Assembly: GCA_003155695.1 (NCBI GenBank)
Contig: PMDZ01000008.1
Span: forward strand, 39,362-103,361
Length of the DNA: 64,000 bases
Direction of reading: 5' to 3'
DNA from: Candidatus Nomurabacteria bacterium
GTDB lineage: Bacteria > Patescibacteriota > Minisyncoccia > Phycocordibacterales > UBA9973
Below, one piece after another: positions 1 through 64,000 of this stretch. Numbering within the stretch: position 1 is the stretch's first letter; the number at the start of each line of letters is the position of its first letter. Both the position numbers and the translations under genes were made by a program. The notes under the pieces were generated by a model. The model did no database searches. It had not been told where the DNA came from and saw only the letters and a list, made by a program, of their open reading frames with translations.

Positions 1-690
1 AGAAAAAAAGAAAATGCCAACGATTACCGTTATTTTCCCGACCCGGATTTGCCGAAATTATTCTTGAGTAAAGTTTTTGATATTGAAAAGATAAAGAGCG
101 AACTTCCAGAGTTGCCAGAAGCCAAAAGAAATCGCTATCGAAATGATTATGGAATTAAAGATGAAGATATTGAAAGTTATATTATTGACCAGAACCTAGG
201 AAACTGGTTCGAACAAGTTGCGAATAAATTTTTTCAAGGTATTTCCTCGCGTAGTGAAGCGGAGAGAGGTGATTCCTTAGAAAAAATTCGTATTGCTTCG
301 AACTATATCACTTCCGATTATTTGGGACTATTAAAAACAAATCCTGAAATTAAATTGCCAAGTTCTAATAGTTTTATTGAACTGATAGAGTTGATAACTG
401 ATGGTAAAATTTCTTCGCGTGGTGCCAAAGATATACTAGCGATGATTGTCATGAAAGATGAATCACCGATGAAAATTGCCGAAGAAAAAGGCTTAATACA
501 GAACCATGACGAAGAAGCCCTGAAAGAAATTGTCCAGAAAGTTATTGATGCCAATCCGACTGTTGTTGCTATTTATAAAGGCGGCAAGGAAAATGCTTTA
601 ATGTCATTGGTCGGCCAAATAATGAAAGAAACAAAAGGTAGTGCCAACCCAAGTCTTGTTCAGAAAATTTTAAAAGATATATTGTCATAA
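1..690 (+). CDS. gatB: Asp/Glu-tRNA(Asn/Gln) amidotransferase subunit B, 3' portion (5' end outside window)
   Basis: Frame is open from nt 1 (..DYRYFPDPDLPKLF..). It carries the GatB/YqeY-type C-terminal tail (NWFEQV.., GKENALMSLVGQIMKETKG) and ends with TAA at 688-690. Confidence 0.8.
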   Translation, partial: RKKENANDYRYFPDPDLPKLFLSKVFDIEKIKSELPELPEAKRNRYRNDYGIKDEDIESYIIDQNLGNWFEQVANKFFQGISSRSEAERGDSLEKIRIASNYITSDYLGLLKTNPEIKLPSSNSFIELIELITDGKISSRGAKDILAMIVMKDESPMKIAEEKGLIQNHDEEALKEIVQKVIDANPTVVAIYKGGKENALMSLVGQIMKETKGSANPSLVQKILKDILS

Positions 691-692
691 TT

Positions 693-917
693 ATGGAAAA
701 AGTAAAACCAGGAAAATATAAGCACCACAAAGGTCACATTTGTAGTGTTATAGGTATTGCGAAACATAGTGAAGACCCAAAAGTGTTATTTGTAATATAC
801 AAACATCCGGATGAAAACGGTGCAGACCAAATTTGGGCAAGGCCTATTGAAATATTTTTGGAAAATGTCGAGACAAATAATTATAAGGGACCTAGATTTG
901 AATATCTGGGCGAATAA
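693..917 (+). CDS. DUF1653-family small protein
   Basis: 74 aa with the GKYKHHKG..VIG.A.HSE....LFVIY......G....WARP..F pattern typical of DUF1653. It starts 3 nt after the gatB stop. Confidence 0.55.
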   Translation: MEKVKPGKYKHHKGHICSVIGIAKHSEDPKVLFVIYKHPDENGADQIWARPIEIFLENVETNNYKGPRFEYLGE

Positions 918-936
918 ATGGTAGAATATACTCATT

Positions 937-1986
937 ATGGATACAAAAAAAATTAGGGTTGCAATTAATGGTTTCGGAAGAATTGGGCGGGCATTTTTAA
1001 AAATTTCGTGGGAAAGAGAAGATATCGAGATTGTTGCCATCAATGACCTTGGTTCTATCCAAAGTTTGGCTTATCTTCTTCGACACGATACAGTTTATAA
1101 AAACTGGAATCATCCTGTGCAAGCCGATAGCAATCCGGACGGAACAAATGCAAGTTTAATTATTGACGACAAAAAAATAGCATTTATTTCGGAGAAAGAC
1201 ACGACCAAACTTCCTTGGAAGGATTTGGATATAGATGTTGTTGTTGAATCGACCGGACTTTTCACCTCGTTTGATAAAGCAAAATTCCATATTGATTGCG
1301 GAGCCAAGAAAGTTGTCATCAGTGCACCGTCAAAAGGTGCCGACAGTACTGTTCCCGGAGAAACTATTCTTATGGGCATAAATGAAGAGAAGTTCGGCAT
1401 TTGTGATATTACTTCCAATGCTTCCTGTACGACAAATGCTGCTTCGCCACTTATTGCAATAATTCACGAATCCATTGGTATAGAAAAGGCCATATTAAAT
1501 ACAGTTCACGGCTATACGGCTTCACAAGCCCTTGTTGATGGTCCAAGCAAGAAAGACCTGCGTGAGGGTCGCGCTGCCGCTTGCAACATCGTTCCAAGCT
1601 CAACAGGAGCCGCCATTGCTGTTACTGAAGCCTTTCCGGCATTGCAAGGACTCTTTGATGGCATATCTATTCGTGTTCCAGTTCCAGCAGGTTCGATAGT
1701 AGATATTACTTTCATCGCCAAGCGTCCAACTACAAAAGAAGAAGTGAATGAAATTTTAACAAAAGCTTCTCTTGACCCTAAATGGCAGAAATTATTTACT
1801 GTCACCGAAGATAATCTTGTCTCGTCTGACATCCTCGGAGAAAGCCACGCTTGTATTGCCGACCTGGAAATGACTCGCGTTGTCGGTGGAAATCTGGTCA
1901 AAGTTCTCGGTTGGTATGATAATGAGATGGGGTATACATATACTCTCGTAGATCACGTAGTAAAAACGGGGAATACAATCAAATAA
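937..1986 (+). CDS. gap: glyceraldehyde-3-phosphate dehydrogenase
   Basis: INGFGRIGR NAD-binding motif, the SNASCTTN catalytic Cys motif and a WYDNE C-terminus. 349 aa. Confidence 0.95.
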   Translation: MDTKKIRVAINGFGRIGRAFLKISWEREDIEIVAINDLGSIQSLAYLLRHDTVYKNWNHPVQADSNPDGTNASLIIDDKKIAFISEKDTTKLPWKDLDIDVVVESTGLFTSFDKAKFHIDCGAKKVVISAPSKGADSTVPGETILMGINEEKFGICDITSNASCTTNAASPLIAIIHESIGIEKAILNTVHGYTASQALVDGPSKKDLREGRAAACNIVPSSTGAAIAVTEAFPALQGLFDGISIRVPVPAGSIVDITFIAKRPTTKEEVNEILTKASLDPKWQKLFTVTEDNLVSSDILGESHACIADLEMTRVVGGNLVKVLGWYDNEMGYTYTLVDHVVKTGNTIK

Positions 1987-2008
1987 TTATTAGTTAAAAA
2001 AGTGAAAA

Positions 2009-2050
2009 GCCCTGTACTGCATTGTGACAGGGCTTTTGTTTTGTTTTTTC
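2009..2050 (+). terminator. rho-independent terminator after gap
   Basis: GCCCTGT-N11-ACAGGGC hairpin followed by a T-run. Confidence 0.6.
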
Positions 2051-2297
2051 ATATAGACCTATATATCTATCATGAAGGAAAAATTATTTGATTCCTGAGT
2101 TAAATAAACTAAATAAACCCAGAATGCTTTGAATGCGCTTGAGTCATTCGCTACATATTAAAGAACAAATAAAACCTGTCATTGTTGGGATTTATTTATC
2201 CGGACGAGGACTCCTACACTTGTCGTTTGAGCTTCACTTCGCCTCTCAACAATCTATTAAATAGCATTATATACTATAACAATAAAATTGTCAAGTA

Positions 2298-3104
2298 TTA
2301 TTTTATTTCTCCTTTAAATACAAAAGTTGCCGGACCACGGAGAATAATTTCTCCTTCGGGATTTTCCGATAAGAATAATTTTCCGCCAGGGAATTCCAGG
2401 GTAATTTCTTTCAGATTTTTGTTTTTCTTTTTCAGGATTGCATAGACAGCGCAAGCGCCGGTGCCACAAGCAAGAGTAAGGCCACAACCACGCTCCCAGA
2501 CTTTCACTTTGCAATAATCATCTTTGACTTTTTCAACGAACTCAACGTTTATTTTATTTGGAAAGTGATAATCTTTTTCTACCTCTGGCCCAACCGAAGG
2601 TACATCATAATCATCCAAGCTATCAACCATAACTACGGCATGCGGATTACCCATAGAGACACATTCAAAAGTCAAACCTTCTATACTAAGTTCTCCGCTC
2701 GGAAAGTCAGGGTGAGTAAAGACCGGAGCTCCCATATTAACGCTATAGGTGTCATCTTTGTTTATTTTTACATTTTTTATTCCGGCCCTAGTATCGATAT
2801 TTAATTCTTTCGGATGAGATTCCTGTCTGCTGGTAGGCGATGTTGTTTGCTCAAGGTAGAATTTAGCCGTGCAACGTACACCATTTCCACACATTTCAGC
2901 ATCGGTTCCATCGGAATTATAATAATTCATAAAACAATCTCCTTTTTTTGAAGACTCAAGTAATATAATTCCATCAGCACCGATGCCAAAATGCCTATCG
3001 CAAATGGATTTTATATACTCTCCCTTGAGTTTTATATCTCCCTTTAGGTTATTTATCATTATAAAGTCATTCCCATCGCCTTCATATTTTTCGAATTTAA
3101 TCAT
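2298..3104 (-). CDS. dapF: diaminopimelate epimerase
   Basis: 268 aa starting MIKFEKYEGDGNDFIMINN, with two conserved Cys regions (CGNG.. / ACGTGACA). It converges on gap. Confidence 0.85.
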   Translation of the reverse strand: MIKFEKYEGDGNDFIMINNLKGDIKLKGEYIKSICDRHFGIGADGIILLESSKKGDCFMNYYNSDGTDAEMCGNGVRCTAKFYLEQTTSPTSRQESHPKELNIDTRAGIKNVKINKDDTYSVNMGAPVFTHPDFPSGELSIEGLTFECVSMGNPHAVVMVDSLDDYDVPSVGPEVEKDYHFPNKINVEFVEKVKDDYCKVKVWERGCGLTLACGTGACAVYAILKKKNKNLKEITLEFPGGKLFLSENPEGEIILRGPATFVFKGEIK

Positions 3105-3137
3105 GTGTTTATTATAACCTATATTATAATTATATAA

Positions 3138-3250
3138 AAATTTGAAATAATCTTCTCAAAGAGCACGGATATTTTTCTGCTGAAAAATTCCTCGTGTTCG
3201 CTCCGTCGAGCCTCACAAGTCTCTTTGATAAGGCTATTTCAAATTTTTGA
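3138..3250. repeat. copy A of a ~110-bp palindromic intergenic element (reverse orientation relative to copy B at 11310-11420)
   Basis: The 33-nt core cacggatatttttctgctgaaaaattcctcgtg is identical to the reverse complement of 11361-11393. The flanks are ~85% identical. Its outer arms aaaaatttgaaata / tatttcaaattttt pair with each other. Confidence 0.6.
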
Positions 3251-3272
3251 TTTATTGCTATAATGTAAACAT

Positions 3273-3749
3273 ATGAAAATTTATATAGGAAGTGACCATG
3301 CAGGTTATGAATTAAAACAAAAACTCAAGGTTTTTATACAAGAACTTGGATATGAAGTGGACGATAAGGGTGCTTTTGCTTTAAATAATGACGATGATTT
3401 TACCGACTTCATAAAGCCGGTGGCCAAAGCAGTGGCGAGCAATGAAGGTAGTGTGGGTGTAATCCTAGGTGGTTCGGGAGAAGGTGAAGCAATATGCGCA
3501 AATAGATTTAAAGGAATTAGAGCAGTTGTTTATTATGGCGGAAAAGAATTTCAAAAAGATATTCTTGGAAATAAAATGGGAATAGTTGAAGGCGCACGCC
3601 TACACAACAACGCAAACATTATTTCTTTGGGTGCCCGTTTCCTAACTCTTAAAAAAGCAGAACAAGCGGTTAAACTTTTCTTGCAAACACCATTTTCAAA
3701 TGATGAACGTCACATTAGAAGAATTAATAAGCTAGAACTTGAAGCCTAG
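3273..3749 (+). CDS. rpiB: ribose-5-phosphate isomerase B
   Basis: MKIYIGSDHAGYELKQKL N-terminus and the RpiB/LacAB fold signature (GGSGEGEAICANR). 158 aa. Confidence 0.85.
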   Translation: MKIYIGSDHAGYELKQKLKVFIQELGYEVDDKGAFALNNDDDFTDFIKPVAKAVASNEGSVGVILGGSGEGEAICANRFKGIRAVVYYGGKEFQKDILGNKMGIVEGARLHNNANIISLGARFLTLKKAEQAVKLFLQTPFSNDERHIRRINKLELEA

Positions 3750-3761
3750 TACCAAATTATT

Positions 3762-4448
3762 ATGACCGAAGTAACCCCGGCAGTTCTTGTCAAAGATTTT
3801 GACGAGTTAAAAGAAAAATTATCAAAATTTGTAAATATTACCAAGATGGTGCAAATTGATATTTGCGATGGAAAATTTGTGCCGTCAATCTCTTGGCCAA
3901 TGGGAAAAAATGACGGTGACAGTGTGGAGTCAATATTAAACGAGGAGGAAGGACTGCCATTTTGGGAACATTTGGATTTTGAGTTTGACCTTATGGTATT
4001 GAATGCTCACAAAAAGTTCGACTTTTTTGCACGTCTTGGCGCCAAAAAAATTATTTTTCATATTGAAGCAGAAACAGAAAAGGACTTTAAAGAATTCTTG
4101 GAATCTCTTGACCCATATTTCAAGGATAATGTCGAAATAGGACTTGCTATCAACACGACGACCGACATAAACAAACTTGAACCATTTATTAATTGCGTGG
4201 ACTTCATTCAATGTATGGGCATAGAAAAAATAGGCTTTCAGGGTGAACCATTTGATGAGAGAGTCTTAAATCAGATTAAAAATTTAAAATTAAAGTATCC
4301 GGAAATTAAAATAAATGTAGATGGCAGTGTAAATGAAAACACTGCACCATTACTCATAAAAGCTGGCGCCGACAGGCTCGTTATTGGTTCTTTATTACTT
4401 CAAAGCTATGATATAAAAGAAACAATTAAGGAGTTTGAGAGATTATAA
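3762..4448 (+). CDS. rpe: ribulose-phosphate 3-epimerase
   Basis: ICDGKFVP motif and a TIM-barrel epimerase pattern. 228 aa. Confidence 0.8.
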   Translation: MTEVTPAVLVKDFDELKEKLSKFVNITKMVQIDICDGKFVPSISWPMGKNDGDSVESILNEEEGLPFWEHLDFEFDLMVLNAHKKFDFFARLGAKKIIFHIEAETEKDFKEFLESLDPYFKDNVEIGLAINTTTDINKLEPFINCVDFIQCMGIEKIGFQGEPFDERVLNQIKNLKLKYPEIKINVDGSVNENTAPLLIKAGADRLVIGSLLLQSYDIKETIKEFERL

Positions 4449-4462
4449 AAAAAGATTATATT

Positions 4463-5320
4463 TTGGTAGAATATATATTAATGGAAACCTTAACTGATGC
4501 AAAAATTAAAGAATTGAAAGTTATAGCGAACAATATTCGCAAAAGTATTGTGGAAATGCTTTGCGAGGCTGGTTCTGGTCATACCGCAGGACCACTTGGA
4601 ATGGCGGATATTTTCACCTTACTATATTTTCATATATTAAAACATGACCCGAAAAATCCTCTCTGGGTAAATCGCGACAGATTAGTTCTCTCAAATGGTC
4701 ATATCTGCCCAGTTTTATATGCAGCAATGGCCGAATCAGGATATTTCGGAAAAGAAGAATTAAAAACTTTACGCAAATTTGGTTCGCGCCTTCAAGGTCA
4801 TCCACATCGCGAATTCATGCCTTGGGTTGAGACTTCATCCGGCCCACTTGGTTCCGGTCTTTCGCAGGCTGTTGGAATGGCCATCGTAGAAAAAATATAT
4901 GGTGGACACAGAACTATTTATGCAATTTTATCCGATGGTGAACATGACGAAGGTAATACTTGGGAAGCGATAATGCTTGCCGGCAAAGAAAAACTTTCCA
5001 ATCTTATTGTTATCGTTGATAGGAATAAAATCCAAATAGAAGGGAACACCGAGAGAGTTATGCCGCTTGGGAATTTGAAGGAAAAATATGAATCTTTCGG
5101 CTGGAATGCTGAGGATGTGGATGGACATAATTTCTTTGAGATTAACAGTGCAATATACAAAGCAAAAATTAATAAAGGAACTCCCTCTGTTATTATTGCT
5201 CACACGATACCCGGGAAAGGAGTGAAAGAATGGGAAAATGATTATCGTTGGCACGGTATTGCTCCCAATAAAGAACAGGCCCAAATGGCCTTGGAAGAAT
5301 TGGACAAAGAACTTAAATAA
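4463..5320 (+). CDS. transketolase, N-terminal (TPP-binding) subunit of a split enzyme
   Basis: GSGHTAGPLGMADIF and a GDG..EG thiamine-PP motif. It stops just before the next ORF. Confidence 0.85.
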   Translation: MVEYILMETLTDAKIKELKVIANNIRKSIVEMLCEAGSGHTAGPLGMADIFTLLYFHILKHDPKNPLWVNRDRLVLSNGHICPVLYAAMAESGYFGKEELKTLRKFGSRLQGHPHREFMPWVETSSGPLGSGLSQAVGMAIVEKIYGGHRTIYAILSDGEHDEGNTWEAIMLAGKEKLSNLIVIVDRNKIQIEGNTERVMPLGNLKEKYESFGWNAEDVDGHNFFEINSAIYKAKINKGTPSVIIAHTIPGKGVKEWENDYRWHGIAPNKEQAQMALEELDKELK

Positions 5321-5324
5321 CTAC

Positions 5325-6323
5325 ATGCTTAATCAAGATTTAAAATTAAATACAAAAGTTTTTAATGACGATGTCGAGAAAATCGCAACTCGCCAAGGAT
5401 TCGGTGAAGGTTTACTGAAAGCTGGGGAAGAAAATGAAAATATTGTCGCTTTATCCGCCGACTTGACGGAATCCACCAAAGCGAATCTCTTCGCCGACAG
5501 ATTCCCCGAAAGATTTATTCAGGTTGGAGTCGCAGAACAAAATTTAGTTAGTGTCGCAAGTGGCATGGCTTTAATGGGCAAAATTCCCTTTGCGACTTCG
5601 TATGCCATATTCAATCCAGGTCGCAACTGGGAGCAAATCAGAACTACTATTTGTTATAACAATCAACCTGTAAAAATTATCGGGTCGCATGGAGGACTTT
5701 CTGTCGGTCCTGATGGTGGGAGTCATCAGATGCTTGAGGACATAGCCCTGACTCGTGTTATTCCAAATCTAGTCGTCATCTCGCCATGTGATGCTATTGA
5801 AGCCAAGAAAGCGACAGTAGAATGTGCAAAAACCCAAGATCCGACGTATATCCGACTTGCCCGTAACAACACGCCAATAATTACGACAGACGAAACTCAA
5901 TTTGAAATTGGAAAAGCCCAAATAGTTTTTGTTCCAGAAGTTGGGCTTGCTCATGTGGGAATAATTGCTACCGGTCCAATTTTATATAAAGCATTAATCG
6001 CCGCTCATGAATTGGAAAAAATGGGGACAAAGGTCAAGGTTATGAATCTATCGACGATTAAGCCACTCGACACTGAAGCAGTTATTACTCTGGCTAAAGA
6101 GACAAAAGCCATAGTTACAGTTGAAGACCACCAAATAGCTGGTGGAATGGGAAGTGCTGTGGCAGAGTGTTTAGCTTCTAATTATATAGTTCCGATAGAA
6201 TTTGTCGGAGTAGACAACAAATTCGGCCAGTCGGGCACACCAAGCGAACTCGAAAAATATTACAAAATAGATACTCCGGATATTATCGAAAAAGCTCAAA
6301 AGGTTTTAAAAAGGAAATTTTAA
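5325..6323 (+). CDS. transketolase, C-terminal (pyrimidine-binding plus C-terminal domain) subunit
   Basis: The start is taken as the ATG 5 nt after the upstream stop. The protein is transketolase-like (FIQVGVAEQN..). The ORF-track start at 5238 overlaps the upstream gene and is unlikely. Confidence 0.8.
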   Translation: MLNQDLKLNTKVFNDDVEKIATRQGFGEGLLKAGEENENIVALSADLTESTKANLFADRFPERFIQVGVAEQNLVSVASGMALMGKIPFATSYAIFNPGRNWEQIRTTICYNNQPVKIIGSHGGLSVGPDGGSHQMLEDIALTRVIPNLVVISPCDAIEAKKATVECAKTQDPTYIRLARNNTPIITTDETQFEIGKAQIVFVPEVGLAHVGIIATGPILYKALIAAHELEKMGTKVKVMNLSTIKPLDTEAVITLAKETKAIVTVEDHQIAGGMGSAVAECLASNYIVPIEFVGVDNKFGQSGTPSELEKYYKIDTPDIIEKAQKVLKRKF

Positions 6324-7333
6324 TTTATTTTAGTCGGTTTATAATCCGCCTGCATTTTTTTGATGTATTCTTCCATTTGCACCATTGTCAAAAGTCCTTT
6401 GTGAGGGCCAACATACAATACTACTGATGCCGCATTTGCTGCTCCCCACATAAGTGCTTCGGATATATCTTTCCCTAACGTCAAAGCTGAAATAAAAGCT
6501 CCGGAGAATGCATCTCCTGCTCCGGTACTTTCAACAGTATCTTGATAATATGCCTTCATAAATAGTACTTCGGTACCATCGTAAGAATAGGAACCATTAA
6601 TACCATCCGTGATTACGACAATTTTTGGGCCGAGGTCGTGCATCATTTTTACCAATTTAGGCAAATCTCTTTCGTCTATCCCCAAAATCTTTTGTGCTTC
6701 TTCGTGATTACAAAAGAAAACATCTGTTCTTTTGTAAATATCACTAAGTGCATCTTTCCCAAGTTTAATCTGTAAAGTTCCAGGCTCAAACGCTAGCTTT
6801 ACATTTGTATGTTTTTTTAAATAATCCATTATTTCGTTATGGAAAGAAATAGAGTTTTCACCCAAAGAACTTAGATATACCCAAGTCGGAGTTACATATT
6901 CTTTTGATTCTTCTCGATTATTCCATTCATAATGATATTTTTCATGTTTAACCAAAATAGTCCGCTCTTTACCATACCAAAGCACGTAATGATAATTTGT
7001 CGGCAATCCATTCTCTCTTTTTATGAATGTTGTATCAACATTTTCCTTTTTTAGTACATCGAGACATGTGATTCCATTTTGGTCATCCCCGATATTTGTC
7101 ATTAAGGCAGATTTAAGTCCAAGACGGCTGGTAGCTACTGCTATATTTGAACTATTGCCGACCGCATAACAAATTTCCGACGATTCGTAAGGAATTTTTC
7201 CTCCATAATTAACACACAATTTACAATGCTCTCCTTCAAGGTCACACATTGCTTCGGCTTCCACAATTTTAATAAATACATCTATGGCAATGTCGCCAAC
7301 GGCTAAAATATTAATTTGTTTATTTGTATCCAT
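6320..7333 (-). CDS. PfkB/ribokinase-family carbohydrate kinase
   Basis: C-terminal TGAGDAFSGAFI anion-hole motif and an N-terminal GDIAID. A Cys-rich insertion (CDLEGEHCKLC..C) is present. Confidence 0.7.
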   Translation of the reverse strand: MDTNKQINILAVGDIAIDVFIKIVEAEAMCDLEGEHCKLCVNYGGKIPYESSEICYAVGNSSNIAVATSRLGLKSALMTNIGDDQNGITCLDVLKKENVDTTFIKRENGLPTNYHYVLWYGKERTILVKHEKYHYEWNNREESKEYVTPTWVYLSSLGENSISFHNEIMDYLKKHTNVKLAFEPGTLQIKLGKDALSDIYKRTDVFFCNHEEAQKILGIDERDLPKLVKMMHDLGPKIVVITDGINGSYSYDGTEVLFMKAYYQDTVESTGAGDAFSGAFISALTLGKDISEALMWGAANAASVVLYVGPHKGLLTMVQMEEYIKKMQADYKPTKIN

Positions 7334-7369
7334 ATATCTATTATATCATAATATGTTATAATTATTAAT

Positions 7370-8239
7370 ATGAAAACTTTAAGAGAATATATTAGTGAAG
7401 CAGAAGTAAAAAAAGTAGCCATAGGGCATTTTAATGTCTCAAATATCGAGGCTTTGCATGGTATTTACAATGCAGCGAAAAAGTTAAATGTCCCGGTTAT
7501 TATCGGAGTCTCGGAAGGCGAGGAAGACTTTATCGGCAGAGACGAAGTTGCGGTTTTAGTTAAAATGATTAGAGAAAGAGATAATTATCCAATTTTTCTG
7601 AATGCCGACCATCATTACACCTTTGAATCCGTTAAATCGGCGCTTGATACCGGATATGATGCGGCAATTATCGATGCGGTAAAACTACCACTTGCCGAAA
7701 ATATTATTTTGACAAAAAAGTGTGTGGATTATGCGAAAATTTTAAGTCAAAAAGAGGGAAGAGATATTTTAGTAGAGGCTGAGCTTGGATTTATCGGACA
7801 ATCATCAAAACTTCTTGATTCTGTTCCTGAAGGTGTATCCGAAGCGACAATGACAAAGCCCGAAGATGCAAAGACATTTGTTGAACAAACAGGAATAAAT
7901 TTACTTGCACCATCGGTTGGTAATGTACATGGTGTGGTCAAAGGAGGAAATCCAAGGTTGGATATAGAAAGAATTAAAGAAATAAAAAATGTGTGCGGTG
8001 TACCGCTGGTGCTCCATGGAGGTTCAGGAATTGCCGATGTTGATTTTACCAACGCGATTAAAGCCGGTATTTCCATCATTCACATCAATACCGAAATTCG
8101 TGTCGCCTATAAAGAAGCATTGGAAAAATATCTGAAAGAAAATCCGAACGAAATTGCTCCATATAAGTTTTTGAAACCTGCTGTAGATGCAATAGAACAA
8201 GTTGTCTATAATCGTTTAAAACTTTTCAATAATTTATAA
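7370..8239 (+). CDS. fba: class II fructose-bisphosphate aldolase
   Basis: IGHFNVSN, LHGGSG, and HINTE family motifs. 289 aa. Confidence 0.85.
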   Translation: MKTLREYISEAEVKKVAIGHFNVSNIEALHGIYNAAKKLNVPVIIGVSEGEEDFIGRDEVAVLVKMIRERDNYPIFLNADHHYTFESVKSALDTGYDAAIIDAVKLPLAENIILTKKCVDYAKILSQKEGRDILVEAELGFIGQSSKLLDSVPEGVSEATMTKPEDAKTFVEQTGINLLAPSVGNVHGVVKGGNPRLDIERIKEIKNVCGVPLVLHGGSGIADVDFTNAIKAGISIIHINTEIRVAYKEALEKYLKENPNEIAPYKFLKPAVDAIEQVVYNRLKLFNNL

Positions 8240-8297
8240 AAAAACAGCCCGGTCAAAATTTGATCGAGCTGCAAATATTTGCAAATTGGTAGTTTGA

Positions 8298-8717
8298 TTA
8301 GATTGATGGTTCGTTCATTCTTATCTGGTAAATTTTATTTTGCCATTTGGAAATTTGCCTGTCTAATCTTAAAACTTTCCAAATCCAATCCACTACTTTT
8401 CGACGCCTTTCATTTCTCTTTTCGGCTTTTTCTAATTTTGAAATCACGTTTTCTTTTGTGAATTCCCAAATACTATTTTTTATTTCCATAATCTTTGACT
8501 TATAACGCAAAGAAAAATAGAAAATAAAAGAAACTACAGTAAGTGTGACAAAAGAAATAGCAATTAGCGTTATGTTTTTTGATTTCGACATTGCCACACT
8601 CAAAAAAGTTATCAATGCGCCAAGTACAATTGACCAAAAGCTACACCATGCATACTCTCTGAAAATGAGTGTCCTGCGAGAATTTGAAATTAATTGAAGT
8701 TCTTTCTGATTCTTCAT
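8298..8717 (-). CDS. hypothetical membrane protein (2 predicted TM helices)
   Basis: 139 aa ORF with two long hydrophobic segments. No recognisable family. Confidence 0.4.
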   Translation of the reverse strand: MKNQKELQLISNSRRTLIFREYAWCSFWSIVLGALITFLSVAMSKSKNITLIAISFVTLTVVSFIFYFSLRYKSKIMEIKNSIWEFTKENVISKLEKAEKRNERRRKVVDWIWKVLRLDRQISKWQNKIYQIRMNEPSI

Positions 8718-8879
8718 CTTGTTAATTTTTAGAGTTATTACTTATGAATACTATAATTTACCAATTTATCGCAACAATAGCACAAAATAGCTCTTTTGTA
8801 TAGCTCAATAATTTTTTAATACATCAGATATGCAATTGTACGCTTGCAAACAGCAGATTATAATGTTATTATCGCACCT

Positions 8880-9617
8880 ATGAATATATTAACCGCTACA
8901 AAGCGAAGTAAGAACGACAATCTTGGCGTTATACGAAATAACGGTATGATTCCCGGAGTCGTCTATGGCGTTCGTGTGGAAAACACTATGGTTTCCGTCT
9001 CGAGCATCGACTTCGAAAAAATATTAAAAATCGCCGGTGAATCGAGCACAATAGTTTTGGAAATAAAAGAGGAAGCAACAAAAGATAAGACCAAGGACCT
9101 GTCCACGAAGGCGGAAACATCTCAAAAAGTAGATGTTCTCATTCATGATATCCAAGTAGACCCAGTTAAGGGAAATTCTCGCCATATAGATTTTCTTGCT
9201 ATTGATATGAACAAAGCAATTATCGTTAAAGTTCCTATTGAATTTATCGGATTGGCTCCGGCCGAGAAAGATGGCCTTGGTGTTTTGGTAAAAGTTCTCC
9301 ATGAATTGGAAATTGAAGCTTTGCCAAAAGATTTACCTCACAATGTAACTGTTGATGTCTCTGTTCTTCTTGCTCTTTCCGACCAAATTCACGTTAAAGA
9401 TATAGTTGTTTCAAAGACAGTGACTGTAAAAACACACGCGGATGAAGTGGTTGCCCTTATTGGAGCAATTAAAGAAGAGCCGGTAGAAGAAGTTCCTGTA
9501 GACTTGTCGGCAATTGAAGTTGAAAAGAAAGGTAAACAGGAAGAAGAAGGCGCTGAGCCAACAGCCGAAACACCTGAGAGGACAGAGAAAACTGAAAAAG
9601 TAGAAAAAACTAAATAA
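8880..9617 (+). CDS. rplY: ribosomal protein L25/general stress protein Ctc with an acidic K/E-rich C-terminal extension
   Basis: MNILTATKRSKNDNLGVIRNNGMIPGVVYG matches the L25 N-terminus. The ATG at 8880 is preferred over the TTG at 8844 used by the ORF track. Confidence 0.75.
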   Translation: MNILTATKRSKNDNLGVIRNNGMIPGVVYGVRVENTMVSVSSIDFEKILKIAGESSTIVLEIKEEATKDKTKDLSTKAETSQKVDVLIHDIQVDPVKGNSRHIDFLAIDMNKAIIVKVPIEFIGLAPAEKDGLGVLVKVLHELEIEALPKDLPHNVTVDVSVLLALSDQIHVKDIVVSKTVTVKTHADEVVALIGAIKEEPVEEVPVDLSAIEVEKKGKQEEEGAEPTAETPERTEKTEKVEKTK

Positions 9618-9632
9618 TTAAATATTTATAAA

Positions 9633-9668
9633 AACCTTCTTTAATTTATTTAAAGAGGGTTTTTATGA
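9633..9668 (+). terminator. terminator after rplY
   Basis: AACCTTCTTTAA..TTAAAGAGGGTT hairpin followed by T-run. Confidence 0.5.
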
Positions 9669-9680
9669 TACAATATATAA

Positions 9681-11057
9681 ATGAGTTTTTATTTTAAAAA
9701 GCGTTTTTCTTTTGTACTCATTCTTGTACTTGTTTTAGGCGCTTTTGCCTACCATCCACCCCTTATTAAGGCAGATGTAATACTACAGAATGCCCAAGCA
9801 GACAAAGCCAAACTTGAGGCTGAACTGGCCGACCTAGAGCAACAAATTGCCGAAAAACAAAAAGAACTAAACAATCAAAAAGGTCAATCTGTCTCTATTT
9901 CTCGTGATATTTCTATACTTACCTCTCAAATTGCCAAGTCAAAACTAGATATAAAAGCCAAAACTTTAATAATTCAAAAATTAGGCGGCGAAATCACGGC
10001 CAAAAGTAAAACAATAGAAGCCTTATCCGCGAAGATAGAAAGTGAAAAAGAATCATTGGCCCAACTAATAAGGAATGAAAGACAAATAGACGACATATCT
10101 ATCGTATCTTTAATCCTATCTCAAAATAGTATTTCCGGTATTTATGGAGATATAGACACTTTTGCTTCAATAAAAAGAAGCATTCAGGCATCCGTGGATG
10201 AGATTAACGGAGTTAAAACTTTAACCGAATCGGAAAAAAAGAATTTGGAGGATAAGAAGAATCAAGAGACAGATACAAAGTACGCATTGGAAACCGCTAA
10301 AGCCAAAGTAGAATTAAGTGAAGCACAAAAAAAACAGCTTCTCTCTATTAGTAAAAATAAAGAAGCAGAGTACCAAAAAGTTCTGAATGAAAAAGCAAAA
10401 AGACGAACAGAGATCCTTAGTGCCATATTTAATCTTGTCGGCGGGTCAACAAAAATAAATTTTGAAACTGCTCTTGCATACGCAAATGACGCACAAGCAA
10501 AACTGAATATCGATCCGGCATTCTTGCTGGCTATATTAACGCAGGAGAGTAACCTTGGAGCTAATGTCGGGCAATGCTATCTAACAAATATATTAACTGG
10601 GGCGGGAGTTGGTGCTAGGTCCGGTACAGTTTTTCCAAATGTAATGAAACCTATGGGACAAGCAGGAAGAAAAGGTGACATCGACGATTTTATTTCTATT
10701 ACGACATCTCTTGGCCGGGACCCATATAAAACCCTGGTTTCTTGTCCAATTGCCGGAGTTGGTGGATATGGTGGAGCTATGGGACCTGCTCAATTCATTC
10801 CTTCAACATGGTCAGGCTATGAAAGTCGTTTGAAAAATATTTTAGGACATGATGCAGATCCGTGGAATCCAAGAGATGCATTTATTGCCTCAGCTATGAT
10901 GTTGACAGATAAAGGTGCAGTAGGAAATGTTCCAAGTGCGCAAATTCAGGCTGCATGCCTTTACTATGGCACTGGAGGGTCATCGTGTTCGTATGGTAAT
11001 AGTGTAATGAAATTGAAAATTGGAATACAAGCAAATATTGACTTGTTGCAAGAATAA
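9681..11057 (+). CDS. secreted/membrane-anchored coiled-coil protein with C-terminal lytic transglycosylase (SLT-like) domain
   Basis: An N-terminal hydrophobic segment is followed by ~230 aa of heptad-like K/E-rich sequence. The C-terminal domain has the LTQESNLG catalytic E-S motif and GPAQFIPSTW, which resemble SLT family 1. Confidence 0.6.
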   Translation: MSFYFKKRFSFVLILVLVLGAFAYHPPLIKADVILQNAQADKAKLEAELADLEQQIAEKQKELNNQKGQSVSISRDISILTSQIAKSKLDIKAKTLIIQKLGGEITAKSKTIEALSAKIESEKESLAQLIRNERQIDDISIVSLILSQNSISGIYGDIDTFASIKRSIQASVDEINGVKTLTESEKKNLEDKKNQETDTKYALETAKAKVELSEAQKKQLLSISKNKEAEYQKVLNEKAKRRTEILSAIFNLVGGSTKINFETALAYANDAQAKLNIDPAFLLAILTQESNLGANVGQCYLTNILTGAGVGARSGTVFPNVMKPMGQAGRKGDIDDFISITTSLGRDPYKTLVSCPIAGVGGYGGAMGPAQFIPSTWSGYESRLKNILGHDADPWNPRDAFIASAMMLTDKGAVGNVPSAQIQAACLYYGTGGSSCSYGNSVMKLKIGIQANIDLLQE

Positions 11058-11084
11058 TAGAACCATGATAATATAGCGGAACAT

Positions 11085-11303
11085 ATGAAAAAAGATATAC
11101 ATCCAAAATATAATTCAAAGTCTGAAGTTACCTGCGCTTGCGGGGCAACTTTTACTGTTGGCTCAACCATGGATAAAATTAATGTTGAAATCTGTAGTCA
11201 ATGCCACCCTTTCTATACCGGAAATGAAAAAGTTTTGGATACTGCCGGACGCGTAGACCGCTTCAAGAAGCGCGCACTTGCATCGAAAAAAGCAAAGAAA
11301 TAG
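11085..11303 (+). CDS. rpmE: ribosomal protein L31
   Basis: MKKDIHPKY.. and C..C....C zinc-ribbon motifs. 72 aa. Confidence 0.9.
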
Positions 11304-11309
11304 TGTACA

Positions 11310-11420
11310 AAAAGCATAAATAGTCTTATCAGAGGGACTTGGGAGCGCGACGGCGCGAGCACGAGGAATTTTTCAGCAGAAAAATATCCGTGCCCTCTGG
11401 GAAGAGCTATTTATGCTTTT
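11310..11420. repeat. copy B of the ~110-bp palindromic intergenic element
   Basis: Outer arms aaaagcataaatag / ctatttatgctttt pair with each other. The internal cagaggga..ccctctgg and the central tttttcagcagaaaaa palindrome also pair. It is ~85% identical to the reverse complement of 3138-3250. Confidence 0.6.
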
Positions 11421-11454
11421 TGTTTTGGCCAAATATCTTCGTAAACTTTATCAA

Positions 11455-11502
11455 TAAAAAAGTCCTCGGATGAGGGAGGACGAGGAGCCAGACATTTTTT
11501 CT
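11455..11502 (+). repeat. hairpin motif copy 1 (core GTCCTCGGATGAGGGAGGACGAGGAGCCAGAC flanked by A6/T6 outer stem)
   Basis: One of four near-identical cores in the window. Located ~45 nt upstream of the prfA ATG. Confidence 0.7.
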
Positions 11503-11542
11503 TGAAAAAGTTTATTACGATATATATGTTATAATTTATTAT

Positions 11543-12514
11543 ATGACTTTTGATTTAGAACAATTAAAGAAAGACCACAAAACCAGTTACTTCGCTCTTG
11601 AATACGAAAGGCTTTTGGGTGAGGAAAAAAAGGTCAATGACATGGTTAGCGAGGATGAAAGTTTGAGAGAATTGGCCGATGAAGAACTGCAAAATATCAT
11701 TTCTCAAAAAGAAGCCATTGAAAGACAACTTGAAGAAATGATAAAGAAGGAAGATGAGGAAGAAGAATTCCCGAACGAAATAATCTTGGAAGTTCGCGCA
11801 GGAGCCGGAGGTGATGAAGCTTCTCTTTTCGCTTGGGAACTGGCCCACATGTACGAAAGATATGCCGAGAAGCAAAAGTGGAATTGGAAAGTCATCGATG
11901 ATTCGTCAAATGATGTTGGTGGTTACAAAGAAGCGACATTCGAAATAAAAGGCAAGGATTGTTATAAAGCTCTCCGCTATGAGACAGGAGTTCATCGTGT
12001 CCAGCGTGTCCCGTCAACCGAAAAGAACGGTCGTATCCATACCTCAACTGCATCGGTTGCCATTCTGCCACTTCGCAAAAAGACCAAAATTGTCATCAAT
12101 CCGGCCGACCTGGAAATCGAGTATTCACGTTCAGGCGGAGCCGGCGGGCAAAATGTCAACAAAGTTGAAACTGCTGTTCGGCTGATTCACAAACCGACAG
12201 GAATTGATGTTCGCTGTACAACAGAAAGAAAACAACTGGCCAACCGTGAAAAAGCCATGATGATTCTTGTTGCCAAATTGCAGTTATTGCAAGACGAAGA
12301 AGAAGCCAGTAAATATTCCGCCAATCGCAAAAATCAAATTGGGACAGGAGACAGAAGTGAGAAAATTCGTACCTACAATTTCCCACAAGACCGCATTACC
12401 GACCACCGCATCAAACAATCCTGGTCAAACATTCCGGTCATCATGGACGGCAATATAGATAAAATAATCGACGCTCTATCTTCCGGTGTTGTTGGAAATG
12501 CTGAAGAAGAATAA
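11543..12514 (+). CDS. prfA: peptide chain release factor 1
   Basis: GGQ motif ([11 protein letters not shown]). The RF1-type tripeptide region [17 protein letters not shown] has PST in the position of P(A/V)T. Linked to rpmE as in many bacteria. Confidence 0.85.
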
Positions 12515-12719
12515 AAGACAAATCTTGGACTTGCTTTATTTTCATGTGTATGTTATAGTTGACGAAGTAGTTAGCTTATGTTTTGGTAGTAGTTTCATTC
12601 TTCGTGTGTTAAACATTGAGGCATGTAAATGAAAATCGAGCTATGCGATTACATTTATTATTTAGTTTTCTTCGATTAGATGATATGAAAGTATCACTAT
12701 GAGAAGCACATTGTCATAT

Positions 12720-13004
12720 ATGGCAAAAAAGTTATATGTTGGTGGTCTTCCTTACAAGACTACAAACGATGAGCTTAAAGCTCATTTCAGTGCTGCAGGA
12801 GCGGTCGCTTCAGCAACAATTATCATGGATAAAATGACTGGCCGTTCTAAAGGCTTTGGTTTCGTAGAAATGGAAAACGATGCCGACGCAGCAACAGCTA
12901 TCTCAATGTTTGATGGTAAGGATTACGAAGGTCGTAATCTCACAGTAAACGAAGCTCGTCCTATGGAAGAGCGCCCACAAGGCGGTTTCCGAGGAAATAG
13001 ATAA
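12720..13004 (+). CDS. RRM-type RNA-binding protein
   Basis: RNP2 (LYVGGL) and RNP1 (KGFGFVEM) motifs with a Gly/Arg tail. The ATG at 12720 is preferred over 12699. Confidence 0.75.
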   Translation: MAKKLYVGGLPYKTTNDELKAHFSAAGAVASATIIMDKMTGRSKGFGFVEMENDADAATAISMFDGKDYEGRNLTVNEARPMEERPQGGFRGNR

Positions 13005-13020
13005 TTCAATTACTTTAACA

Positions 13021-13052
13021 AAAAATCCCCACTCGAAAGAGGGGGATTTTTT
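13021..13052 (+). terminator. terminator after RRM protein gene
   Basis: AAAAATCCCC-loop-GGGGGATTTTTT. Confidence 0.7.
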
Positions 13053-13108
13053 GTGTTGACATATACATATTTATGTTATAACATCATATTAAATTAAAAA
13101 TTATTGCC

Positions 13109-13465
13109 ATGAACGAAAAAATTGTTGAAGCTATCATTGCGTATATTCGCGAAGATATCGCAAACGTATCTAAGGATTATAAAATTATTATCGACGGAAA
13201 ACTATTTTATTTCGTAGAAGATGATTTCGATGATGATTTTATTTCTTTGGGTGAATTTATAAAAAAACACAACAAGCACCATCCTGGAAATAAAATTGAA
13301 GAAAATCCTAAAACTAAAGGAATATACTATGTTTTAACGAACTATTCTTCAGTTCGCATTCTTGATTCCAATCTTGTTTTAAATGGATTTGATAGTTTTT
13401 TCTTTGCAAAAAAATTTGTAACGGTTGGAGGAACCTATGAGATAAAGTTTAAGGAGACAAGCTAA
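13109..13465 (+). CDS. hypothetical protein
   Basis: 118 aa ORF with no recognised motif. A hairpin plus T-run terminator follows at ~13489-13523. Confidence 0.4.
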   Translation: MNEKIVEAIIAYIREDIANVSKDYKIIIDGKLFYFVEDDFDDDFISLGEFIKKHNKHHPGNKIEENPKTKGIYYVLTNYSSVRILDSNLVLNGFDSFFFAKKFVTVGGTYEIKFKETS

Positions 13466-13594
13466 AATTGTCTTCCAAATGTTGACATTAACCCTGGATG
13501 AAATATTCCAGGGTTTATTATTGATATATTAACAATAAGGAATATAATAAGGGGGAGGTTAGTCTATTAGTATAAACACAATTATTCTTTTAAT

Positions 13595-13774
13595 ATGAAA
13601 AGGAGAACGAAACAACTGTTAATTTTTGCTCCTCTCGTTGCAATTTCTTTAGTTACCATTGGCGTAATTAATCTATATAATAAGAGAGTAAAAAGAAAAA
13701 AGGTAGAATCTGATCCATCCATTCCTCCTTTAGAAAAAACTTTAGATGATTTAGGAAATTTAACTAAATCGTAG
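13595..13774 (+). CDS. possible small membrane protein (59 aa)
   Basis: ATG..TAG ORF below the ORF-track cutoff. It encodes MKRRTKQLLIFAPLVAISLVTIGVINLY.., with a single TM helix after a basic N-terminus. Confidence 0.2.
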   Translation: MKRRTKQLLIFAPLVAISLVTIGVINLYNKRVKRKKVESDPSIPPLEKTLDDLGNLTKS

Positions 13775-13973
13775 CTGCATAGACCCGCGCATTATACATT
13801 TTTGCACGGGCTTATTATTTATTTGTTTGCTAAAGCACATTATTTTTGGTATAGTTTGGAGGTAGTTTTGAGAAAAATGAATATTTTGTTATTATAATGC
13901 TTGTGTAGTTGTTGGTCTAAATGTTCAAATCCCGGACACATAAGCATAATTGTTAAATAATTGTTTAGATTAT

Positions 13974-14045
13974 GCGTGTGTAGTTCAGTGGTAGAACGCT
14001 GTCCTGATAAGACAGAGGCCCTTGGTCCGATTCCAAGCACACGCA
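13974..14045 (+). tRNA. tRNA-Ile (anticodon GAU)
   Basis: Hand-folded cloverleaf: acceptor stem GCGTGTG/CACACGC; D-arm GTTC AGTGGTA GAAC; anticodon arm CTGTC CTGATAA GACAG (anticodon GAT); T-arm CTTGG TCCGATT CCAAG; discriminator A. No encoded CCA. A terminator hairpin follows at 14072-14095. Confidence 0.8.
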
Positions 14046-14093
14046 CAGCGTCGCGGTTCAAGCACGCACACAAGGCTTTAAAGCCTTTTATTT

Positions 14094-14363
14094 ATGGAAA
14101 ATAATAATATAAAAGTTCCTTGGTGGAGAGATGGACTTATTAATTTTGCAAAAGTTAGCGCATATATTGCCATACCAATAATAATTGCTCTTTACTTGGG
14201 CAAATATTTGGATAAAAGATTTAATACCAGTCCGTGGATTTTCTTAATTTTAACTTTTGCATCATTCATTATTTCTCTTTTTTTGATTTATACAAATATG
14301 GTAAAATATATTAAAGATTTGGAAGAAAAGGAAAAATCCACCAAAAATGAAATAAAGAAATAA
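14094..14363 (+). CDS. AtpZ/AtpI-like small membrane protein preceding the F0 genes
   Basis: 89 aa with two TM helices, located immediately upstream of atpB. This position is typical of AtpI/AtpZ. Confidence 0.5.
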   Translation: MENNNIKVPWWRDGLINFAKVSAYIAIPIIIALYLGKYLDKRFNTSPWIFLILTFASFIISLFLIYTNMVKYIKDLEEKEKSTKNEIKK

Positions 14364-14366
14364 TTT

Positions 14367-15230
14367 ATGAATACAGAACAAGCGACAACCGAATCCACAT
14401 TATACGCCGAATCAATAGGGCACATTGGGTCATTTACCATAACCAATGCGCTTCTGACAAGCTGGGTAGTTGTTTTCATTATAATAATAATCGCTATTGT
14501 TGTTAAAACTAAACTTAAAAAAATCCCGAAGGGCATCCAAAATATATTTGAAATATTAATCGAAGGAGCCGAAGGTTTATGCGACCAAGTTACCGGCAAT
14601 CGTGCCATTACCAACAAAGCTTTTCCAATCGTTTTTGCTATTTTTGTCTTTGTCCTTTTGAACAATTGGATAGGAATTCTTCCGATTGGAGGGTTTGGGC
14701 TGATACAAATGAGCGAACACGGCAAAATGTTCATACCGTTGTTTAGGAGTGGCACTGCAGATATCAATGGCACACTTCCGCTTGCTATTATGTCGGTTAT
14801 TGGAGCAAATGTATTCGGAATTATCTCAATCGGGGTCTGGAAAACAATCAATAAATATGTTAATCTGAAAGCGCTTGGTAGTATTTTTACCAAGATTAAG
14901 AAGGACCCGGGAATTTTAATGACAGCTCCTATAATGTTTGCTGTCGGAATACTCGAGCTAGTCGGAGAATTTGCGAAAATTGCTTCGTTGTCGTTTCGTC
15001 TCTTTGGAAACGTCTTTGCCGGAGAAGTGCTGCTCGTTTCAATGGGGGCGATTATGGCATACGTTTTACCGACACCATTTTTACTTCTGGAAGTATTCGT
15101 CGGTTTGATACAGGCATTTATTTTTGCCATTTTAACTCTTGTTTACTATACGATTTCAAGTATGGATCATGAGGAGGAACATGACGAAAAAGAAGAACAT
15201 AGTAAAGGAGAGTTAAAGGAAGCACATTAA
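14367..15230 (+). CDS. atpB: F0F1 ATP synthase subunit a
   Basis: LSFRLFGNVFAGEVLL motif containing the conserved Arg. Polytopic membrane protein. Confidence 0.9.
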   Translation: MNTEQATTESTLYAESIGHIGSFTITNALLTSWVVVFIIIIIAIVVKTKLKKIPKGIQNIFEILIEGAEGLCDQVTGNRAITNKAFPIVFAIFVFVLLNNWIGILPIGGFGLIQMSEHGKMFIPLFRSGTADINGTLPLAIMSVIGANVFGIISIGVWKTINKYVNLKALGSIFTKIKKDPGILMTAPIMFAVGILELVGEFAKIASLSFRLFGNVFAGEVLLVSMGAIMAYVLPTPFLLLEVFVGLIQAFIFAILTLVYYTISSMDHEEEHDEKEEHSKGELKEAH

Positions 15231-15252
15231 TTTAAAGGTCAGACATTATTAG

Positions 15253-15492
<240 letters not shown>

Positions 15493-15595
15493 TATTCTGA
15501 AGTTCGGTGTTTCGACTACAATCGGAACATCGCGTTCTGAATATTATTCAGAGAAAATTCTTAATTCGTAATTATTAATTGTTAATTTTTTTAAA

Positions 15596-16087
15596 ATGGA
15601 TTCATTTATATCAACATTTCATATAGATTGGAAAATAATAATCGCTCAGAGCATTAACTTCGTCATTGTTCTTGCAGTTCTATACTTTCTTTTAGTCAAA
15701 CCGCTTAAGAAGTTAATGAGCGAGAGAACGGGTACTATCGAAGGCGGATTGAATGATGCTAAAGCAAACGCCGAACTCTTAGCCAACACCAAAAAAGAAT
15801 ACGACCAAGTTATATCAAATGCTCGCAACGAGGCGCATAACATTTTCCAGGAAGGAAAAAAAGATGCCGAAGCGAAAAAAGCCGAAATGATGGAAAAGGC
15901 CAAGAAAGAAGTCGACAACATGATTATAAATGGTAAAAAGGTCTTGGAATCCGAAAAAACCAAAATAATTGATGAAGCCAAGCAGGAAATCGTCTCTTTA
16001 GTGGTTCTTGCCACGGAAAAATTATTGGAAACACATCCGGACAAGGAGTTTGAAGACAAATCGGTTAATAAGCTGAAGAAAATATAA
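15596..16087 (+). CDS. atpF: F0F1 ATP synthase subunit b
   Basis: N-terminal TM helix followed by a long charged helix. Position in the operon fits subunit b. Confidence 0.8.
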   Translation: MDSFISTFHIDWKIIIAQSINFVIVLAVLYFLLVKPLKKLMSERTGTIEGGLNDAKANAELLANTKKEYDQVISNARNEAHNIFQEGKKDAEAKKAEMMEKAKKEVDNMIINGKKVLESEKTKIIDEAKQEIVSLVVLATEKLLETHPDKEFEDKSVNKLKKI

Positions 16088-16089
16088 GT

Positions 16090-16497
16090 ATGGCCACCAT
16101 TTCAATCAACAATCTAGCCCGTGCAATATACGAATCATCCGAGAAAAAGGATGGGATGGAGCTTGATATTGTTATGAAAAAGGCAGTCAGTCTGATTTCT
16201 AAGAAGCACCTGATGAGTAAATCGAAAGAAATCCTAACACAACTCGAAAAAATTATTGATAAGGATGAGGAAGTAGTCCGGGCAAAGATAAGTTCAAGAA
16301 TCAAGATTGATAAAAAAGTTACGGATGAAATCGATGATTTTATCAGGAAAAGATATAAAGCAAAACATACGGTTCTGGAGTTTGTGGTTGACGAAAAATT
16401 ACTGGGAGGAATCAAAATAGAAGTCGGTGATGAGATAATAGATATGACACTGAAGAATAAAATTAAAAAATTACAAGATTATCTCATAACACAATAA
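16090..16497 (+). CDS. atpH: F0F1 ATP synthase subunit delta (short form, 135 aa)
   Basis: C-terminal LLGGIKIEVGDEIIDMTLKNKI matches the OSCP C-terminus. Position in the operon fits delta. Confidence 0.7.
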   Translation: MATISINNLARAIYESSEKKDGMELDIVMKKAVSLISKKHLMSKSKEILTQLEKIIDKDEEVVRAKISSRIKIDKKVTDEIDDFIRKRYKAKHTVLEFVVDEKLLGGIKIEVGDEIIDMTLKNKIKKLQDYLITQ

Positions 16498-16517
16498 TAA
16501 ATTAATTAGCAAATTAT

Positions 16518-18020
16518 ATGTCAAAAAATTACATTGTAGAAAATTTAAAAAAGCAGATAGGGAGTTTCAAGAGTGATGCCCAAGCCGAGAAAGTCGGACA
16601 TGTTATCGAAGTTTTCGACGGTATAGCCAAGATTTCCGGACTTTCCGATATCAAAGCTTCAGAAATGGTTTCTTTCCCGAATGGCGAAATCGGTGTGACA
16701 CTCAACCTCGAAGAAGATTCAATCGGAGTTATTATTTTGGGCGATTTTTCTAAAATCCACGAAGGCGATGAGGTCAAGGCCATAGGTACTATTCTTTCTG
16801 TTCCGGTATCGGACTTGCAGATAGGACGTGTTTTGAATGCTCTCGGCGAGCCAATCGACGGTAAAGGCGCCATTAAAGCCGTCAAATCTAACCCAATAGA
16901 GAAGGTAGCACCTGGAGTTATTACACGTCTTTCAGTTTCGCAAGCCGTTCAGACAGGTATCAAAGCCATCGATGCTCTTATTCCAATTGGCCGTGGTCAG
17001 CGTGAGCTTATCATTGGCGACCGTCAAACAGGTAAAACTGCCATTGTTATCGACACAATTTTGAACCAAAAAGGACAAGACATGATTTGTATCTACGTTT
17101 CCATTGGTCAGAAGGATTCGAAACTTCGCAAATTGCAAACTCGACTTGAAGAAGGTGGAGCTATGGATTACACCATTATTGTTTCGGCTGGCTCCTCGGA
17201 GAGTGCCGCTTTGTCATACATCGCTCCTTATACCGGAGTTTCGATTGCTGAATATTTTATGGACCAAGGAAAAGATGTTTTGATAATTTATGATGACCTT
17301 TCCAAACACGCTGTCGCTTACCGTGAAATATCACTTTTACTTCGCCGTCCACCGGGTCGTGAAGCTTTCCCTGGAGACGTTTTCTATTTGCACTCCCGTT
17401 TGCTCGAACGCGCTTGCCGAAGAAATAAAGAGTATGGCGGCGGTTCGATTACGGCGTTGCCAATCGTTGAAACTCAATCGGGTGACGTCACGGCTTATAT
17501 TCCGACAAACGTTATTTCAATTACCGACGGACAAATATTCCTTGAAACCGATTTATTCTACAAAGGAATCCGTCCTGCTGTTAATGTCGGACTCTCAGTC
17601 TCGCGTGTCGGTTCGAATGCTCAAATTAAAGCCATGAAGAAAGTTTCCGGAACTCTGAAACTTGACCTTGCTCAATTCCGCGAGCTTGAAGCTTTCGCTC
17701 AATTCGGTTCTGACCTTGATGAAGGAACAAAGAGCCAGCTTGAACGCGGAAAACGCGCCGTCGAAGTCCTCAAGCAACCTCAATACGCTCCGGTTGCGAC
17801 CGAAGACCAAGTTGTCACACTTTATGCTCTGACTAAGGGCTTTATGGATGACGTAGCAATCGATAAAATCAAATCTTTTGAAGAAGGACTGACCGAATAC
17901 GCCCGGAAGAATGCCAAAACATTTTACAAGGAAGTTATTGAGGCAAAAATGTGGACAGACGCAGGAGAACAAGAATTAGTAAAAGTAATAGGCGAGTATA
18001 AGAGCAGTTTCGTTAAGTAA
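16518..18020 (+). CDS. atpA: F0F1 ATP synthase subunit alpha
   Basis: Walker A GDRQTGKT; alpha-type conserved blocks. 500 aa. Confidence 0.95.
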
Positions 18021-18033
18021 GTTACATCAAAAC

Positions 18034-18095
18034 ATTCTTTTCTTCGGGTCCTCGGATGAGGGAGGACGAGTAGCCAGACCAGCTCAGAAAAGAAC
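18034..18095 (+). repeat. hairpin motif copy 2 (core GTCCTCGGATGAGGGAGGACGAGTAGCCAGAC; outer stem ttcttttcttcgg / cagctcagaaaagaa)
   Basis: Lies between atpA and atpG, ~40 nt upstream of the atpG ATG. Confidence 0.7.
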
Positions 18096-18120
18096 ATTTT
18101 GATTCCGCTAAACATAATAT

Positions 18121-19065
18121 ATGGCGAGCACAAAAGAAATTAAAAGAAGAATAAAGAGTACTAAAAGTACAAAGAAAATCACCAAAGCAATGGAGCTTGT
18201 GGCTGCTTCGAAGATGAAGAAAGCTATTTCACAAACGTTGGCTTCGCGTCTTTATTCGACCTATTCTTGGGATATCCTGACATCGCTTTCCGAAAGACTG
18301 GAAAATATTACTCATAAATTTTTTACCGAAAATACAAATACAAACAAGCATTTGATAGTCCTTATTACTTCCAACCGTGGTCTATGCGGAGGTTACAACT
18401 CCCAAATTATAAAAAAGGCTATTGCAATGATTAAAGAAGAATCAAAATCGGCCGAACCTATTTCAATTGATATTGTTACTGTCGGAAAAAAAGGTGACGG
18501 AGCCATGCGCCGAACCGGTCAGAATATTGTCGCCAGTTTCCTTGAGATGCCGGAAAATGTGAGCTTGCAAGATGTCATTCCGATTTCAAATTATTTTGCC
18601 GATGAGTTTAAAAAAGAAAATTACAACAGAATTTATATCGCTTATACCGATTTCGTTTCGGCTTTGAGTCAGAAGCCGGTAATCAGAAAACTTCTGCCGA
18701 TATCGAAAGTAGAATTGAAGGAAGTCGTTGAACTGAACATAAAGGAAAAGGCTCCCGACAGCCGCGCTTCAATGGACGGTGCGCGGCATGATTTCGCTAA
18801 ATCCGAAACGCCATACTTATTGGAAGGAGAAACGGAAAAATTGCTGGACACATTGGCGGAGAAACTGGTCAGAATGCAAATATATCAGATGTTCCTCGAA
18901 TCAAGCGCATCCGAACAATCATCCAGAATGGTCGCCATGAAAAACGCCAACGAGGCCGCCGAAGAAATGATAAATGACCTGACTCTCGTCTTTAATAAAG
19001 CCAGACAGTCGAACATCACAAAGGAAATCAGTGAAATAAGTGCGGGAATGGCGTCGGTTAGTTAA
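18121..19065 (+). CDS. atpG: F0F1 ATP synthase subunit gamma
   Basis: N-terminal MASTKEIKRRIKSTKSTKKITKAMELVAASKM and a C-terminal gamma helix. 314 aa. Confidence 0.9.
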   Translation: MASTKEIKRRIKSTKSTKKITKAMELVAASKMKKAISQTLASRLYSTYSWDILTSLSERLENITHKFFTENTNTNKHLIVLITSNRGLCGGYNSQIIKKAIAMIKEESKSAEPISIDIVTVGKKGDGAMRRTGQNIVASFLEMPENVSLQDVIPISNYFADEFKKENYNRIYIAYTDFVSALSQKPVIRKLLPISKVELKEVVELNIKEKAPDSRASMDGARHDFAKSETPYLLEGETEKLLDTLAEKLVRMQIYQMFLESSASEQSSRMVAMKNANEAAEEMINDLTLVFNKARQSNITKEISEISAGMASVS

Positions 19066-19110
19066 TTAAAATTATTATCAATATTATAAACAGCTTCACA
19101 AATTATATTC

Positions 19111-20543
<1,433 letters not shown>

Positions 20544-20787
20544 AAAAATACCTGCCCGAAAGCAAGTATTTGATTAAAGTTTATAATCCGTTTAGTTAAT
20601 CTCTTGGCATATACTTAATAAAATTTAAGGATATAACGAGAAGTGAACCGTAGAAAAGAAAGCACAATGAGGCATCAAATATCTGAACACCTATTGTCTG
20701 TGGACTGAAATTCAAAAGAGCATTGTAGTCAAACATATCGCTAGATTTTAGTTAACTCGCTTAGTATAATAATTGGAATAAACATTA

Positions 20788-21234
20788 ATGTCAACAAAAC
20801 AATTACAACTGAAAATTGTCACCCCGGAAAAACTGATTCTTGAAGAATTAGTTGACCAGGTCACGGTTCCGACAACAGAAGGGGAAATCACAATTCTTCC
20901 CGACCATATTCCGCTTATAGCTTCGCTTGCTTCCGGCGATATTGTCGCTTTCAAGGATGGCGAGCATATTCCAATGGAAGTTGTTGGTGGATTTGTCGAA
21001 ACAAAAAAAGAAAACGACATGACTTCTGTCATAATCTTGGCGGACTTTGCCGAGCATGTGGCCAACATTTCCGAAGCCGAGATTGCTAAAGCCAAGGCCA
21101 AAGCCGAGGAGTTACGAAAGCAAGCCGAGAACAACGAAATCGTCGACTTTGAACACTTCGAATCCGAGCTTGAACGTTCACTCAATCGCATAAAGATAGC
21201 AGACAAATGGAGGACAAGAAAATATAGAAAATAA
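20788..21234 (+). CDS. atpC: F0F1 ATP synthase subunit epsilon
   Basis: A 148-aa beta-sandwich plus helical hairpin pattern (LKIVTPE..). A 244-bp spacer with a TATAAT-like box separates it from atpD. Confidence 0.85.
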   Translation: MSTKQLQLKIVTPEKLILEELVDQVTVPTTEGEITILPDHIPLIASLASGDIVAFKDGEHIPMEVVGGFVETKKENDMTSVIILADFAEHVANISEAEIAKAKAKAEELRKQAENNEIVDFEHFESELERSLNRIKIADKWRTRKYRK

Positions 21235-21345
21235 AAAAAAATAAGCCCGGCTTTATAATGCCGAGTTTTTGCTTTATTATAATGCTATACTTTTGAGACT
21301 TTTGTCAATAATTCATTATATTTTAATGATATTAAACAAAAATCC

Positions 21346-21373
21346 TTGACTTTTTTTATTTTTTATGTATACT
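21346..21373 (+). promoter_or_regulatory. sigma70-like promoter (TTGACT-16-TATACT)
   Basis: Consensus-like boxes ~35 nt upstream of the 21409 ATG. Confidence 0.4.
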
Positions 21374-21408
21374 TAAGAAAAAAATTTATTTATAATAAAT
21401 TATGTACT

Positions 21409-21708
21409 ATGAAAAATACAGTAAAGACAAAAGAAAAACCTGTTAAAAGTCTACAGAAACAATCGGACATAATAAAAAGATCTAATGCAATTATTGCCGA
21501 GTTGTCCGGTGTAGACAAAGAAAAAATCAATCCTGATTCCAATTTTTTTAAAGAGAAAGAATCTGGTGGTCTAGGTATGAGTACAACTAATTTCGCTAAA
21601 TTAATACAAAGATTTCAGAATGAGTTTAGTATTAATATCGAGGCTGGTTATGTTTTGGGAATATCCCAAGTAATGAATCTAACTGGGTACTTGATTCAAA
21701 ACACATAA
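21409..21708 (+). CDS. small carrier-protein-like (ACP-fold-like) protein
   Basis: IIAELSGVDKEKINPDSNFFKE..LGMSTTNFAKLIQRFQNEFSINI aligns by eye to ACP helix I-III, with a Ser in the DSL position. The start is taken at the internal ATG. Confidence 0.3.
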   Translation: MKNTVKTKEKPVKSLQKQSDIIKRSNAIIAELSGVDKEKINPDSNFFKEKESGGLGMSTTNFAKLIQRFQNEFSINIEAGYVLGISQVMNLTGYLIQNT

Positions 21709-21728
21709 AAGATAAAACTTTAAAGTAA

Positions 21729-21759
21729 GTCACACATCACAAATGTGTGACTTTTTTTG
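21729..21759 (+). terminator. terminator
   Basis: GTCACACAT-loop-ATGTGTGAC followed by a T7 run. Confidence 0.7.
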
Positions 21760-21772
21760 TTATACTGTATAC

Positions 21773-22483
21773 ATGAATAATCTGAATTCATTATTGAAAG
21801 AAATTAAGTCTCATAAAAATTCTATAAAAGCCAAGCTACTATCACGGTTTTTTAAGACAGGTAGTGGAGAATACGGAGAAGGGGATTTATTCCTGGGAAT
21901 CACTGTTCCTGAATCGCGAAAAATCGCTGTGAAGTATAATGGGCTTTCTCTCTCAGACATTGCCAAACTTATCAAAAATAAATATCATGAGGCCAGGCTT
22001 ATAGCTCTTCTAATATTGGTTCACAAATATATAACTTGCGGAAGGCAAGGCCTTCCGCAAAAAAAGATTTTTGACTTTTATTTGAAAAATATCAAGTATA
22101 TAAATAATTGGGATTTAGTTGACTTGTCGGCCGGATATATAGTAGGGAATTACTTATACGACAAGGATAAAAAAATCTTGGAAAAACTTGCCAAATCAAA
22201 AAATATTTGGGAGCGTCGAATTGCCGTTATTTCTACTTTCGCTTTTATATATAAAGGGGAATCGAAGTGGACATTTCGCATTGTCAAAATGCTTTTGAAA
22301 GATTCTCATGACCTCATCCATAAAGCTTGTGGCTGGATGCTTCGCGAGGTCGGCAAACGTGTCTCCGAGCACGATTTGATTTCATTCCTGGACACATATA
22401 ACCACCAAATGCCTCGCACTATGCTCCGCTATGCTATTGAGCGACTACCCGAAAATAAAAGGATATATTACTTAAACAAATAA
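21773..22483 (+). CDS. DNA alkylation repair protein (AlkD/AlkC-like HEAT-repeat glycosylase)
   Basis: Helical repeat protein with W..R and LREVGKR-type blocks typical of the DNA_alkylation family. Contains the 23-bp perfect palindrome at 22037-22059 in frame. Confidence 0.6.
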   Translation: MNNLNSLLKEIKSHKNSIKAKLLSRFFKTGSGEYGEGDLFLGITVPESRKIAVKYNGLSLSDIAKLIKNKYHEARLIALLILVHKYITCGRQGLPQKKIFDFYLKNIKYINNWDLVDLSAGYIVGNYLYDKDKKILEKLAKSKNIWERRIAVISTFAFIYKGESKWTFRIVKMLLKDSHDLIHKACGWMLREVGKRVSEHDLISFLDTYNHQMPRTMLRYAIERLPENKRIYYLNK

Positions 22484-22510
22484 AGTTTTGCTTTAACATT
22501 TGTATCCCCC

Positions 22511-22539
22511 TTGACAAATCTACAAAAATAGTTAATATA
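22511..22539 (+). promoter_or_regulatory. sigma70-like promoter preceded by a C-run (CCCCCTTGACA-17-AATATA)
   Basis: Near-consensus -35 and an A/T-rich -10. It would give a ~260-nt leader for the 22797 gene. The inverted repeat TTAGATAACAG..TGTCTATCTAA lies just downstream. Confidence 0.4.
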
Positions 22540-22796
22540 GGGTTAGATAACAGTATAGAGTTTGTCTATCTAACGTTCTTTTTATGATTTTAGATAATCA
22601 TAGGCCAGTCGCTGAATTGGTCGTTTTTAGAGAAACACCGTTCTTTATATTTATTGCTTTAAACAAAAGTTGGCGATAAATGACATTTTATGTTCTCTAG
22701 TTTCTCGAATGTTTTGTTTTTCGGTTTATGTTTGTAAATCAAATCTTAAAGAAAGTGGTCGATCTTTGAAAATTAAAACTAATTATAAAAAAATTT

Positions 22797-24482
22797 ATGA
22801 AGAAATATTTTATTTTCTTGATAATCGGTCTTGTGTTTTTAGTAGCAGGATCAAAGCTTGTTTCCGCATGTGAAGATAATACATGCAATAAAACTGATAC
22901 ACGAACTCTCGGTTGTGATACGGGTTATACCGGCTCAATAACAGAGACACGCTACGAGTCAAAAGATCGTTTCGAATGTAAATGGGGTGATTGGAAAGAA
23001 ACTTCAAATACTTGTACAATAATTCCAGTTAAAGTTGATGGAGGCTGGAGTGATTGGAGTGAAAAAGATAACTCATGTGGATATTCTGGAACACAGACTC
23101 GCACATGTACAAATCCAAGTCTTTCAAATGGAGGCGCAGATTGTGTAGGAGATTCTTCTAAAACCTATACAAACGAAAGTTGCTCTACTCCTGTCGCGAC
23201 TATTTCAGCAACAAAGATTGTTTGTCCAACTGAAGACTTACTTCCAAATTGGGGAGCAGGTGGACCAAACATAACTTCTGGAACTGCAAGTGCTTTCTTA
23301 ACAGCAAATCCTACTTGCCATTCAGTCCCTTGGACTTTCGAATGGGCACCAAAGGATACCTTAAATCCTGGAGATCAAGTTGGCGTAGCAGGCGGAGCTT
23401 GGACTTCTTTCACTGGAACTACTACAGTTCCATCAGGAAATACTGTCTGGGTTCGTGAACAATTTGACAATAACTACATTCCATTTACAGGTGTAACAAC
23501 TACTCTAAATGTTTCAGCAGAACTTTACTGTAATATAGACGTTCTAAACTTTGATAACTACGATAGAGTAGATTCAATAGTTAAAGATAACAATTACTAC
23601 TGTATCGGATTCAATGTATTAAAATCAATTCCAGTTGTCTCTTATACTGTCACTGCAAGTGCAGGTGATAATGGAACTATAACTCCAGCTTCACAAGAAG
23701 CAACTTCAGGTACAACCGTCAACTTTACTGTCACTCCAAATTCTGGATATACAGCAACAGTTGGTGGTACTTGCACAGCAGGAACACTTGTCGGAACAAC
23801 TTACACAACTGGAAATATCACAGCTGATTGTACGGTAGAAGCAACGTTTACCAAAATCCCAGCTAATTCTTTCATCCTTACGGTTGAAACACTGGGAACT
23901 GGTACTGGAGTATTTACAGGCGCCGGAACTTATACTTCCGGAACCGTAGTTACTTTAACTGCAACTCCTTCAGATAATTCAACGTTTGATGGTTGGAGTG
24001 AAAATTGTCCAGGAGGTATTGTAACCTTAACAAGTAATATAACTTGTACAGCTACATTTACTTTGAAGACAGTTACTCATCATAGCAGTGGGCATGTTAT
24101 ATCCAGTGGTTCAATTCCAACGACTGGTCAAGTTCTCGGCGCAGAAACCACTTGTGGAATTTATATCGATAAATACATGAGAATGGGACTTAAGGGTAAT
24201 GACCCGATAGCTGTGAAAAAAGTTCAGATATTCTTGAATAGTTACATGGATTCAGGACTTCTCGTTGATGGAGTATTCGGTCCTAAAACCGATACTGCAG
24301 TTAGAGCTTTCCAAACTAAACAGTTTGACAAAGTGCTAGCTCCTTGGGAACTTACTGGCTCAACTGGCATATTTTATTTGACTACTCAAACAGAAGTCAA
24401 TAATATAATGTGTCCATCGTTGAACTTACCGATTCCAGCGTTAATTCCGATAAATCAGAACCCCGCATTCCCTCAATATTAA
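22797..24482 (+). CDS. secreted multidomain surface protein: signal peptide, TSP1-like repeat, two InlB-B-repeat-like domains, C-terminal PG-binding module
   Basis: The TSP1-like block is GGWSDWSEKDNSCGYSGTQTRTCTNPSLSNGGADC. Two ..GY.ATVGG.C..G / ..STFDGWSENCPGG blocks fit the bacterial Ig-like B-repeat pattern. The C-terminus (DGVFGPKTDTAVRAFQ..) fits PG_binding_1. It is followed by the family-specific tail TGIFYLTTQTEVNNIMCP. Confidence 0.6.
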   Translation: MKKYFIFLIIGLVFLVAGSKLVSACEDNTCNKTDTRTLGCDTGYTGSITETRYESKDRFECKWGDWKETSNTCTIIPVKVDGGWSDWSEKDNSCGYSGTQTRTCTNPSLSNGGADCVGDSSKTYTNESCSTPVATISATKIVCPTEDLLPNWGAGGPNITSGTASAFLTANPTCHSVPWTFEWAPKDTLNPGDQVGVAGGAWTSFTGTTTVPSGNTVWVREQFDNNYIPFTGVTTTLNVSAELYCNIDVLNFDNYDRVDSIVKDNNYYCIGFNVLKSIPVVSYTVTASAGDNGTITPASQEATSGTTVNFTVTPNSGYTATVGGTCTAGTLVGTTYTTGNITADCTVEATFTKIPANSFILTVETLGTGTGVFTGAGTYTSGTVVTLTATPSDNSTFDGWSENCPGGIVTLTSNITCTATFTLKTVTHHSSGHVISSGSIPTTGQVLGAETTCGIYIDKYMRMGLKGNDPIAVKKVQIFLNSYMDSGLLVDGVFGPKTDTAVRAFQTKQFDKVLAPWELTGSTGIFYLTTQTEVNNIMCPSLNLPIPALIPINQNPAFPQY

Positions 24483-24500
24483 TTTGAGTGTAATGATAAA

Positions 24501-24532
24501 AACAATCCCACGAAAGTGGGGTTGTTTTTATT
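24501..24532 (+). terminator. terminator
   Basis: CAATCCCAC-GAAA-GTGGGGTTG followed by a T-run. Confidence 0.6.
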
Positions 24533-24623
24533 TGGGCTTGCTAAATTACACAAGGGTAGTATAGTGCTATCCAGAAGTCTATTTGAAAATTCTTATATTT
24601 TTACTTTATTAATATTCAAAACC

Positions 24624-24773
24624 ATGGAAACGTTTAAAAAAATTTTACGTGGTTTAGGTTGGGCTATTTTGATTCTTGGTACTGTGGCTGTGTTTGTATT
24701 TTGTTTTAGCCAAAAAAGAAACCCGGGACAAACTCAGCTGACTAACAAGCCTGACACTACTATCACTAAGTAA
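24624..24773 (+). CDS. possible small membrane protein (49 aa)
   Basis: METFKKILRGLGWAILILGTVAVFVFCF.. contains one TM helix. A strong terminator at 24801-24843 follows. Confidence 0.2.
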   Translation: METFKKILRGLGWAILILGTVAVFVFCFSQKRNPGQTQLTNKPDTTITK

Positions 24774-24911
24774 AGGAAACCTTTACTGAGACAATCATTT
24801 AACCCCTCTAATCTAAAATAAGATTATAAGAGGGGTTTTTTTATATTAAAAACTCGAAAAAATAAGCATATTGGGGGACTTGACATTATCCACATGTGTT
24901 AACCTTTCCCC

Positions 24912-24940
24912 TTGACTTACCATAATAACAGATGTAATAT
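24912..24940 (+). promoter_or_regulatory. sigma70-like promoter preceded by a C-run (CCCCTTGACT-17-TAATAT)
   Basis: Lies upstream of the 25084 gene. A second TTGACA (GGGGGACTTGACA) sits ~35 nt further upstream. Confidence 0.4.
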
Positions 24941-25083
24941 GACAACCAAATTGGGCGAGAATTTAAACAAGGAAAAGTAAGGGTTTTGTCGATTATCCAT
25001 ACTGATTCTTTTAGAAATTACAAATTATTATTAATTATTAAGGGTTAAACGCTATAATATAATGTTTAACAAAAAAGTTTTTT

Positions 25084-26751
25084 ATGAAAAAAAATAAATT
25101 AATGTCGAAAGTTTCGTCTTTTGTTTCAATGCTTACAATGGTTTTATCGGTTCTAGGTTTTAACGCTTTGACAGCTCAAGCAGCTGTAGCTACAGCACCA
25201 AATCCAACCTTAGGTCAATCTTGCGGAATAAAAGTCGTTTTAATTTTGGATAGCTCAGACAGTATGAGTGACGCCGATATTACAACAGTTAAAAATGATG
25301 CGAATGCATTGGTTGGTTCATTGATGCCTGCAAATCCTATAGGTGTTATTGACTTTGATACACAAGTTGTAAATTCTTTACCTCCTGCAACTGATATCAC
25401 AACCGTAACAAATGCTATCAATTCGATAGGACATACAAATGCTACCGAATCTACAAACTGGGATGCAGCTTTAAATAAAGCTTCCACAATGGTAGGAAGT
25501 GGTGATTTGGTTGTAATTATAACCGATGGTAACCCAACTACTCACGATGGCTCTGGAAATGATATTGATAATGCCGTAACTAGAGCAAATACAATCAAAA
25601 ACATGGGAGCTAGGGTTTTAGCTATTGGAATTAATAGTTCAGGGACTCAAGGTGGTCTTAATCTAGGCAACCTTGAATTAATCTCCGGAACTCAAGTTGC
25701 TAATGGAACATTTACAAATATAAACACAGCTGATGTTTATCTTGGAGATATTTCAACACTTGGTTCCGTATTGGCAAATTTAACTACAGCTTTATGTGGT
25801 GGTCAGCTTACCGTAAGTAAACAGCTATATATGGGAGAAGGAGTGGCTACTATTCCTGGCGGTGCTGGTTGGCAATTTGTTGTCAATGGGAATACTTATC
25901 CAACAGATAATAACAGTAGTATTTCGGTTCCATTTAACAAAGATACAAATGGTATTACAGTTTCCGAAGTAACTCAGACAAATTTTCCGTTTAGATCAGT
26001 TTCTTGTGCTAATGGCACACAAACTGGTGACCAACCAGAAGTCACAGGCATTTCGATCACCAAGAAAACAACAGTTAACTGTACTTTCGTAAATACCCAA
26101 CCCGATATGTGTCCGGGTGATTTGGATCCGGGAGTACAAACAAGTTCTGCTAACTGTACAGTTCCTCCAACATTATGTACAGATCCTACAGCAAATAATG
26201 TAGGATATCCGATACCTTGTACGTTCACAAAGTGTGCATACAATCCGGACATACTAGCAAGTAGTTCAGCTTGTGTTGCTCCAACTTCTAAATTATGCAC
26301 AGATAAAAAAGCAAATAACATGGGTAGTTCATTGCCATGTACTTATAACAGGGGTAGTGGCAGTCATGTATCCAGTGGTTCAATTCTAAAACCTGGTCAA
26401 GTTCTCGGCGCCGTAACTTCTTGTGGAATTTATGTAGATAAATTCTTGAAGAAAGGTTTGAAGGGGAATGACCCGGCTGCTGTCGGGAAAATTCAATCTT
26501 TCTTGAATGATTACACGAGTTCAGGATTGAATGTTGATGGCAAATTTGGCCCTATGACCGATGCTGCTCTCAAGGCTTTCCAGCTTGCTCATGCCGATAA
26601 GATTTTGACTCCATGGGGACTTACAAAGCCAACCGGCATATTCTATTTAACCACTCAAACAGCGGTTAACAATATAATGTGTCCAACACTTGATTTGCCT
26701 ATCCCAGTACTCACTCCGATGGCTCAAAACCCTTTGTTTCCTAAGTTCTAA
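25084..26751 (+). CDS. secreted VWA-domain protein with Cys-rich linker and C-terminal PG-binding module
   Basis: Signal peptide. The MIDAS motif DSSDSMS is followed by a ..ITDGNPT.. VWA pattern. The C-terminal 130 aa are paralogous to the ends of the 22797 and 50366 proteins. Confidence 0.65.
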   Translation: MKKNKLMSKVSSFVSMLTMVLSVLGFNALTAQAAVATAPNPTLGQSCGIKVVLILDSSDSMSDADITTVKNDANALVGSLMPANPIGVIDFDTQVVNSLPPATDITTVTNAINSIGHTNATESTNWDAALNKASTMVGSGDLVVIITDGNPTTHDGSGNDIDNAVTRANTIKNMGARVLAIGINSSGTQGGLNLGNLELISGTQVANGTFTNINTADVYLGDISTLGSVLANLTTALCGGQLTVSKQLYMGEGVATIPGGAGWQFVVNGNTYPTDNNSSISVPFNKDTNGITVSEVTQTNFPFRSVSCANGTQTGDQPEVTGISITKKTTVNCTFVNTQPDMCPGDLDPGVQTSSANCTVPPTLCTDPTANNVGYPIPCTFTKCAYNPDILASSSACVAPTSKLCTDKKANNMGSSLPCTYNRGSGSHVSSGSILKPGQVLGAVTSCGIYVDKFLKKGLKGNDPAAVGKIQSFLNDYTSSGLNVDGKFGPMTDAALKAFQLAHADKILTPWGLTKPTGIFYLTTQTAVNNIMCPTLDLPIPVLTPMAQNPLFPKF

Positions 26752-26770
26752 TTAAGATTATTGGAGTAAA

Positions 26771-26805
26771 AGCAATCCTGCCTTCGGTGGGGTTGTTTTT
26801 ATTTT
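26771..26805 (+). terminator. terminator
   Basis: GCAATCCTGCC-TTCG-GTGGGGTTG followed by a T-run. Similar to the 24501 terminator. Confidence 0.5.
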
Positions 26806-26830
26806 GATTATGTGTTATAATTGACATACA

Positions 26831-27925
26831 ATGAAAAGTGTAGTAAAAATATTCAAGCATATATTTATTCCTCACATTCACAATAACTACAAGCCACACT
26901 TCTTCCGCGAGGTATCCGTGACTGCTATTTTAATTGTTGTTATTGTTTTATTCTCCGTTTCTTTCTGTTCAAAATTATATATTACGAATAAAAATATGAC
27001 GGCCGAAGTTCTGCCGGCAGTTCTTGTTGACCTCGCCAATAAAGATCGTTCCGCCAGTGGTGAACCGGCGCTCACGCGAAATACTCTTCTTGACACTGCC
27101 GCACAATTGAAAGCACAAGATATGGCAAACTCACAATATTTTGCACATACCAGTCCAGCAGGAATTACTCCGTGGCATTGGTTTAATCAAGTTGGATATT
27201 ATTTCACCTACGCTGGGGAAAACTTGGCTATTGATTTTAATGAATCTATGGATGTGGAAAATGCCTGGCTTAACTCCCCAAAACATCGAGAGAATATTAT
27301 GAGTAATAATTTTACCGAAATCGGTATCGCCACTGCGGAGGGCTATTATAATGGTTCACCGACTACTTACGTCGTTCAAATGTTTGGCACTCCGGCTTTT
27401 ATTCCAAAGGCTGAAGCTGCTACGCCAACAATTAGAGCGACATCTGCCCCAGTCGTCACCCCGAAACCTAAAACAGTTGCAAAGAAACCCGTTCCAACTA
27501 CGACAGAAGTAGTCACCAACCAAGAGGTTAAAGGGGAGTCGGTAGTAGCCACTACTCCGGTTACAAATGAAAAACCAGTGGTAGAAGAACAGCAACTGCA
27601 AACCGTTACCGAAACACCCAATTTTATTTTTGTAAAAAATAATGCTCTTAATGACGAAGTTACTTTACAGGTACCAACAACAGTGGCTACAAGCCCAAAA
27701 TATTCTACTTGGCTAGAACGTTTTGTTTTCTTGATTCCTAATTATACCGACCATATATATAAAATATTTGTTTGGGTAGTTATTATTGCGCTTATGCTAA
27801 TGACTATCGTTGAAATAAGACGCCAACAACCGAAAAATATTACTTACGGAATTCTTTTGATTGTCATAATCTTCTGCTTCATTTATATAAACCAATCAAT
27901 ATTTATAACCAGTCTTCTGGTATAA
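26831..27925 (+). CDS. CAP (SCP/PR1-like, YkwD-like) domain membrane protein with Pro/Thr/Val-rich linker and C-terminal TM helices
   Basis: FAHTSPAG..W..N..Y...GENLA...W..SP.HRENIM...FTEIGIA shows the CAP domain signature. The N-terminal TM helix and hydrophobic C-terminus were read by hand. Confidence 0.55.
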   Translation: MKSVVKIFKHIFIPHIHNNYKPHFFREVSVTAILIVVIVLFSVSFCSKLYITNKNMTAEVLPAVLVDLANKDRSASGEPALTRNTLLDTAAQLKAQDMANSQYFAHTSPAGITPWHWFNQVGYYFTYAGENLAIDFNESMDVENAWLNSPKHRENIMSNNFTEIGIATAEGYYNGSPTTYVVQMFGTPAFIPKAEAATPTIRATSAPVVTPKPKTVAKKPVPTTTEVVTNQEVKGESVVATTPVTNEKPVVEEQQLQTVTETPNFIFVKNNALNDEVTLQVPTTVATSPKYSTWLERFVFLIPNYTDHIYKIFVWVVIIALMLMTIVEIRRQQPKNITYGILLIVIIFCFIYINQSIFITSLLV

Positions 27926-27958
27926 AAAAATCCCCTAGTAGAAGGGATTTTTTATTTT
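27926..27958. terminator. bidirectional terminator between convergent genes
   Basis: AAAAAAATCCCCT-loop-AGGGATTTTTTATTTT. Confidence 0.6.
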
Positions 27959-29118
27959 GAAGTTTTTATCGGCAACTTAACGGAGAAGATGCTGCCTCGT
28001 TCTTTTTTATTCTTGACACTAGTTACACTGACTTCACCACCATGAACTTCGGCAACCCATTTGACGATGGCAAGCCCCAAGCCAATACTGTTTCCACCAT
28101 ATTTTTGATACTTGTCGGCACGATAGAATCTTTCGAAAACGTGAGGTAAATCCTCCTCTTTTATGCCAATTCCATCATCTGTTACGTTTATTGTTATAAA
28201 ACCCTTGGATTGTTTCGCATCAATAACTGTGTGGCCATTTTTACAACCGTAGACTATTGAATTCTTAACGAGATTAATTAACATTTTTTCCAAATACCTT
28301 TTATCCCCCAATATCTCGACATCCGGGATTTTTTTGGAAGTTATTGAAATATTTTTTTCGTATGAAAGAGCTTTGCATCTTGAAACAATTGTCCTGACAA
28401 GAGATTTCAATTTTACTTTCTCATAGAATAATCTATTTTTTAGCTCCCAGGCCTTGGAAGTTATCAGGGAAAGGTCTGCGAGAATGCCCGATAGGTGTTT
28501 TATTTCGTAATTTATTGCTTTGAGTGCTTTCTCGGGAGATTTTAAATATTTTCCCTTTCCATTTTTCATCGCCAAGTCCACATTACCTTTGATTATGGCA
28601 ATCGGTGTACGGAGTTCATGTGTTGCGTCAGCAATTGATTCTACCTTCAATTTTTCTTCTTCAAGTAGTCTTTTTGATTCATTTATTTGCTCTATTCTTT
28701 TGCGCACGGTAATATCCCTTATATTACACTGAATTACAAGGGTACCGCCGGCCAAATACGAATTACTGACAAACTCAACAGCAACGGATTCGCCATTTTT
28801 TGTTTCAAGAGGTAAATCTTCATATCGTACATATCCATCTTTTTGTAAAATTCTAAAGACATCCTTGGCTGCCTTCATATTTCTAAATGCACCAACTTCC
28901 CATAATTTTTTGTTTAAAAATTCAGCCTTTGAATAACCCAATAATTTTATCAAAAAAGGGTTGACGTCGGTAATCTGACCGGTTTCAGAATCAAGAATAA
29001 GTATCCCGTCGTGTGCCGACTCGAAAAGGCGGCGATATCTGACTTCGGATTCTTTCAATTTCGATTCCATTTTAATTTTGTCTTTTTTTTCCATTGATTT
29101 TTTAATTATTTTTCTCAA
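27952..29118 (-). CDS. cytoplasmic PAS-domain sensor histidine kinase
   Basis: PAS-like N-terminus, an H-box (HELRTPIAIIKGNVDLA) and N/G boxes (NLVKNSIVYG; DDGIGI; GLGLAIVK). No TM segment. Confidence 0.8.
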   Translation of the reverse strand: MRKIIKKSMEKKDKIKMESKLKESEVRYRRLFESAHDGILILDSETGQITDVNPFLIKLLGYSKAEFLNKKLWEVGAFRNMKAAKDVFRILQKDGYVRYEDLPLETKNGESVAVEFVSNSYLAGGTLVIQCNIRDITVRKRIEQINESKRLLEEEKLKVESIADATHELRTPIAIIKGNVDLAMKNGKGKYLKSPEKALKAINYEIKHLSGILADLSLITSKAWELKNRLFYEKVKLKSLVRTIVSRCKALSYEKNISITSKKIPDVEILGDKRYLEKMLINLVKNSIVYGCKNGHTVIDAKQSKGFITINVTDDGIGIKEEDLPHVFERFYRADKYQKYGGNSIGLGLAIVKWVAEVHGGEVSVTSVKNKKERGSIFSVKLPIKTSK

Positions 29119-29143
29119 TTATTCATTGAGTTCGACCTTTTTA

Positions 29144-29806
29144 TCACTCTTTCAAAATAAAACCAACATCACGGATTGTATGTATCAGAGGTTTATTTCC
29201 GTCAATCTTCTTGCGTAGATATCGTATGTGGACATTCAATTCGTTGTTCTTTTCCTTAAAATCCGGCCCCCAAGCGTGTTCAATAAGTCTCTGCCTGCTT
29301 ATCGCTTCTCCGTGATTGGAAAGAAGCATATCCAGAAGTTTGTATTCTTTCGGGGCAAGGGGAGTGGTAATGCCGGCTCGAGTTACTTCATGTTTCTTTT
29401 TATCCATGACCAAATCGGCATATTTTACGATATTTTCATCGGTCGTTTTTCGACGACGCAAAATTGCCCTTATTCGAGCCAATAGTTCTTTGATACCGAA
29501 AGGTTTGACCAGATAATCGTCGGCACCCAAATCGAGACCCATTATTCTGTCTCCTTCGCTGCCACGGGCGGTAAGGATGATAATAGGCGTATGAATTTGG
29601 TGTTCTCGAAGTTCTTTGCAGACAGTAAAACCATTTTTTTTGGGAAGCATTATATCCAAAATGATTAAGGAATAATTATTCTTCATCGCTTTATCCAAAC
29701 CAACTTTCCCATCATAAGCTTCATCAACCGAATAACGTTCGCCCTTTAATGCAATTTTTATTATATCCACTAACTTTTTTTCATCTTCAATTATTAGTAT
29801 AGACAT
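29144..29806 (-). CDS. OmpR/PhoB-family response regulator
   Basis: Receiver domain (acidic pocket D..D and phospho-acceptor Asp in ILDIMLP) plus a winged-helix C-terminus. Ends with TGA, the only TGA stop checked in the window. Confidence 0.85.
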   Translation of the reverse strand: MSILIIEDEKKLVDIIKIALKGERYSVDEAYDGKVGLDKAMKNNYSLIILDIMLPKKNGFTVCKELREHQIHTPIIILTARGSEGDRIMGLDLGADDYLVKPFGIKELLARIRAILRRRKTTDENIVKYADLVMDKKKHEVTRAGITTPLAPKEYKLLDMLLSNHGEAISRQRLIEHAWGPDFKEKNNELNVHIRYLRKKIDGNKPLIHTIRDVGFILKE

Positions 29807-30169
29807 GGAGTATTTATATCACTTACAGGTTAAATAAGCAATACAATTATTAAATTTATATTAAATACGAAACATCGTCAAGTGTGTACTTTCAGCAAAC
29901 ATCTGTTGAAATCTAATATTATTATTAAATTAATGTTAAATATTTGTTATAGAACATGATTGAGAAATAAATATAGATATTGCAAAAAATATTTTTTGTG
30001 TCATAAATTCATCATAAATTATACATATTTTAACTAAATCCCCATATACGTACTGGCAGTTTGGATAATATTAATCTAACATTAAATTTACATTAAGTTA
30101 TGCACTTAATGCACAGGTTTATTGGCTTAATTTGCATTGACTCTTAAATAACAAAGAATACTATGTTAA

Positions 30170-30742
30170 GTGTACGTTAAGTTTATGAGTACACAATTTA
30201 AAACAATTGCAAAAATATCATCGGCAATCATTTTTTCTTTGATAATGTTTTCCAGTGCTTTTGCATCCGTAGAAAACAACGCGGTTGATGAGAATGGCAG
30301 TATGTACAAATATAACGCTGTTGAAAACACAAATTCTTTTCCGAATTTTCCAAGTAATGCAAATATTTCCGATTCTCAATTATCTGTCAATGCCGACATT
30401 CCTCAAGTCAGTTTTAATGAAAAACTGCAAAAGATTATCGACGAATATAATTTTTCAAAATCACAGATAGATAAAGATATGATTGAAATAAATAAAAAGG
30501 GAGGAATGGCAACTTTTCTTGTCGGTAATAATTTAGGGGTGATTAAATTTCAAATAGTTCAAATAAATGACCAAATTTCAAGTCTAAATGCACTTGGGAT
30601 TGAAACGGATTTCGTTGCGGAAAAAGACAAAATAGGCCAGCAATTGAAACTCATATCAGAAGAGAAGAAAAAAGTCGATGATTTTATTTTCTTCAACGAA
30701 AATAAATTTAGTTTGTTTGGTTGGTTAGTAGAATCATTTTAA
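30170..30742 (+). CDS. hypothetical secreted protein
   Basis: Signal-peptide-like AIIFSLIMFSSAFA. No known family. 190 aa. Confidence 0.4.
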   Translation: MYVKFMSTQFKTIAKISSAIIFSLIMFSSAFASVENNAVDENGSMYKYNAVENTNSFPNFPSNANISDSQLSVNADIPQVSFNEKLQKIIDEYNFSKSQIDKDMIEINKKGGMATFLVGNNLGVIKFQIVQINDQISSLNALGIETDFVAEKDKIGQQLKLISEEKKKVDDFIFFNENKFSLFGWLVESF

Positions 30743-30778
30743 TATTAAATTTAACACAAAAAAATAACATAAATAAAT

Positions 30779-30910
30779 ATGGAAAAAGAAATTAATAAAA
30801 ATTTAATGAAAACTCTTAAACCACCTATTGATAATAATTTAAAAGAAAAGTCTGAAATAGTTGTCAAAGGATTAGCGAAAAAGATTAAAGAGCTTAGAAA
30901 AAAATCGTAA
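30779..30910 (+). CDS. possible small Lys-rich protein (43 aa)
   Basis: Short ORF in the gap before the GlsB gene. Weak evidence only. Confidence 0.15.
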   Translation: MEKEINKNLMKTLKPPIDNNLKEKSEIVVKGLAKKIKELRKKS

Positions 30911-30917
30911 ATATTAT

Positions 30918-31199
30918 ATGGGATTATTGCTTTCAATAATTATTGGTGGAATAGTTGGCTGGATAGCTTCAGTTGCAATAAAAACAGATTCACAACAAAG
31001 CATTGTATTTTATATTTTAGTTGGAATTGTCGGCTCGGTTGTCTTGGGCTGGATTATGAGCATTATTGGTAAAAGTAGTTGGGCTGGTTTCAACTTTTAC
31101 AATTTTGTGATTGCTCTTATCGGAGCTATCGTACTCATCACTATCGCCAAGCGTCGTGGCGGGTATGATAACTTTAAAACGAAGTTTAAATTTAAATAG
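30918..31199 (+). CDS. GlsB/YeaQ/YmgE-family (transglycosylase-associated) small membrane protein
   Basis: GGIVGWIAS..G..G...LG.I.S.IG repeat pattern with 3 TM helices. 93 aa. Confidence 0.7.
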   Translation: MGLLLSIIIGGIVGWIASVAIKTDSQQSIVFYILVGIVGSVVLGWIMSIIGKSSWAGFNFYNFVIALIGAIVLITIAKRRGGYDNFKTKFKFK

Positions 31200-31305
31200 T
31201 AGGTCGACATTATTAGATTATTGATAAAATCAAATCATCCAGAGTGAGGAATGGATTGTTTGTGATTAAAAATTTAAAACCTCACGAATTAATAATAAAA
31301 AAAAT

Positions 31306-32070
31306 ATGAAAAAAATATTTAAAAGTTCAATAGTCTGGAAAGCAATGATAGCTATTGTTCTTGCATTCGGTCTCATCGGACCGCTCACCATATTTGCCGC
31401 CGGTCCGCCGGCAGTCGGTCTGGGAACAGCCGGCAACTTTGTCATTCTCTCGAAAGCGGGAATCTCAACTACCGGGGCCACCAGAATTACCGGAAATATC
31501 GGGGTCAGTCCGATAGCTTCGACAGCCATAACGGGATTCGGGCTGATAAAAGACAGGTCAGGCACATTTTCAAGGTCAGTTCGTGTAATCGGGAAGGTAT
31601 ATGCTGCAAATTATACAGCGCCAACTCCCAGCATACTGACCACAGCAGTAAATAATATGCAAACCGCATATACCGATGCTGCCGGAAGAGCACCGACCTC
31701 GGCTGCAACCACGAACTTGGGAGCAGGAAGTATTGGAGGATTAACACTTAAACCTGGTGTTTATAAATGGACAACAGGTGTGACCATACCGACTGATGTA
31801 ACCCTTTCGGGCAGTTCCAGAGATACTTGGATATTCCAAATAGCCGGAACACTAAATATCAGTTCTGGTAAGCACATAATTCTAAAGGGTGGGGCACTAG
31901 CCAAAAATATTTTCTGGCAAGTTGCCGGAGCAACAACGCTCGGAACTTATTCCACCTTCAACGGAACTATCTTGGATAAAACAAATATTGCAATCCAAAC
32001 AGGCGCAGTATTGAATGGTAAAGCCTTAGCACAGACCGCTGTAACATTACAGGCAAATGCTATTAAATAA
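31306..32070 (+). CDS. secreted DUF3494 (ice-binding-like beta-helix) family protein
   Basis: LGTAGNFVILSKAGISTTGATRITGNIGVSP..ITGF, ..LTLKPGVYKW.., and NIFWQVAGATTLGTYSTFNGTIL match the IBP/DUF3494 family consensus along the full length. Confidence 0.7.
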   Translation: MKKIFKSSIVWKAMIAIVLAFGLIGPLTIFAAGPPAVGLGTAGNFVILSKAGISTTGATRITGNIGVSPIASTAITGFGLIKDRSGTFSRSVRVIGKVYAANYTAPTPSILTTAVNNMQTAYTDAAGRAPTSAATTNLGAGSIGGLTLKPGVYKWTTGVTIPTDVTLSGSSRDTWIFQIAGTLNISSGKHIILKGGALAKNIFWQVAGATTLGTYSTFNGTILDKTNIAIQTGAVLNGKALAQTAVTLQANAIK

Positions 32071-32176
32071 ATAGCTATAACTTAATAACCGACCAAACAC
32101 AAACCCCCTATGCTCGCCAAAAAATTTAATTACTAAATTGTGGTACAGAGCAGGGGATTTTTGTTTGTCTCCAGAC

Positions 32177-32199
32177 TGCGGAAGGCAAGGCCTTCCGCA
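32177..32199. repeat. 23-bp perfect palindrome TGCGGAAGGCAAGGCCTTCCGCA (identical copy at 22037-22059)
   Basis: Exact match at two loci. This copy is intergenic, next to the 42-bp terminator palindrome. Confidence 0.7.
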
Positions 32200-32240
32200 T
32201 TGAAACAAAAAATCCCCTGAAGGGGATTTTTTGTTTCAAT
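32199..32240. terminator. bidirectional terminator, perfect 42-bp palindrome ATTGAAACAAAAAATCCCC-TGAA-GGGGATTTTTTGTTTCAAT
   Basis: Lies between the convergent DUF3494 gene and the pilin gene. Confidence 0.7.
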
Positions 32241-32254
32241 AACTAAAATTTTAT

Positions 32255-32806
32255 TTATCGAGTGACACAGATTTTTGCTGCACCTGGAACAGCTGTTTCA
32301 TCAGCTGCTTTATTTGCACACACTGTAATCCTTCCTGTTGGATCGACACCAACATCATAACCAATGTATGGCGCATCTGCAGGAAGAATAGCTGGGTCTA
32401 TTGGTAATGTTGCAACATATGTTGGAACTAAACATCCAAGGTCACCTGATTCTGCTGTTGTAACTGAAGTACGAGCAGTAGAGTTTATCTTTTCGGTTGC
32501 TACACCAACAGCTGCTGAAGGAAGTGGATTGCAGAAATAATCAGTTCCTCCAACTCCTGCAACTGCACCTATATTATACTTACCAGCAAATATTCCTTTA
32601 TTATCTGCAATACGTTGACCGATAGCATTTAAGATCGTATTAACAGCAGCCTGACGCTGTGTATTTCGAGCTTGAGCGAATTGCTTAGCAGGATTGATTG
32701 CAATGATAACGATGGCTGCTAAAATGGCAATAATACCGATAACGACCAAGATTTCAATAAGAGTAAAACCCTTATTTTGCAAACTTTTTAAACTTAATTT
32801 CTTCAT
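32255..32806 (-). CDS. pilA: type IV major pilin (PilA-like)
   Basis: Prepilin class III signal: KGFTLIEILVVIGIIAILAAIV.. with the G|FTLIE cleavage/methylation motif. 183 aa, last gene of the pilus operon. Confidence 0.8.
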   Translation of the reverse strand: MKKLSLKSLQNKGFTLIEILVVIGIIAILAAIVIIAINPAKQFAQARNTQRQAAVNTILNAIGQRIADNKGIFAGKYNIGAVAGVGGTDYFCNPLPSAAVGVATEKINSTARTSVTTAESGDLGCLVPTYVATLPIDPAILPADAPYIGYDVGVDPTGRITVCANKAADETAVPGAAKICVTR

Positions 32807-32877
32807 AAAAAATTCTTTTTAATCTAATAATAATATCGACCATACTATAACTTATTCCGTATCTGTCAAGTGGAAAA

Positions 32878-35800
32878 CTAATTTGCCGTTGGCACCTCAT
32901 GCCAGGAATTCGGGTCAAAATTGAGGTCAGGTGGCGGAGGTGGCGGAGGAATATCGTCGTTGTTTAAAATGCAAACACGTGTTTCTCCTGCTACAATATT
33001 GCCCAGCGAACCAGAAGATGAACAAGTTGCCCCAGGGGTAAATATATAACCGCTCATGCTGTTTTCAGTGACATTATATGCTCCTGGGTCTACGGTAACA
33101 GAAGTACCTGCGCTACTTCCGGCAAATGAAGTTTGCGACGGACTATCTCCGGTTACTTTTACGGTGAAATTTGATTCTGTTTTACTGCCTCCATTATTGT
33201 TATTGACTTTCGTCATTATCATGAGTGTCCCTTTTGTAGGTGGGTCAGGTGGTGTGACAATTTGATTCGAAGGACAAACTCTTTTACCAATATCGGTAAA
33301 AATACCAGCCATATCTGCCGAGGTAGGTGAGATATAGAAATTGTCTCCGTCGGTATTTTCCGTTGCAGTGTCAATAGTTGTTGTAGAATAATAAACTCTG
33401 GCTTGTAACCAATCCAAATTAGTGACAGCATTGCTGTTACATCCAATACCCGGATCAATATCTTGCACACGAACGCGGAAGTTGCTGTTGGAAAAATCTC
33501 CTGGGGCCCAAGTTCGATACCAATTATCAGTCGAACCACCGAAACTAGGTAATTGAGTAAGTGTACTAGTTAAAGTTTGAGTTTTCTGTGGGCTTACCCA
33601 ATGACTACCGCCATCGTAAGATAAGTCCACGCCTAACTGGCAGGTAGTGCTCAGTGTTGTCGGAGTACTGTAACTTACCGTCAAATACATTTGCGTCACT
33701 CTCGGAACAGATGTGCCGTTGCTGGTTTTTTGGACGCCAAACTTGGTCGTCCAGTTGTTGACTTCGGAAACAGTCCAAGCCGAACCAGTCAAAGGATTGA
33801 TAGTCATAGGGCCGTTGTTGTATTGATAGGTAGCGTAACTGGTAGATAAACTATGGCCATTGTCATTGGTCTGATTGCTGCCATTTTCCGTTATTAACTG
33901 CATGGTGGCACTGCTGCCGTTATAACTTTTGGCTACGACGTTCAAAGTCACGGAGTTGACAGTGGCATTAGATGGAACGCCCGCTCCGGCAAAAGCAAAA
34001 GTTTGTTTGTCGGCTTCATCTATGTAGGTAGTATCTCCGTCATTGCCGTTGACCGCATTAACTGCACTGCCGGTATTGGCTAGCCAGTAATTGTATGAGC
34101 CGGGGGCAGTGGGAGTGAGGTTGGAAGGGACTCCAGGAATTGCATAAAAAACATTAACCGGTATCCAATCAAGGGAAATAGTGCGAGAGCTGGATGATGA
34201 ATTAGCAGTAATCCTAACTCTGAAATTAGTGCTGCTTATATCAGAGATTGACCAGGTATGTCCCCAGTTATCAGTAGAACCACCAAGTGTTTTATTATTG
34301 GTATCGTTGGTACTTTCTGTCGACTCATTTTTTTTCGAAGTCCAAGTTGTACCACCATTCCATGAAAGTTCTACATCCACACTATTTGTCCCAGATGTAC
34401 TATCAAGCCACCAATCGGGTCGCACCTGGATTCCTGTTATAGACGCACCTGCAGGAAGCGATGGCATAGTGTATGTAAAACGATTACGATAATTATTTTT
34501 CGCAGTCGCAGCAGAAGAACCACCATCTGAATAAGCATTAGTTGGATTATTAAAACCAGTACCGTCTGCTGATTGTCCAGAAGGCGAAATATAACCAGTG
34601 CTGCCTGATGTGCTATAACTCACAACCAACCACATTTGCGTCACTCGAGGAATCGAAGCGCCATTGTTGGTCTTTTGAACACCAAATTTAGTCGTCCAAT
34701 TGTTGACTTCCGAAACAGTCCATGCCGAACCGGTTATAGGATTTGTGTTCATTGTCCAGCTATAGGGACTGTAGCTTGCAGTCAAACTATGACCGCTATC
34801 ATTAACCGGTGTGCCACCGTTTTCCGCAATTAATCTCATGGTGGCAGTGGTTCCATTAAAACTTTCTGCCACCGCATTAAGAGTCACAGAGTTGATAGTA
34901 ACACCAGCAGGTACGTTTGCTCCCTGAAAAGCAAAAGTTTGATTGTCTGCTTCATCTATATAGGTAGTATCATTATCACTGCTGCTGATTGCATTAACTG
35001 CACTACCGGTATTGGCTGACCAATAATTGTAAGAGCCGAGGGCAGCCGGGGCGAGATTGGGAGTGTTTGTAACAAGAGGACTATCGGTCACCGAAGCCAC
35101 TGCTTTAGCTTCTATTCCATTTATAATAGACCCGGAAGGAATTGTCGGGATATTAAAATTATAATATCTTTGCATGTGGTTTCCCGTATCTGTAGCTGAA
35201 CTACCGCCACTTCCGTAGGCACTTGTCGGAGAAGACCAACCGGTACCACTATCAACACTATTACTTGAGGGTGATAAAAATCCAGTATCATTAGGAGTTG
35301 TAATATAATTTACAGCGGAATTGGTTGCAAGCGACGCAAGAAAAGTCAGCCCGGAAGTATCACCAAAATGAATGGTGTAGATTTGCGTCGGAATGTTATC
35401 CGGTGCCTTGCCCGCACCAGTAGCAGATTTTGCGGCAGTCGCAGCGCTAGTAGCGGCATCAAGAGCGGTTTGATTTACAGCATAACCATCAGCTAATTTT
35501 CCTCCCGGTTCATTTGCTCCTCCATCCGAAACCAGAATCAATACCTTAGCTTTTCCGGCTATATGGTATGAGGTATTATTTAACTCCGCGTCGGCTTTCG
35601 AAATTACTGCACTGAGATTTGTAAATGCGTACTGTATGGGTATACCCAAAAAGAAAGTAGTGACATTTTGTAAAGCATTTCCAATAGTTGTCGGTAAATT
35701 ATTGTAGTTGCTACTCAAATGGGAAACAATTTCCGCACTCGTATTATTGGCATCTGACTGCGTTAACCATAGCTTGGCCACATCGGCAAAATGTCCAACA

Positions 35801-36906
35801 CTGATTTGTGGATGAGGAGTAAGAACACTGTAAAGTGTAACTAGTGAATTTGCAGCTGCTGCTTCATCATTGATCCAATCTGTTCTATACGTGGATTGAT
35901 TCATTGGATCAGTGTAAAACATACTACTGGTGCGGTCCAGCATCATCACAGTATCGGCACAGGTTGGTGCCGGAGGAACCAGATCATCAAAATTTATGAT
36001 ACAAGTTTTATTTTGCCCGAGAGTCATGGTAATATTTCCACTGGAATTACAGTCATAACCCCATGATGATGCACCGTAACCTGAAAGAGTTGTCGCCGAA
36101 ACCGTGTGGCCTCCGGCAGTGACAGTTTTTGGTTGGCCGAGTGTTACTGAAACTCCGTCAATAAAAAGAGGAAAATCGCTTGGAAGTTTATTCCCGCTAT
36201 CATTATTTGTTACATTGGCTAAGACGGTAAGAGTCGTAGTTATATCATCATAAGTAATCGTGCAAAATTTAATTTCGCCGGCAATAACATTCCCCGAACA
36301 ATTACTGCCGATATTCATTGAGTAATTCGAGAGCGTACTGCCATTAACGCTGAATGGGCCGGGTTGAACCGATACAATCACTCCGGATTCTGAACCATCG
36401 AAAGGATCAACCGGATTGACAGCGCTGACGTTCATCGTAAATTCATTCGCTTGTTTTGTTCCACTACTATCATTTATCACATGTGTCGTCACAAAAAGAG
36501 TACCGGTTGTTGGCGCTGTCGGTATAGAAGTTAAATGAAGGTCATGTATCGCCATTGCCATATCAAGATTGGCATAGGAATTTCGAACGACTGCTTGTGT
36601 TTTAACAGTCACAAGTCCTGGAGGGAAATTGACCAGAATCGGGAATATATGACATGAACCTTCATCTTTTGTTATTGTTACATCACCAACATAAGTCGGG
36701 TCAGTGAGCAGGGTAGCCAGTGCTTGTTCGGCGCACCCTTCAGCCAAGTCATTTGCTTGTTCTTTGGCTTCGGTTCCAAGGACATTAAAACGTGAGGACC
36801 AACCGGAAGAACTGGCTTTTACCGCCATAACCAAAAGGATTAGCGAAATTATAATGGTTGCCATCAAAGCTATATATCCTCCTTGTTTTTTATTATTGTG
36901 GTTCAT
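32878..36906 (-). CDS. giant (1342 aa) pilus-associated adhesin: PilX-N-like membrane anchor, VWA domain, repeated beta-rich modules, poly-Pro C-terminus
   Basis: The N-terminus MNHNNKKQGGYIALMATIIISLILLVMAVKASSSGWSSRF fits the PilX_N pattern. The VWA MIDAS motif is MLDRTSSMF.. with VSDGGANEPG. Two ~150-aa internal repeats are present (..GSYNYW.ANTGSAVNA.. TGSAWTVSEVNNWTTKFGVQKT..). Ends with PPPPPPP. Confidence 0.65.
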   Translation of the reverse strand: MNHNNKKQGGYIALMATIIISLILLVMAVKASSSGWSSRFNVLGTEAKEQANDLAEGCAEQALATLLTDPTYVGDVTITKDEGSCHIFPILVNFPPGLVTVKTQAVVRNSYANLDMAMAIHDLHLTSIPTAPTTGTLFVTTHVINDSSGTKQANEFTMNVSAVNPVDPFDGSESGVIVSVQPGPFSVNGSTLSNYSMNIGSNCSGNVIAGEIKFCTITYDDITTTLTVLANVTNNDSGNKLPSDFPLFIDGVSVTLGQPKTVTAGGHTVSATTLSGYGASSWGYDCNSSGNITMTLGQNKTCIINFDDLVPPAPTCADTVMMLDRTSSMFYTDPMNQSTYRTDWINDEAAAANSLVTLYSVLTPHPQISVGHFADVAKLWLTQSDANNTSAEIVSHLSSNYNNLPTTIGNALQNVTTFFLGIPIQYAFTNLSAVISKADAELNNTSYHIAGKAKVLILVSDGGANEPGGKLADGYAVNQTALDAATSAATAAKSATGAGKAPDNIPTQIYTIHFGDTSGLTFLASLATNSAVNYITTPNDTGFLSPSSNSVDSGTGWSSPTSAYGSGGSSATDTGNHMQRYYNFNIPTIPSGSIINGIEAKAVASVTDSPLVTNTPNLAPAALGSYNYWSANTGSAVNAISSSDNDTTYIDEADNQTFAFQGANVPAGVTINSVTLNAVAESFNGTTATMRLIAENGGTPVNDSGHSLTASYSPYSWTMNTNPITGSAWTVSEVNNWTTKFGVQKTNNGASIPRVTQMWLVVSYSTSGSTGYISPSGQSADGTGFNNPTNAYSDGGSSAATAKNNYRNRFTYTMPSLPAGASITGIQVRPDWWLDSTSGTNSVDVELSWNGGTTWTSKKNESTESTNDTNNKTLGGSTDNWGHTWSISDISSTNFRVRITANSSSSSRTISLDWIPVNVFYAIPGVPSNLTPTAPGSYNYWLANTGSAVNAVNGNDGDTTYIDEADKQTFAFAGAGVPSNATVNSVTLNVVAKSYNGSSATMQLITENGSNQTNDNGHSLSTSYATYQYNNGPMTINPLTGSAWTVSEVNNWTTKFGVQKTSNGTSVPRVTQMYLTVSYSTPTTLSTTCQLGVDLSYDGGSHWVSPQKTQTLTSTLTQLPSFGGSTDNWYRTWAPGDFSNSNFRVRVQDIDPGIGCNSNAVTNLDWLQARVYYSTTTIDTATENTDGDNFYISPTSADMAGIFTDIGKRVCPSNQIVTPPDPPTKGTLMIMTKVNNNNGGSKTESNFTVKVTGDSPSQTSFAGSSAGTSVTVDPGAYNVTENSMSGYIFTPGATCSSSGSLGNIVAGETRVCILNNDDIPPPPPPPDLNFDPNSWHEVPTAN

Positions 36907-36907
36907 A

Positions 36908-37384
36908 TTATTCTCTTAAATAAGTTCTAAAATTAAATGGCTTATCTCCGATAAGAAAATTTACCGAAACAGATGGGGGCCTACCGTTTGCACTGGCTGT
37001 ATATGAAAATTTAACATTCGAAACTGGATATCTGTCACTATTTAACTGTATCGGTACACCAACGCCACGAGCAATAGTCATAATAGTGCCATTGCCACTT
37101 ATGACAAGGGGACTCTGTGCACCTAAGTCCGTTCTGGTTATGGTAACCGTATCACCACTTGCGGAGACGGTCGCATCGGATGCGCCGGTAAGAGCCCAGT
37201 TGATTTTACGATTAAGGAAAATTCCTTCTTCTTGTATTCCGGCGGCTGCAACATTATGATTACTTCCTTCAACAAGATTATATGTTCCAACTACAGCTCC
37301 GGTCATAAGTAAGCCGAAAAGAGCAATGTATATCATCGTTTCCATCAATGTAAATCCTTGTTGATTTTTTATCTTTTTTATCAT
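36908..37384 (-). CDS. minor pilin / pseudopilin
   Basis: QGFTLMETMIYIALFGLL prepilin N-terminus. 158 aa. Confidence 0.6.
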   Translation of the reverse strand: MIKKIKNQQGFTLMETMIYIALFGLLMTGAVVGTYNLVEGSNHNVAAAGIQEEGIFLNRKINWALTGASDATVSASGDTVTITRTDLGAQSPLVISGNGTIMTIARGVGVPIQLNSDRYPVSNVKFSYTASANGRPPSVSVNFLIGDKPFNFRTYLRE

Positions 37385-38946
37385 GGTGTGTATATTACTC
37401 CCAACTTATCGGTTGTTAAGTCTTGGCTAATGGCATAAATCCAATCTCCATCTATATCAAATCCAAGAGGGGCTAAGTGGGGAAAACTATAACTTGTAAA
37501 ACGACCGACATTCAATGTTCCTGTCCAAGTAGAATAATCGGAATCCCAAACTTGAAATTCTTGTCCACTTTTGCTTGTTTCTATATATGCATATTTACCT
37601 GATACCTCAATATTTGTTATGCTGGCTCCGACTTCACCTTGTTCGGATTCAGGGGTTAAAGAACTTTCCGGGTTAGTAACATCAAATACATAAAGTTCTG
37701 GACCTCCGGTATTTGATTGACGCCCGAAATATAAATTATTACCCAAAAGAGAAAGACTAAGACCATCTTGACTACCAGGAAGGTCAACTGAATTAAGTTC
37801 CGTTATTGTATCTCCGGTCACATCTAAAATGCCGAGTTCTTTTAAGTCGGAATCAGCAGCAAGAAAAACTAATCTATGGGTAACACCGGAAATTTTTTGG
37901 TCGCGGACAATTATATCATTTACCGTACGGTCAAGTTTAAAACCATTTCCTATTTCGGTTGGAATGGTCGGCGTAGAAATATTGAAAATATGAAATTCGT
38001 TTCCCGAAGTATAGCGAGTTGTCATATATAAACGACCTCCATAAACAAACAAATGCCATCCTTGCGGAGATGAACCCAGAGGGTCAACATTTTGGAGGTC
38101 ACGTTGCGCAACAAGTGTTGGAGTACTTGGGTCTGTCACATCAATAACGGCAAGTTGTTTGGTTGTCGCATTTACGGCCACGAAAGCATAAGTTCTTCCG
38201 GTAGCCAAGTCTTCCTCAACGTCAACAGCATTTAATTTTACCGGAACCCCGAGAACTTTTACAATATCTGTCGGTGAACTAACCAGAACAGGATTTTGAC
38301 CTACCGCTTCCGGGATATCATATATGGAAAAATATGGACTTATATTACTTGTTGTATAAATCTTTTTATGAAGCACATCAATACCAGTAAATTGCTTCCC
38401 TGGAGCAAATGGTAATGACCCTATACTTTCCGGTGTATTATTCTCCCAATCGCCACTCGGTTGATTTAAAACACAATCACCCCCGCGGGCAATAATTTCC
38501 GGGGTATTCGTGAGGTAAGTGAAAAGTTTTGTTGTCGTTGTTGGATAACTGGCTACTTGCCATTCTACTTTGGCTTCCACATATTTTGAGCAAGAAGATA
38601 AATCAGTAATATTTTTTTGAACATAATAGCACAATCCGCCGGCTATACATGAAGCGTCAGCTGAGTCGGAAGGATCTTTTGACACAGTCAAAGGCGAAGA
38701 TACCGCTTGATAAAAATCTTGTTTTATAAGAGAACGTAAATCTTCAAGCGTAGTCTTTGCTTTATAAAGCGCTTCGTTGGCAGTTTGCGAGGTTATTCCC
38801 CAATATTGGGCCGAAAAATTCGCATTTACCGCTCCAACAAGAACAATACAAATAAGAGCAAAAGCAATCATCAGTTCAATTGTTGAAAATCCCGATGTTT
38901 GATAATTGTAAATTTTTTTATTTTTACCAACTAATTTTTCCTTCAT
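37381..38946 (-). CDS. large prepilin-like protein with LVIVD-repeat beta-propeller
   Basis: SGFSTIELMIAFAL prepilin signal. Repeated ..LAVIDVTDPS.., ..LYVFDVTNPES.., and ..LGILDVTGD.. segments are typical of LVIVD repeats. Confidence 0.55.
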   Translation of the reverse strand: MKEKLVGKNKKIYNYQTSGFSTIELMIAFALICIVLVGAVNANFSAQYWGITSQTANEALYKAKTTLEDLRSLIKQDFYQAVSSPLTVSKDPSDSADASCIAGGLCYYVQKNITDLSSCSKYVEAKVEWQVASYPTTTTKLFTYLTNTPEIIARGGDCVLNQPSGDWENNTPESIGSLPFAPGKQFTGIDVLHKKIYTTSNISPYFSIYDIPEAVGQNPVLVSSPTDIVKVLGVPVKLNAVDVEEDLATGRTYAFVAVNATTKQLAVIDVTDPSTPTLVAQRDLQNVDPLGSSPQGWHLFVYGGRLYMTTRYTSGNEFHIFNISTPTIPTEIGNGFKLDRTVNDIIVRDQKISGVTHRLVFLAADSDLKELGILDVTGDTITELNSVDLPGSQDGLSLSLLGNNLYFGRQSNTGGPELYVFDVTNPESSLTPESEQGEVGASITNIEVSGKYAYIETSKSGQEFQVWDSDYSTWTGTLNVGRFTSYSFPHLAPLGFDIDGDWIYAISQDLTTDKLGVIYTP

Positions 38947-39385
38947 GATTTATTGATATTACTGCTGTAATATTACGATTTGGGTCTATCATGGTTATAT
39001 CCGTATCCTCAGCATCGCCGCTTAATTGCTCGAAAGTAATTTCCGTCGGTGATGTTGGACTGAATGTCACTTCGTAGGAAGATTTCGTATCTTCATCTTT
39101 TGAGCTATCTCTCTCATCGTAAGAATTACCTTCAAAAATAACATATCCCTCATATCCCGCCGGATTGATAGCGACACCGTGTTGCTCTTGGTCTATATTA
39201 TTAAGAGCATCGGCTCGGGCAGTTTGGAGAGCAAGACCAAGATTATTTACTTCGGAACGGAAAGCATCTCCTCGGAAACTATTTATATCTATAAATAACG
39301 ACATCGTTGCGATTACACCGACAAGCCCGATGACAACCAGCATTTCCATTAACGTGAACCCTTTTTCTAATTCAACTTTTTTCAT
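38924..39385 (-). CDS. minor pilin / pseudopilin
   Basis: KGFTLMEMLVVIGLVGVIA prepilin N-terminus. The start is taken at the MKKVELEKGFTL ATG rather than the extended ORF. Confidence 0.6.
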   Translation of the reverse strand: MKKVELEKGFTLMEMLVVIGLVGVIATMSLFIDINSFRGDAFRSEVNNLGLALQTARADALNNIDQEQHGVAINPAGYEGYVIFEGNSYDERDSSKDEDTKSSYEVTFSPTSPTEITFEQLSGDAEDTDITMIDPNRNITAVISINHEGKISW

Positions 39386-39389
39386 CTTT

Positions 39390-40637
39390 TTATCCGTGTA
39401 AATTTTGAGTAATACTATAAATCGGTGTGATAATTGAAATAGCGATAAAGCCGACAAGGACACCCATGAAAATCATCAGCGCAGGTTCGATAAGATTCGA
39501 AATATTTTTTGTAAATTCTTCCACTTCGCTTTCGTAAAGTTCGGAAAGATAAATGAAAGAATTTGATAAGTTTCCGGAGCGTTCTCCGACTGAAATTATC
39601 TGAGTTAGGACTTCCGGGAAAAGGTTTCTATTTTTTGCAAGATAAACTGATATTCGTTCTCCTCGATTGACAGCTTCGGACATAGCTTCAAATTCTCTTT
39701 TGTATACTAGATTTCCTGATACTCTTGTTGTTATTTCTAGCGTTTCGCCGAAAGTCACACCACTTTTCAAAAGTAATCCAATCGTACGAGTAGTATTTGC
39801 CAAATTGTAATGTTTTATAACCTCTCCGATCATCGGAATTTTCATCAATAATTTATCGAAATAGAAGCGGAATATTTTAACTTTTTTTAATGTAAAAATA
39901 AAAACAAGAATGAAAATTACAATGCCGAGAACTAGTTCAAGTCCGTGATGAATCAAGAAATCACTGAAAGCCATAATTATCCTTGTTGAAAGGGGAAGAG
40001 TCATGTGCAAACTGGAAAAGACCGGTAAAATTTTTGGGAAAAGATAAACCATCAGGAATCCGGTAATTCCAAGAGTAGCAAAGGTGACAACAGCCGGATA
40101 AACAAAAGCACCTTTAACTTTTTTCTGTAAAGCGTTTTTCTTTTTTAATTCTTCGGCAAGATAGGTGAGATTATCGCTTAAAATTCCTGCAGATTCTCCG
40201 AAGGAAATAATATTTATTGAGAAATCACCAAATATTTTGTGAAATTTTCCAAGACTAGTGGACAGATTGTGCCCACTTGAAACATCATTAATAACCGTAT
40301 CCAAAATGGTAATGAGACCTTTCTGCCTGGTTTGTTCCCGAATCATCGTTAGACTTTCAAGTATTGGTATACCTGCTTTCAAGAGGAATGATAACCTTTT
40401 TATGAAAAAAGTCTGTTCTTTCAATGTCATTTTGAAGAAAGAGGAACTCTTAAAATTACTAAACATTTTCGAAAAAGATGAAGTGCTTTTTTTGGGAGAT
40501 TTTATATTTGATAATTCTTTATTTTTTTCAAATCTGTTTGTTGTATTATTGAAAAACAAAGTAGTGGATACTCCTCCTTTTTGAACGGAACTTTTCAAAG
40601 CGGAACTATTATTCTTTATGTATTTTTTTATTTCCAT
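39390..40637 (-). CDS. pilC: type IV pilus inner-membrane platform protein (GspF/PilC family)
   Basis: Two T2SSF-type repeats with 3-4 TM helices. 415 aa. Confidence 0.8.
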   Translation of the reverse strand: MEIKKYIKNNSSALKSSVQKGGVSTTLFFNNTTNRFEKNKELSNIKSPKKSTSSFSKMFSNFKSSSFFKMTLKEQTFFIKRLSFLLKAGIPILESLTMIREQTRQKGLITILDTVINDVSSGHNLSTSLGKFHKIFGDFSINIISFGESAGILSDNLTYLAEELKKKNALQKKVKGAFVYPAVVTFATLGITGFLMVYLFPKILPVFSSLHMTLPLSTRIIMAFSDFLIHHGLELVLGIVIFILVFIFTLKKVKIFRFYFDKLLMKIPMIGEVIKHYNLANTTRTIGLLLKSGVTFGETLEITTRVSGNLVYKREFEAMSEAVNRGERISVYLAKNRNLFPEVLTQIISVGERSGNLSNSFIYLSELYESEVEEFTKNISNLIEPALMIFMGVLVGFIAISIITPIYSITQNLHG

Positions 40638-40651
40638 ATTATTAAATATTA

Positions 40652-41875
40652 TTATTCGTGGATTACACGTAGAATTTCTTCTATTGTAGTGATACCTTCT
40701 TCGACTTTTTTAAAGCCATCTTCGAACATGGTAGTCATGCCCCGACTGACGGCTAAATTTTTAATTTCGCTTGCTGAAGCTTTCCTCAATATCGCTTCTC
40801 GGATAACTTCGTCAGCGACCAAAACTTCATTTATACATACTCGACCCGAGTATCCGGTATTGTTGCATTTGTCACAACCTTTACCTTTAAAATATACTTG
40901 GCCGTCATACATCAACTTTCCAATTAATGTATCTTGTAAACTTTCCTTAAGGGCTGGGGTCATCTTATGTTTTTCTTTACAATGTGAACAGATTTTTCGT
41001 ACCAAGCGTTGGCCAATAGCGATTGAGACTGTTGAAGCAACTAGATATTCCTCGACACCCATATCGAGCAAGCGTGGCAAGGTTGTAGCTGCATCGCTTG
41101 TATGCAGAGTTGAAAGGAGCAAATGCCCAGTAAGTGCTGTATTTACGGCAATATTTGCCGTTTCGGCATCACGAATTTCCCCGACCATAACAATGTTCGG
41201 GTCCTGCCTCAATATTGAACGTAGCCCATTAGCGAAAGTAAGCCCAGAATGGGAATTAACTTGTATTTGCTCAATATCGCCAATTGAATATTCTATCGGG
41301 TCTTCAATCGTAATTATCGAAACATCGGGATGATTCAACATTTTGATAAGAGTATAAAGAGTCGTAGTTTTCCCGGAACCGGTCGGCCCAGTAGCGAGAA
41401 TCATTCCGCTTGATTTTTTCATTGCAGCGATTATTTTTTTTGTATCACTATCACTAAAGCCTAAATTCTCCAAACTGAAATTTTCCGCTTTATCGGAAAG
41501 CAATCGCAAAACGGCATTCTCGCCGTGATATGTCGGAACAATAGAAACACGAAGGTCAATGAATTCATTCGTCACCGGAAAGATATATCGAAAGCGCCCG
41601 TCTTGCGTAGCTTGATGTTCATCGGTACGAAGTCTGGAGAGAATTTTTATTCTTGAAATTATTTCTCCATGGATATTTTTGGGGAGGGGATGAGAATCTT
41701 CAAGAACACCATCAATACGAAAACGCAAACGAACAGCTTTCTCTTGTGGGTCTAAGTGAATATCAGACGCATTTATTATAGACGCATGTTTTATAATCTC
41801 ATCAATTAAGTTAATAATTGAAAGATTTACTCCGTGAGCCAATTCTTTTTCTATAATCGCGTTAAATTCGTTCAT
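40652..41875 (-). CDS. pilB: type IV pilus assembly ATPase (GspE/PilB family, short form lacking N-terminal domains)
   Basis: Walker A GPTGSGKTT, Asp box, His box and the C-terminal tetracysteine C..C...C..C. Confidence 0.85.
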   Translation of the reverse strand: MNEFNAIIEKELAHGVNLSIINLIDEIIKHASIINASDIHLDPQEKAVRLRFRIDGVLEDSHPLPKNIHGEIISRIKILSRLRTDEHQATQDGRFRYIFPVTNEFIDLRVSIVPTYHGENAVLRLLSDKAENFSLENLGFSDSDTKKIIAAMKKSSGMILATGPTGSGKTTTLYTLIKMLNHPDVSIITIEDPIEYSIGDIEQIQVNSHSGLTFANGLRSILRQDPNIVMVGEIRDAETANIAVNTALTGHLLLSTLHTSDAATTLPRLLDMGVEEYLVASTVSIAIGQRLVRKICSHCKEKHKMTPALKESLQDTLIGKLMYDGQVYFKGKGCDKCNNTGYSGRVCINEVLVADEVIREAILRKASASEIKNLAVSRGMTTMFEDGFKKVEEGITTIEEILRVIHE

Positions 41876-42142
41876 ATAAATATAGGCTTTTTATCGATTT
41901 TTTCCCCTGAATAATAATCGTTTACATTAGCACATGCCTTTATTATTGTAAAGAGGCGTTTATTCACATAAGGGTATTTTGGATTTTAATGTTATACACA
42001 CAATATCCACCTTTTCCGTTGACTATATTAAAATTTGGTTTAAAATTTAAGGTATATAATAAATTCTTGTATTTTTTGGTTTTCTTTATTAATTATTATT
42101 AACACAGAAAATAAATTTTATTTATTTTCTACTCCAATTTTT

Positions 42143-44010
42143 ATGACGAAAAAATATATTATTACAATTTTGTTTTCTTTTATTTTTCTTTTAGGATTTT
42201 CTCATTTTATTTTTGCTAATACTCTACAGCATGGAAGTGATACAATTTATACAACACAAGCAGAAAATACTTTACCTAATGTTAATTCACCCGGAAATTT
42301 AGTTTTAAGCAATAATTATACCGACTGTGCTATTTTAGGAGATTGGTTACCAACTTGGTATGTTTGTGTTGCTAATGGTTTAACAGAATCAAATACTACT
42401 CAACCCGCAGGATTATTTTATGCTAGTCAAAGTGGAACTGAAATCATACAGGCAGAAATGGGACAATGGATGAATTTAAAATTTGTATATGCACCTACGC
42501 CAACCTGTGCAGATGGTATTCTATCAGGAAATCAGTGTATTACTCTGGTACAAACAGTTTGTGCTAACAATGAATCTATTCTTGATGGAAGCGGTATGTG
42601 CAATCTTGATGACAATCAGACCCCATCGGTTTGCCCAACTGATGATTATCCTCTATTAGATCTATTAGAATATAGTCAAACTCAGTGTGAAATAGTTTAT
42701 ACGCCGCCTACTTGTCCGAGTGGTTATACTTTAGATGGTAGTCAATGTTTAGTTGTAGATACAACTCCTCCATCAACTGATACCGATGGCGATGGTGTAT
42801 TAGATACAGTCGATAATTGTCCTGCTGTTGCTAACCCAGAGCAAACAGATACCGACGGTGACGGAATTGGTGATGCCTGTGAAGCACCTGATACAACTCC
42901 ACCCGTAATCACAGGTACATTTCGTCGACAAGATCCTTCCCCCTATGACTTTGCCAAAGTTGGTGACAGAGTTCGTGTTGACTTTGAATCAAACGAGCGT
43001 GTTTACCCACAAAGTTGGGAAATTGCCGGACACAGTATTCCTAGCTATACGCCCCAGAATGCGGAGGGTACACGTTTCTATATCTATTACGACATGCAAG
43101 CAAGCGATACTGAAGGTCCACTTACTTATTCAATGACTGCTCAAGATGATGCAGGAAAGTCAACAACGGTTACCGGCGGTGGCGTTACTTTTGATAAAAC
43201 TGCGCCGGCTGTTACAGTTCCTGATGATATAGTAGAAGCCACAAGTGGTTCTGGAGCCATACTTAATTATGTTGCTAGTGCAACAGATGTAAATCCTGCA
43301 ACCCCAGAAGTGACTTGTGTTCCTCCTTCAGGTTCAACTTTCCCATTAGGAACTACAGTTGTGACCTGTTCAGCTACAGATTCTGCTGGAAATACAGGAA
43401 CAGATACTTTCAATATTACAGTTAATGAATCAGTGGATACTATACCAACCGTAGAAGATACAACTAATCCAGTTATAACTCTACTTGGAGATAATCCTGT
43501 GACCGTGACTATTGGATATACCTATCTGGATGCTGGAGCTACAGCAACAGATGATGTTGACGATGATATAACTCTAAATATTGAAGTAGGTGGCTCGGTA
43601 GATACTACAACTGTCGGTACTTATACAATTACTTACGATGTAATTGATGCTGCCGGTAATAAAGCTAACCAAGTAACTAGAACAGTGAATGTAATTCAAG
43701 CTCATAAACATAGTAGTGGTTCTTCAGGTGGTAGTATTCCTAGAATTTCTAGTAGCGGAACTGTTATAACCGGCGGGCAAGTTCTCGGTGCTGAACATTT
43801 TAACTTCACACTATTACTCAAGATGGGTTCAATGGCAATGAAGTTATGGAACTTCAAAAGTTCCTAAACAATGCAGGATATGGAATTTTAGCAGTTGATG
43901 GAATCTTTGGGCCAAAAACCAAAGCCGCAGTTATCAAATTCCAAATTGCCAGTGGACTAGCAGGGGATGGAATAGTTGGACCTCTGACACGGGCAGTTTT
44001 AAATAAATAG
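42143..44010 (+). pseudogene. secreted TSP3-repeat / HYR / DUF5011 (Ig-like) protein with C-terminal PG-binding repeats, interrupted by a frameshift near 43820
   Basis: Signal peptide. TSP type-3 Ca-binding repeats DTDGDGVLDTVDNCPAVANPEQTDTDGDGIGDAC. An HYR-like block (..VTCVPPSGSTFPLGTTVVTCSATDSAGN..). A DUF5011-like block (..LDAGATATDDVDDDITL..GTYTITYDVIDAAGN..). The ORF-track frame stops at 43867, and a PG_binding_1 pair (GYGILAVDGIFGPKTKAAVIKFQ..GDGIVGPLTRAVL) continues in the adjacent frame to 44010. A hairpin plus T-run terminator lies at ~44024-44056. Confidence 0.5.
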
Positions 44011-44256
44011 AAATTTTAAAAAGAAAAATTCTGAGTAGTACTCAGAATTTTTCTTTGCACAGGTAGTTTTTTATTATCTATTATTTAAATATAATAAAAA
44101 ATAAACACCCGAATCTCAGGTGTTTAATTTGCAGCAATTGCTACGTTTATTGCAGTTCCTCTGTTTCAATATATTATTAGGGGTTCGTATTCAATATTAC
44201 AATAACCTTATTAATCAATTAAGTCAAGCTTAATAAAATCTGTTATACTATAGCGT

Positions 44257-45939
44257 ATGACCCAAGAACAAGCGTTTCAAATTATGAAAACCGGAGTGAA
44301 TATTTATCTGACTGGCAGTGCCGGAAGCGGTAAAACTTATCTCCTCAATAAATATATTTCGTATCTACAAAGTCACGACATTCCCGTGGCAGTCACGGCT
44401 TCGACCGGTATTGCCGCCACCCATATGAACGGCATGACCATACACTCTTGGAGTGGAATCGGAATTAAAAATTTTCTTGGTGAAAAAGAATTGGAACAGC
44501 TGGAGGATAAGAAATATCTTTGGAAGAGGTTTGAAAAAGCTCGCGTTTTAATTATTGATGAAGTTTCAATGCTCCACGGCAGCCAGCTTGAAATGGTGGA
44601 GAAAGTCTGCCGGAGATTCAAAAGAAACGATAAGTCATTTGGTGGATTGCAAGTTATTCTATCCGGTGATTTTTTCCAATTGCCACCGATAAGCAAAATT
44701 AATGAGGAGAATGAAAGTGGAATGGTTTTCGCCAGCAAGTCATGGCAAATATTGAATCCGGCAATTTGCTATATCGAGGAACAGCATCGCCAAGAAGACG
44801 ACACGCTTTTGGAAATCCTAAACACAATCCGCTCGGGTGAAATGCAAGAGAAACATTATGAACTTCTAAGAAGTCGTATCGGTGCCAAGCTGAAGAGCGA
44901 CGCAAAAGCAACCAAACTTTACACTCACAATATAAATGTCGACGATATAAATAATATTGAACTTTCTCTTATCAATAATGAAGAAAGAATTTCCATTATG
45001 ACTTCGACTGGTCCGGAACCACTTGTGGAGATATTGAAAAAGAGTTGCCTGGCTCATGAAAAATTAAAACTGAAAGTCGGTGCCGAAATAATGTGTATTA
45101 AGAATAATTTTGAAAATGGCTATGTGAATGGCTCTCGAGGTAAGATTATCGGGTTTGAAAAGGAAGGTGGAAACCCGATTATAGAGCTTTATAATGGCCG
45201 TAAAATAAGCCTAAAACCGGAAATATGGGCTATTGAAGAGGATGGGAAAGTTAAGGCCTCGGTTTCGCAAATACCGCTTCGCCTGGCTTGGGCAATCACC
45301 ATTCACAAAAGCCAAGGAATGTCGCTTGATAATGCCGAGATAGACCTGACAAAAAGTTTTTCTTATGGCATGGGTTATGTCGCTCTTTCAAGAGTCAGAA
45401 CTTTGGAAGGGATAAGCTTAGTTGGATTTAATGCTGAGGCACTTCGAGTTGACCCGAAAGTTTTGGAATTCGACCAAGATTTGAAGAATCAAAGTTTTCA
45501 GAATGAACTATTATTTAAGAAATTAAAAAATGATGAACAGAAAAAACTGGAGGAAGATTTTATTTTGAAGCTGGGAGGAACAATAATATCGGGAAATAAA
45601 AAAATTAAGAACAAGAGAATTGTAGAAACGAAAGTCCCGACAATTTTAATTACCAAAGAATTGCTCGATAAAGGTTATTCGGTAAAGGAAATCGCCAAAG
45701 AAAGGAATCTGACACAAGGGACGATAACTCACCACATAGAAGAAATCGTTTCGCAATATCCGGAGACAAATATCGTGCATATTCGTCCACAGCAAAAGCA
45801 TATCGACTTGGTCAAAACGATAAATAAAAAACTGAAAGGAGATGAAATAGGCAGATTAAACCCAATCAAATTAATACTTGAAAAAGAAGGATATAAAATG
45901 AGTTTCGAAGAAATTCGAATCGCAAAATTATTTATCTAA
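44257..45939 (+). CDS. Pif1/RecD-like AAA ATPase DNA helicase with C-terminal HTH
   Basis: Walker A GSAGSGKTY and Walker B LIIDEVSM, followed by Pif1-like motifs. 560 aa. Confidence 0.7.
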   Translation: MTQEQAFQIMKTGVNIYLTGSAGSGKTYLLNKYISYLQSHDIPVAVTASTGIAATHMNGMTIHSWSGIGIKNFLGEKELEQLEDKKYLWKRFEKARVLIIDEVSMLHGSQLEMVEKVCRRFKRNDKSFGGLQVILSGDFFQLPPISKINEENESGMVFASKSWQILNPAICYIEEQHRQEDDTLLEILNTIRSGEMQEKHYELLRSRIGAKLKSDAKATKLYTHNINVDDINNIELSLINNEERISIMTSTGPEPLVEILKKSCLAHEKLKLKVGAEIMCIKNNFENGYVNGSRGKIIGFEKEGGNPIIELYNGRKISLKPEIWAIEEDGKVKASVSQIPLRLAWAITIHKSQGMSLDNAEIDLTKSFSYGMGYVALSRVRTLEGISLVGFNAEALRVDPKVLEFDQDLKNQSFQNELLFKKLKNDEQKKLEEDFILKLGGTIISGNKKIKNKRIVETKVPTILITKELLDKGYSVKEIAKERNLTQGTITHHIEEIVSQYPETNIVHIRPQQKHIDLVKTINKKLKGDEIGRLNPIKLILEKEGYKMSFEEIRIAKLFI

Positions 45940-45974
45940 ACATTATTTTCCATTAAGTGATATAATTAGAGTAT

Positions 45975-46745
45975 ATGAGTAAAACAAAAAAAGTTATAAT
46001 TATAATCCTCATATTTATACTCATTGCTGTTGAGGGAGTAGTTTTAAGTGCAAAACTAAATATAGAAAAGCTACCGGTAATCGAAAATGATAATACTAAT
46101 AAAATTGAAAAAATTTCGCGTAAAAAACCCATCGAGATGTGCTATTACGATTCAACCAAAACAACAAGTGGATTATATGATGTCGCCTGGCTTAAGCTGG
46201 AAATATTTGGGAATTTAGTTTCTGGTGAGTTTGATAATCTCCCCGCCGAGAAAGATTCCAAGGTTGGAACTTTTGCCGGAACTGTCGGCCCTCTTGACCA
46301 GCAGATTATGGCGCGTCATGCAGACGTCTGGTGGAATTCACTTGCCGAAGGTATGAAAGTCAAAGAAGAATTGGCGATAGAATTCGGGGACGGAAGCGCG
46401 ACGGTTGGATTCGGAGAAATGGTAAACAGGGGGGATGGTGTATATGTTTATAAAGATAAAACAAAACTTTCTTATCTTGACCAAATGAGTCAAATCGATT
46501 GTGAATTCTTGGATGAGAAATTAATTGTTGAAAAATATATCCGAGATAATATCAAAACTATTACTATCGACAAACCAGTCCTTGGTGGTTCTTGGTATGT
46601 CGTATCTATAAATGTCGTACCGGAAACGCGTACTGGGGAAGTGACATATGAAGATGGACATATACAAAGCAAAGCAACATTCACATACATATACAACGAA
46701 AAACCGCAAAGTATTGAGGTTACAAAATGGGAAGTTGGAAAATAA
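45975..46745 (+). CDS. hypothetical membrane-anchored protein
   Basis: An N-terminal TM helix followed by a soluble domain. No family recognised. 256 aa. Confidence 0.45.
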   Translation: MSKTKKVIIIILIFILIAVEGVVLSAKLNIEKLPVIENDNTNKIEKISRKKPIEMCYYDSTKTTSGLYDVAWLKLEIFGNLVSGEFDNLPAEKDSKVGTFAGTVGPLDQQIMARHADVWWNSLAEGMKVKEELAIEFGDGSATVGFGEMVNRGDGVYVYKDKTKLSYLDQMSQIDCEFLDEKLIVEKYIRDNIKTITIDKPVLGGSWYVVSINVVPETRTGEVTYEDGHIQSKATFTYIYNEKPQSIEVTKWEVGK

Positions 46746-46748
46746 AAT

Positions 46749-46916
46749 TTACCTGTGTTTCTCGCGCCAGTCGTAATCTTCTTCTTCGTCGTCTTTCTTG
46801 TCAACAATAGGAGTTCCGCAAGCTTGGCAAACTTCATCATAGGAACGCAGACCACAACGGGGGCAGACCGGCTCTTTTGTTTTTTTTTCTTCTTTTTTAT
46901 CATCTTCGTCGCTCAT
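46749..46916 (-). CDS. small acidic zinc-ribbon protein (55 aa)
   Basis: Hand-translated: MSDEDDKKEEKKTKEPVCPRCGLRSYDEVCQACGTPIVDKKDDEEEDYDWREKHR, with a CPxCG...CxxCG ribbon. Not in the ORF track (under 60 aa). Confidence 0.35.
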   Translation of the reverse strand: MSDEDDKKEEKKTKEPVCPRCGLRSYDEVCQACGTPIVDKKDDEEEDYDWREKHR

Positions 46917-47010
46917 ATACACAGTATAAATTATTTTCCGGGTTTTGGAAATAGTTAGAAGGTGATATAATATATTTATTATTAAAATAACCGGCTACAT
47001 TAAAATATTA

Positions 47011-47064
47011 TTTTCTTCAGGTCCTCGGATGAGGAAGGACAAGGAGCCAGACCATGAAGAAAAC
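47011..47064 (+). repeat. hairpin motif copy 4 (core GTCCTCGGATGAGGAAGGACAAGGAGCCAGAC; outer stem ttttcttcagg / ccatgaagaaaa)
   Basis: Orphan copy. A 19-codon basic ORF (47094-47153, MAKGMTHKKEVKKPKKNKK) and a strong terminator at 47161-47199 follow. Confidence 0.65.
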
Positions 47065-47290
47065 AAAATTTTAATTTCGCCTCAAAATAACATATGGCAA
47101 AAGGAATGACTCACAAGAAGGAGGTTAAGAAGCCAAAGAAAAACAAAAAATAAATTTTCTAAAAATACTTCCCGACTTCGGTTAGGGAAGTATTTTTAGA
47201 ATAATTCGACCGATTATGAATAATGTAATCTTTTTGATTTATTATTAATTTCCTTGCATAATATAATAATTTTTTATATACTCCGAACAT

Positions 47291-48589
47291 ATGAAAAAAT
47301 ATAGCCTAGTTGTTGTATTATCTATATGTCTTCTCGTTATTGCCACTCTATATATTTATATGTCCGGAATACAAAAAAGGGATATTACGAATATAAATCA
47401 GGATTTGCAAGCTTCTTCCCGTAATTTCATTAATAGCAGTCCCGGAACTTTTTCCATAAAAAGTATATCCGCCAAATGTGTTGCCAATCTCCCTCAAGTC
47501 AGTCTTACATGGTCACAATCAATCAAAGCAAGTTCATATCTTGTAGAACGAATGTATCCGGGAGCAAAAAGCTGGGAAATTACCGGTGAGACATCGAACT
47601 TATTTTTCACCGACACGACGTATGAACCGGGCTACGATCTCGGTTATTTTACTTACCGAGTCCAAGCCTATAATGCAAACGGTTTAAGTTATTCAAAATC
47701 ACAAAAAATAAATATATTCAAATGTCCATCCGTAGTACCGGCAATAACTGCAACGGGGAATACAAACTCTATTCCTCCTGTTGTGACAACCTCAAAAAAT
47801 ACGTTGCAATGGGGAGCGTATGTCGGTGATGAAACAAATGATCTTGCTAATTTTGAATCATTAGTAGGAAAAAAAGTTAATCTATATGCCGATTTTGAAG
47901 GATGGAATGATACTTTTCCTTCCTCTTTATCGACAAAGGTTGGAGCCCAAGGTAAAACATTGGTAATATTCTGGGAGCCGGATTTTGGCTATGATACTAT
48001 AAATAATGGTAGTAAAGATACATATATAAAACAGTTCGCAACCGGCGCAAAATCTTATGGCTATCCGATAATCCTGGCACCTTTCGATGAGATGAATCTA
48101 AACGAGGAAGCATGGGGTTATGAGGTGAACAATAATACGGCTCTCAAATTTAGAACAGCCTGGCAACATATACACGATCTTTTTGTTTCAGTGTCAACAA
48201 CAAATGTAAAATTTGCTATCACCTACAATAATGTATCGATTCCAGACGTTGCGGGAAATGAAATGAGCGATTATTATCCCGGAGATACATATGTCGATTA
48301 TGTCGGCATAGACGGTTTCAATTTTGCCGATCCATGGCAAACATTTGCTCAAATTTTTGATACGACAATCGCTCAAGTTTCAAAATTCAATAAACCGATA
48401 TATATTCTCTCGATGGCATCGGAAGCCGGAGCACAAAAAGCAAGTTGGATTACCGACGGACTTGGGGGAACGATAAAAAATTATACGAATGTTCTTGGAT
48501 GGATTTGGTTTAACGAAGGTGGTCAACCAAATTGGATTGTGAACTCGGATAGCGCGTCTCTTTCCGCTTTTAAATCAATAATTCCGTAA
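47291..48589 (+). CDS. secreted FN3-domain glycoside hydrolase (GH26-like, clan GH-A)
   Basis: Signal peptide. FN3-like block (..LTWSQS..SYLVER..). The catalytic-region look-alikes are ILAPFDEMNLNEEAWGY (GH26 HEMN-type acid/base) and KPIYILSMASEAG (nucleophile region). Confidence 0.55.
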   Translation: MKKYSLVVVLSICLLVIATLYIYMSGIQKRDITNINQDLQASSRNFINSSPGTFSIKSISAKCVANLPQVSLTWSQSIKASSYLVERMYPGAKSWEITGETSNLFFTDTTYEPGYDLGYFTYRVQAYNANGLSYSKSQKINIFKCPSVVPAITATGNTNSIPPVVTTSKNTLQWGAYVGDETNDLANFESLVGKKVNLYADFEGWNDTFPSSLSTKVGAQGKTLVIFWEPDFGYDTINNGSKDTYIKQFATGAKSYGYPIILAPFDEMNLNEEAWGYEVNNNTALKFRTAWQHIHDLFVSVSTTNVKFAITYNNVSIPDVAGNEMSDYYPGDTYVDYVGIDGFNFADPWQTFAQIFDTTIAQVSKFNKPIYILSMASEAGAQKASWITDGLGGTIKNYTNVLGWIWFNEGGQPNWIVNSDSASLSAFKSIIP

Positions 48590-48725
48590 AAATATAGATA
48601 AATACTATAAAATAGTTTCTAAAATGCCTATTTAAGTAGGGGGTATTTCTATTTGACAAAAGGTTTAGAATATGCATAATTGAGGGACCAATACAAAAAA
48701 TTTATCAATTAATTACCAATATACC

Positions 48726-49754
48726 GTGAAGATATCACTTCTAGTCCCATGCTATAACGAAGAAAAATCCCTCGAGGCATCGATAAAATCATGCCTTAAT
48801 CAAACTCGCAAGTTTGATGAGTTGGTGTTTATTGACGATTCTTCAACAGATAAGACTCCGCAAATCCTCGCAAGTTTTGGGGATAAAATTATTACACATC
48901 GTGTACCAAAGAATACCGGTAATAAATCGAGAGCTCAAGAATTCGGATTTCAGTTCGTCACCGGCGATTTTGTAGTTACCACCGATGCCGATACGCTTCT
49001 CAAACCGAACTTTGTCGAAGAAATAGAAAAGAGTTTTCAAGACCCGAAAGTCGTTGCTGTCGCCGGTGTCGTGAAAAGTTTGCCGTATAATTGGCTCACA
49101 CTTTGCCGAGCATTCGATTATGTTGTCGGACAATATATTCACAAACTCGCCCAAAGCCACATGAATTTTATTTTCGTCATGCCCGGAGCGGCAAGCGCAT
49201 TTCGTGTCGAAACATTCCGTAAATACATTACCTTTGACCACGATACGATTACCGAGGACTTGGATTTCACCTACAAGATTCACCGCAATCAATTCAAGAT
49301 TGTTTACAATCAACAGGCAATTTCTTATACACAAGACCCGACAAACCTGAAAAATTATATCAACCAATTACGACGTTGGTTTGGTGGCGGTTGGCAAAAT
49401 GTAATTAAACATTACTCAATCATCGTAACAAAACCGATTCGTGCATTTGAGCTTTCGGTTATTTACGCCGAAGGACTGATTTTTTCCGTTCTTATATTTA
49501 TAATACCGTTTCTTAATCTTTGGTTTGCTTTTTGGTTTGTCTTCGGTTATTTTACGATAGCTTTTGTTTTTGCTGTTTGGGCAGCATGGAAAGAGAAGAG
49601 ATGGGCTCTCATTTTAGTGCCGTTCCCATATATTTTTATCATGTTTGTCAATGCCTATGTTTATCTTGAACAGTTTGTAAAAGAAGTCATTTTCAGAAAG
49701 AAAAATCTTGTGTGGTTCAAACCGGATCGAGTTACAATTACCAAAACATCATAA
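48726..49754 (+). CDS. processive family-2 glycosyltransferase (PgaC/IcaA/cellulose-synthase-like polysaccharide synthase)
   Basis: GTG start. Motifs: LLVPCYNEE, the D,D,D triad (FIDDSSTD; DADT) and Q-L-R-R-W. C-terminal TM helices are present. Confidence 0.75.
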   Translation: MKISLLVPCYNEEKSLEASIKSCLNQTRKFDELVFIDDSSTDKTPQILASFGDKIITHRVPKNTGNKSRAQEFGFQFVTGDFVVTTDADTLLKPNFVEEIEKSFQDPKVVAVAGVVKSLPYNWLTLCRAFDYVVGQYIHKLAQSHMNFIFVMPGAASAFRVETFRKYITFDHDTITEDLDFTYKIHRNQFKIVYNQQAISYTQDPTNLKNYINQLRRWFGGGWQNVIKHYSIIVTKPIRAFELSVIYAEGLIFSVLIFIIPFLNLWFAFWFVFGYFTIAFVFAVWAAWKEKRWALILVPFPYIFIMFVNAYVYLEQFVKEVIFRKKNLVWFKPDRVTITKTS

Positions 49755-49761
49755 TAATATT

Positions 49762-50229
49762 ATGCCTTTCACCCCATTTATTGGTATATCGGTAATAGTT
49801 CACATTTGTGTTATCTTCGGATGTTGGCTTTTCTCCTGGATACCGACAAAGGAAAAAATAGCTCAGGGCACAACATATGTCGGTTATGCCGTAAACTCCG
49901 GTATTATTGTTGCCGTCTTTATGCTAATTTTTATTCAAGCAGGTTTTCTTGTACACGCAAGCATCGTCGACAAACACTCTTCCGTAAAATTCTTCGCCAG
50001 CTCCATAACGCAAATTAAAAAAATTAAAATTCCGGAATTATTGAATATAGTTATTGCATCAACAAATGTTTCAAGCGGGACACAATTGTCCGATAATCCT
50101 ATGGCTGATTTATTGATAAAAAATCGAACAGACAATCCTTTTATATATCAAGTCGAACCCGTTAATAATTTTAATGATTATACATATATACAGTCGAAAT
50201 TGAATGATATATCAAAAACTTTTCAATAA
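49762..50229 (+). CDS. hypothetical membrane protein
   Basis: Two TM helices. The start is taken at the MPFTPFIG ATG, just after the GT2 stop. Confidence 0.4.
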   Translation: MPFTPFIGISVIVHICVIFGCWLFSWIPTKEKIAQGTTYVGYAVNSGIIVAVFMLIFIQAGFLVHASIVDKHSSVKFFASSITQIKKIKIPELLNIVIASTNVSSGTQLSDNPMADLLIKNRTDNPFIYQVEPVNNFNDYTYIQSKLNDISKTFQ

Positions 50230-50365
50230 ATTGGATGGGGATAACATAAATATACACCCCTTGCAAAAAATATAGATATGTGTTTATATAGGCGTAATAT
50301 ACATCTGAAGTCAGTATTAATAATAAGGTTAAAGTCGATTATAAGTTATAAATAAAAGATAAAAT

Positions 50366-52753
50366 ATGAAAAATTATACAAAACCGGTGTTTGTGAAAGT
50401 AGGAATGTTTATTGTTGTTATGTCACTTTTTATTGGTTCATCAGCTGTATCGGCTGCTGTCAATGTCGTTCCGAATGCTAATCTTGAGACCCAATCAAGT
50501 GGTAACCAAAATATTCCTGACCAATGGGAAAAGGGAACCAGCGACTTAGGTGACGTTGTTACTTACACATACCCAGTAACTAGTGCTCCAGTATCCGATA
50601 TTTCAAGTGGTAATGCCGCAAAAATTGAAGCTACTTCTTTTACTTCAGATAAGGGCGCAAAATGGTATTTCACTCCGGTTCCTGTAACTCCTGGTGAGCG
50701 ATATTCTTTCAGCGATTCATATATTGCTACATCCAATACTGATTTAGTTGGAGTTTTCTGTACAGATATTTATCAAAATAATTGTACTTATGATACAACT
50801 CATTCTGTATCTGCAACACCAACTGATACATGGGAACAAGCAACCGCTTCTTTTACGGTACCGATAGGTAAAACATATATGACGGTGTTTCATCGTATTC
50901 AAGTAGCTGGTTCACTAACTATTGATAATTATAATTTAACACTCATACCTCCACCATCTCCATTTGCATCCGGATTCGTAACACTTACTTTTGATGACGG
51001 ACTATTGTCACAATTTAATAATGCTCTATCTGTACTAAATGCCGGAAATGCAAAAGCAACTTTCTTCATTCCAACCCATTTTATTTCTGGTTTTTCTATT
51101 GTTAATCCTTCGTTTGAAAATGCGCCTGGAGGTAATCCAATTGATTGGACTCAATCGGGGGGAACATCTTCTTCAACATTTACTCTTTCTTCTGATTCTC
51201 ATAATGGTGGTGCTTGGGCAGGACAAGTCAGTGATACTGTGACTACTTTAAGTAATGCTGCTTGGTCTTTCACTCCGGTAACTGTTATTCCTGATACTAT
51301 TTATTCTTTTAAAGAATATTATAAGAGTACAGCAAATTCAGAACTCGTTGCGAAAGTAACTTTAGACGATAACTCTACTACAATAACTGCTGACGTTGTG
51401 GATAGTGGTGGCGCAACTTTAGGTATTAGCGTACCGCTTCCTGCATCTGCTGATTACACTCAAACTCAAGCATATTTCTATATGCCTACTAATGCTAAAT
51501 CAGTCACAATATTAAATAAATTAACTAGCGCTGGAACTCTTACTATCGACGATGTGTCACTTGGCAGAGAAGGATATATGACGAGTGACCAAGTGCTATC
51601 ACTTCAATCAGCAGGAAATGAAATCGGTGGCCATACACAAACACACCCAGACCTCACAACAGTTACACCAACAGATCTGACAAATGAAATTAGTGGTGGT
51701 CGCCAGGACCTTATTAGTAATGGCATAACTGCTCCAGTATCGTTTGCGTATCCATTTGGCGCATACAATACAACAATTCAAGACGCTCTCACAAGTGCAG
51801 GTTACACATCTGGTCGTACCGTTTTGCCATCTGGATTTAATGATTTATCTACTCCAAAACTGTCTCTCTTCTCTCAATCAATAGATGCAAATACTACACT
51901 AGATCAAGTAGCTAACTGGATTGCTGAAGCCAAAGCAAATAAGAGCTGGTTGATTTTAACATTCCATGATATACAAAATGATATTACAGGAACTCCATAT
52001 GGAACGACACCACAAATCCTTGCTGGAATTATTTCAGACGTAACATCAGAAGGTCTTCCTATAAAAACTGTTAGCGAGGGAGTTGAATTAATGGGTAATG
52101 TAACTCCACCAACTGACCCAGTTTGTACGCTTCCTCAAGTATTAGAGAATCATGTATGTGTTACTCCAGTAGTTACTGACCCAGTTTGTACACTTCCTCA
52201 AGTATTAGAGAATCATGTATGTATCACGCCGACAAGATGCGCATACAATTCGGACCTGTTAGCAAGCGACCCACTCTGTGTTGCTCCGGCAATGTGTCAA
52301 TACAATTCTAACTTGTTAGCGAGCGATAAAGATTGTGTAGCTCCGAAAACACCAACGCATCATATATCGTCAGGTTCTATTCCGATGTCTACCCAAGGTA
52401 GTGTTCTCGGCGCCAAGACTTCTTGTGGAATTTATATAGATAAGTTTTTAGGAATGGGACTTAAGGATAATGATGTGGAAGCTGTTGAAAAAATTCAAAC
52501 TTTCTTAAATGACAATATGTCTGCAGGACTTGTTGTTGATGGATTTTTTGGTGCTATGACCAATGATGCACTTAAAGCCTTCCAGCTTGCGCATGCAGAC
52601 AAAGTCTTGGAACCTTGGGGTCTGACTGCTCCAACCGGCATATTCTACTTAACCACTCAAACGGCAGTGAATAATATAATGTGTCCGGCCTTAGATTTGC
52701 CAATCCCAGTACTCACTCCGATAGCTCTAAATCCATTGTTTCCCAAAAAATAG
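50366..52753 (+). CDS. secreted CE4 (NodB) polysaccharide deacetylase with N-terminal CBM-like domain, a second CBM-like domain inserted into the catalytic domain, and a C-terminal PG-binding module
   Basis: NodB motifs are TFDDG; H-T-Q-T-H; AYPFG; L-T-F-H-D. About 215 aa separate motif 1 from motif 2. The C-terminal 130 aa are paralogous to the ends of the 22797 and 25084 proteins. Confidence 0.7.
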   Translation: MKNYTKPVFVKVGMFIVVMSLFIGSSAVSAAVNVVPNANLETQSSGNQNIPDQWEKGTSDLGDVVTYTYPVTSAPVSDISSGNAAKIEATSFTSDKGAKWYFTPVPVTPGERYSFSDSYIATSNTDLVGVFCTDIYQNNCTYDTTHSVSATPTDTWEQATASFTVPIGKTYMTVFHRIQVAGSLTIDNYNLTLIPPPSPFASGFVTLTFDDGLLSQFNNALSVLNAGNAKATFFIPTHFISGFSIVNPSFENAPGGNPIDWTQSGGTSSSTFTLSSDSHNGGAWAGQVSDTVTTLSNAAWSFTPVTVIPDTIYSFKEYYKSTANSELVAKVTLDDNSTTITADVVDSGGATLGISVPLPASADYTQTQAYFYMPTNAKSVTILNKLTSAGTLTIDDVSLGREGYMTSDQVLSLQSAGNEIGGHTQTHPDLTTVTPTDLTNEISGGRQDLISNGITAPVSFAYPFGAYNTTIQDALTSAGYTSGRTVLPSGFNDLSTPKLSLFSQSIDANTTLDQVANWIAEAKANKSWLILTFHDIQNDITGTPYGTTPQILAGIISDVTSEGLPIKTVSEGVELMGNVTPPTDPVCTLPQVLENHVCVTPVVTDPVCTLPQVLENHVCITPTRCAYNSDLLASDPLCVAPAMCQYNSNLLASDKDCVAPKTPTHHISSGSIPMSTQGSVLGAKTSCGIYIDKFLGMGLKDNDVEAVEKIQTFLNDNMSAGLVVDGFFGAMTNDALKAFQLAHADKVLEPWGLTAPTGIFYLTTQTAVNNIMCPALDLPIPVLTPIALNPLFPKK

Positions 52754-52802
52754 TATTAATTAATTTCAGTAATAAAAATACAGTTGTAATATATTATAAA
52801 AC

Positions 52803-55133
52803 ATGAAAAATCATATGAAATTGATTCCAATAAAACTAGGAATGTTGGTTGCTTTAATGGCGTTTTTGGTCGGCCCATCAAAAATATTCGCTTTAAGTTC
52901 CAGCAACCTTGTTCCAAACCCTCTTCTTGAAACTCCGTCGTCGGGTGATCCAAATATTCCCGACCAATGGGCAAAGGGGTATATTGACGCTAGCGATGTT
53001 GTTACTTACACATATCCAGTAACTAGTGCTCCCACATCCGATATATCTAGTGGTAATGCCGCAAAGATTGTCGCCACTACCGTTGTCTCCGGTACCGATG
53101 CCAAATGGTATTTTACTCCGGTTCCCGTAACTCCAGGCCAGCGATATGTTTTCAGTGATTCATATATATCCACAGTTGGTACGGATTTGGTTGCGTCATT
53201 CTGTACCGATATATTTCAAAATGGTTGCAGCTATGATACTTCTCAATCCATACCGGCAACACCAACCGATGTGTGGAAACAATCTTCGGCTTCATTTACG
53301 GTACCGATAGGCAAAACATATATGACGGTATTTCACCGCATACAAACAGCTGGTTCACTAACTATTGATAATTCTAGTTTGATACTCGTTCCACCACCAT
53401 CTCCATTTTCATTTGGATTTGTAACACTTACCTTTGATGACGGACTATTATCACAATTTACCAATGCCTTACCTGTCTTAGTTGCCGGAAGCGCAAAAGG
53501 AACTTTCTTTATTCCGACTCACTTTATTTCCGGTTTTTCTATTATTAATCCATCGTTTGAAAATGCAAATGGTATTAATCCAACCAACTGGTCTCATTCC
53601 GGTTCTTTAACTGCGACATACACATATTCTTCGGACGCCCATAACGGCACAAAGAGCGGACAAGTTGCTTCAACAACAGCTCTTAGTAATGCAGCCTGGT
53701 CTTTCGCACCGGTAACTATTATTCCCGATACTATTTATTCTTTCCAGGAATACTACAAGAGTACGGCAAGTTCGGAACTTGTTGCGAAAATGACTTTGAA
53801 TGACGGTACAACAATAAATGCCGATGTTGTGGATAGTGTGGGCAATACATTAGATAATAAAGTAACACTGCCTGCTGCCTCAAGCTATACTTCAACTCAA
53901 GCATATTTTTATATGCCACTTAACGCAAAATCAGTGACAATATTAAATCAGTTGACCGGTATCGGTACTTTAACTATTGACGATGTAACTCTGGGCAGAG
54001 AAGGGTATATGACCAGTAATCAAGTATCAACACTTCAAACCAAAGGAAATGAAATTGGCGGTCATACACAAACTCATCCAGATCTTACAACACTTACAAG
54101 TACCGATATGACGAATGAAATAAATGGTGGACGCCAGGATCTTCAGAGCAATGGTATAACTCCGGTTCTTTCATTCGCATATCCATTCGGTGCATATAAT
54201 ACAGCTATTCAGCAAGCACTCACAAATGCAGGTTATTCATCTGGTCGTACCGTTTTGCCATCCGGATTTAATGATTTATCTACTCCAAAATTATCCCTTT
54301 TCTCTCAAACAATAGATGCCAATACAACACTCGGTCAAGCGGAAAATTGGGTTGCTGAGGCAAAAGCAAACAAGAGTTGGTTGATTTTGACTTTCCATGA
54401 TATACAGAGCGACCTCACCAATCTTCCGTATGGAACAACACCAAAAAATCTTACGGATATTATTTCCTATATAAATACCGAGGGTATGCCGATAAAGACT
54501 ATCAGTGAGGGTGTTGCGTTGATGGGGGGGACACCGACTCCAACAGATGTCTGCCCGAACGTAACTGGTATGCAAACAACAGGTCCTTGCGCCGATACAC
54601 TCTGTGTGGCACCAAAAACCTGGAGTATATTAACTCAAACTTGTGTTGCTCCAGCTCCAGTTGATGTCTGCCCGAACGTAACCGGAGTTCAAACAACAGG
54701 TCCTTGCGCTGACACTCTTTGTGTGGCACCAAAAACTTGGAATATGACAACTCAAACTTGTGTTGCTCCAGCTCCAGTTGATGTCTGTCCGAATGTAACA
54801 GGAGTTCAAACAAAAAGTCCTTGCGCTGACACTCTTTGTGTATCACCAAAAACTTGGAATATAACAACTCAAACTTGTGTTGCTCCGGTTGATGTCTGTC
54901 CGAATGTAAGAGGAATACAGACAAAAGGTCCTTGCGCTGACACTCTTTGTGTGGCACCAAAAACTTGGAGAATATTAACTCAAACTTGTATTGCACCGGC
55001 TTCGGCGGATATTTGTCCCAAGGTAAAAGGAGTTCAAACAACAGGTCCTTGTGCCGATACTCTTTGTGTGGCACCAAAAACTTGGAGTATATTAACTCAA
55101 ACCTGTATCAAGTGGATATTTAGCTCAAAGTAA
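52803..55133 (+). CDS. paralogous CBM/CE4 deacetylase with C-terminal 5x tandem 39-aa Cys repeats (no PG-binding module)
   Basis: The N-terminal ~560 aa are collinear with the 50366 product, with the same NodB motifs. The C-terminus is DVCPNVTGVQTTGPCADTLCVAPKTW..TQTCVAPAPV repeated five times. Confidence 0.7.
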   Translation: MKNHMKLIPIKLGMLVALMAFLVGPSKIFALSSSNLVPNPLLETPSSGDPNIPDQWAKGYIDASDVVTYTYPVTSAPTSDISSGNAAKIVATTVVSGTDAKWYFTPVPVTPGQRYVFSDSYISTVGTDLVASFCTDIFQNGCSYDTSQSIPATPTDVWKQSSASFTVPIGKTYMTVFHRIQTAGSLTIDNSSLILVPPPSPFSFGFVTLTFDDGLLSQFTNALPVLVAGSAKGTFFIPTHFISGFSIINPSFENANGINPTNWSHSGSLTATYTYSSDAHNGTKSGQVASTTALSNAAWSFAPVTIIPDTIYSFQEYYKSTASSELVAKMTLNDGTTINADVVDSVGNTLDNKVTLPAASSYTSTQAYFYMPLNAKSVTILNQLTGIGTLTIDDVTLGREGYMTSNQVSTLQTKGNEIGGHTQTHPDLTTLTSTDMTNEINGGRQDLQSNGITPVLSFAYPFGAYNTAIQQALTNAGYSSGRTVLPSGFNDLSTPKLSLFSQTIDANTTLGQAENWVAEAKANKSWLILTFHDIQSDLTNLPYGTTPKNLTDIISYINTEGMPIKTISEGVALMGGTPTPTDVCPNVTGMQTTGPCADTLCVAPKTWSILTQTCVAPAPVDVCPNVTGVQTTGPCADTLCVAPKTWNMTTQTCVAPAPVDVCPNVTGVQTKSPCADTLCVSPKTWNITTQTCVAPVDVCPNVRGIQTKGPCADTLCVAPKTWRILTQTCIAPASADICPKVKGVQTTGPCADTLCVAPKTWSILTQTCIKWIFSSK

Positions 55134-55172
55134 GAGGAATACAAACAACAGGTCCTTCATGTGTTTTTTTCT
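54546..55172 (+). repeat. tandem DNA repeat, period 117 bp (one 111-bp unit), about 5.3 copies; last copy degenerate and extends past the stop codon
   Basis: Unit starts at ~54546, 54663, 54780, 54891 and 55008. A decayed partial unit (..gtaagaggaatacaaacaacaggtcct..) follows the TAA at 55133. Confidence 0.8.
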
Positions 55173-55217
55173 TTGCCTGTTGGGTAATTATAATTTTTGT
55201 TATATAATATATCGAGC

Positions 55218-56447
55218 ATGGCAGATAAAAAAATAACAGATATAAAAGCGGAACAAATACTAGATTCAAGGAAAAATCCGACTCTCAAAGTATCGGTTTA
55301 CGTTGGCGATATAATTGGAAGCTTTGAAGTTCCATCTGGCGCCAGTACCGGTAAATATGAAGCTTGCGAACTTCGTGATGGAGAAGGCGGGAAAAGTGGT
55401 GTTTTAAATGCAATTAATAAAATAAACACCATAATAAAACCTATTTTACTTGGAATAGAAGTAGACCAACAGAAGCAAATTGACGAGATAATGATAAAAC
55501 TCGACGGCACATCTCAAAAAACAAATTTGGGTGGCAACAGTATGATTGGCGTAAGTATTGCTTGTGCGAAGACTGCCGCTAAAGTCTCGGGAATGGAAGT
55601 TTATGAATATTTAAAGACTCTTGCTTCAATAACTTCATCTCGTAAAGAACCATTTTTATATTTTAACCTTATAAACGGGGGCAAACATGCCGCCACACGA
55701 TTGGCTTTTCAAGAATTCCATATTGTCCCCCAAACAGGAACATCAAGTGAAAGTGTCAGAATCAGTCAAGACATTCAAAAAAAATTAGATGAAATTATTC
55801 TAAAAGAGCTCGGTGGACCAATAAAAAAAGGAGACGAAGGAGGAGTAGCACTCGATGTGGAAGATATATTTGTGCCGCTTAAACTTTTACAAAAAGCCGT
55901 CACTGAGCTTGTATATACGGATAAAATAAAATATGCCCTAGACGTTGCGGCTAGTTCTTTCTATGACCACGATGCCGGTATCTACAAATTCATGAAAAAA
56001 GATTGGACAAAAGACGATATGATAAATCTTTACGAAAAAATTTGTCACGATTTCCCGATGATTTCCATAGAAGACCCATTTGATGAGGAAGATTTTGAAA
56101 GTTTTTCTAAATTGCAGGAAAAAATAAGCGATATAAAATTAATTGGCGATGATTTGACTGTGACCAATACAGTAAGGCTCCAAAAAGCCATAAATGAAAA
56201 AAGTATAAAAGGAATAATAATTAAACCAAATCAAATCGGAACTTTGACCGAGACACTCGAAACGATGAAGCTTGCCCGAAATAATAATATTGATTGTATT
56301 ATCAGCCACCGAAGCGGAGAAACAATGGATGATTTCATTGCTGACCTTGCCTGTGCCTTTGGTTGTTTCGGTATTAAAGCCGGAGCATTGGGACCACAAG
56401 AGCGAAACGTGAAATATGAGAGAATTATTAAAATAACAGAAAAATAA
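55218..56447 (+). CDS. eno: enolase
   Basis: [23 protein letters not shown], and IKPNQIGT blocks. The ATG at 55218 is preferred over 55197. Confidence 0.85.
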
Positions 56448-56448
56448 T

Positions 56449-57237
56449 ATGCCATCAAAAACATATATAATCGCAACAATTGGGCCTTCGTGCGACAAAA
56501 AAGAAGTTATCACCGGCATGATAAAGCATCGTATGGACATGGCCCGTCTCAATTTTTCATGGGGAACCTACGAGTGGCATACTAGTGTCATAAAAAACAT
56601 TCGAGATGTCGCTAAAGAAAATAATCTTTCCATTCCCATTATTCAAGATTTGTCTGGGCCTCGAGTTCAAACCGGTGGTGAACATCATTTTGGCGGAGAC
56701 AAAGAGATAATTACAGAAAAAGATAGAGAGAATTTAATCTTTGGGATAGAACAAGGTTTAGAATATGTTGCATTATCTTTTGTCGGCCAAGCTTCCGATA
56801 TTATTGAATTAAAACAATTAATAAAAGAAAAAGGCGGCAACCAAAAGATTATCGCCAAGATAGAACGCAAGCTTGCTTATGAAAACTTAAGTGAAATTAT
56901 AAAAGAATCGGACGGCATTATGGTTGCTCGCGGAGATTTAGGAAATGAATTTCCTCTTGAAGAAATTCCTTTTGTCCAACATCATATTATAGAGGAATGT
57001 AAAAAAAACGGTAAAATGGTCATTGTTGCGACTCAGATGCTTTTATCAATGGTTCATAGTCCTACACCGACACGCGCCGAAGTTTCGGATGTGGCATATG
57101 CAATATTGGACGGTGCCGATGGAGTTATGCTTTCGGAGGAATCGGCTAAAGGGAATTACCCGGTGGAAGCAGTCGAAATGATGGAAAAGATTGCTTTGGT
57201 CGCCGAGAAACATATTAATAAAGATAAAATAGGATAA
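56449..57237 (+). CDS. pyk: pyruvate kinase-like protein, A (TIM-barrel) domain only; lacks B and C domains
   Basis: [15 protein letters not shown]...GPRVQTGG and [15 protein letters not shown]...[31 protein letters not shown] match pyruvate kinase core motifs. Total length is only 262 aa. Confidence 0.6.
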
Positions 57238-57243
57238 AATATA

Positions 57244-58212
57244 ATGTCAAAACAAATTTATATTACAAGAAACATTCCGGAGACAGGTCTAAAATTATTA
57301 AGAGAGAAGGGGATTGCTTTTGATATCGGTAAATCAAAACTCTCTCCTACAAAAAAGGAAATTATCAAAGCTCTAAAGAAAAAGCCTTATGATGGTGTCA
57401 TTTCTTTTTTGACGGATAAGATTGATAAAGAAGTTTTTGAAGCTTGCCCGACAGCCAAAGTGTATGCCAACTTTTCTGTCGGTTTTGATAATGTGGATAT
57501 TGATGAAGCCAAAAAAAGAAATATCTGTGTTTCAAATACGCCAGGCACAGCTTCTAATGCCGTAGCTGAGTTTACCATCTCTCTTATCCTTACATTGACT
57601 ACTAGAATTGATGAAGGAGATAGATTTATGCGTAAAGGCAAATATAAGGGCTGGGACCCGAATTTACTTATTGGGACAGATTTGAAAGGTAAAACCGTCG
57701 GATTGATAGGCGTCGGTCAAATAGGAACCGAAGTCGCGAAAATTTTACACTTTGGTTTTGGTTCAAACGTCATATACAGCGATATTGCTCCAAATCCAGT
57801 ACTGGAACAAATCACAGGTCCGACGAGAAAAGAAACTGCCGAAGTCCTTCGTGAAGCCGATATTGTTTCTCTTCATGTACCATTACTCCCAAGTACTCAC
57901 CATCTGATAAACAAAGAAGCTCTTGCGTCTATGAAAAAAAATGCATTTTTGATTAATACTTCAAGAGGCGCTGTGATTGACGAAAAAGCTTTGGTTTATG
58001 CCCTTCGAAATAATGTCATTCGCGCAGCGGCGATTGATGTCTATGAATTTGAACCAAAACTAACCAAAGGTTTGACCAAATTATCTAATATCGTCCTTAC
58101 TCCTCATATCGCCTCGGCTCGCCAATCGGTTCGTGACCTTATGTCCGAAGTCGCTGCCAAAAATATTATTTCCGTTTTAGAAACCGGAAAAGTAATTAAC
58201 AGCGTTTTTTAA
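57244..58212 (+). CDS. D-isomer-specific 2-hydroxyacid dehydrogenase (GhrA/SerA-like)
   Basis: Rossmann GLIGVGQIGTEVAK, with the catalytic R..E..H arrangement (..TSRG...D; ..TPHIAS). Confidence 0.8.
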   Translation: MSKQIYITRNIPETGLKLLREKGIAFDIGKSKLSPTKKEIIKALKKKPYDGVISFLTDKIDKEVFEACPTAKVYANFSVGFDNVDIDEAKKRNICVSNTPGTASNAVAEFTISLILTLTTRIDEGDRFMRKGKYKGWDPNLLIGTDLKGKTVGLIGVGQIGTEVAKILHFGFGSNVIYSDIAPNPVLEQITGPTRKETAEVLREADIVSLHVPLLPSTHHLINKEALASMKKNAFLINTSRGAVIDEKALVYALRNNVIRAAAIDVYEFEPKLTKGLTKLSNIVLTPHIASARQSVRDLMSEVAAKNIISVLETGKVINSVF

Positions 58213-58292
58213 TAATTGGAAAAAACCCTTACAAAATATACTTATAGTAAGGATTTTTTGTGTTTACTTTAAATCTAAAATGGTTTACAATT

Positions 58293-59180
58293 ATGCATAT
58301 GAAAGTCATAAAATATAGAGTGCCGTTAGCCATTATAATATTATCATTAATGTTTGGTTACGTAGTTTATGCCGAAGATAATGCTGCGACCGCAAGCCAG
58401 CCTCCTGTCGCATGTTCTATGATCGCAAAAGCTTGCCCAGATGGTTCGTTTGTCAGTCGCACGGGTCCAAACTGTGAATTTGCGAAGTGCCCGGGTGTAA
58501 AAGACAATACAGCCGGGGAAAAAGTTAAGAGCAAACTCCAAGATATAAAAAACCGATTGGAATCAAGAAGTGAAGGTCGTCAGGCTCGAATGCAAGTATT
58601 AATTGATACGATGAAAGCAAAACGAGCAGAATTAAAAGCAAATTTCGAAGCTAACAAAGAACAATTCAAATTGAAACTAGACGCAGCAAAAGTTAAATTC
58701 AGAGATAGCCTTTCAAAAATTAAAGACGAAAATAAAAAGCTGTCCGCTGAAAAAATTGTTAATTTAATAAATGAAATAAATGCCAAAACGACAACTAACT
58801 TTTCAGATAAGGTAGATAGAATTGAAAATGTACTTTTGGGTATAGAATCCCGCATTGATAAAGCTGAAAGTCGAGGACTGGATGTGACCGAAGTTAATAC
58901 GGAAGTCACAAAGGCTAAAGACGCCATCGCTTCAGCTAGAGATGCCATATCAACAGAGGCTAGTAAAGTTTATGCAACAGACACTACAGTCTCAGATGAA
59001 GCAAGCCTCAAGGCTGAGATGAAAACGCTTCGTGATACTTTTAAGACAGATATCAAAACCGTCCAAGAAAAAGTTAAGGGAGCACGTGACGCGGTGAAAA
59101 CTGTTGCCGTAACCTTGGCCAAGATTCCTAAAATAGATGACGATACTACAGCGGTCGAAGACAATAATACAAATAACTAA
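58293..59180 (+). CDS. hypothetical secreted coiled-coil protein
   Basis: Signal-peptide-like LAIIILSLMFGYVVYA and the Cys motif C..C..C, followed by a long K/E/A-rich helical sequence. The start is ambiguous (GTG 58260, ATG 58293, ATG 58299). Confidence 0.4.
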   Translation: MHMKVIKYRVPLAIIILSLMFGYVVYAEDNAATASQPPVACSMIAKACPDGSFVSRTGPNCEFAKCPGVKDNTAGEKVKSKLQDIKNRLESRSEGRQARMQVLIDTMKAKRAELKANFEANKEQFKLKLDAAKVKFRDSLSKIKDENKKLSAEKIVNLINEINAKTTTNFSDKVDRIENVLLGIESRIDKAESRGLDVTEVNTEVTKAKDAIASARDAISTEASKVYATDTTVSDEASLKAEMKTLRDTFKTDIKTVQEKVKGARDAVKTVAVTLAKIPKIDDDTTAVEDNNTNN

Positions 59181-59191
59181 TATAATATTTT

Positions 59192-59458
59192 ATGGAAAAT
59201 AAAAAAAAGAATTTAACTATTGTCGTCGTCGCTCTCATAGTCCTAGTAGTAATAATTATTGTTGTTTTGAAAAGTGGCAATCGTAATATTGAAGTCAACC
59301 CTGAACAACAACCTCTAAGTCAAACAGATAACACTCTTAATCAAGCTGCTGCATCCGACACGACAACTGATATAAATAACAACTTAAACAATATAAATGT
59401 GGATGACACTAGCGATGCGGATTTAGGTGAAGTCGATCAGGAACTAAATAAATTTTAA
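59192..59458 (+). CDS. small membrane protein
   Basis: One TM helix (LTIVVVALIVLVVIIIVVL) and a polar tail. A terminator follows at ~59472-59508. Confidence 0.4.
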   Translation: MENKKKNLTIVVVALIVLVVIIIVVLKSGNRNIEVNPEQQPLSQTDNTLNQAAASDTTTDINNNLNNINVDDTSDADLGEVDQELNKF

Positions 59459-59531
59459 TTCTAGAAACAATAAAAATCCCTTCGAATAGAGGGGATTTTT
59501 ATTTTAAATTTTTTAAAGCTATAATACCCAT

Positions 59532-60692
59532 ATGGAACCATTAGCTTCAAAAATTAGACCTAAAAGCTTGACTGAATTCGTTGGCCAAGAACATCTTGTC
59601 GGTCCAAATAAACCCCTTTCTATTGCAATAGCACAAAAGCATATATTTTCTTTTATTCTCTGGGGACCGCCTGGAGTAGGCAAGACTACCTTAGCCAAAA
59701 TCTATGCCAAAGCACTGAACGCCGATTATCACGAGCTCTCTGCCGTCTCGGCCGGAAAAGACGACATCAGGCAAATTGTCGACTCATCACCGAAAGGCAG
59801 TGGCACACTTTTGGGCCCAAAAATTCTTTTTCTTGACGAGATACATCGCTTTAATAAAGCTCAACAAGATTTTTTATTGCCTTATGTAGAGACGGGTAAA
59901 CTTGTCCTTATCGGCGCCACAACCGAAAATCCGAGTTTTGAAGTTATACCCGCGCTTCTTTCTCGTTGTCGAATTTTCGTCTTGGAAGAATTATCGGATG
60001 ATGCGATGAAAAAAATTATCAAACGAACCGGCCACAAGATAAATAAAGAAGCAACCGATTGGCTTGTCGGAATGGCGAAAGGGGATGCCAGACAAGCGAT
60101 AGCTATGATAGAAAATACTCTTTCTCTTTACAAAGAAATAAATGTTGAGAATTTCAAAAATACTCTTCAATCAAAATTCCTCCGTTATGATAAGAAAGGG
60201 GAAGAGCATTACAATACCATCAGCGCTTTTATAAAAAGTATGCGGGCAAGTCAACCGGACGCCGCACTTTATTATATGTGCCGAATGTTGGAAGCCGGAG
60301 AAGACCCGAAGTTCATAGCCAGGAGAATGGTTATATTTGCTTCGGAAGATATTGGATTGGCCTTGCCAACAGCCCTTGTCGTCGCCAATGCCGTCTTTCG
60401 GGCAGTAGAAGTTATAGGCATGCCTGAATGCGCCGAAAACCTGGCTCACGGCGTCGTTTACCTGGCTCAGGCCCCAAAGGACCGTCGGGCCTATAATGCC
60501 TATCTGCTGGCCAAAGCCGATGTTATAAAGCACGGAAACTTACCGATACCACTTGTTATACGAAATGCACCAACAAAGCTGATGGAAGACTTGGGTTATG
60601 GTGAAGGATACGAAAAATACACAAAAGAAAGTTTACTGCCCGAGAAATTAAAAAATAAAAAATATTTGCGTAAAAAAATTCAGCCGAAATAG
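59532..60692 (+). CDS. rarA: replication-associated recombination protein A (RarA/MgsA AAA ATPase)
   Basis: ..[13 protein letters not shown].. Walker A, Walker [13 protein letters not shown], arginine finger region. 386 aa. A terminator follows at ~60710-60741. Confidence 0.85.
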
Positions 60693-60796
60693 GGAAGTGG
60701 ACAAAAGAAAAGGCCGCATGTTTTGAGTGCGGCCTGTTTTATTAAGCAGTAATGAGATTCTCTCACCTGCTTTAAAGATCAAATTTAGAAAAAACT

Positions 60797-62023
60797 TTAA
60801 CGATCATTACATTCTCCAAGTTTACGATCGTGTGAATGATCATTATTATCATTACCTCCGCACCATGAGAAAGTATTTTTGTGATCTTTTTTCTCACATC
60901 TAACATGACCACCATGTTCTACTTCCGCTCTCGGAATTTCAACTGTCGCAGTTTTTGTTTCTCCATTAATTGTTAGAGAAAAAACTATTTCGACATTACC
61001 TGAAGACGTAGTAGATGTAAGTCCGATATTCCATTCAACTATAGGAGTCTCTCCTGCAGGTCCTCGTGGGCCTGTATCACCAGTTGCTCCTGTAGCGCCG
61101 GTTAATCCATTGAGGATATCATAGCCAGAATATAAAGGTTGGTCCCCGGACGAATATCCAGGAATTCCGTCTATATCAAGATACTTATCGAAATGGTTAC
61201 CCACTACAGTCGTGCCATCCATAATCGGAGTCACTTTGGTAACCTCAGTGTAACCGCGGTCACCACGAGTCCCATTCTTTACTGGAAGAGTAAACAGAAG
61301 TGAGTCACCCATATTGACAGTTCTAGAACCGTCTAGATCCGCGAATCCTTTTAAGAGATTCATGGTTGTATCTCCCTTCATATCAGTAAATGGAGTTACC
61401 GAGTACACTGTTTGATAAGGAATATCAGCTGAAGCTGTTTTTGTTCCTTCGATCGTGGTGACCGAATAAACAATTTTGTTTCCTATTTTTTCGATATTCA
61501 CCTGGAACAAGGGAGTATCTCCCTTGTCACCTTTTTCCGGCTTAGGAATTATAAGGGTGTACTTTAAAGAATCATCTGGTGTTAACATCCCAAACCCTGG
61601 ACCTTTTGTATCCCAGAAGAAATCCAGAAATTGGCTTCCATCAGGTTGTGGTCTGCTGCCTAACACAAATTCATGGGCATCATGGCCGTTGGTTCCATTA
61701 GTGCCATTTGTAACAGGGTAAGCAGTCGTATCCGTGCCGACAATTTTCAGAATATTGTATCCTCCCGTTGGATTGTTAGCAATTGTTAATCCAGATTGGG
61801 TTTCAACTTTATACACCTTGTCACCCGCAGAGAATACTAAATTTGTATCTTTATCCTGAAACCACACCTTAGTATTCGCCTGAAGATCAACATAAAAGAG
61901 TAGAGCGTCACCTTTGTCACCTTTGGGACCCTTTTCACCAACAGTGGCAAAATCATCAATTTTCTTGCAATCTACAGCAAAAATAATGATGATGCTTAAT
62001 AAAAAATAAAATAATTTCTTCAT
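60797..62023 (-). CDS. secreted protein with short collagen-like G-X-Y runs and His/Cys-rich C-terminus
   Basis: Signal peptide. Collagen-like runs are GEKGPKGDKGD, PEKGDKGDT and GATGATGDTGPRGPAGE. Ends ..HGGHVRCEKKDHKNTFSWCGGNDNNDHSHDRKLGECNDR. Confidence 0.5.
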   Translation of the reverse strand: MKKLFYFLLSIIIIFAVDCKKIDDFATVGEKGPKGDKGDALLFYVDLQANTKVWFQDKDTNLVFSAGDKVYKVETQSGLTIANNPTGGYNILKIVGTDTTAYPVTNGTNGTNGHDAHEFVLGSRPQPDGSQFLDFFWDTKGPGFGMLTPDDSLKYTLIIPKPEKGDKGDTPLFQVNIEKIGNKIVYSVTTIEGTKTASADIPYQTVYSVTPFTDMKGDTTMNLLKGFADLDGSRTVNMGDSLLFTLPVKNGTRGDRGYTEVTKVTPIMDGTTVVGNHFDKYLDIDGIPGYSSGDQPLYSGYDILNGLTGATGATGDTGPRGPAGETPIVEWNIGLTSTTSSGNVEIVFSLTINGETKTATVEIPRAEVEHGGHVRCEKKDHKNTFSWCGGNDNNDHSHDRKLGECNDR

Positions 62024-62065
62024 AACTTTAAATTTTAATTTTTTCTGATTTTTACTTTAATTTTT

Positions 62066-63043
62066 TTACTTTTTACCCCAGTTAAGGTTTATTGTATAGG
62101 TTACCTGCTCCGATGAGTAGGCATTTCCCATATCTTTTCTTGAGCTAATTCCGAAGGCTTCACCGCCTCCATACAAACACCATGCCCCTACTTCACCCCA
62201 AGCTTTTAACTTGGCGTTCTTGAGGTCCGCTTTATTACCGGCATACCGCTGATTGTTTAGATCGTATGGCGCGACACCGTTCGTGGTGACAGCCAAGTCA
62301 GCTTTTGAATGCCTCAGTGCTGTTTCTAAAATCATTCCCGCCAATCTCATTCCAGTGCCAACTATATTCTTTACCTTTGAACTCCTAAGGAGGTCATTGT
62401 CCACTTTGTAGGTAGACACAGTAAAAAAATATGGCGCTGGATCTTTCTGAATGCAGGACTTTATAATCTCCGGATCATTTCCAATCGGAAATGATCTATA
62501 TCCCTGAAAATTTTTAAGAACATTCGAAACGTCCTTGATTTTTTCAGTGATAGTTAATTCGTACGGATCAGTCAGACAGTAACTTTCAAATTTTTCGCAT
62601 GGTTTTTGTTTCTTAAAAAATAATTCCGATAAACCATCAACATTTTTAGAAACTATTTTGGCTTTTACCAACTGTCCATCTGTCGATTCTGTAGTATCAA
62701 GAATTGCTTTACGATTGTTCAATTCATAAATTTTGTTTTTTAAATTTGTATTCACGTTCATCAGAGAATCACATCTCTTTGCCAATAAATTATTTTTATT
62801 GACTTGTAAATTCAGCTTATTTGCTAACGAGTCATATTTGTTTTTTGCTCGTATGCTGTCGTTAGTTGAAATCATTTCTTTTAATTCCCATGCATTTATT
62901 TCTGCTTCTTGCTTTTTGCCTGAGCATAATTGCATTAGAAGTAGAATCACGATTGCCACTAAAGACAATGCGTGAACGGTCCAGTGGCCGATTTTTCCTT
63001 TTTTAGAAACCTCACTGGGTTTCATTTTGTTTTCGTTTTCCAT
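62066..63043 (-). CDS. hypothetical membrane-anchored protein with coiled-coil region
   Basis: An N-terminal TM helix (WTVHALSLVAIVILLLMQLC) and a heptad-rich segment. No family recognised. Confidence 0.45.
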   Translation of the reverse strand: MENENKMKPSEVSKKGKIGHWTVHALSLVAIVILLLMQLCSGKKQEAEINAWELKEMISTNDSIRAKNKYDSLANKLNLQVNKNNLLAKRCDSLMNVNTNLKNKIYELNNRKAILDTTESTDGQLVKAKIVSKNVDGLSELFFKKQKPCEKFESYCLTDPYELTITEKIKDVSNVLKNFQGYRSFPIGNDPEIIKSCIQKDPAPYFFTVSTYKVDNDLLRSSKVKNIVGTGMRLAGMILETALRHSKADLAVTTNGVAPYDLNNQRYAGNKADLKNAKLKAWGEVGAWCLYGGGEAFGISSRKDMGNAYSSEQVTYTINLNWGKK

Positions 63044-63365
63044 ACCTATTTAATTATCAAGGTTAATACTCTAATTAAAAATATTTTAAATATAATTTTG
63101 CTTATATATAGAAATGAACAGGGGATAATCCTTTAGAGATTTCTCCTAATCCATTGAAATTTTATTAATCAAGTTTGGAATGAGTCTAGCACATTTGAAT
63201 AGTAATGTCAAGGGTTTTATTGACAATATATATAAATATGATGGTTATCCAATTAGCCCTGAAATATGATTAAAATTTAAGCTATAAATGACAAATTGAC
63301 ATTTTATGAGAAAAATATTAATATTCGGATAAAATATAATTCTAAATAAACTAAACTATACGGTT

Positions 63366-63581
63366 ATGGGAACAAAAAGACCTAAAGGCGGAACAAAATT
63401 TGGCGTTAGACCTTGTACAAAAGTCAAAATCAAAGAGAAGAAACAAAAAAGGGGTGGAAAAAGGAATGAGCGTGCTAATGGTGATTACAAGGCTAACGGT
63501 ACTGTAATAATTAACCCTAAGGAAATAATAAGGGTTAAAGACTCAAATCCTTTTAAAAAAGTCCCGAAAAAATTTAGTTGA
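63366..63581 (+). CDS. possible small basic protein
   Basis: 71 aa, Lys/Arg-rich. Followed by the perfect 22-bp palindrome GGCTGATTGCATGCAATCAGCC plus a T-run (terminator at ~63601-63634). Confidence 0.25.
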   Translation: MGTKRPKGGTKFGVRPCTKVKIKEKKQKRGGKRNERANGDYKANGTVIINPKEIIRVKDSNPFKKVPKKFS

Positions 63582-63676
63582 CTTATAATAAGGGAAAGGG
63601 GGCTGATTGCATGCAATCAGCCTATTATTTTTTGTACAGTCATAACAAAAGAAGAAACGAAATCTAACGTCACAAA

Positions 63677-63752
63677 ACGAGATTGTGCGACATTTTTTAA
63701 ATGTACGCACAATCTCGTTATCTTTTCCGACATGTTAATGTCGGAAAAGATA
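63677..63752. promoter_or_regulatory. two abutting perfect inverted repeats (13-bp arms with 16-nt palindromic loop; 15-bp arms with 4-nt loop), followed by a direct repeat of ATTGTGCGACA
   Basis: ACGAGATTGTGCG-acattttttaaatgta-CGCACAATCTCGT, immediately followed by TATCTTTTCCGACAT-gtta-ATGTCGGAAAAGATA. Confidence 0.5.
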
Positions 63753-64000
63753 TATTGTGCGACACTATACTATATTCCAAATAAAGCATTAAATACGCCC
63801 AAAGTCCTACCCTATTGACAAAGACAGGCAAAAATTATTGTTGATGATTCTTAAGACAGAGATTAAATGCGTGAACTTGATTATTATAATTATCTATTTG
63901 TTTTTTTACGTCCGTAATTAAATTATTATAAGGAATTATTAAATTGTTATATTCCGTCACTTGCTCGGAATAAGTACTCCCCTCGTATACAACCCCTTTA

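Follow-up and report, generated by a model that had tools for sequence, protein, structure and literature searches.

The 262-aa protein encoded beside enolase in the 64-kb window (the whole stretch of DNA analyzed here) is a pyruvate kinase (PK) reduced to its A-domain barrel, in which a short β-hairpin stands in the place of the B-domain lid and the C domain is missing. This mini-PK belongs to a large natural clade that is under strong purifying selection and has deleted the lid, together with an otherwise invariant arginine, while staying tied to lower glycolysis. With moderate confidence, we propose that it is a minimal, effector-independent and probably K+-independent PK that converts enolase-derived phosphoenolpyruvate (PEP) to pyruvate with ADP as the acceptor. 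The two halves of this proposal differ in strength: a role in the PEP-to-pyruvate step is well supported by sequence and gene context, whereas for the phosphoryl acceptor we infer ADP.

The open reading frame is present exactly as first annotated, with an ATG start, and all of the PK motifs quoted at that time are found in its translation. When aligned with Escherichia coli PykF, residues 3–76 and 88–251 correspond to PykF 2–75 and 170–334; the B domain has lost about 95 residues, and the chain stops at the point where the C domain would start, with its C-terminus (residue 262) about eight residues past the barrel. The initial annotation was right that the lid of roughly 100 residues is lost but put its replacement at about 25 residues, which is too long: about 11 residues are unaligned in the pairwise comparison with PykF, and the segment from R72 to I88 has 17 residues versus about 98 in full-length PKs in a 155-sequence alignment. 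Its claim that the C-terminal regulatory domain is absent holds, as Pfam reports no PK_C (PF02887) match. Truncation, frameshift or pseudogene formation can be ruled out, given that the neighboring genes abut the reading frame, that tblastn searches with full-length PKs found no PK remnants or B or C pieces in the 64-kb window, and that more than 150 homologues of like length and a low dN/dS speak against decay. The same searches found no second or full-length PK in the window, and a B or C domain carried as a separate nearby gene is absent from the window and from every related locus by Pfam.

Both sequence models and structure place the protein among PKs. The PK barrel model PF00224 matches it at E=1.9e-82, in two stretches, and it scores 336.3 bits against the NCBIfam equivalog model TIGR01064 (pyruv_kin; cutoff 306.4), which is why public records call its relatives 'pyruvate kinase'; it lies under the cutoff of all narrower PRK models. 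Structure prediction, as proposed at the outset, gave a barrel-only AF2 model (pLDDT 91.9, pTM 0.90) with a complete (β/α)8 fold and a TMq of about 0.9 to PK A domains, in which DSSP assigns β-hairpin strands to residues 72–75 and 78–81 and pLDDT in the hairpin region is about 75–80. All top Foldseek matches to this model are PKs (TMq 0.87–0.94, 40–46% identity), with rmsd values of 1.5–2.3 Å against PK chains whose B domain is disordered; the best TMq, 0.94, belongs to P. aeruginosa PykA (6qxl).

The catalytic machinery of the A domain is intact. We took residue equivalences from the mini-PK/PykF alignment and assessed conservation across cluster representatives of 23 short forms and 132 full-length PKs. 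PykF R32, N34, S36, D66, K220, E222, D246 and T278 correspond to mini-PK R33, N35, S37, D67, K137, E139, D163 and T195, and these eight residues are invariant or nearly so in both sets, as are R209, E211, D214, S229 and E231. K137 and E139 occur in 23/23 short forms and 132/132 full-length PKs. T195 lies at the position of rabbit T327, which we take to be the proton donor to the enolpyruvate. The expected catalytic Lys, Glu and Asp, together with this Thr, are retained in the PykF alignment and across the 23 short forms, and the dead paralogue that the initial annotation had raised, for the case that such residues were missing, is contradicted by their presence. The stretch T10-I-G-P13, which forms the A-domain part of the adenine pocket, is also kept (pocket residues as given in PMC10058396 and PMC8835810). 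That the catalytic and PEP-site residues of the A domain are invariant across the short forms supports reading mini-PK as a functional enzyme.

Table 1. Features of the mini-PK locus in the window, and mini-PK gene arrangements at related loci.
Feature	Positions	Strand	Assignment or content
Enolase (eno)	55197..56447	+	Enolase_N and Enolase_C (Pfam); TIGR01060, 411.9 bits (cutoff 300)
Mini-PK	56449..57237	+	262 aa, ATG start
R33-L-N35-F-S37-W38 motif	56545..56562	+	R33, N35, S37 = PykF R32, N34, S36; conserved
D67-L68-S69-G-P-R72-V-Q74...H79...I88	56647..56712	+	K+-site loop and hairpin replacing the B domain
K137-I-E139	56857..56865	+	PykF K220, E222 (catalytic Lys, Mg ligand)
D163 in MVARGDLG	56935..56937	+	PykF D246 (Mg ligand)
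T195 in ATQML	57031..57033	+	PykF T278 (rabbit T327); 23/23 short forms
D-2-hydroxyacid dehydrogenase, glyoxylate/hydroxypyruvate-reductase type	57244..58212	+	2-Hacid_dh and 2-Hacid_dh_C (Pfam)
Two co-directional ORFs, 306 aa and 88 aa	58260..59458	+	No family match
Terminator-like hairpin and T run	59469..59503	+	Candidate end of the eno-pk-dh unit; consensus match only
Locus L086 (P0188)			2-Hacid_dh, DUF4147/MOFRL glycerate kinase, enolase, mini-PK
Locus L087 (P0214)			2-Hacid_dh, then a single 1092-aa glycerate kinase-enolase-mini-PK protein
Locus L088 (P0126)			His_Phos_1 (dPGM), mini-PK, enolase
Locus L090 (P0163)			Enolase, mini-PK; genes overlap
Locus L091 (P0125)			2-Hacid_dh, dPGM-mini-PK fusion, enolase
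Further fusions			P0123 mini-PK-enolase; P0128 mini-PK-dPGM; P0130 glycerate kinase-mini-PK

The proposed eno-pyk-2-hydroxyacid dehydrogenase arrangement is borne out at the locus: the eno stop ends 1 nt ahead of the mini-PK ATG, a spacing like that of translationally coupled genes within an operon, and the dehydrogenase gene begins 6 nt past the mini-PK stop. Gene callers run on the source contig offer an alternative eno start seven codons downstream (409 aa). Gene order runs from enolase, mini-PK and the dehydrogenase through a 306-aa and an 88-aa ORF to a terminator-like hairpin and mgsA (Table 1). The two ORFs, which are probably the tail of the eno-pk-dh transcription unit, are kept in loci L004 and L005 and absent beside divergent mini-PKs; terminator-like sites are not enriched over shuffled sequence. 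For the dehydrogenase, the best NCBIfam match is PRK13243 (295 bits, under its cutoff of 455), and the nearest structures are the glyoxylate reductases 6bii and 2dbq and the glycerate dehydrogenase 2cuk. Elsewhere the window encodes GAPDH, RpiB, Rpe, a split transketolase, a PfkB kinase, a class II aldolase and an F-type ATPase. Neither PPDK nor PEPS is encoded within the 64 kb, and this absence, with that of a second PK, also supports the PK assignment.

Related loci place mini-PK at the same metabolic step. L004 and L005 (80% identical) share the eno-miniPK-2Hacid_dh order of the window, and across the more divergent loci (Table 1) enolase is the constant partner, 2-Hacid_dh a frequent one, and the entry enzyme varies between dPGM (from 3-PG) and a glycerate 2-kinase (from glycerate). 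Fusions of dPGM and mini-PK are seen in both orders. No fusion is common (one or two members per 90% cluster), and some could be read-through artefacts of neighboring genes; several junctions have no internal Met. Even so, the fusions demonstrate adjacency, because adjacency holds for read-through artefacts as well. The partners of mini-PK in operons and fusions, namely enolase, dPGM, glycerate kinase and D-lactate dehydrogenase (D-LDH), point to PEP and pyruvate as its carbon chemistry. This tight linkage to enolase is specific to the short clade, since full-length PKs of other Patescibacteria lack it: neither enolase nor 2-Hacid_dh lies within ±10 kb of those at L009, L014, L016, L027, L030 and L058, and positional orthology with full-length CPR PKs is unsupported by these six loci.

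The dehydrogenase partners themselves are not a single conserved orthologue, a possibility that we could rule out. The enzyme at L086 is nearest to fermentative D-lactate dehydrogenases, the one in the window is GRHPR-like, and the two are only 34–38% identical. The simplest reason why two non-orthologous 2-oxoacid reductases should have joined the same module is a 2-oxoacid product common to both settings, pyruvate; alternatively, the GRHPR-type enzyme of the window could act upstream, converting hydroxypyruvate to glycerate. In Thermotoga, a serine-glycerate route through hydroxypyruvate reductase and a MOFRL-type glycerate 2-kinase feeds 2-PG into enolase. The L086 operon and the L087 fusion combine comparable parts (2-Hacid_dh, DUF4147/MOFRL kinase, enolase and mini-PK), but the window locus has no glycerate kinase and the L086 dehydrogenase is D-LDH-like rather than hydroxypyruvate-reductase-like.

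One alternative is that the barrel has been repurposed. The barrels of HpcH/HpaI, citrate-lyase-β (PF03328), enzyme I and PPDK belong to the same PEP/pyruvate superfamily, and the HpcH/HpaI and citrate-lyase-β enzymes are, like mini-PK, lidless barrels of about 250 aa, which stabilize an enolpyruvate on a divalent metal. Oxaloacetate decarboxylation is, moreover, a nucleotide-independent side activity of PK itself. Another enolpyruvate reaction, such as this decarboxylation or HpcH-like aldol or lyase chemistry, would suit the size and lidless form of the protein as well as the loss of nucleotide contacts from the lid. Sequence similarity to HpcH/HpaI is marginal and confined to relatives, some of which match PF03328 at E~1e-5, below cutoff, the window protein having no match at E≤0.01; the full-length PKs P0136 and P0261 show equally weak matches, and so the signal is nothing specific to mini-PK. 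Repurposing must also be squared with 40–46% identity to bona fide PKs, with conservation of all the PK-specific PEP-phosphate and cation ligands (R33, N35, S37, D67 and K137) and with partners (enolase, dPGM and glycerate kinase) none of which comes from oxaloacetate or aldol metabolism. We consider it improbable. The initial annotation had weighed a minimal PK against a repurposed fold; for the carbon substrate, operons and fusions favor the minimal PK, whereas on the acceptor side the contacts made by the lid are gone.

In textbook PK catalysis, the B-domain lid closes over Mg-ADP via R119, K206 and D177. In the rabbit enzyme these residues shift by 7–10 Å on closure, so that R119 reaches the β-phosphate, the ribose hydroxyls are contacted by K206 and a water on Mg-ATP by D177, and His77 bounds the adenine pocket (PMC8835810). 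Mini-PK has lost all three lid residues, R119 being replaced by Gln74 and K206 and D177 deleted. The R119 position is Arg in 132/132 full-length PKs and Gln in 18/23 short forms; no member of the clade that shares the GPR..H linker signature has Arg there, and P0260, the only short form that does, carries a deletion of another kind. At the position of His77, His is found in 128/132 full-length PKs and Trp (W38 here) in 18/23 short forms. The hairpin contributes a further residue, His79, which is present in 21/23 short forms and has no equivalent in full-length PKs.

Conservation alternates along the hairpin, in which R72 occupies the rabbit E117 position, Q74 the R119 position and, in the loop ahead of it, L68 position 113. 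Column entropies are 0 bits at R72, 2.09 at V73, 0.51 at Q74, 2.09 at T75, 3.15 at residue 77, 0 at H79, 2.53 at H80 and 1.66 at F81, compared with a protein mean of 1.26 bits. In the strand register of the model, and in agreement with these entropies, R72, Q74, H79 and F81 share one face of the hairpin. Register and conservation pattern together suggest that this face lines the active site, because R72 holds a position that points into the canonical cation site.

The nature of the phosphoryl acceptor turns on how these changes are read. The absence of R119, K206 and D177 weakens the case for ADP, and ATP synthesis by mini-PK is not strictly required, because the PGK step can yield ATP too. 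PEP could instead be converted to pyruvate without ATP formation, either with water receiving the phosphoryl group, which would make the enzyme a PEP phosphatase, or with some other small molecule, for example a different nucleotide, as acceptor; lower glycolysis would then be uncoupled from ADP availability. Such a reaction would explain the loss of the three lid residues beside an intact PEP-side chemistry (PMC8835810 for their roles); the operon and fusion context demands only PEP as substrate and pyruvate as product, and the encoded GAPDH and F-type ATPase imply other ATP-handling routes. A hydrolase, however, needs no conserved substitute for a lid, yet R72, Q74, H79 and W38 are fixed in the clade, and for a fermenter it would be costly to discard the PEP phosphoryl. 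The glycerate kinase-enolase-miniPK fusion, too, seems best explained by re-phosphorylation of the ADP that the kinase releases. Nucleotide use is favored because the TIGP strand of the adenine pocket is kept and the pocket His has given way to one fixed residue, Trp, without drift. On balance, we regard a reaction without ATP as unlikely, although it is the alternative that we take most seriously.

The cation site hints at independence from K+. Glu117 and Thr113 go with K+ dependence and Lys117 and Leu113 with K+ independence (PMC4284704, PMC8835810), and the published K+-independent signature is L113/Q114/(L,I,V)120 (PMC8835810, PMC4284704). Position 117 is Lys in 90, Arg in 24 and Glu in 16 of the 132 full-length PKs and Arg in 21/23 short forms, and position 113 is Leu in most full-length PKs and Leu or Val in short forms. 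In mini-PK, L68 (113) and R72 (117) agree with the signature, whereas position 114 carries S or P, and a polar or variable residue stands at position 120. With Leu113 and Arg117 both present, mini-PK appears to derive from, or at least to resemble, the K+-independent branch, and a built-in positive charge probably stands in for K+.

Taken together, the favored minimal PK would work as follows. PEP from the adjacent enolase would become pyruvate in a PK A-domain active site that is intact and made up of an Arg/Asn/Ser/Asp cation pocket, the catalytic Lys, Glu and Asp as Mg ligands and Thr as putative proton donor, with the role of K+ taken over by a built-in positive charge of the Leu113/Arg117 type. 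The hairpin face with Arg72, Gln74 and His79 would point into the active site and bind phosphate in place of the lost R119, K206 and D177, and Trp38, in place of His77, may stack on the adenine. ADP would be the most likely acceptor, yielding ATP, and the adjacent 2-hydroxyacid dehydrogenase would then reduce the pyruvate. The architecture, the residues kept and lost, the clade signature, the purifying selection and the operon and fusion context are established by the analysis; the orientation of the hairpin, the roles given here to R72, Q74, H79 and W38, K+ independence and ADP as acceptor are inferred from them.

The invariant histidine of the hairpin allows for one further possibility. Enzyme I and PPDK pass the phosphoryl group of PEP to a His and do so without a nucleotide-clamping lid. 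By analogy, His79 could act as a phosphoryl carrier or acceptor (PEP to His~P to a partner). The group would then go either to ADP bound on a partner, for example a glycerate kinase that is fused or adjacent to mini-PK, or straight to a histidine of another protein, for instance the catalytic one of a fused or adjacent dPGM. Unlike in those systems, His79 belongs to a hairpin within the barrel's own chain, and its phosphorylation is purely hypothetical; we consider the relay highly improbable. Were it true, mini-PK would be a PK-derived phosphotransferase and no classical kinase.

Among known enzymes, the closest relatives of mini-PK are the K+-independent PKs, such as those of M. tuberculosis (PMC8835810) and P. 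aeruginosa (PykA, 6qxl), which have the same A-domain barrel and catalytic residues, share Leu113 and a basic residue at 117 and are the nearest full-length sequences (about 50–55% identity over the barrel). In contrast to them, mini-PK lacks the B domain with K206 and D177, has Gln for R119, Trp for His77 and Arg for Lys at 117, and carries a new hairpin with an invariant His; it also has no C domain and hence neither an effector site, with its classical allosteric control, nor the C-C interface of the tetramer. A second group, the PKs of 340–352 aa (NF005234/PRK06739; P0136, P0165, P0171 and others), also lacks the regulatory C domain but retains R119 and the whole B lid (about 98 residues), and mini-PK scores 219.6 bits against NF005234, under its cutoff of 564. 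The C domain is absent from 11/132 of the neighboring full-length representatives. PKs without a C domain are thus already known, as modeled by NCBIfam; what is new here is the architecture that has lost the B lid. In the literature searched, we found no description or characterization of a natural PK without a B domain: Jaffe et al. (2020) scored PK in CPR just as present or absent (PMC7304191), and the 'truncated pyruvate kinase' of PMC6997586 is no precedent, being an engineered deletion.

This clade offers a natural test of whether the lid is required for catalysis. If ATP is still made, mini-PK would define the minimal PK, in which a three-residue hairpin face replaces a 100-residue domain, and could serve engineering as a compact PK that is independent of effectors and probably of K+. 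If no ATP is made, the name 'pyruvate kinase' that databases give automatically to these genes would mean that energy yields estimated for many Paceibacteria are in error at the final step of glycolysis.

The mini form is a real feature that is widespread in one CPR class, Paceibacteria. The initial protein search yielded at least 120 clusters, 241–284 aa long (nearly all 260–268) and 71–100% identical, whose named members are Candidatus Paceibacterota. A phmmer search of 1.84 billion representatives added more B-less clusters at about 46–55% identity (P0121, P0124, P0126, P0127, P0129, P0131, P0132, P0163, P0181 and P0188), for at least 15 such clusters at 50% identity, and a profile built from divergent members gave 120 top matches of 262–284 aa, with names in Paceibacterota, Parcubacteria, Taylorbacteria and the Patescibacteria group. 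More than 150 homologues of 258–284 aa answer the earlier question of whether relatives share the short form. Comparison with the orthologues in L004 and L006 gave dN/dS of 0.07–0.13; mini-PK is under strong purifying selection.

These data bear on a last alternative, in which mini-PK is a remnant that is decaying or has no catalytic relevance, or else serves enolase as a scaffold, and the flux runs through a full-length PK, PPDK or PEPS encoded elsewhere in the genome. In favor of this account, the distribution of PK in CPR is patchy (PMC7304191), and full-length PKs occur in other Patescibacteria. It fits poorly with the low dN/dS, with catalytic residues that are invariant across clusters at about 50% identity, with more than 150 intact homologues of like length and with tight operon spacing of the translational-coupling type, flanked by no B or C remnants, and we consider it the least probable of the accounts discussed here.

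As to origin, the GPR..H clade is monophyletic in the point NJ tree, at a bootstrap of 8/100 only, and a single origin for it rests for this reason on the shared linker signature. Two other B-less forms, P0260 (different linker, R119 kept, C domain present) and P0247 (entire loop deleted), suggest from their sequences that the B domain was lost more than once. When a genome collection was scanned with the pattern PTRAEVSDV, ordinary PKs dominated the matches, and L006 was the only mini form among them.

The mini-PK, a 262-aa pyruvate kinase reduced to its A-domain barrel, lies between enolase and a 2-hydroxyacid dehydrogenase gene (2-Hacid_dh), and a related locus has part of this arrangement. 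In L006 (10001..11782), from the Candidatus Paceibacteria MAG La4_metabat2.065, the same 2-Hacid_dh (75% identity) comes directly after the mini-PK, and enolase was not detected in the 10 kb upstream of the mini-PK. Linkage of the mini-PK to enolase is therefore frequent, not universal. The enolase itself starts at a TTG at 55197 in the ORF listing (416 aa), whereas the source-contig gene calls place the start seven codons downstream (55218; 409 aa). The shorter form is plausible because residue 13 of enolase is the first residue of the Enolase_N match.

Two further pyruvate kinases without a B (lid) domain, the cluster representatives P0260 (377 aa) and P0247 (251 aa), carry deletions that differ from that of the GPR..H clade, the mini-PK short forms in which a GPR-x-Q-x4-H linker replaces the lid. 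P0260 retains the lid arginine R119 (rabbit numbering) and has a C-terminal PK_C domain; P0247 is missing the entire GP-x-x-R loop, and its residue at the D67 position, the equivalent of PykF D66, is Glu. Each is a singleton cluster. Another representative, P0122 (1051 aa), matches the PF00224 pyruvate kinase barrel in two stretches and also contains an adenylate kinase domain (PF00406, E=5.6e-38), a fusion that could possibly serve ADP supply.

Elsewhere in the window lie a central-carbon cluster and an F-type ATP synthase operon (table below). The content of the central-carbon cluster fits the bypass of PFK via the pentose-phosphate route described for CPR (PMC7304191). Its transketolase is split between two genes, one for the N-terminal and one for the C-terminal part, with an overlap of ~80 nt. 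Overlapping atpB is a 280-aa antisense ORF (14288..15130) that is probably spurious.

Selected features of the window
Feature	Coordinates	Strand	Details
Central-carbon cluster	937..8239	mixed	GAPDH, diaminopimelate epimerase (-), RpiB, Rpe, transketolase, PfkB-family sugar kinase (-), class II FBP aldolase
F-type ATP synthase operon	14367..20543	+	subunits a, b, alpha, gamma, beta
Ice-binding-like family protein, 254 aa	31306..32070	+	PF11999, E=1.6e-74, strong match
Type IV pilus/T2SS-like block	32255..41875	-	pseudopilins, SpaA-like protein, LVIVD-repeat protein, T2SS-F platform protein, T2SS-E ATPase
Secreted proteins, tandem paralogous pair, ~780-795 aa each	50366..52753 and 52803..55133	+	directly 5' of enolase

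The two secreted paralogues end differently. The second contains a polysaccharide deacetylase domain (PF01522, Pfam) and closes with a Cys-rich repeat, VCPNVTG.QT.GPCADTLCVAPKTW..TQTC, in about five tandem copies, whereas the first has an unlike C-terminal repeat, DPVCTLPQVLENHVCV, and after it a peptidoglycan-binding-like tail. Beside the ice-binding-like protein, we note that the sample label on the source is WOOD18 metagenomes. In the pilus block, each of the three pseudopilins bears an N-terminal-methylation motif, and the SpaA-like prealbumin domain belongs to a 1342-aa protein.
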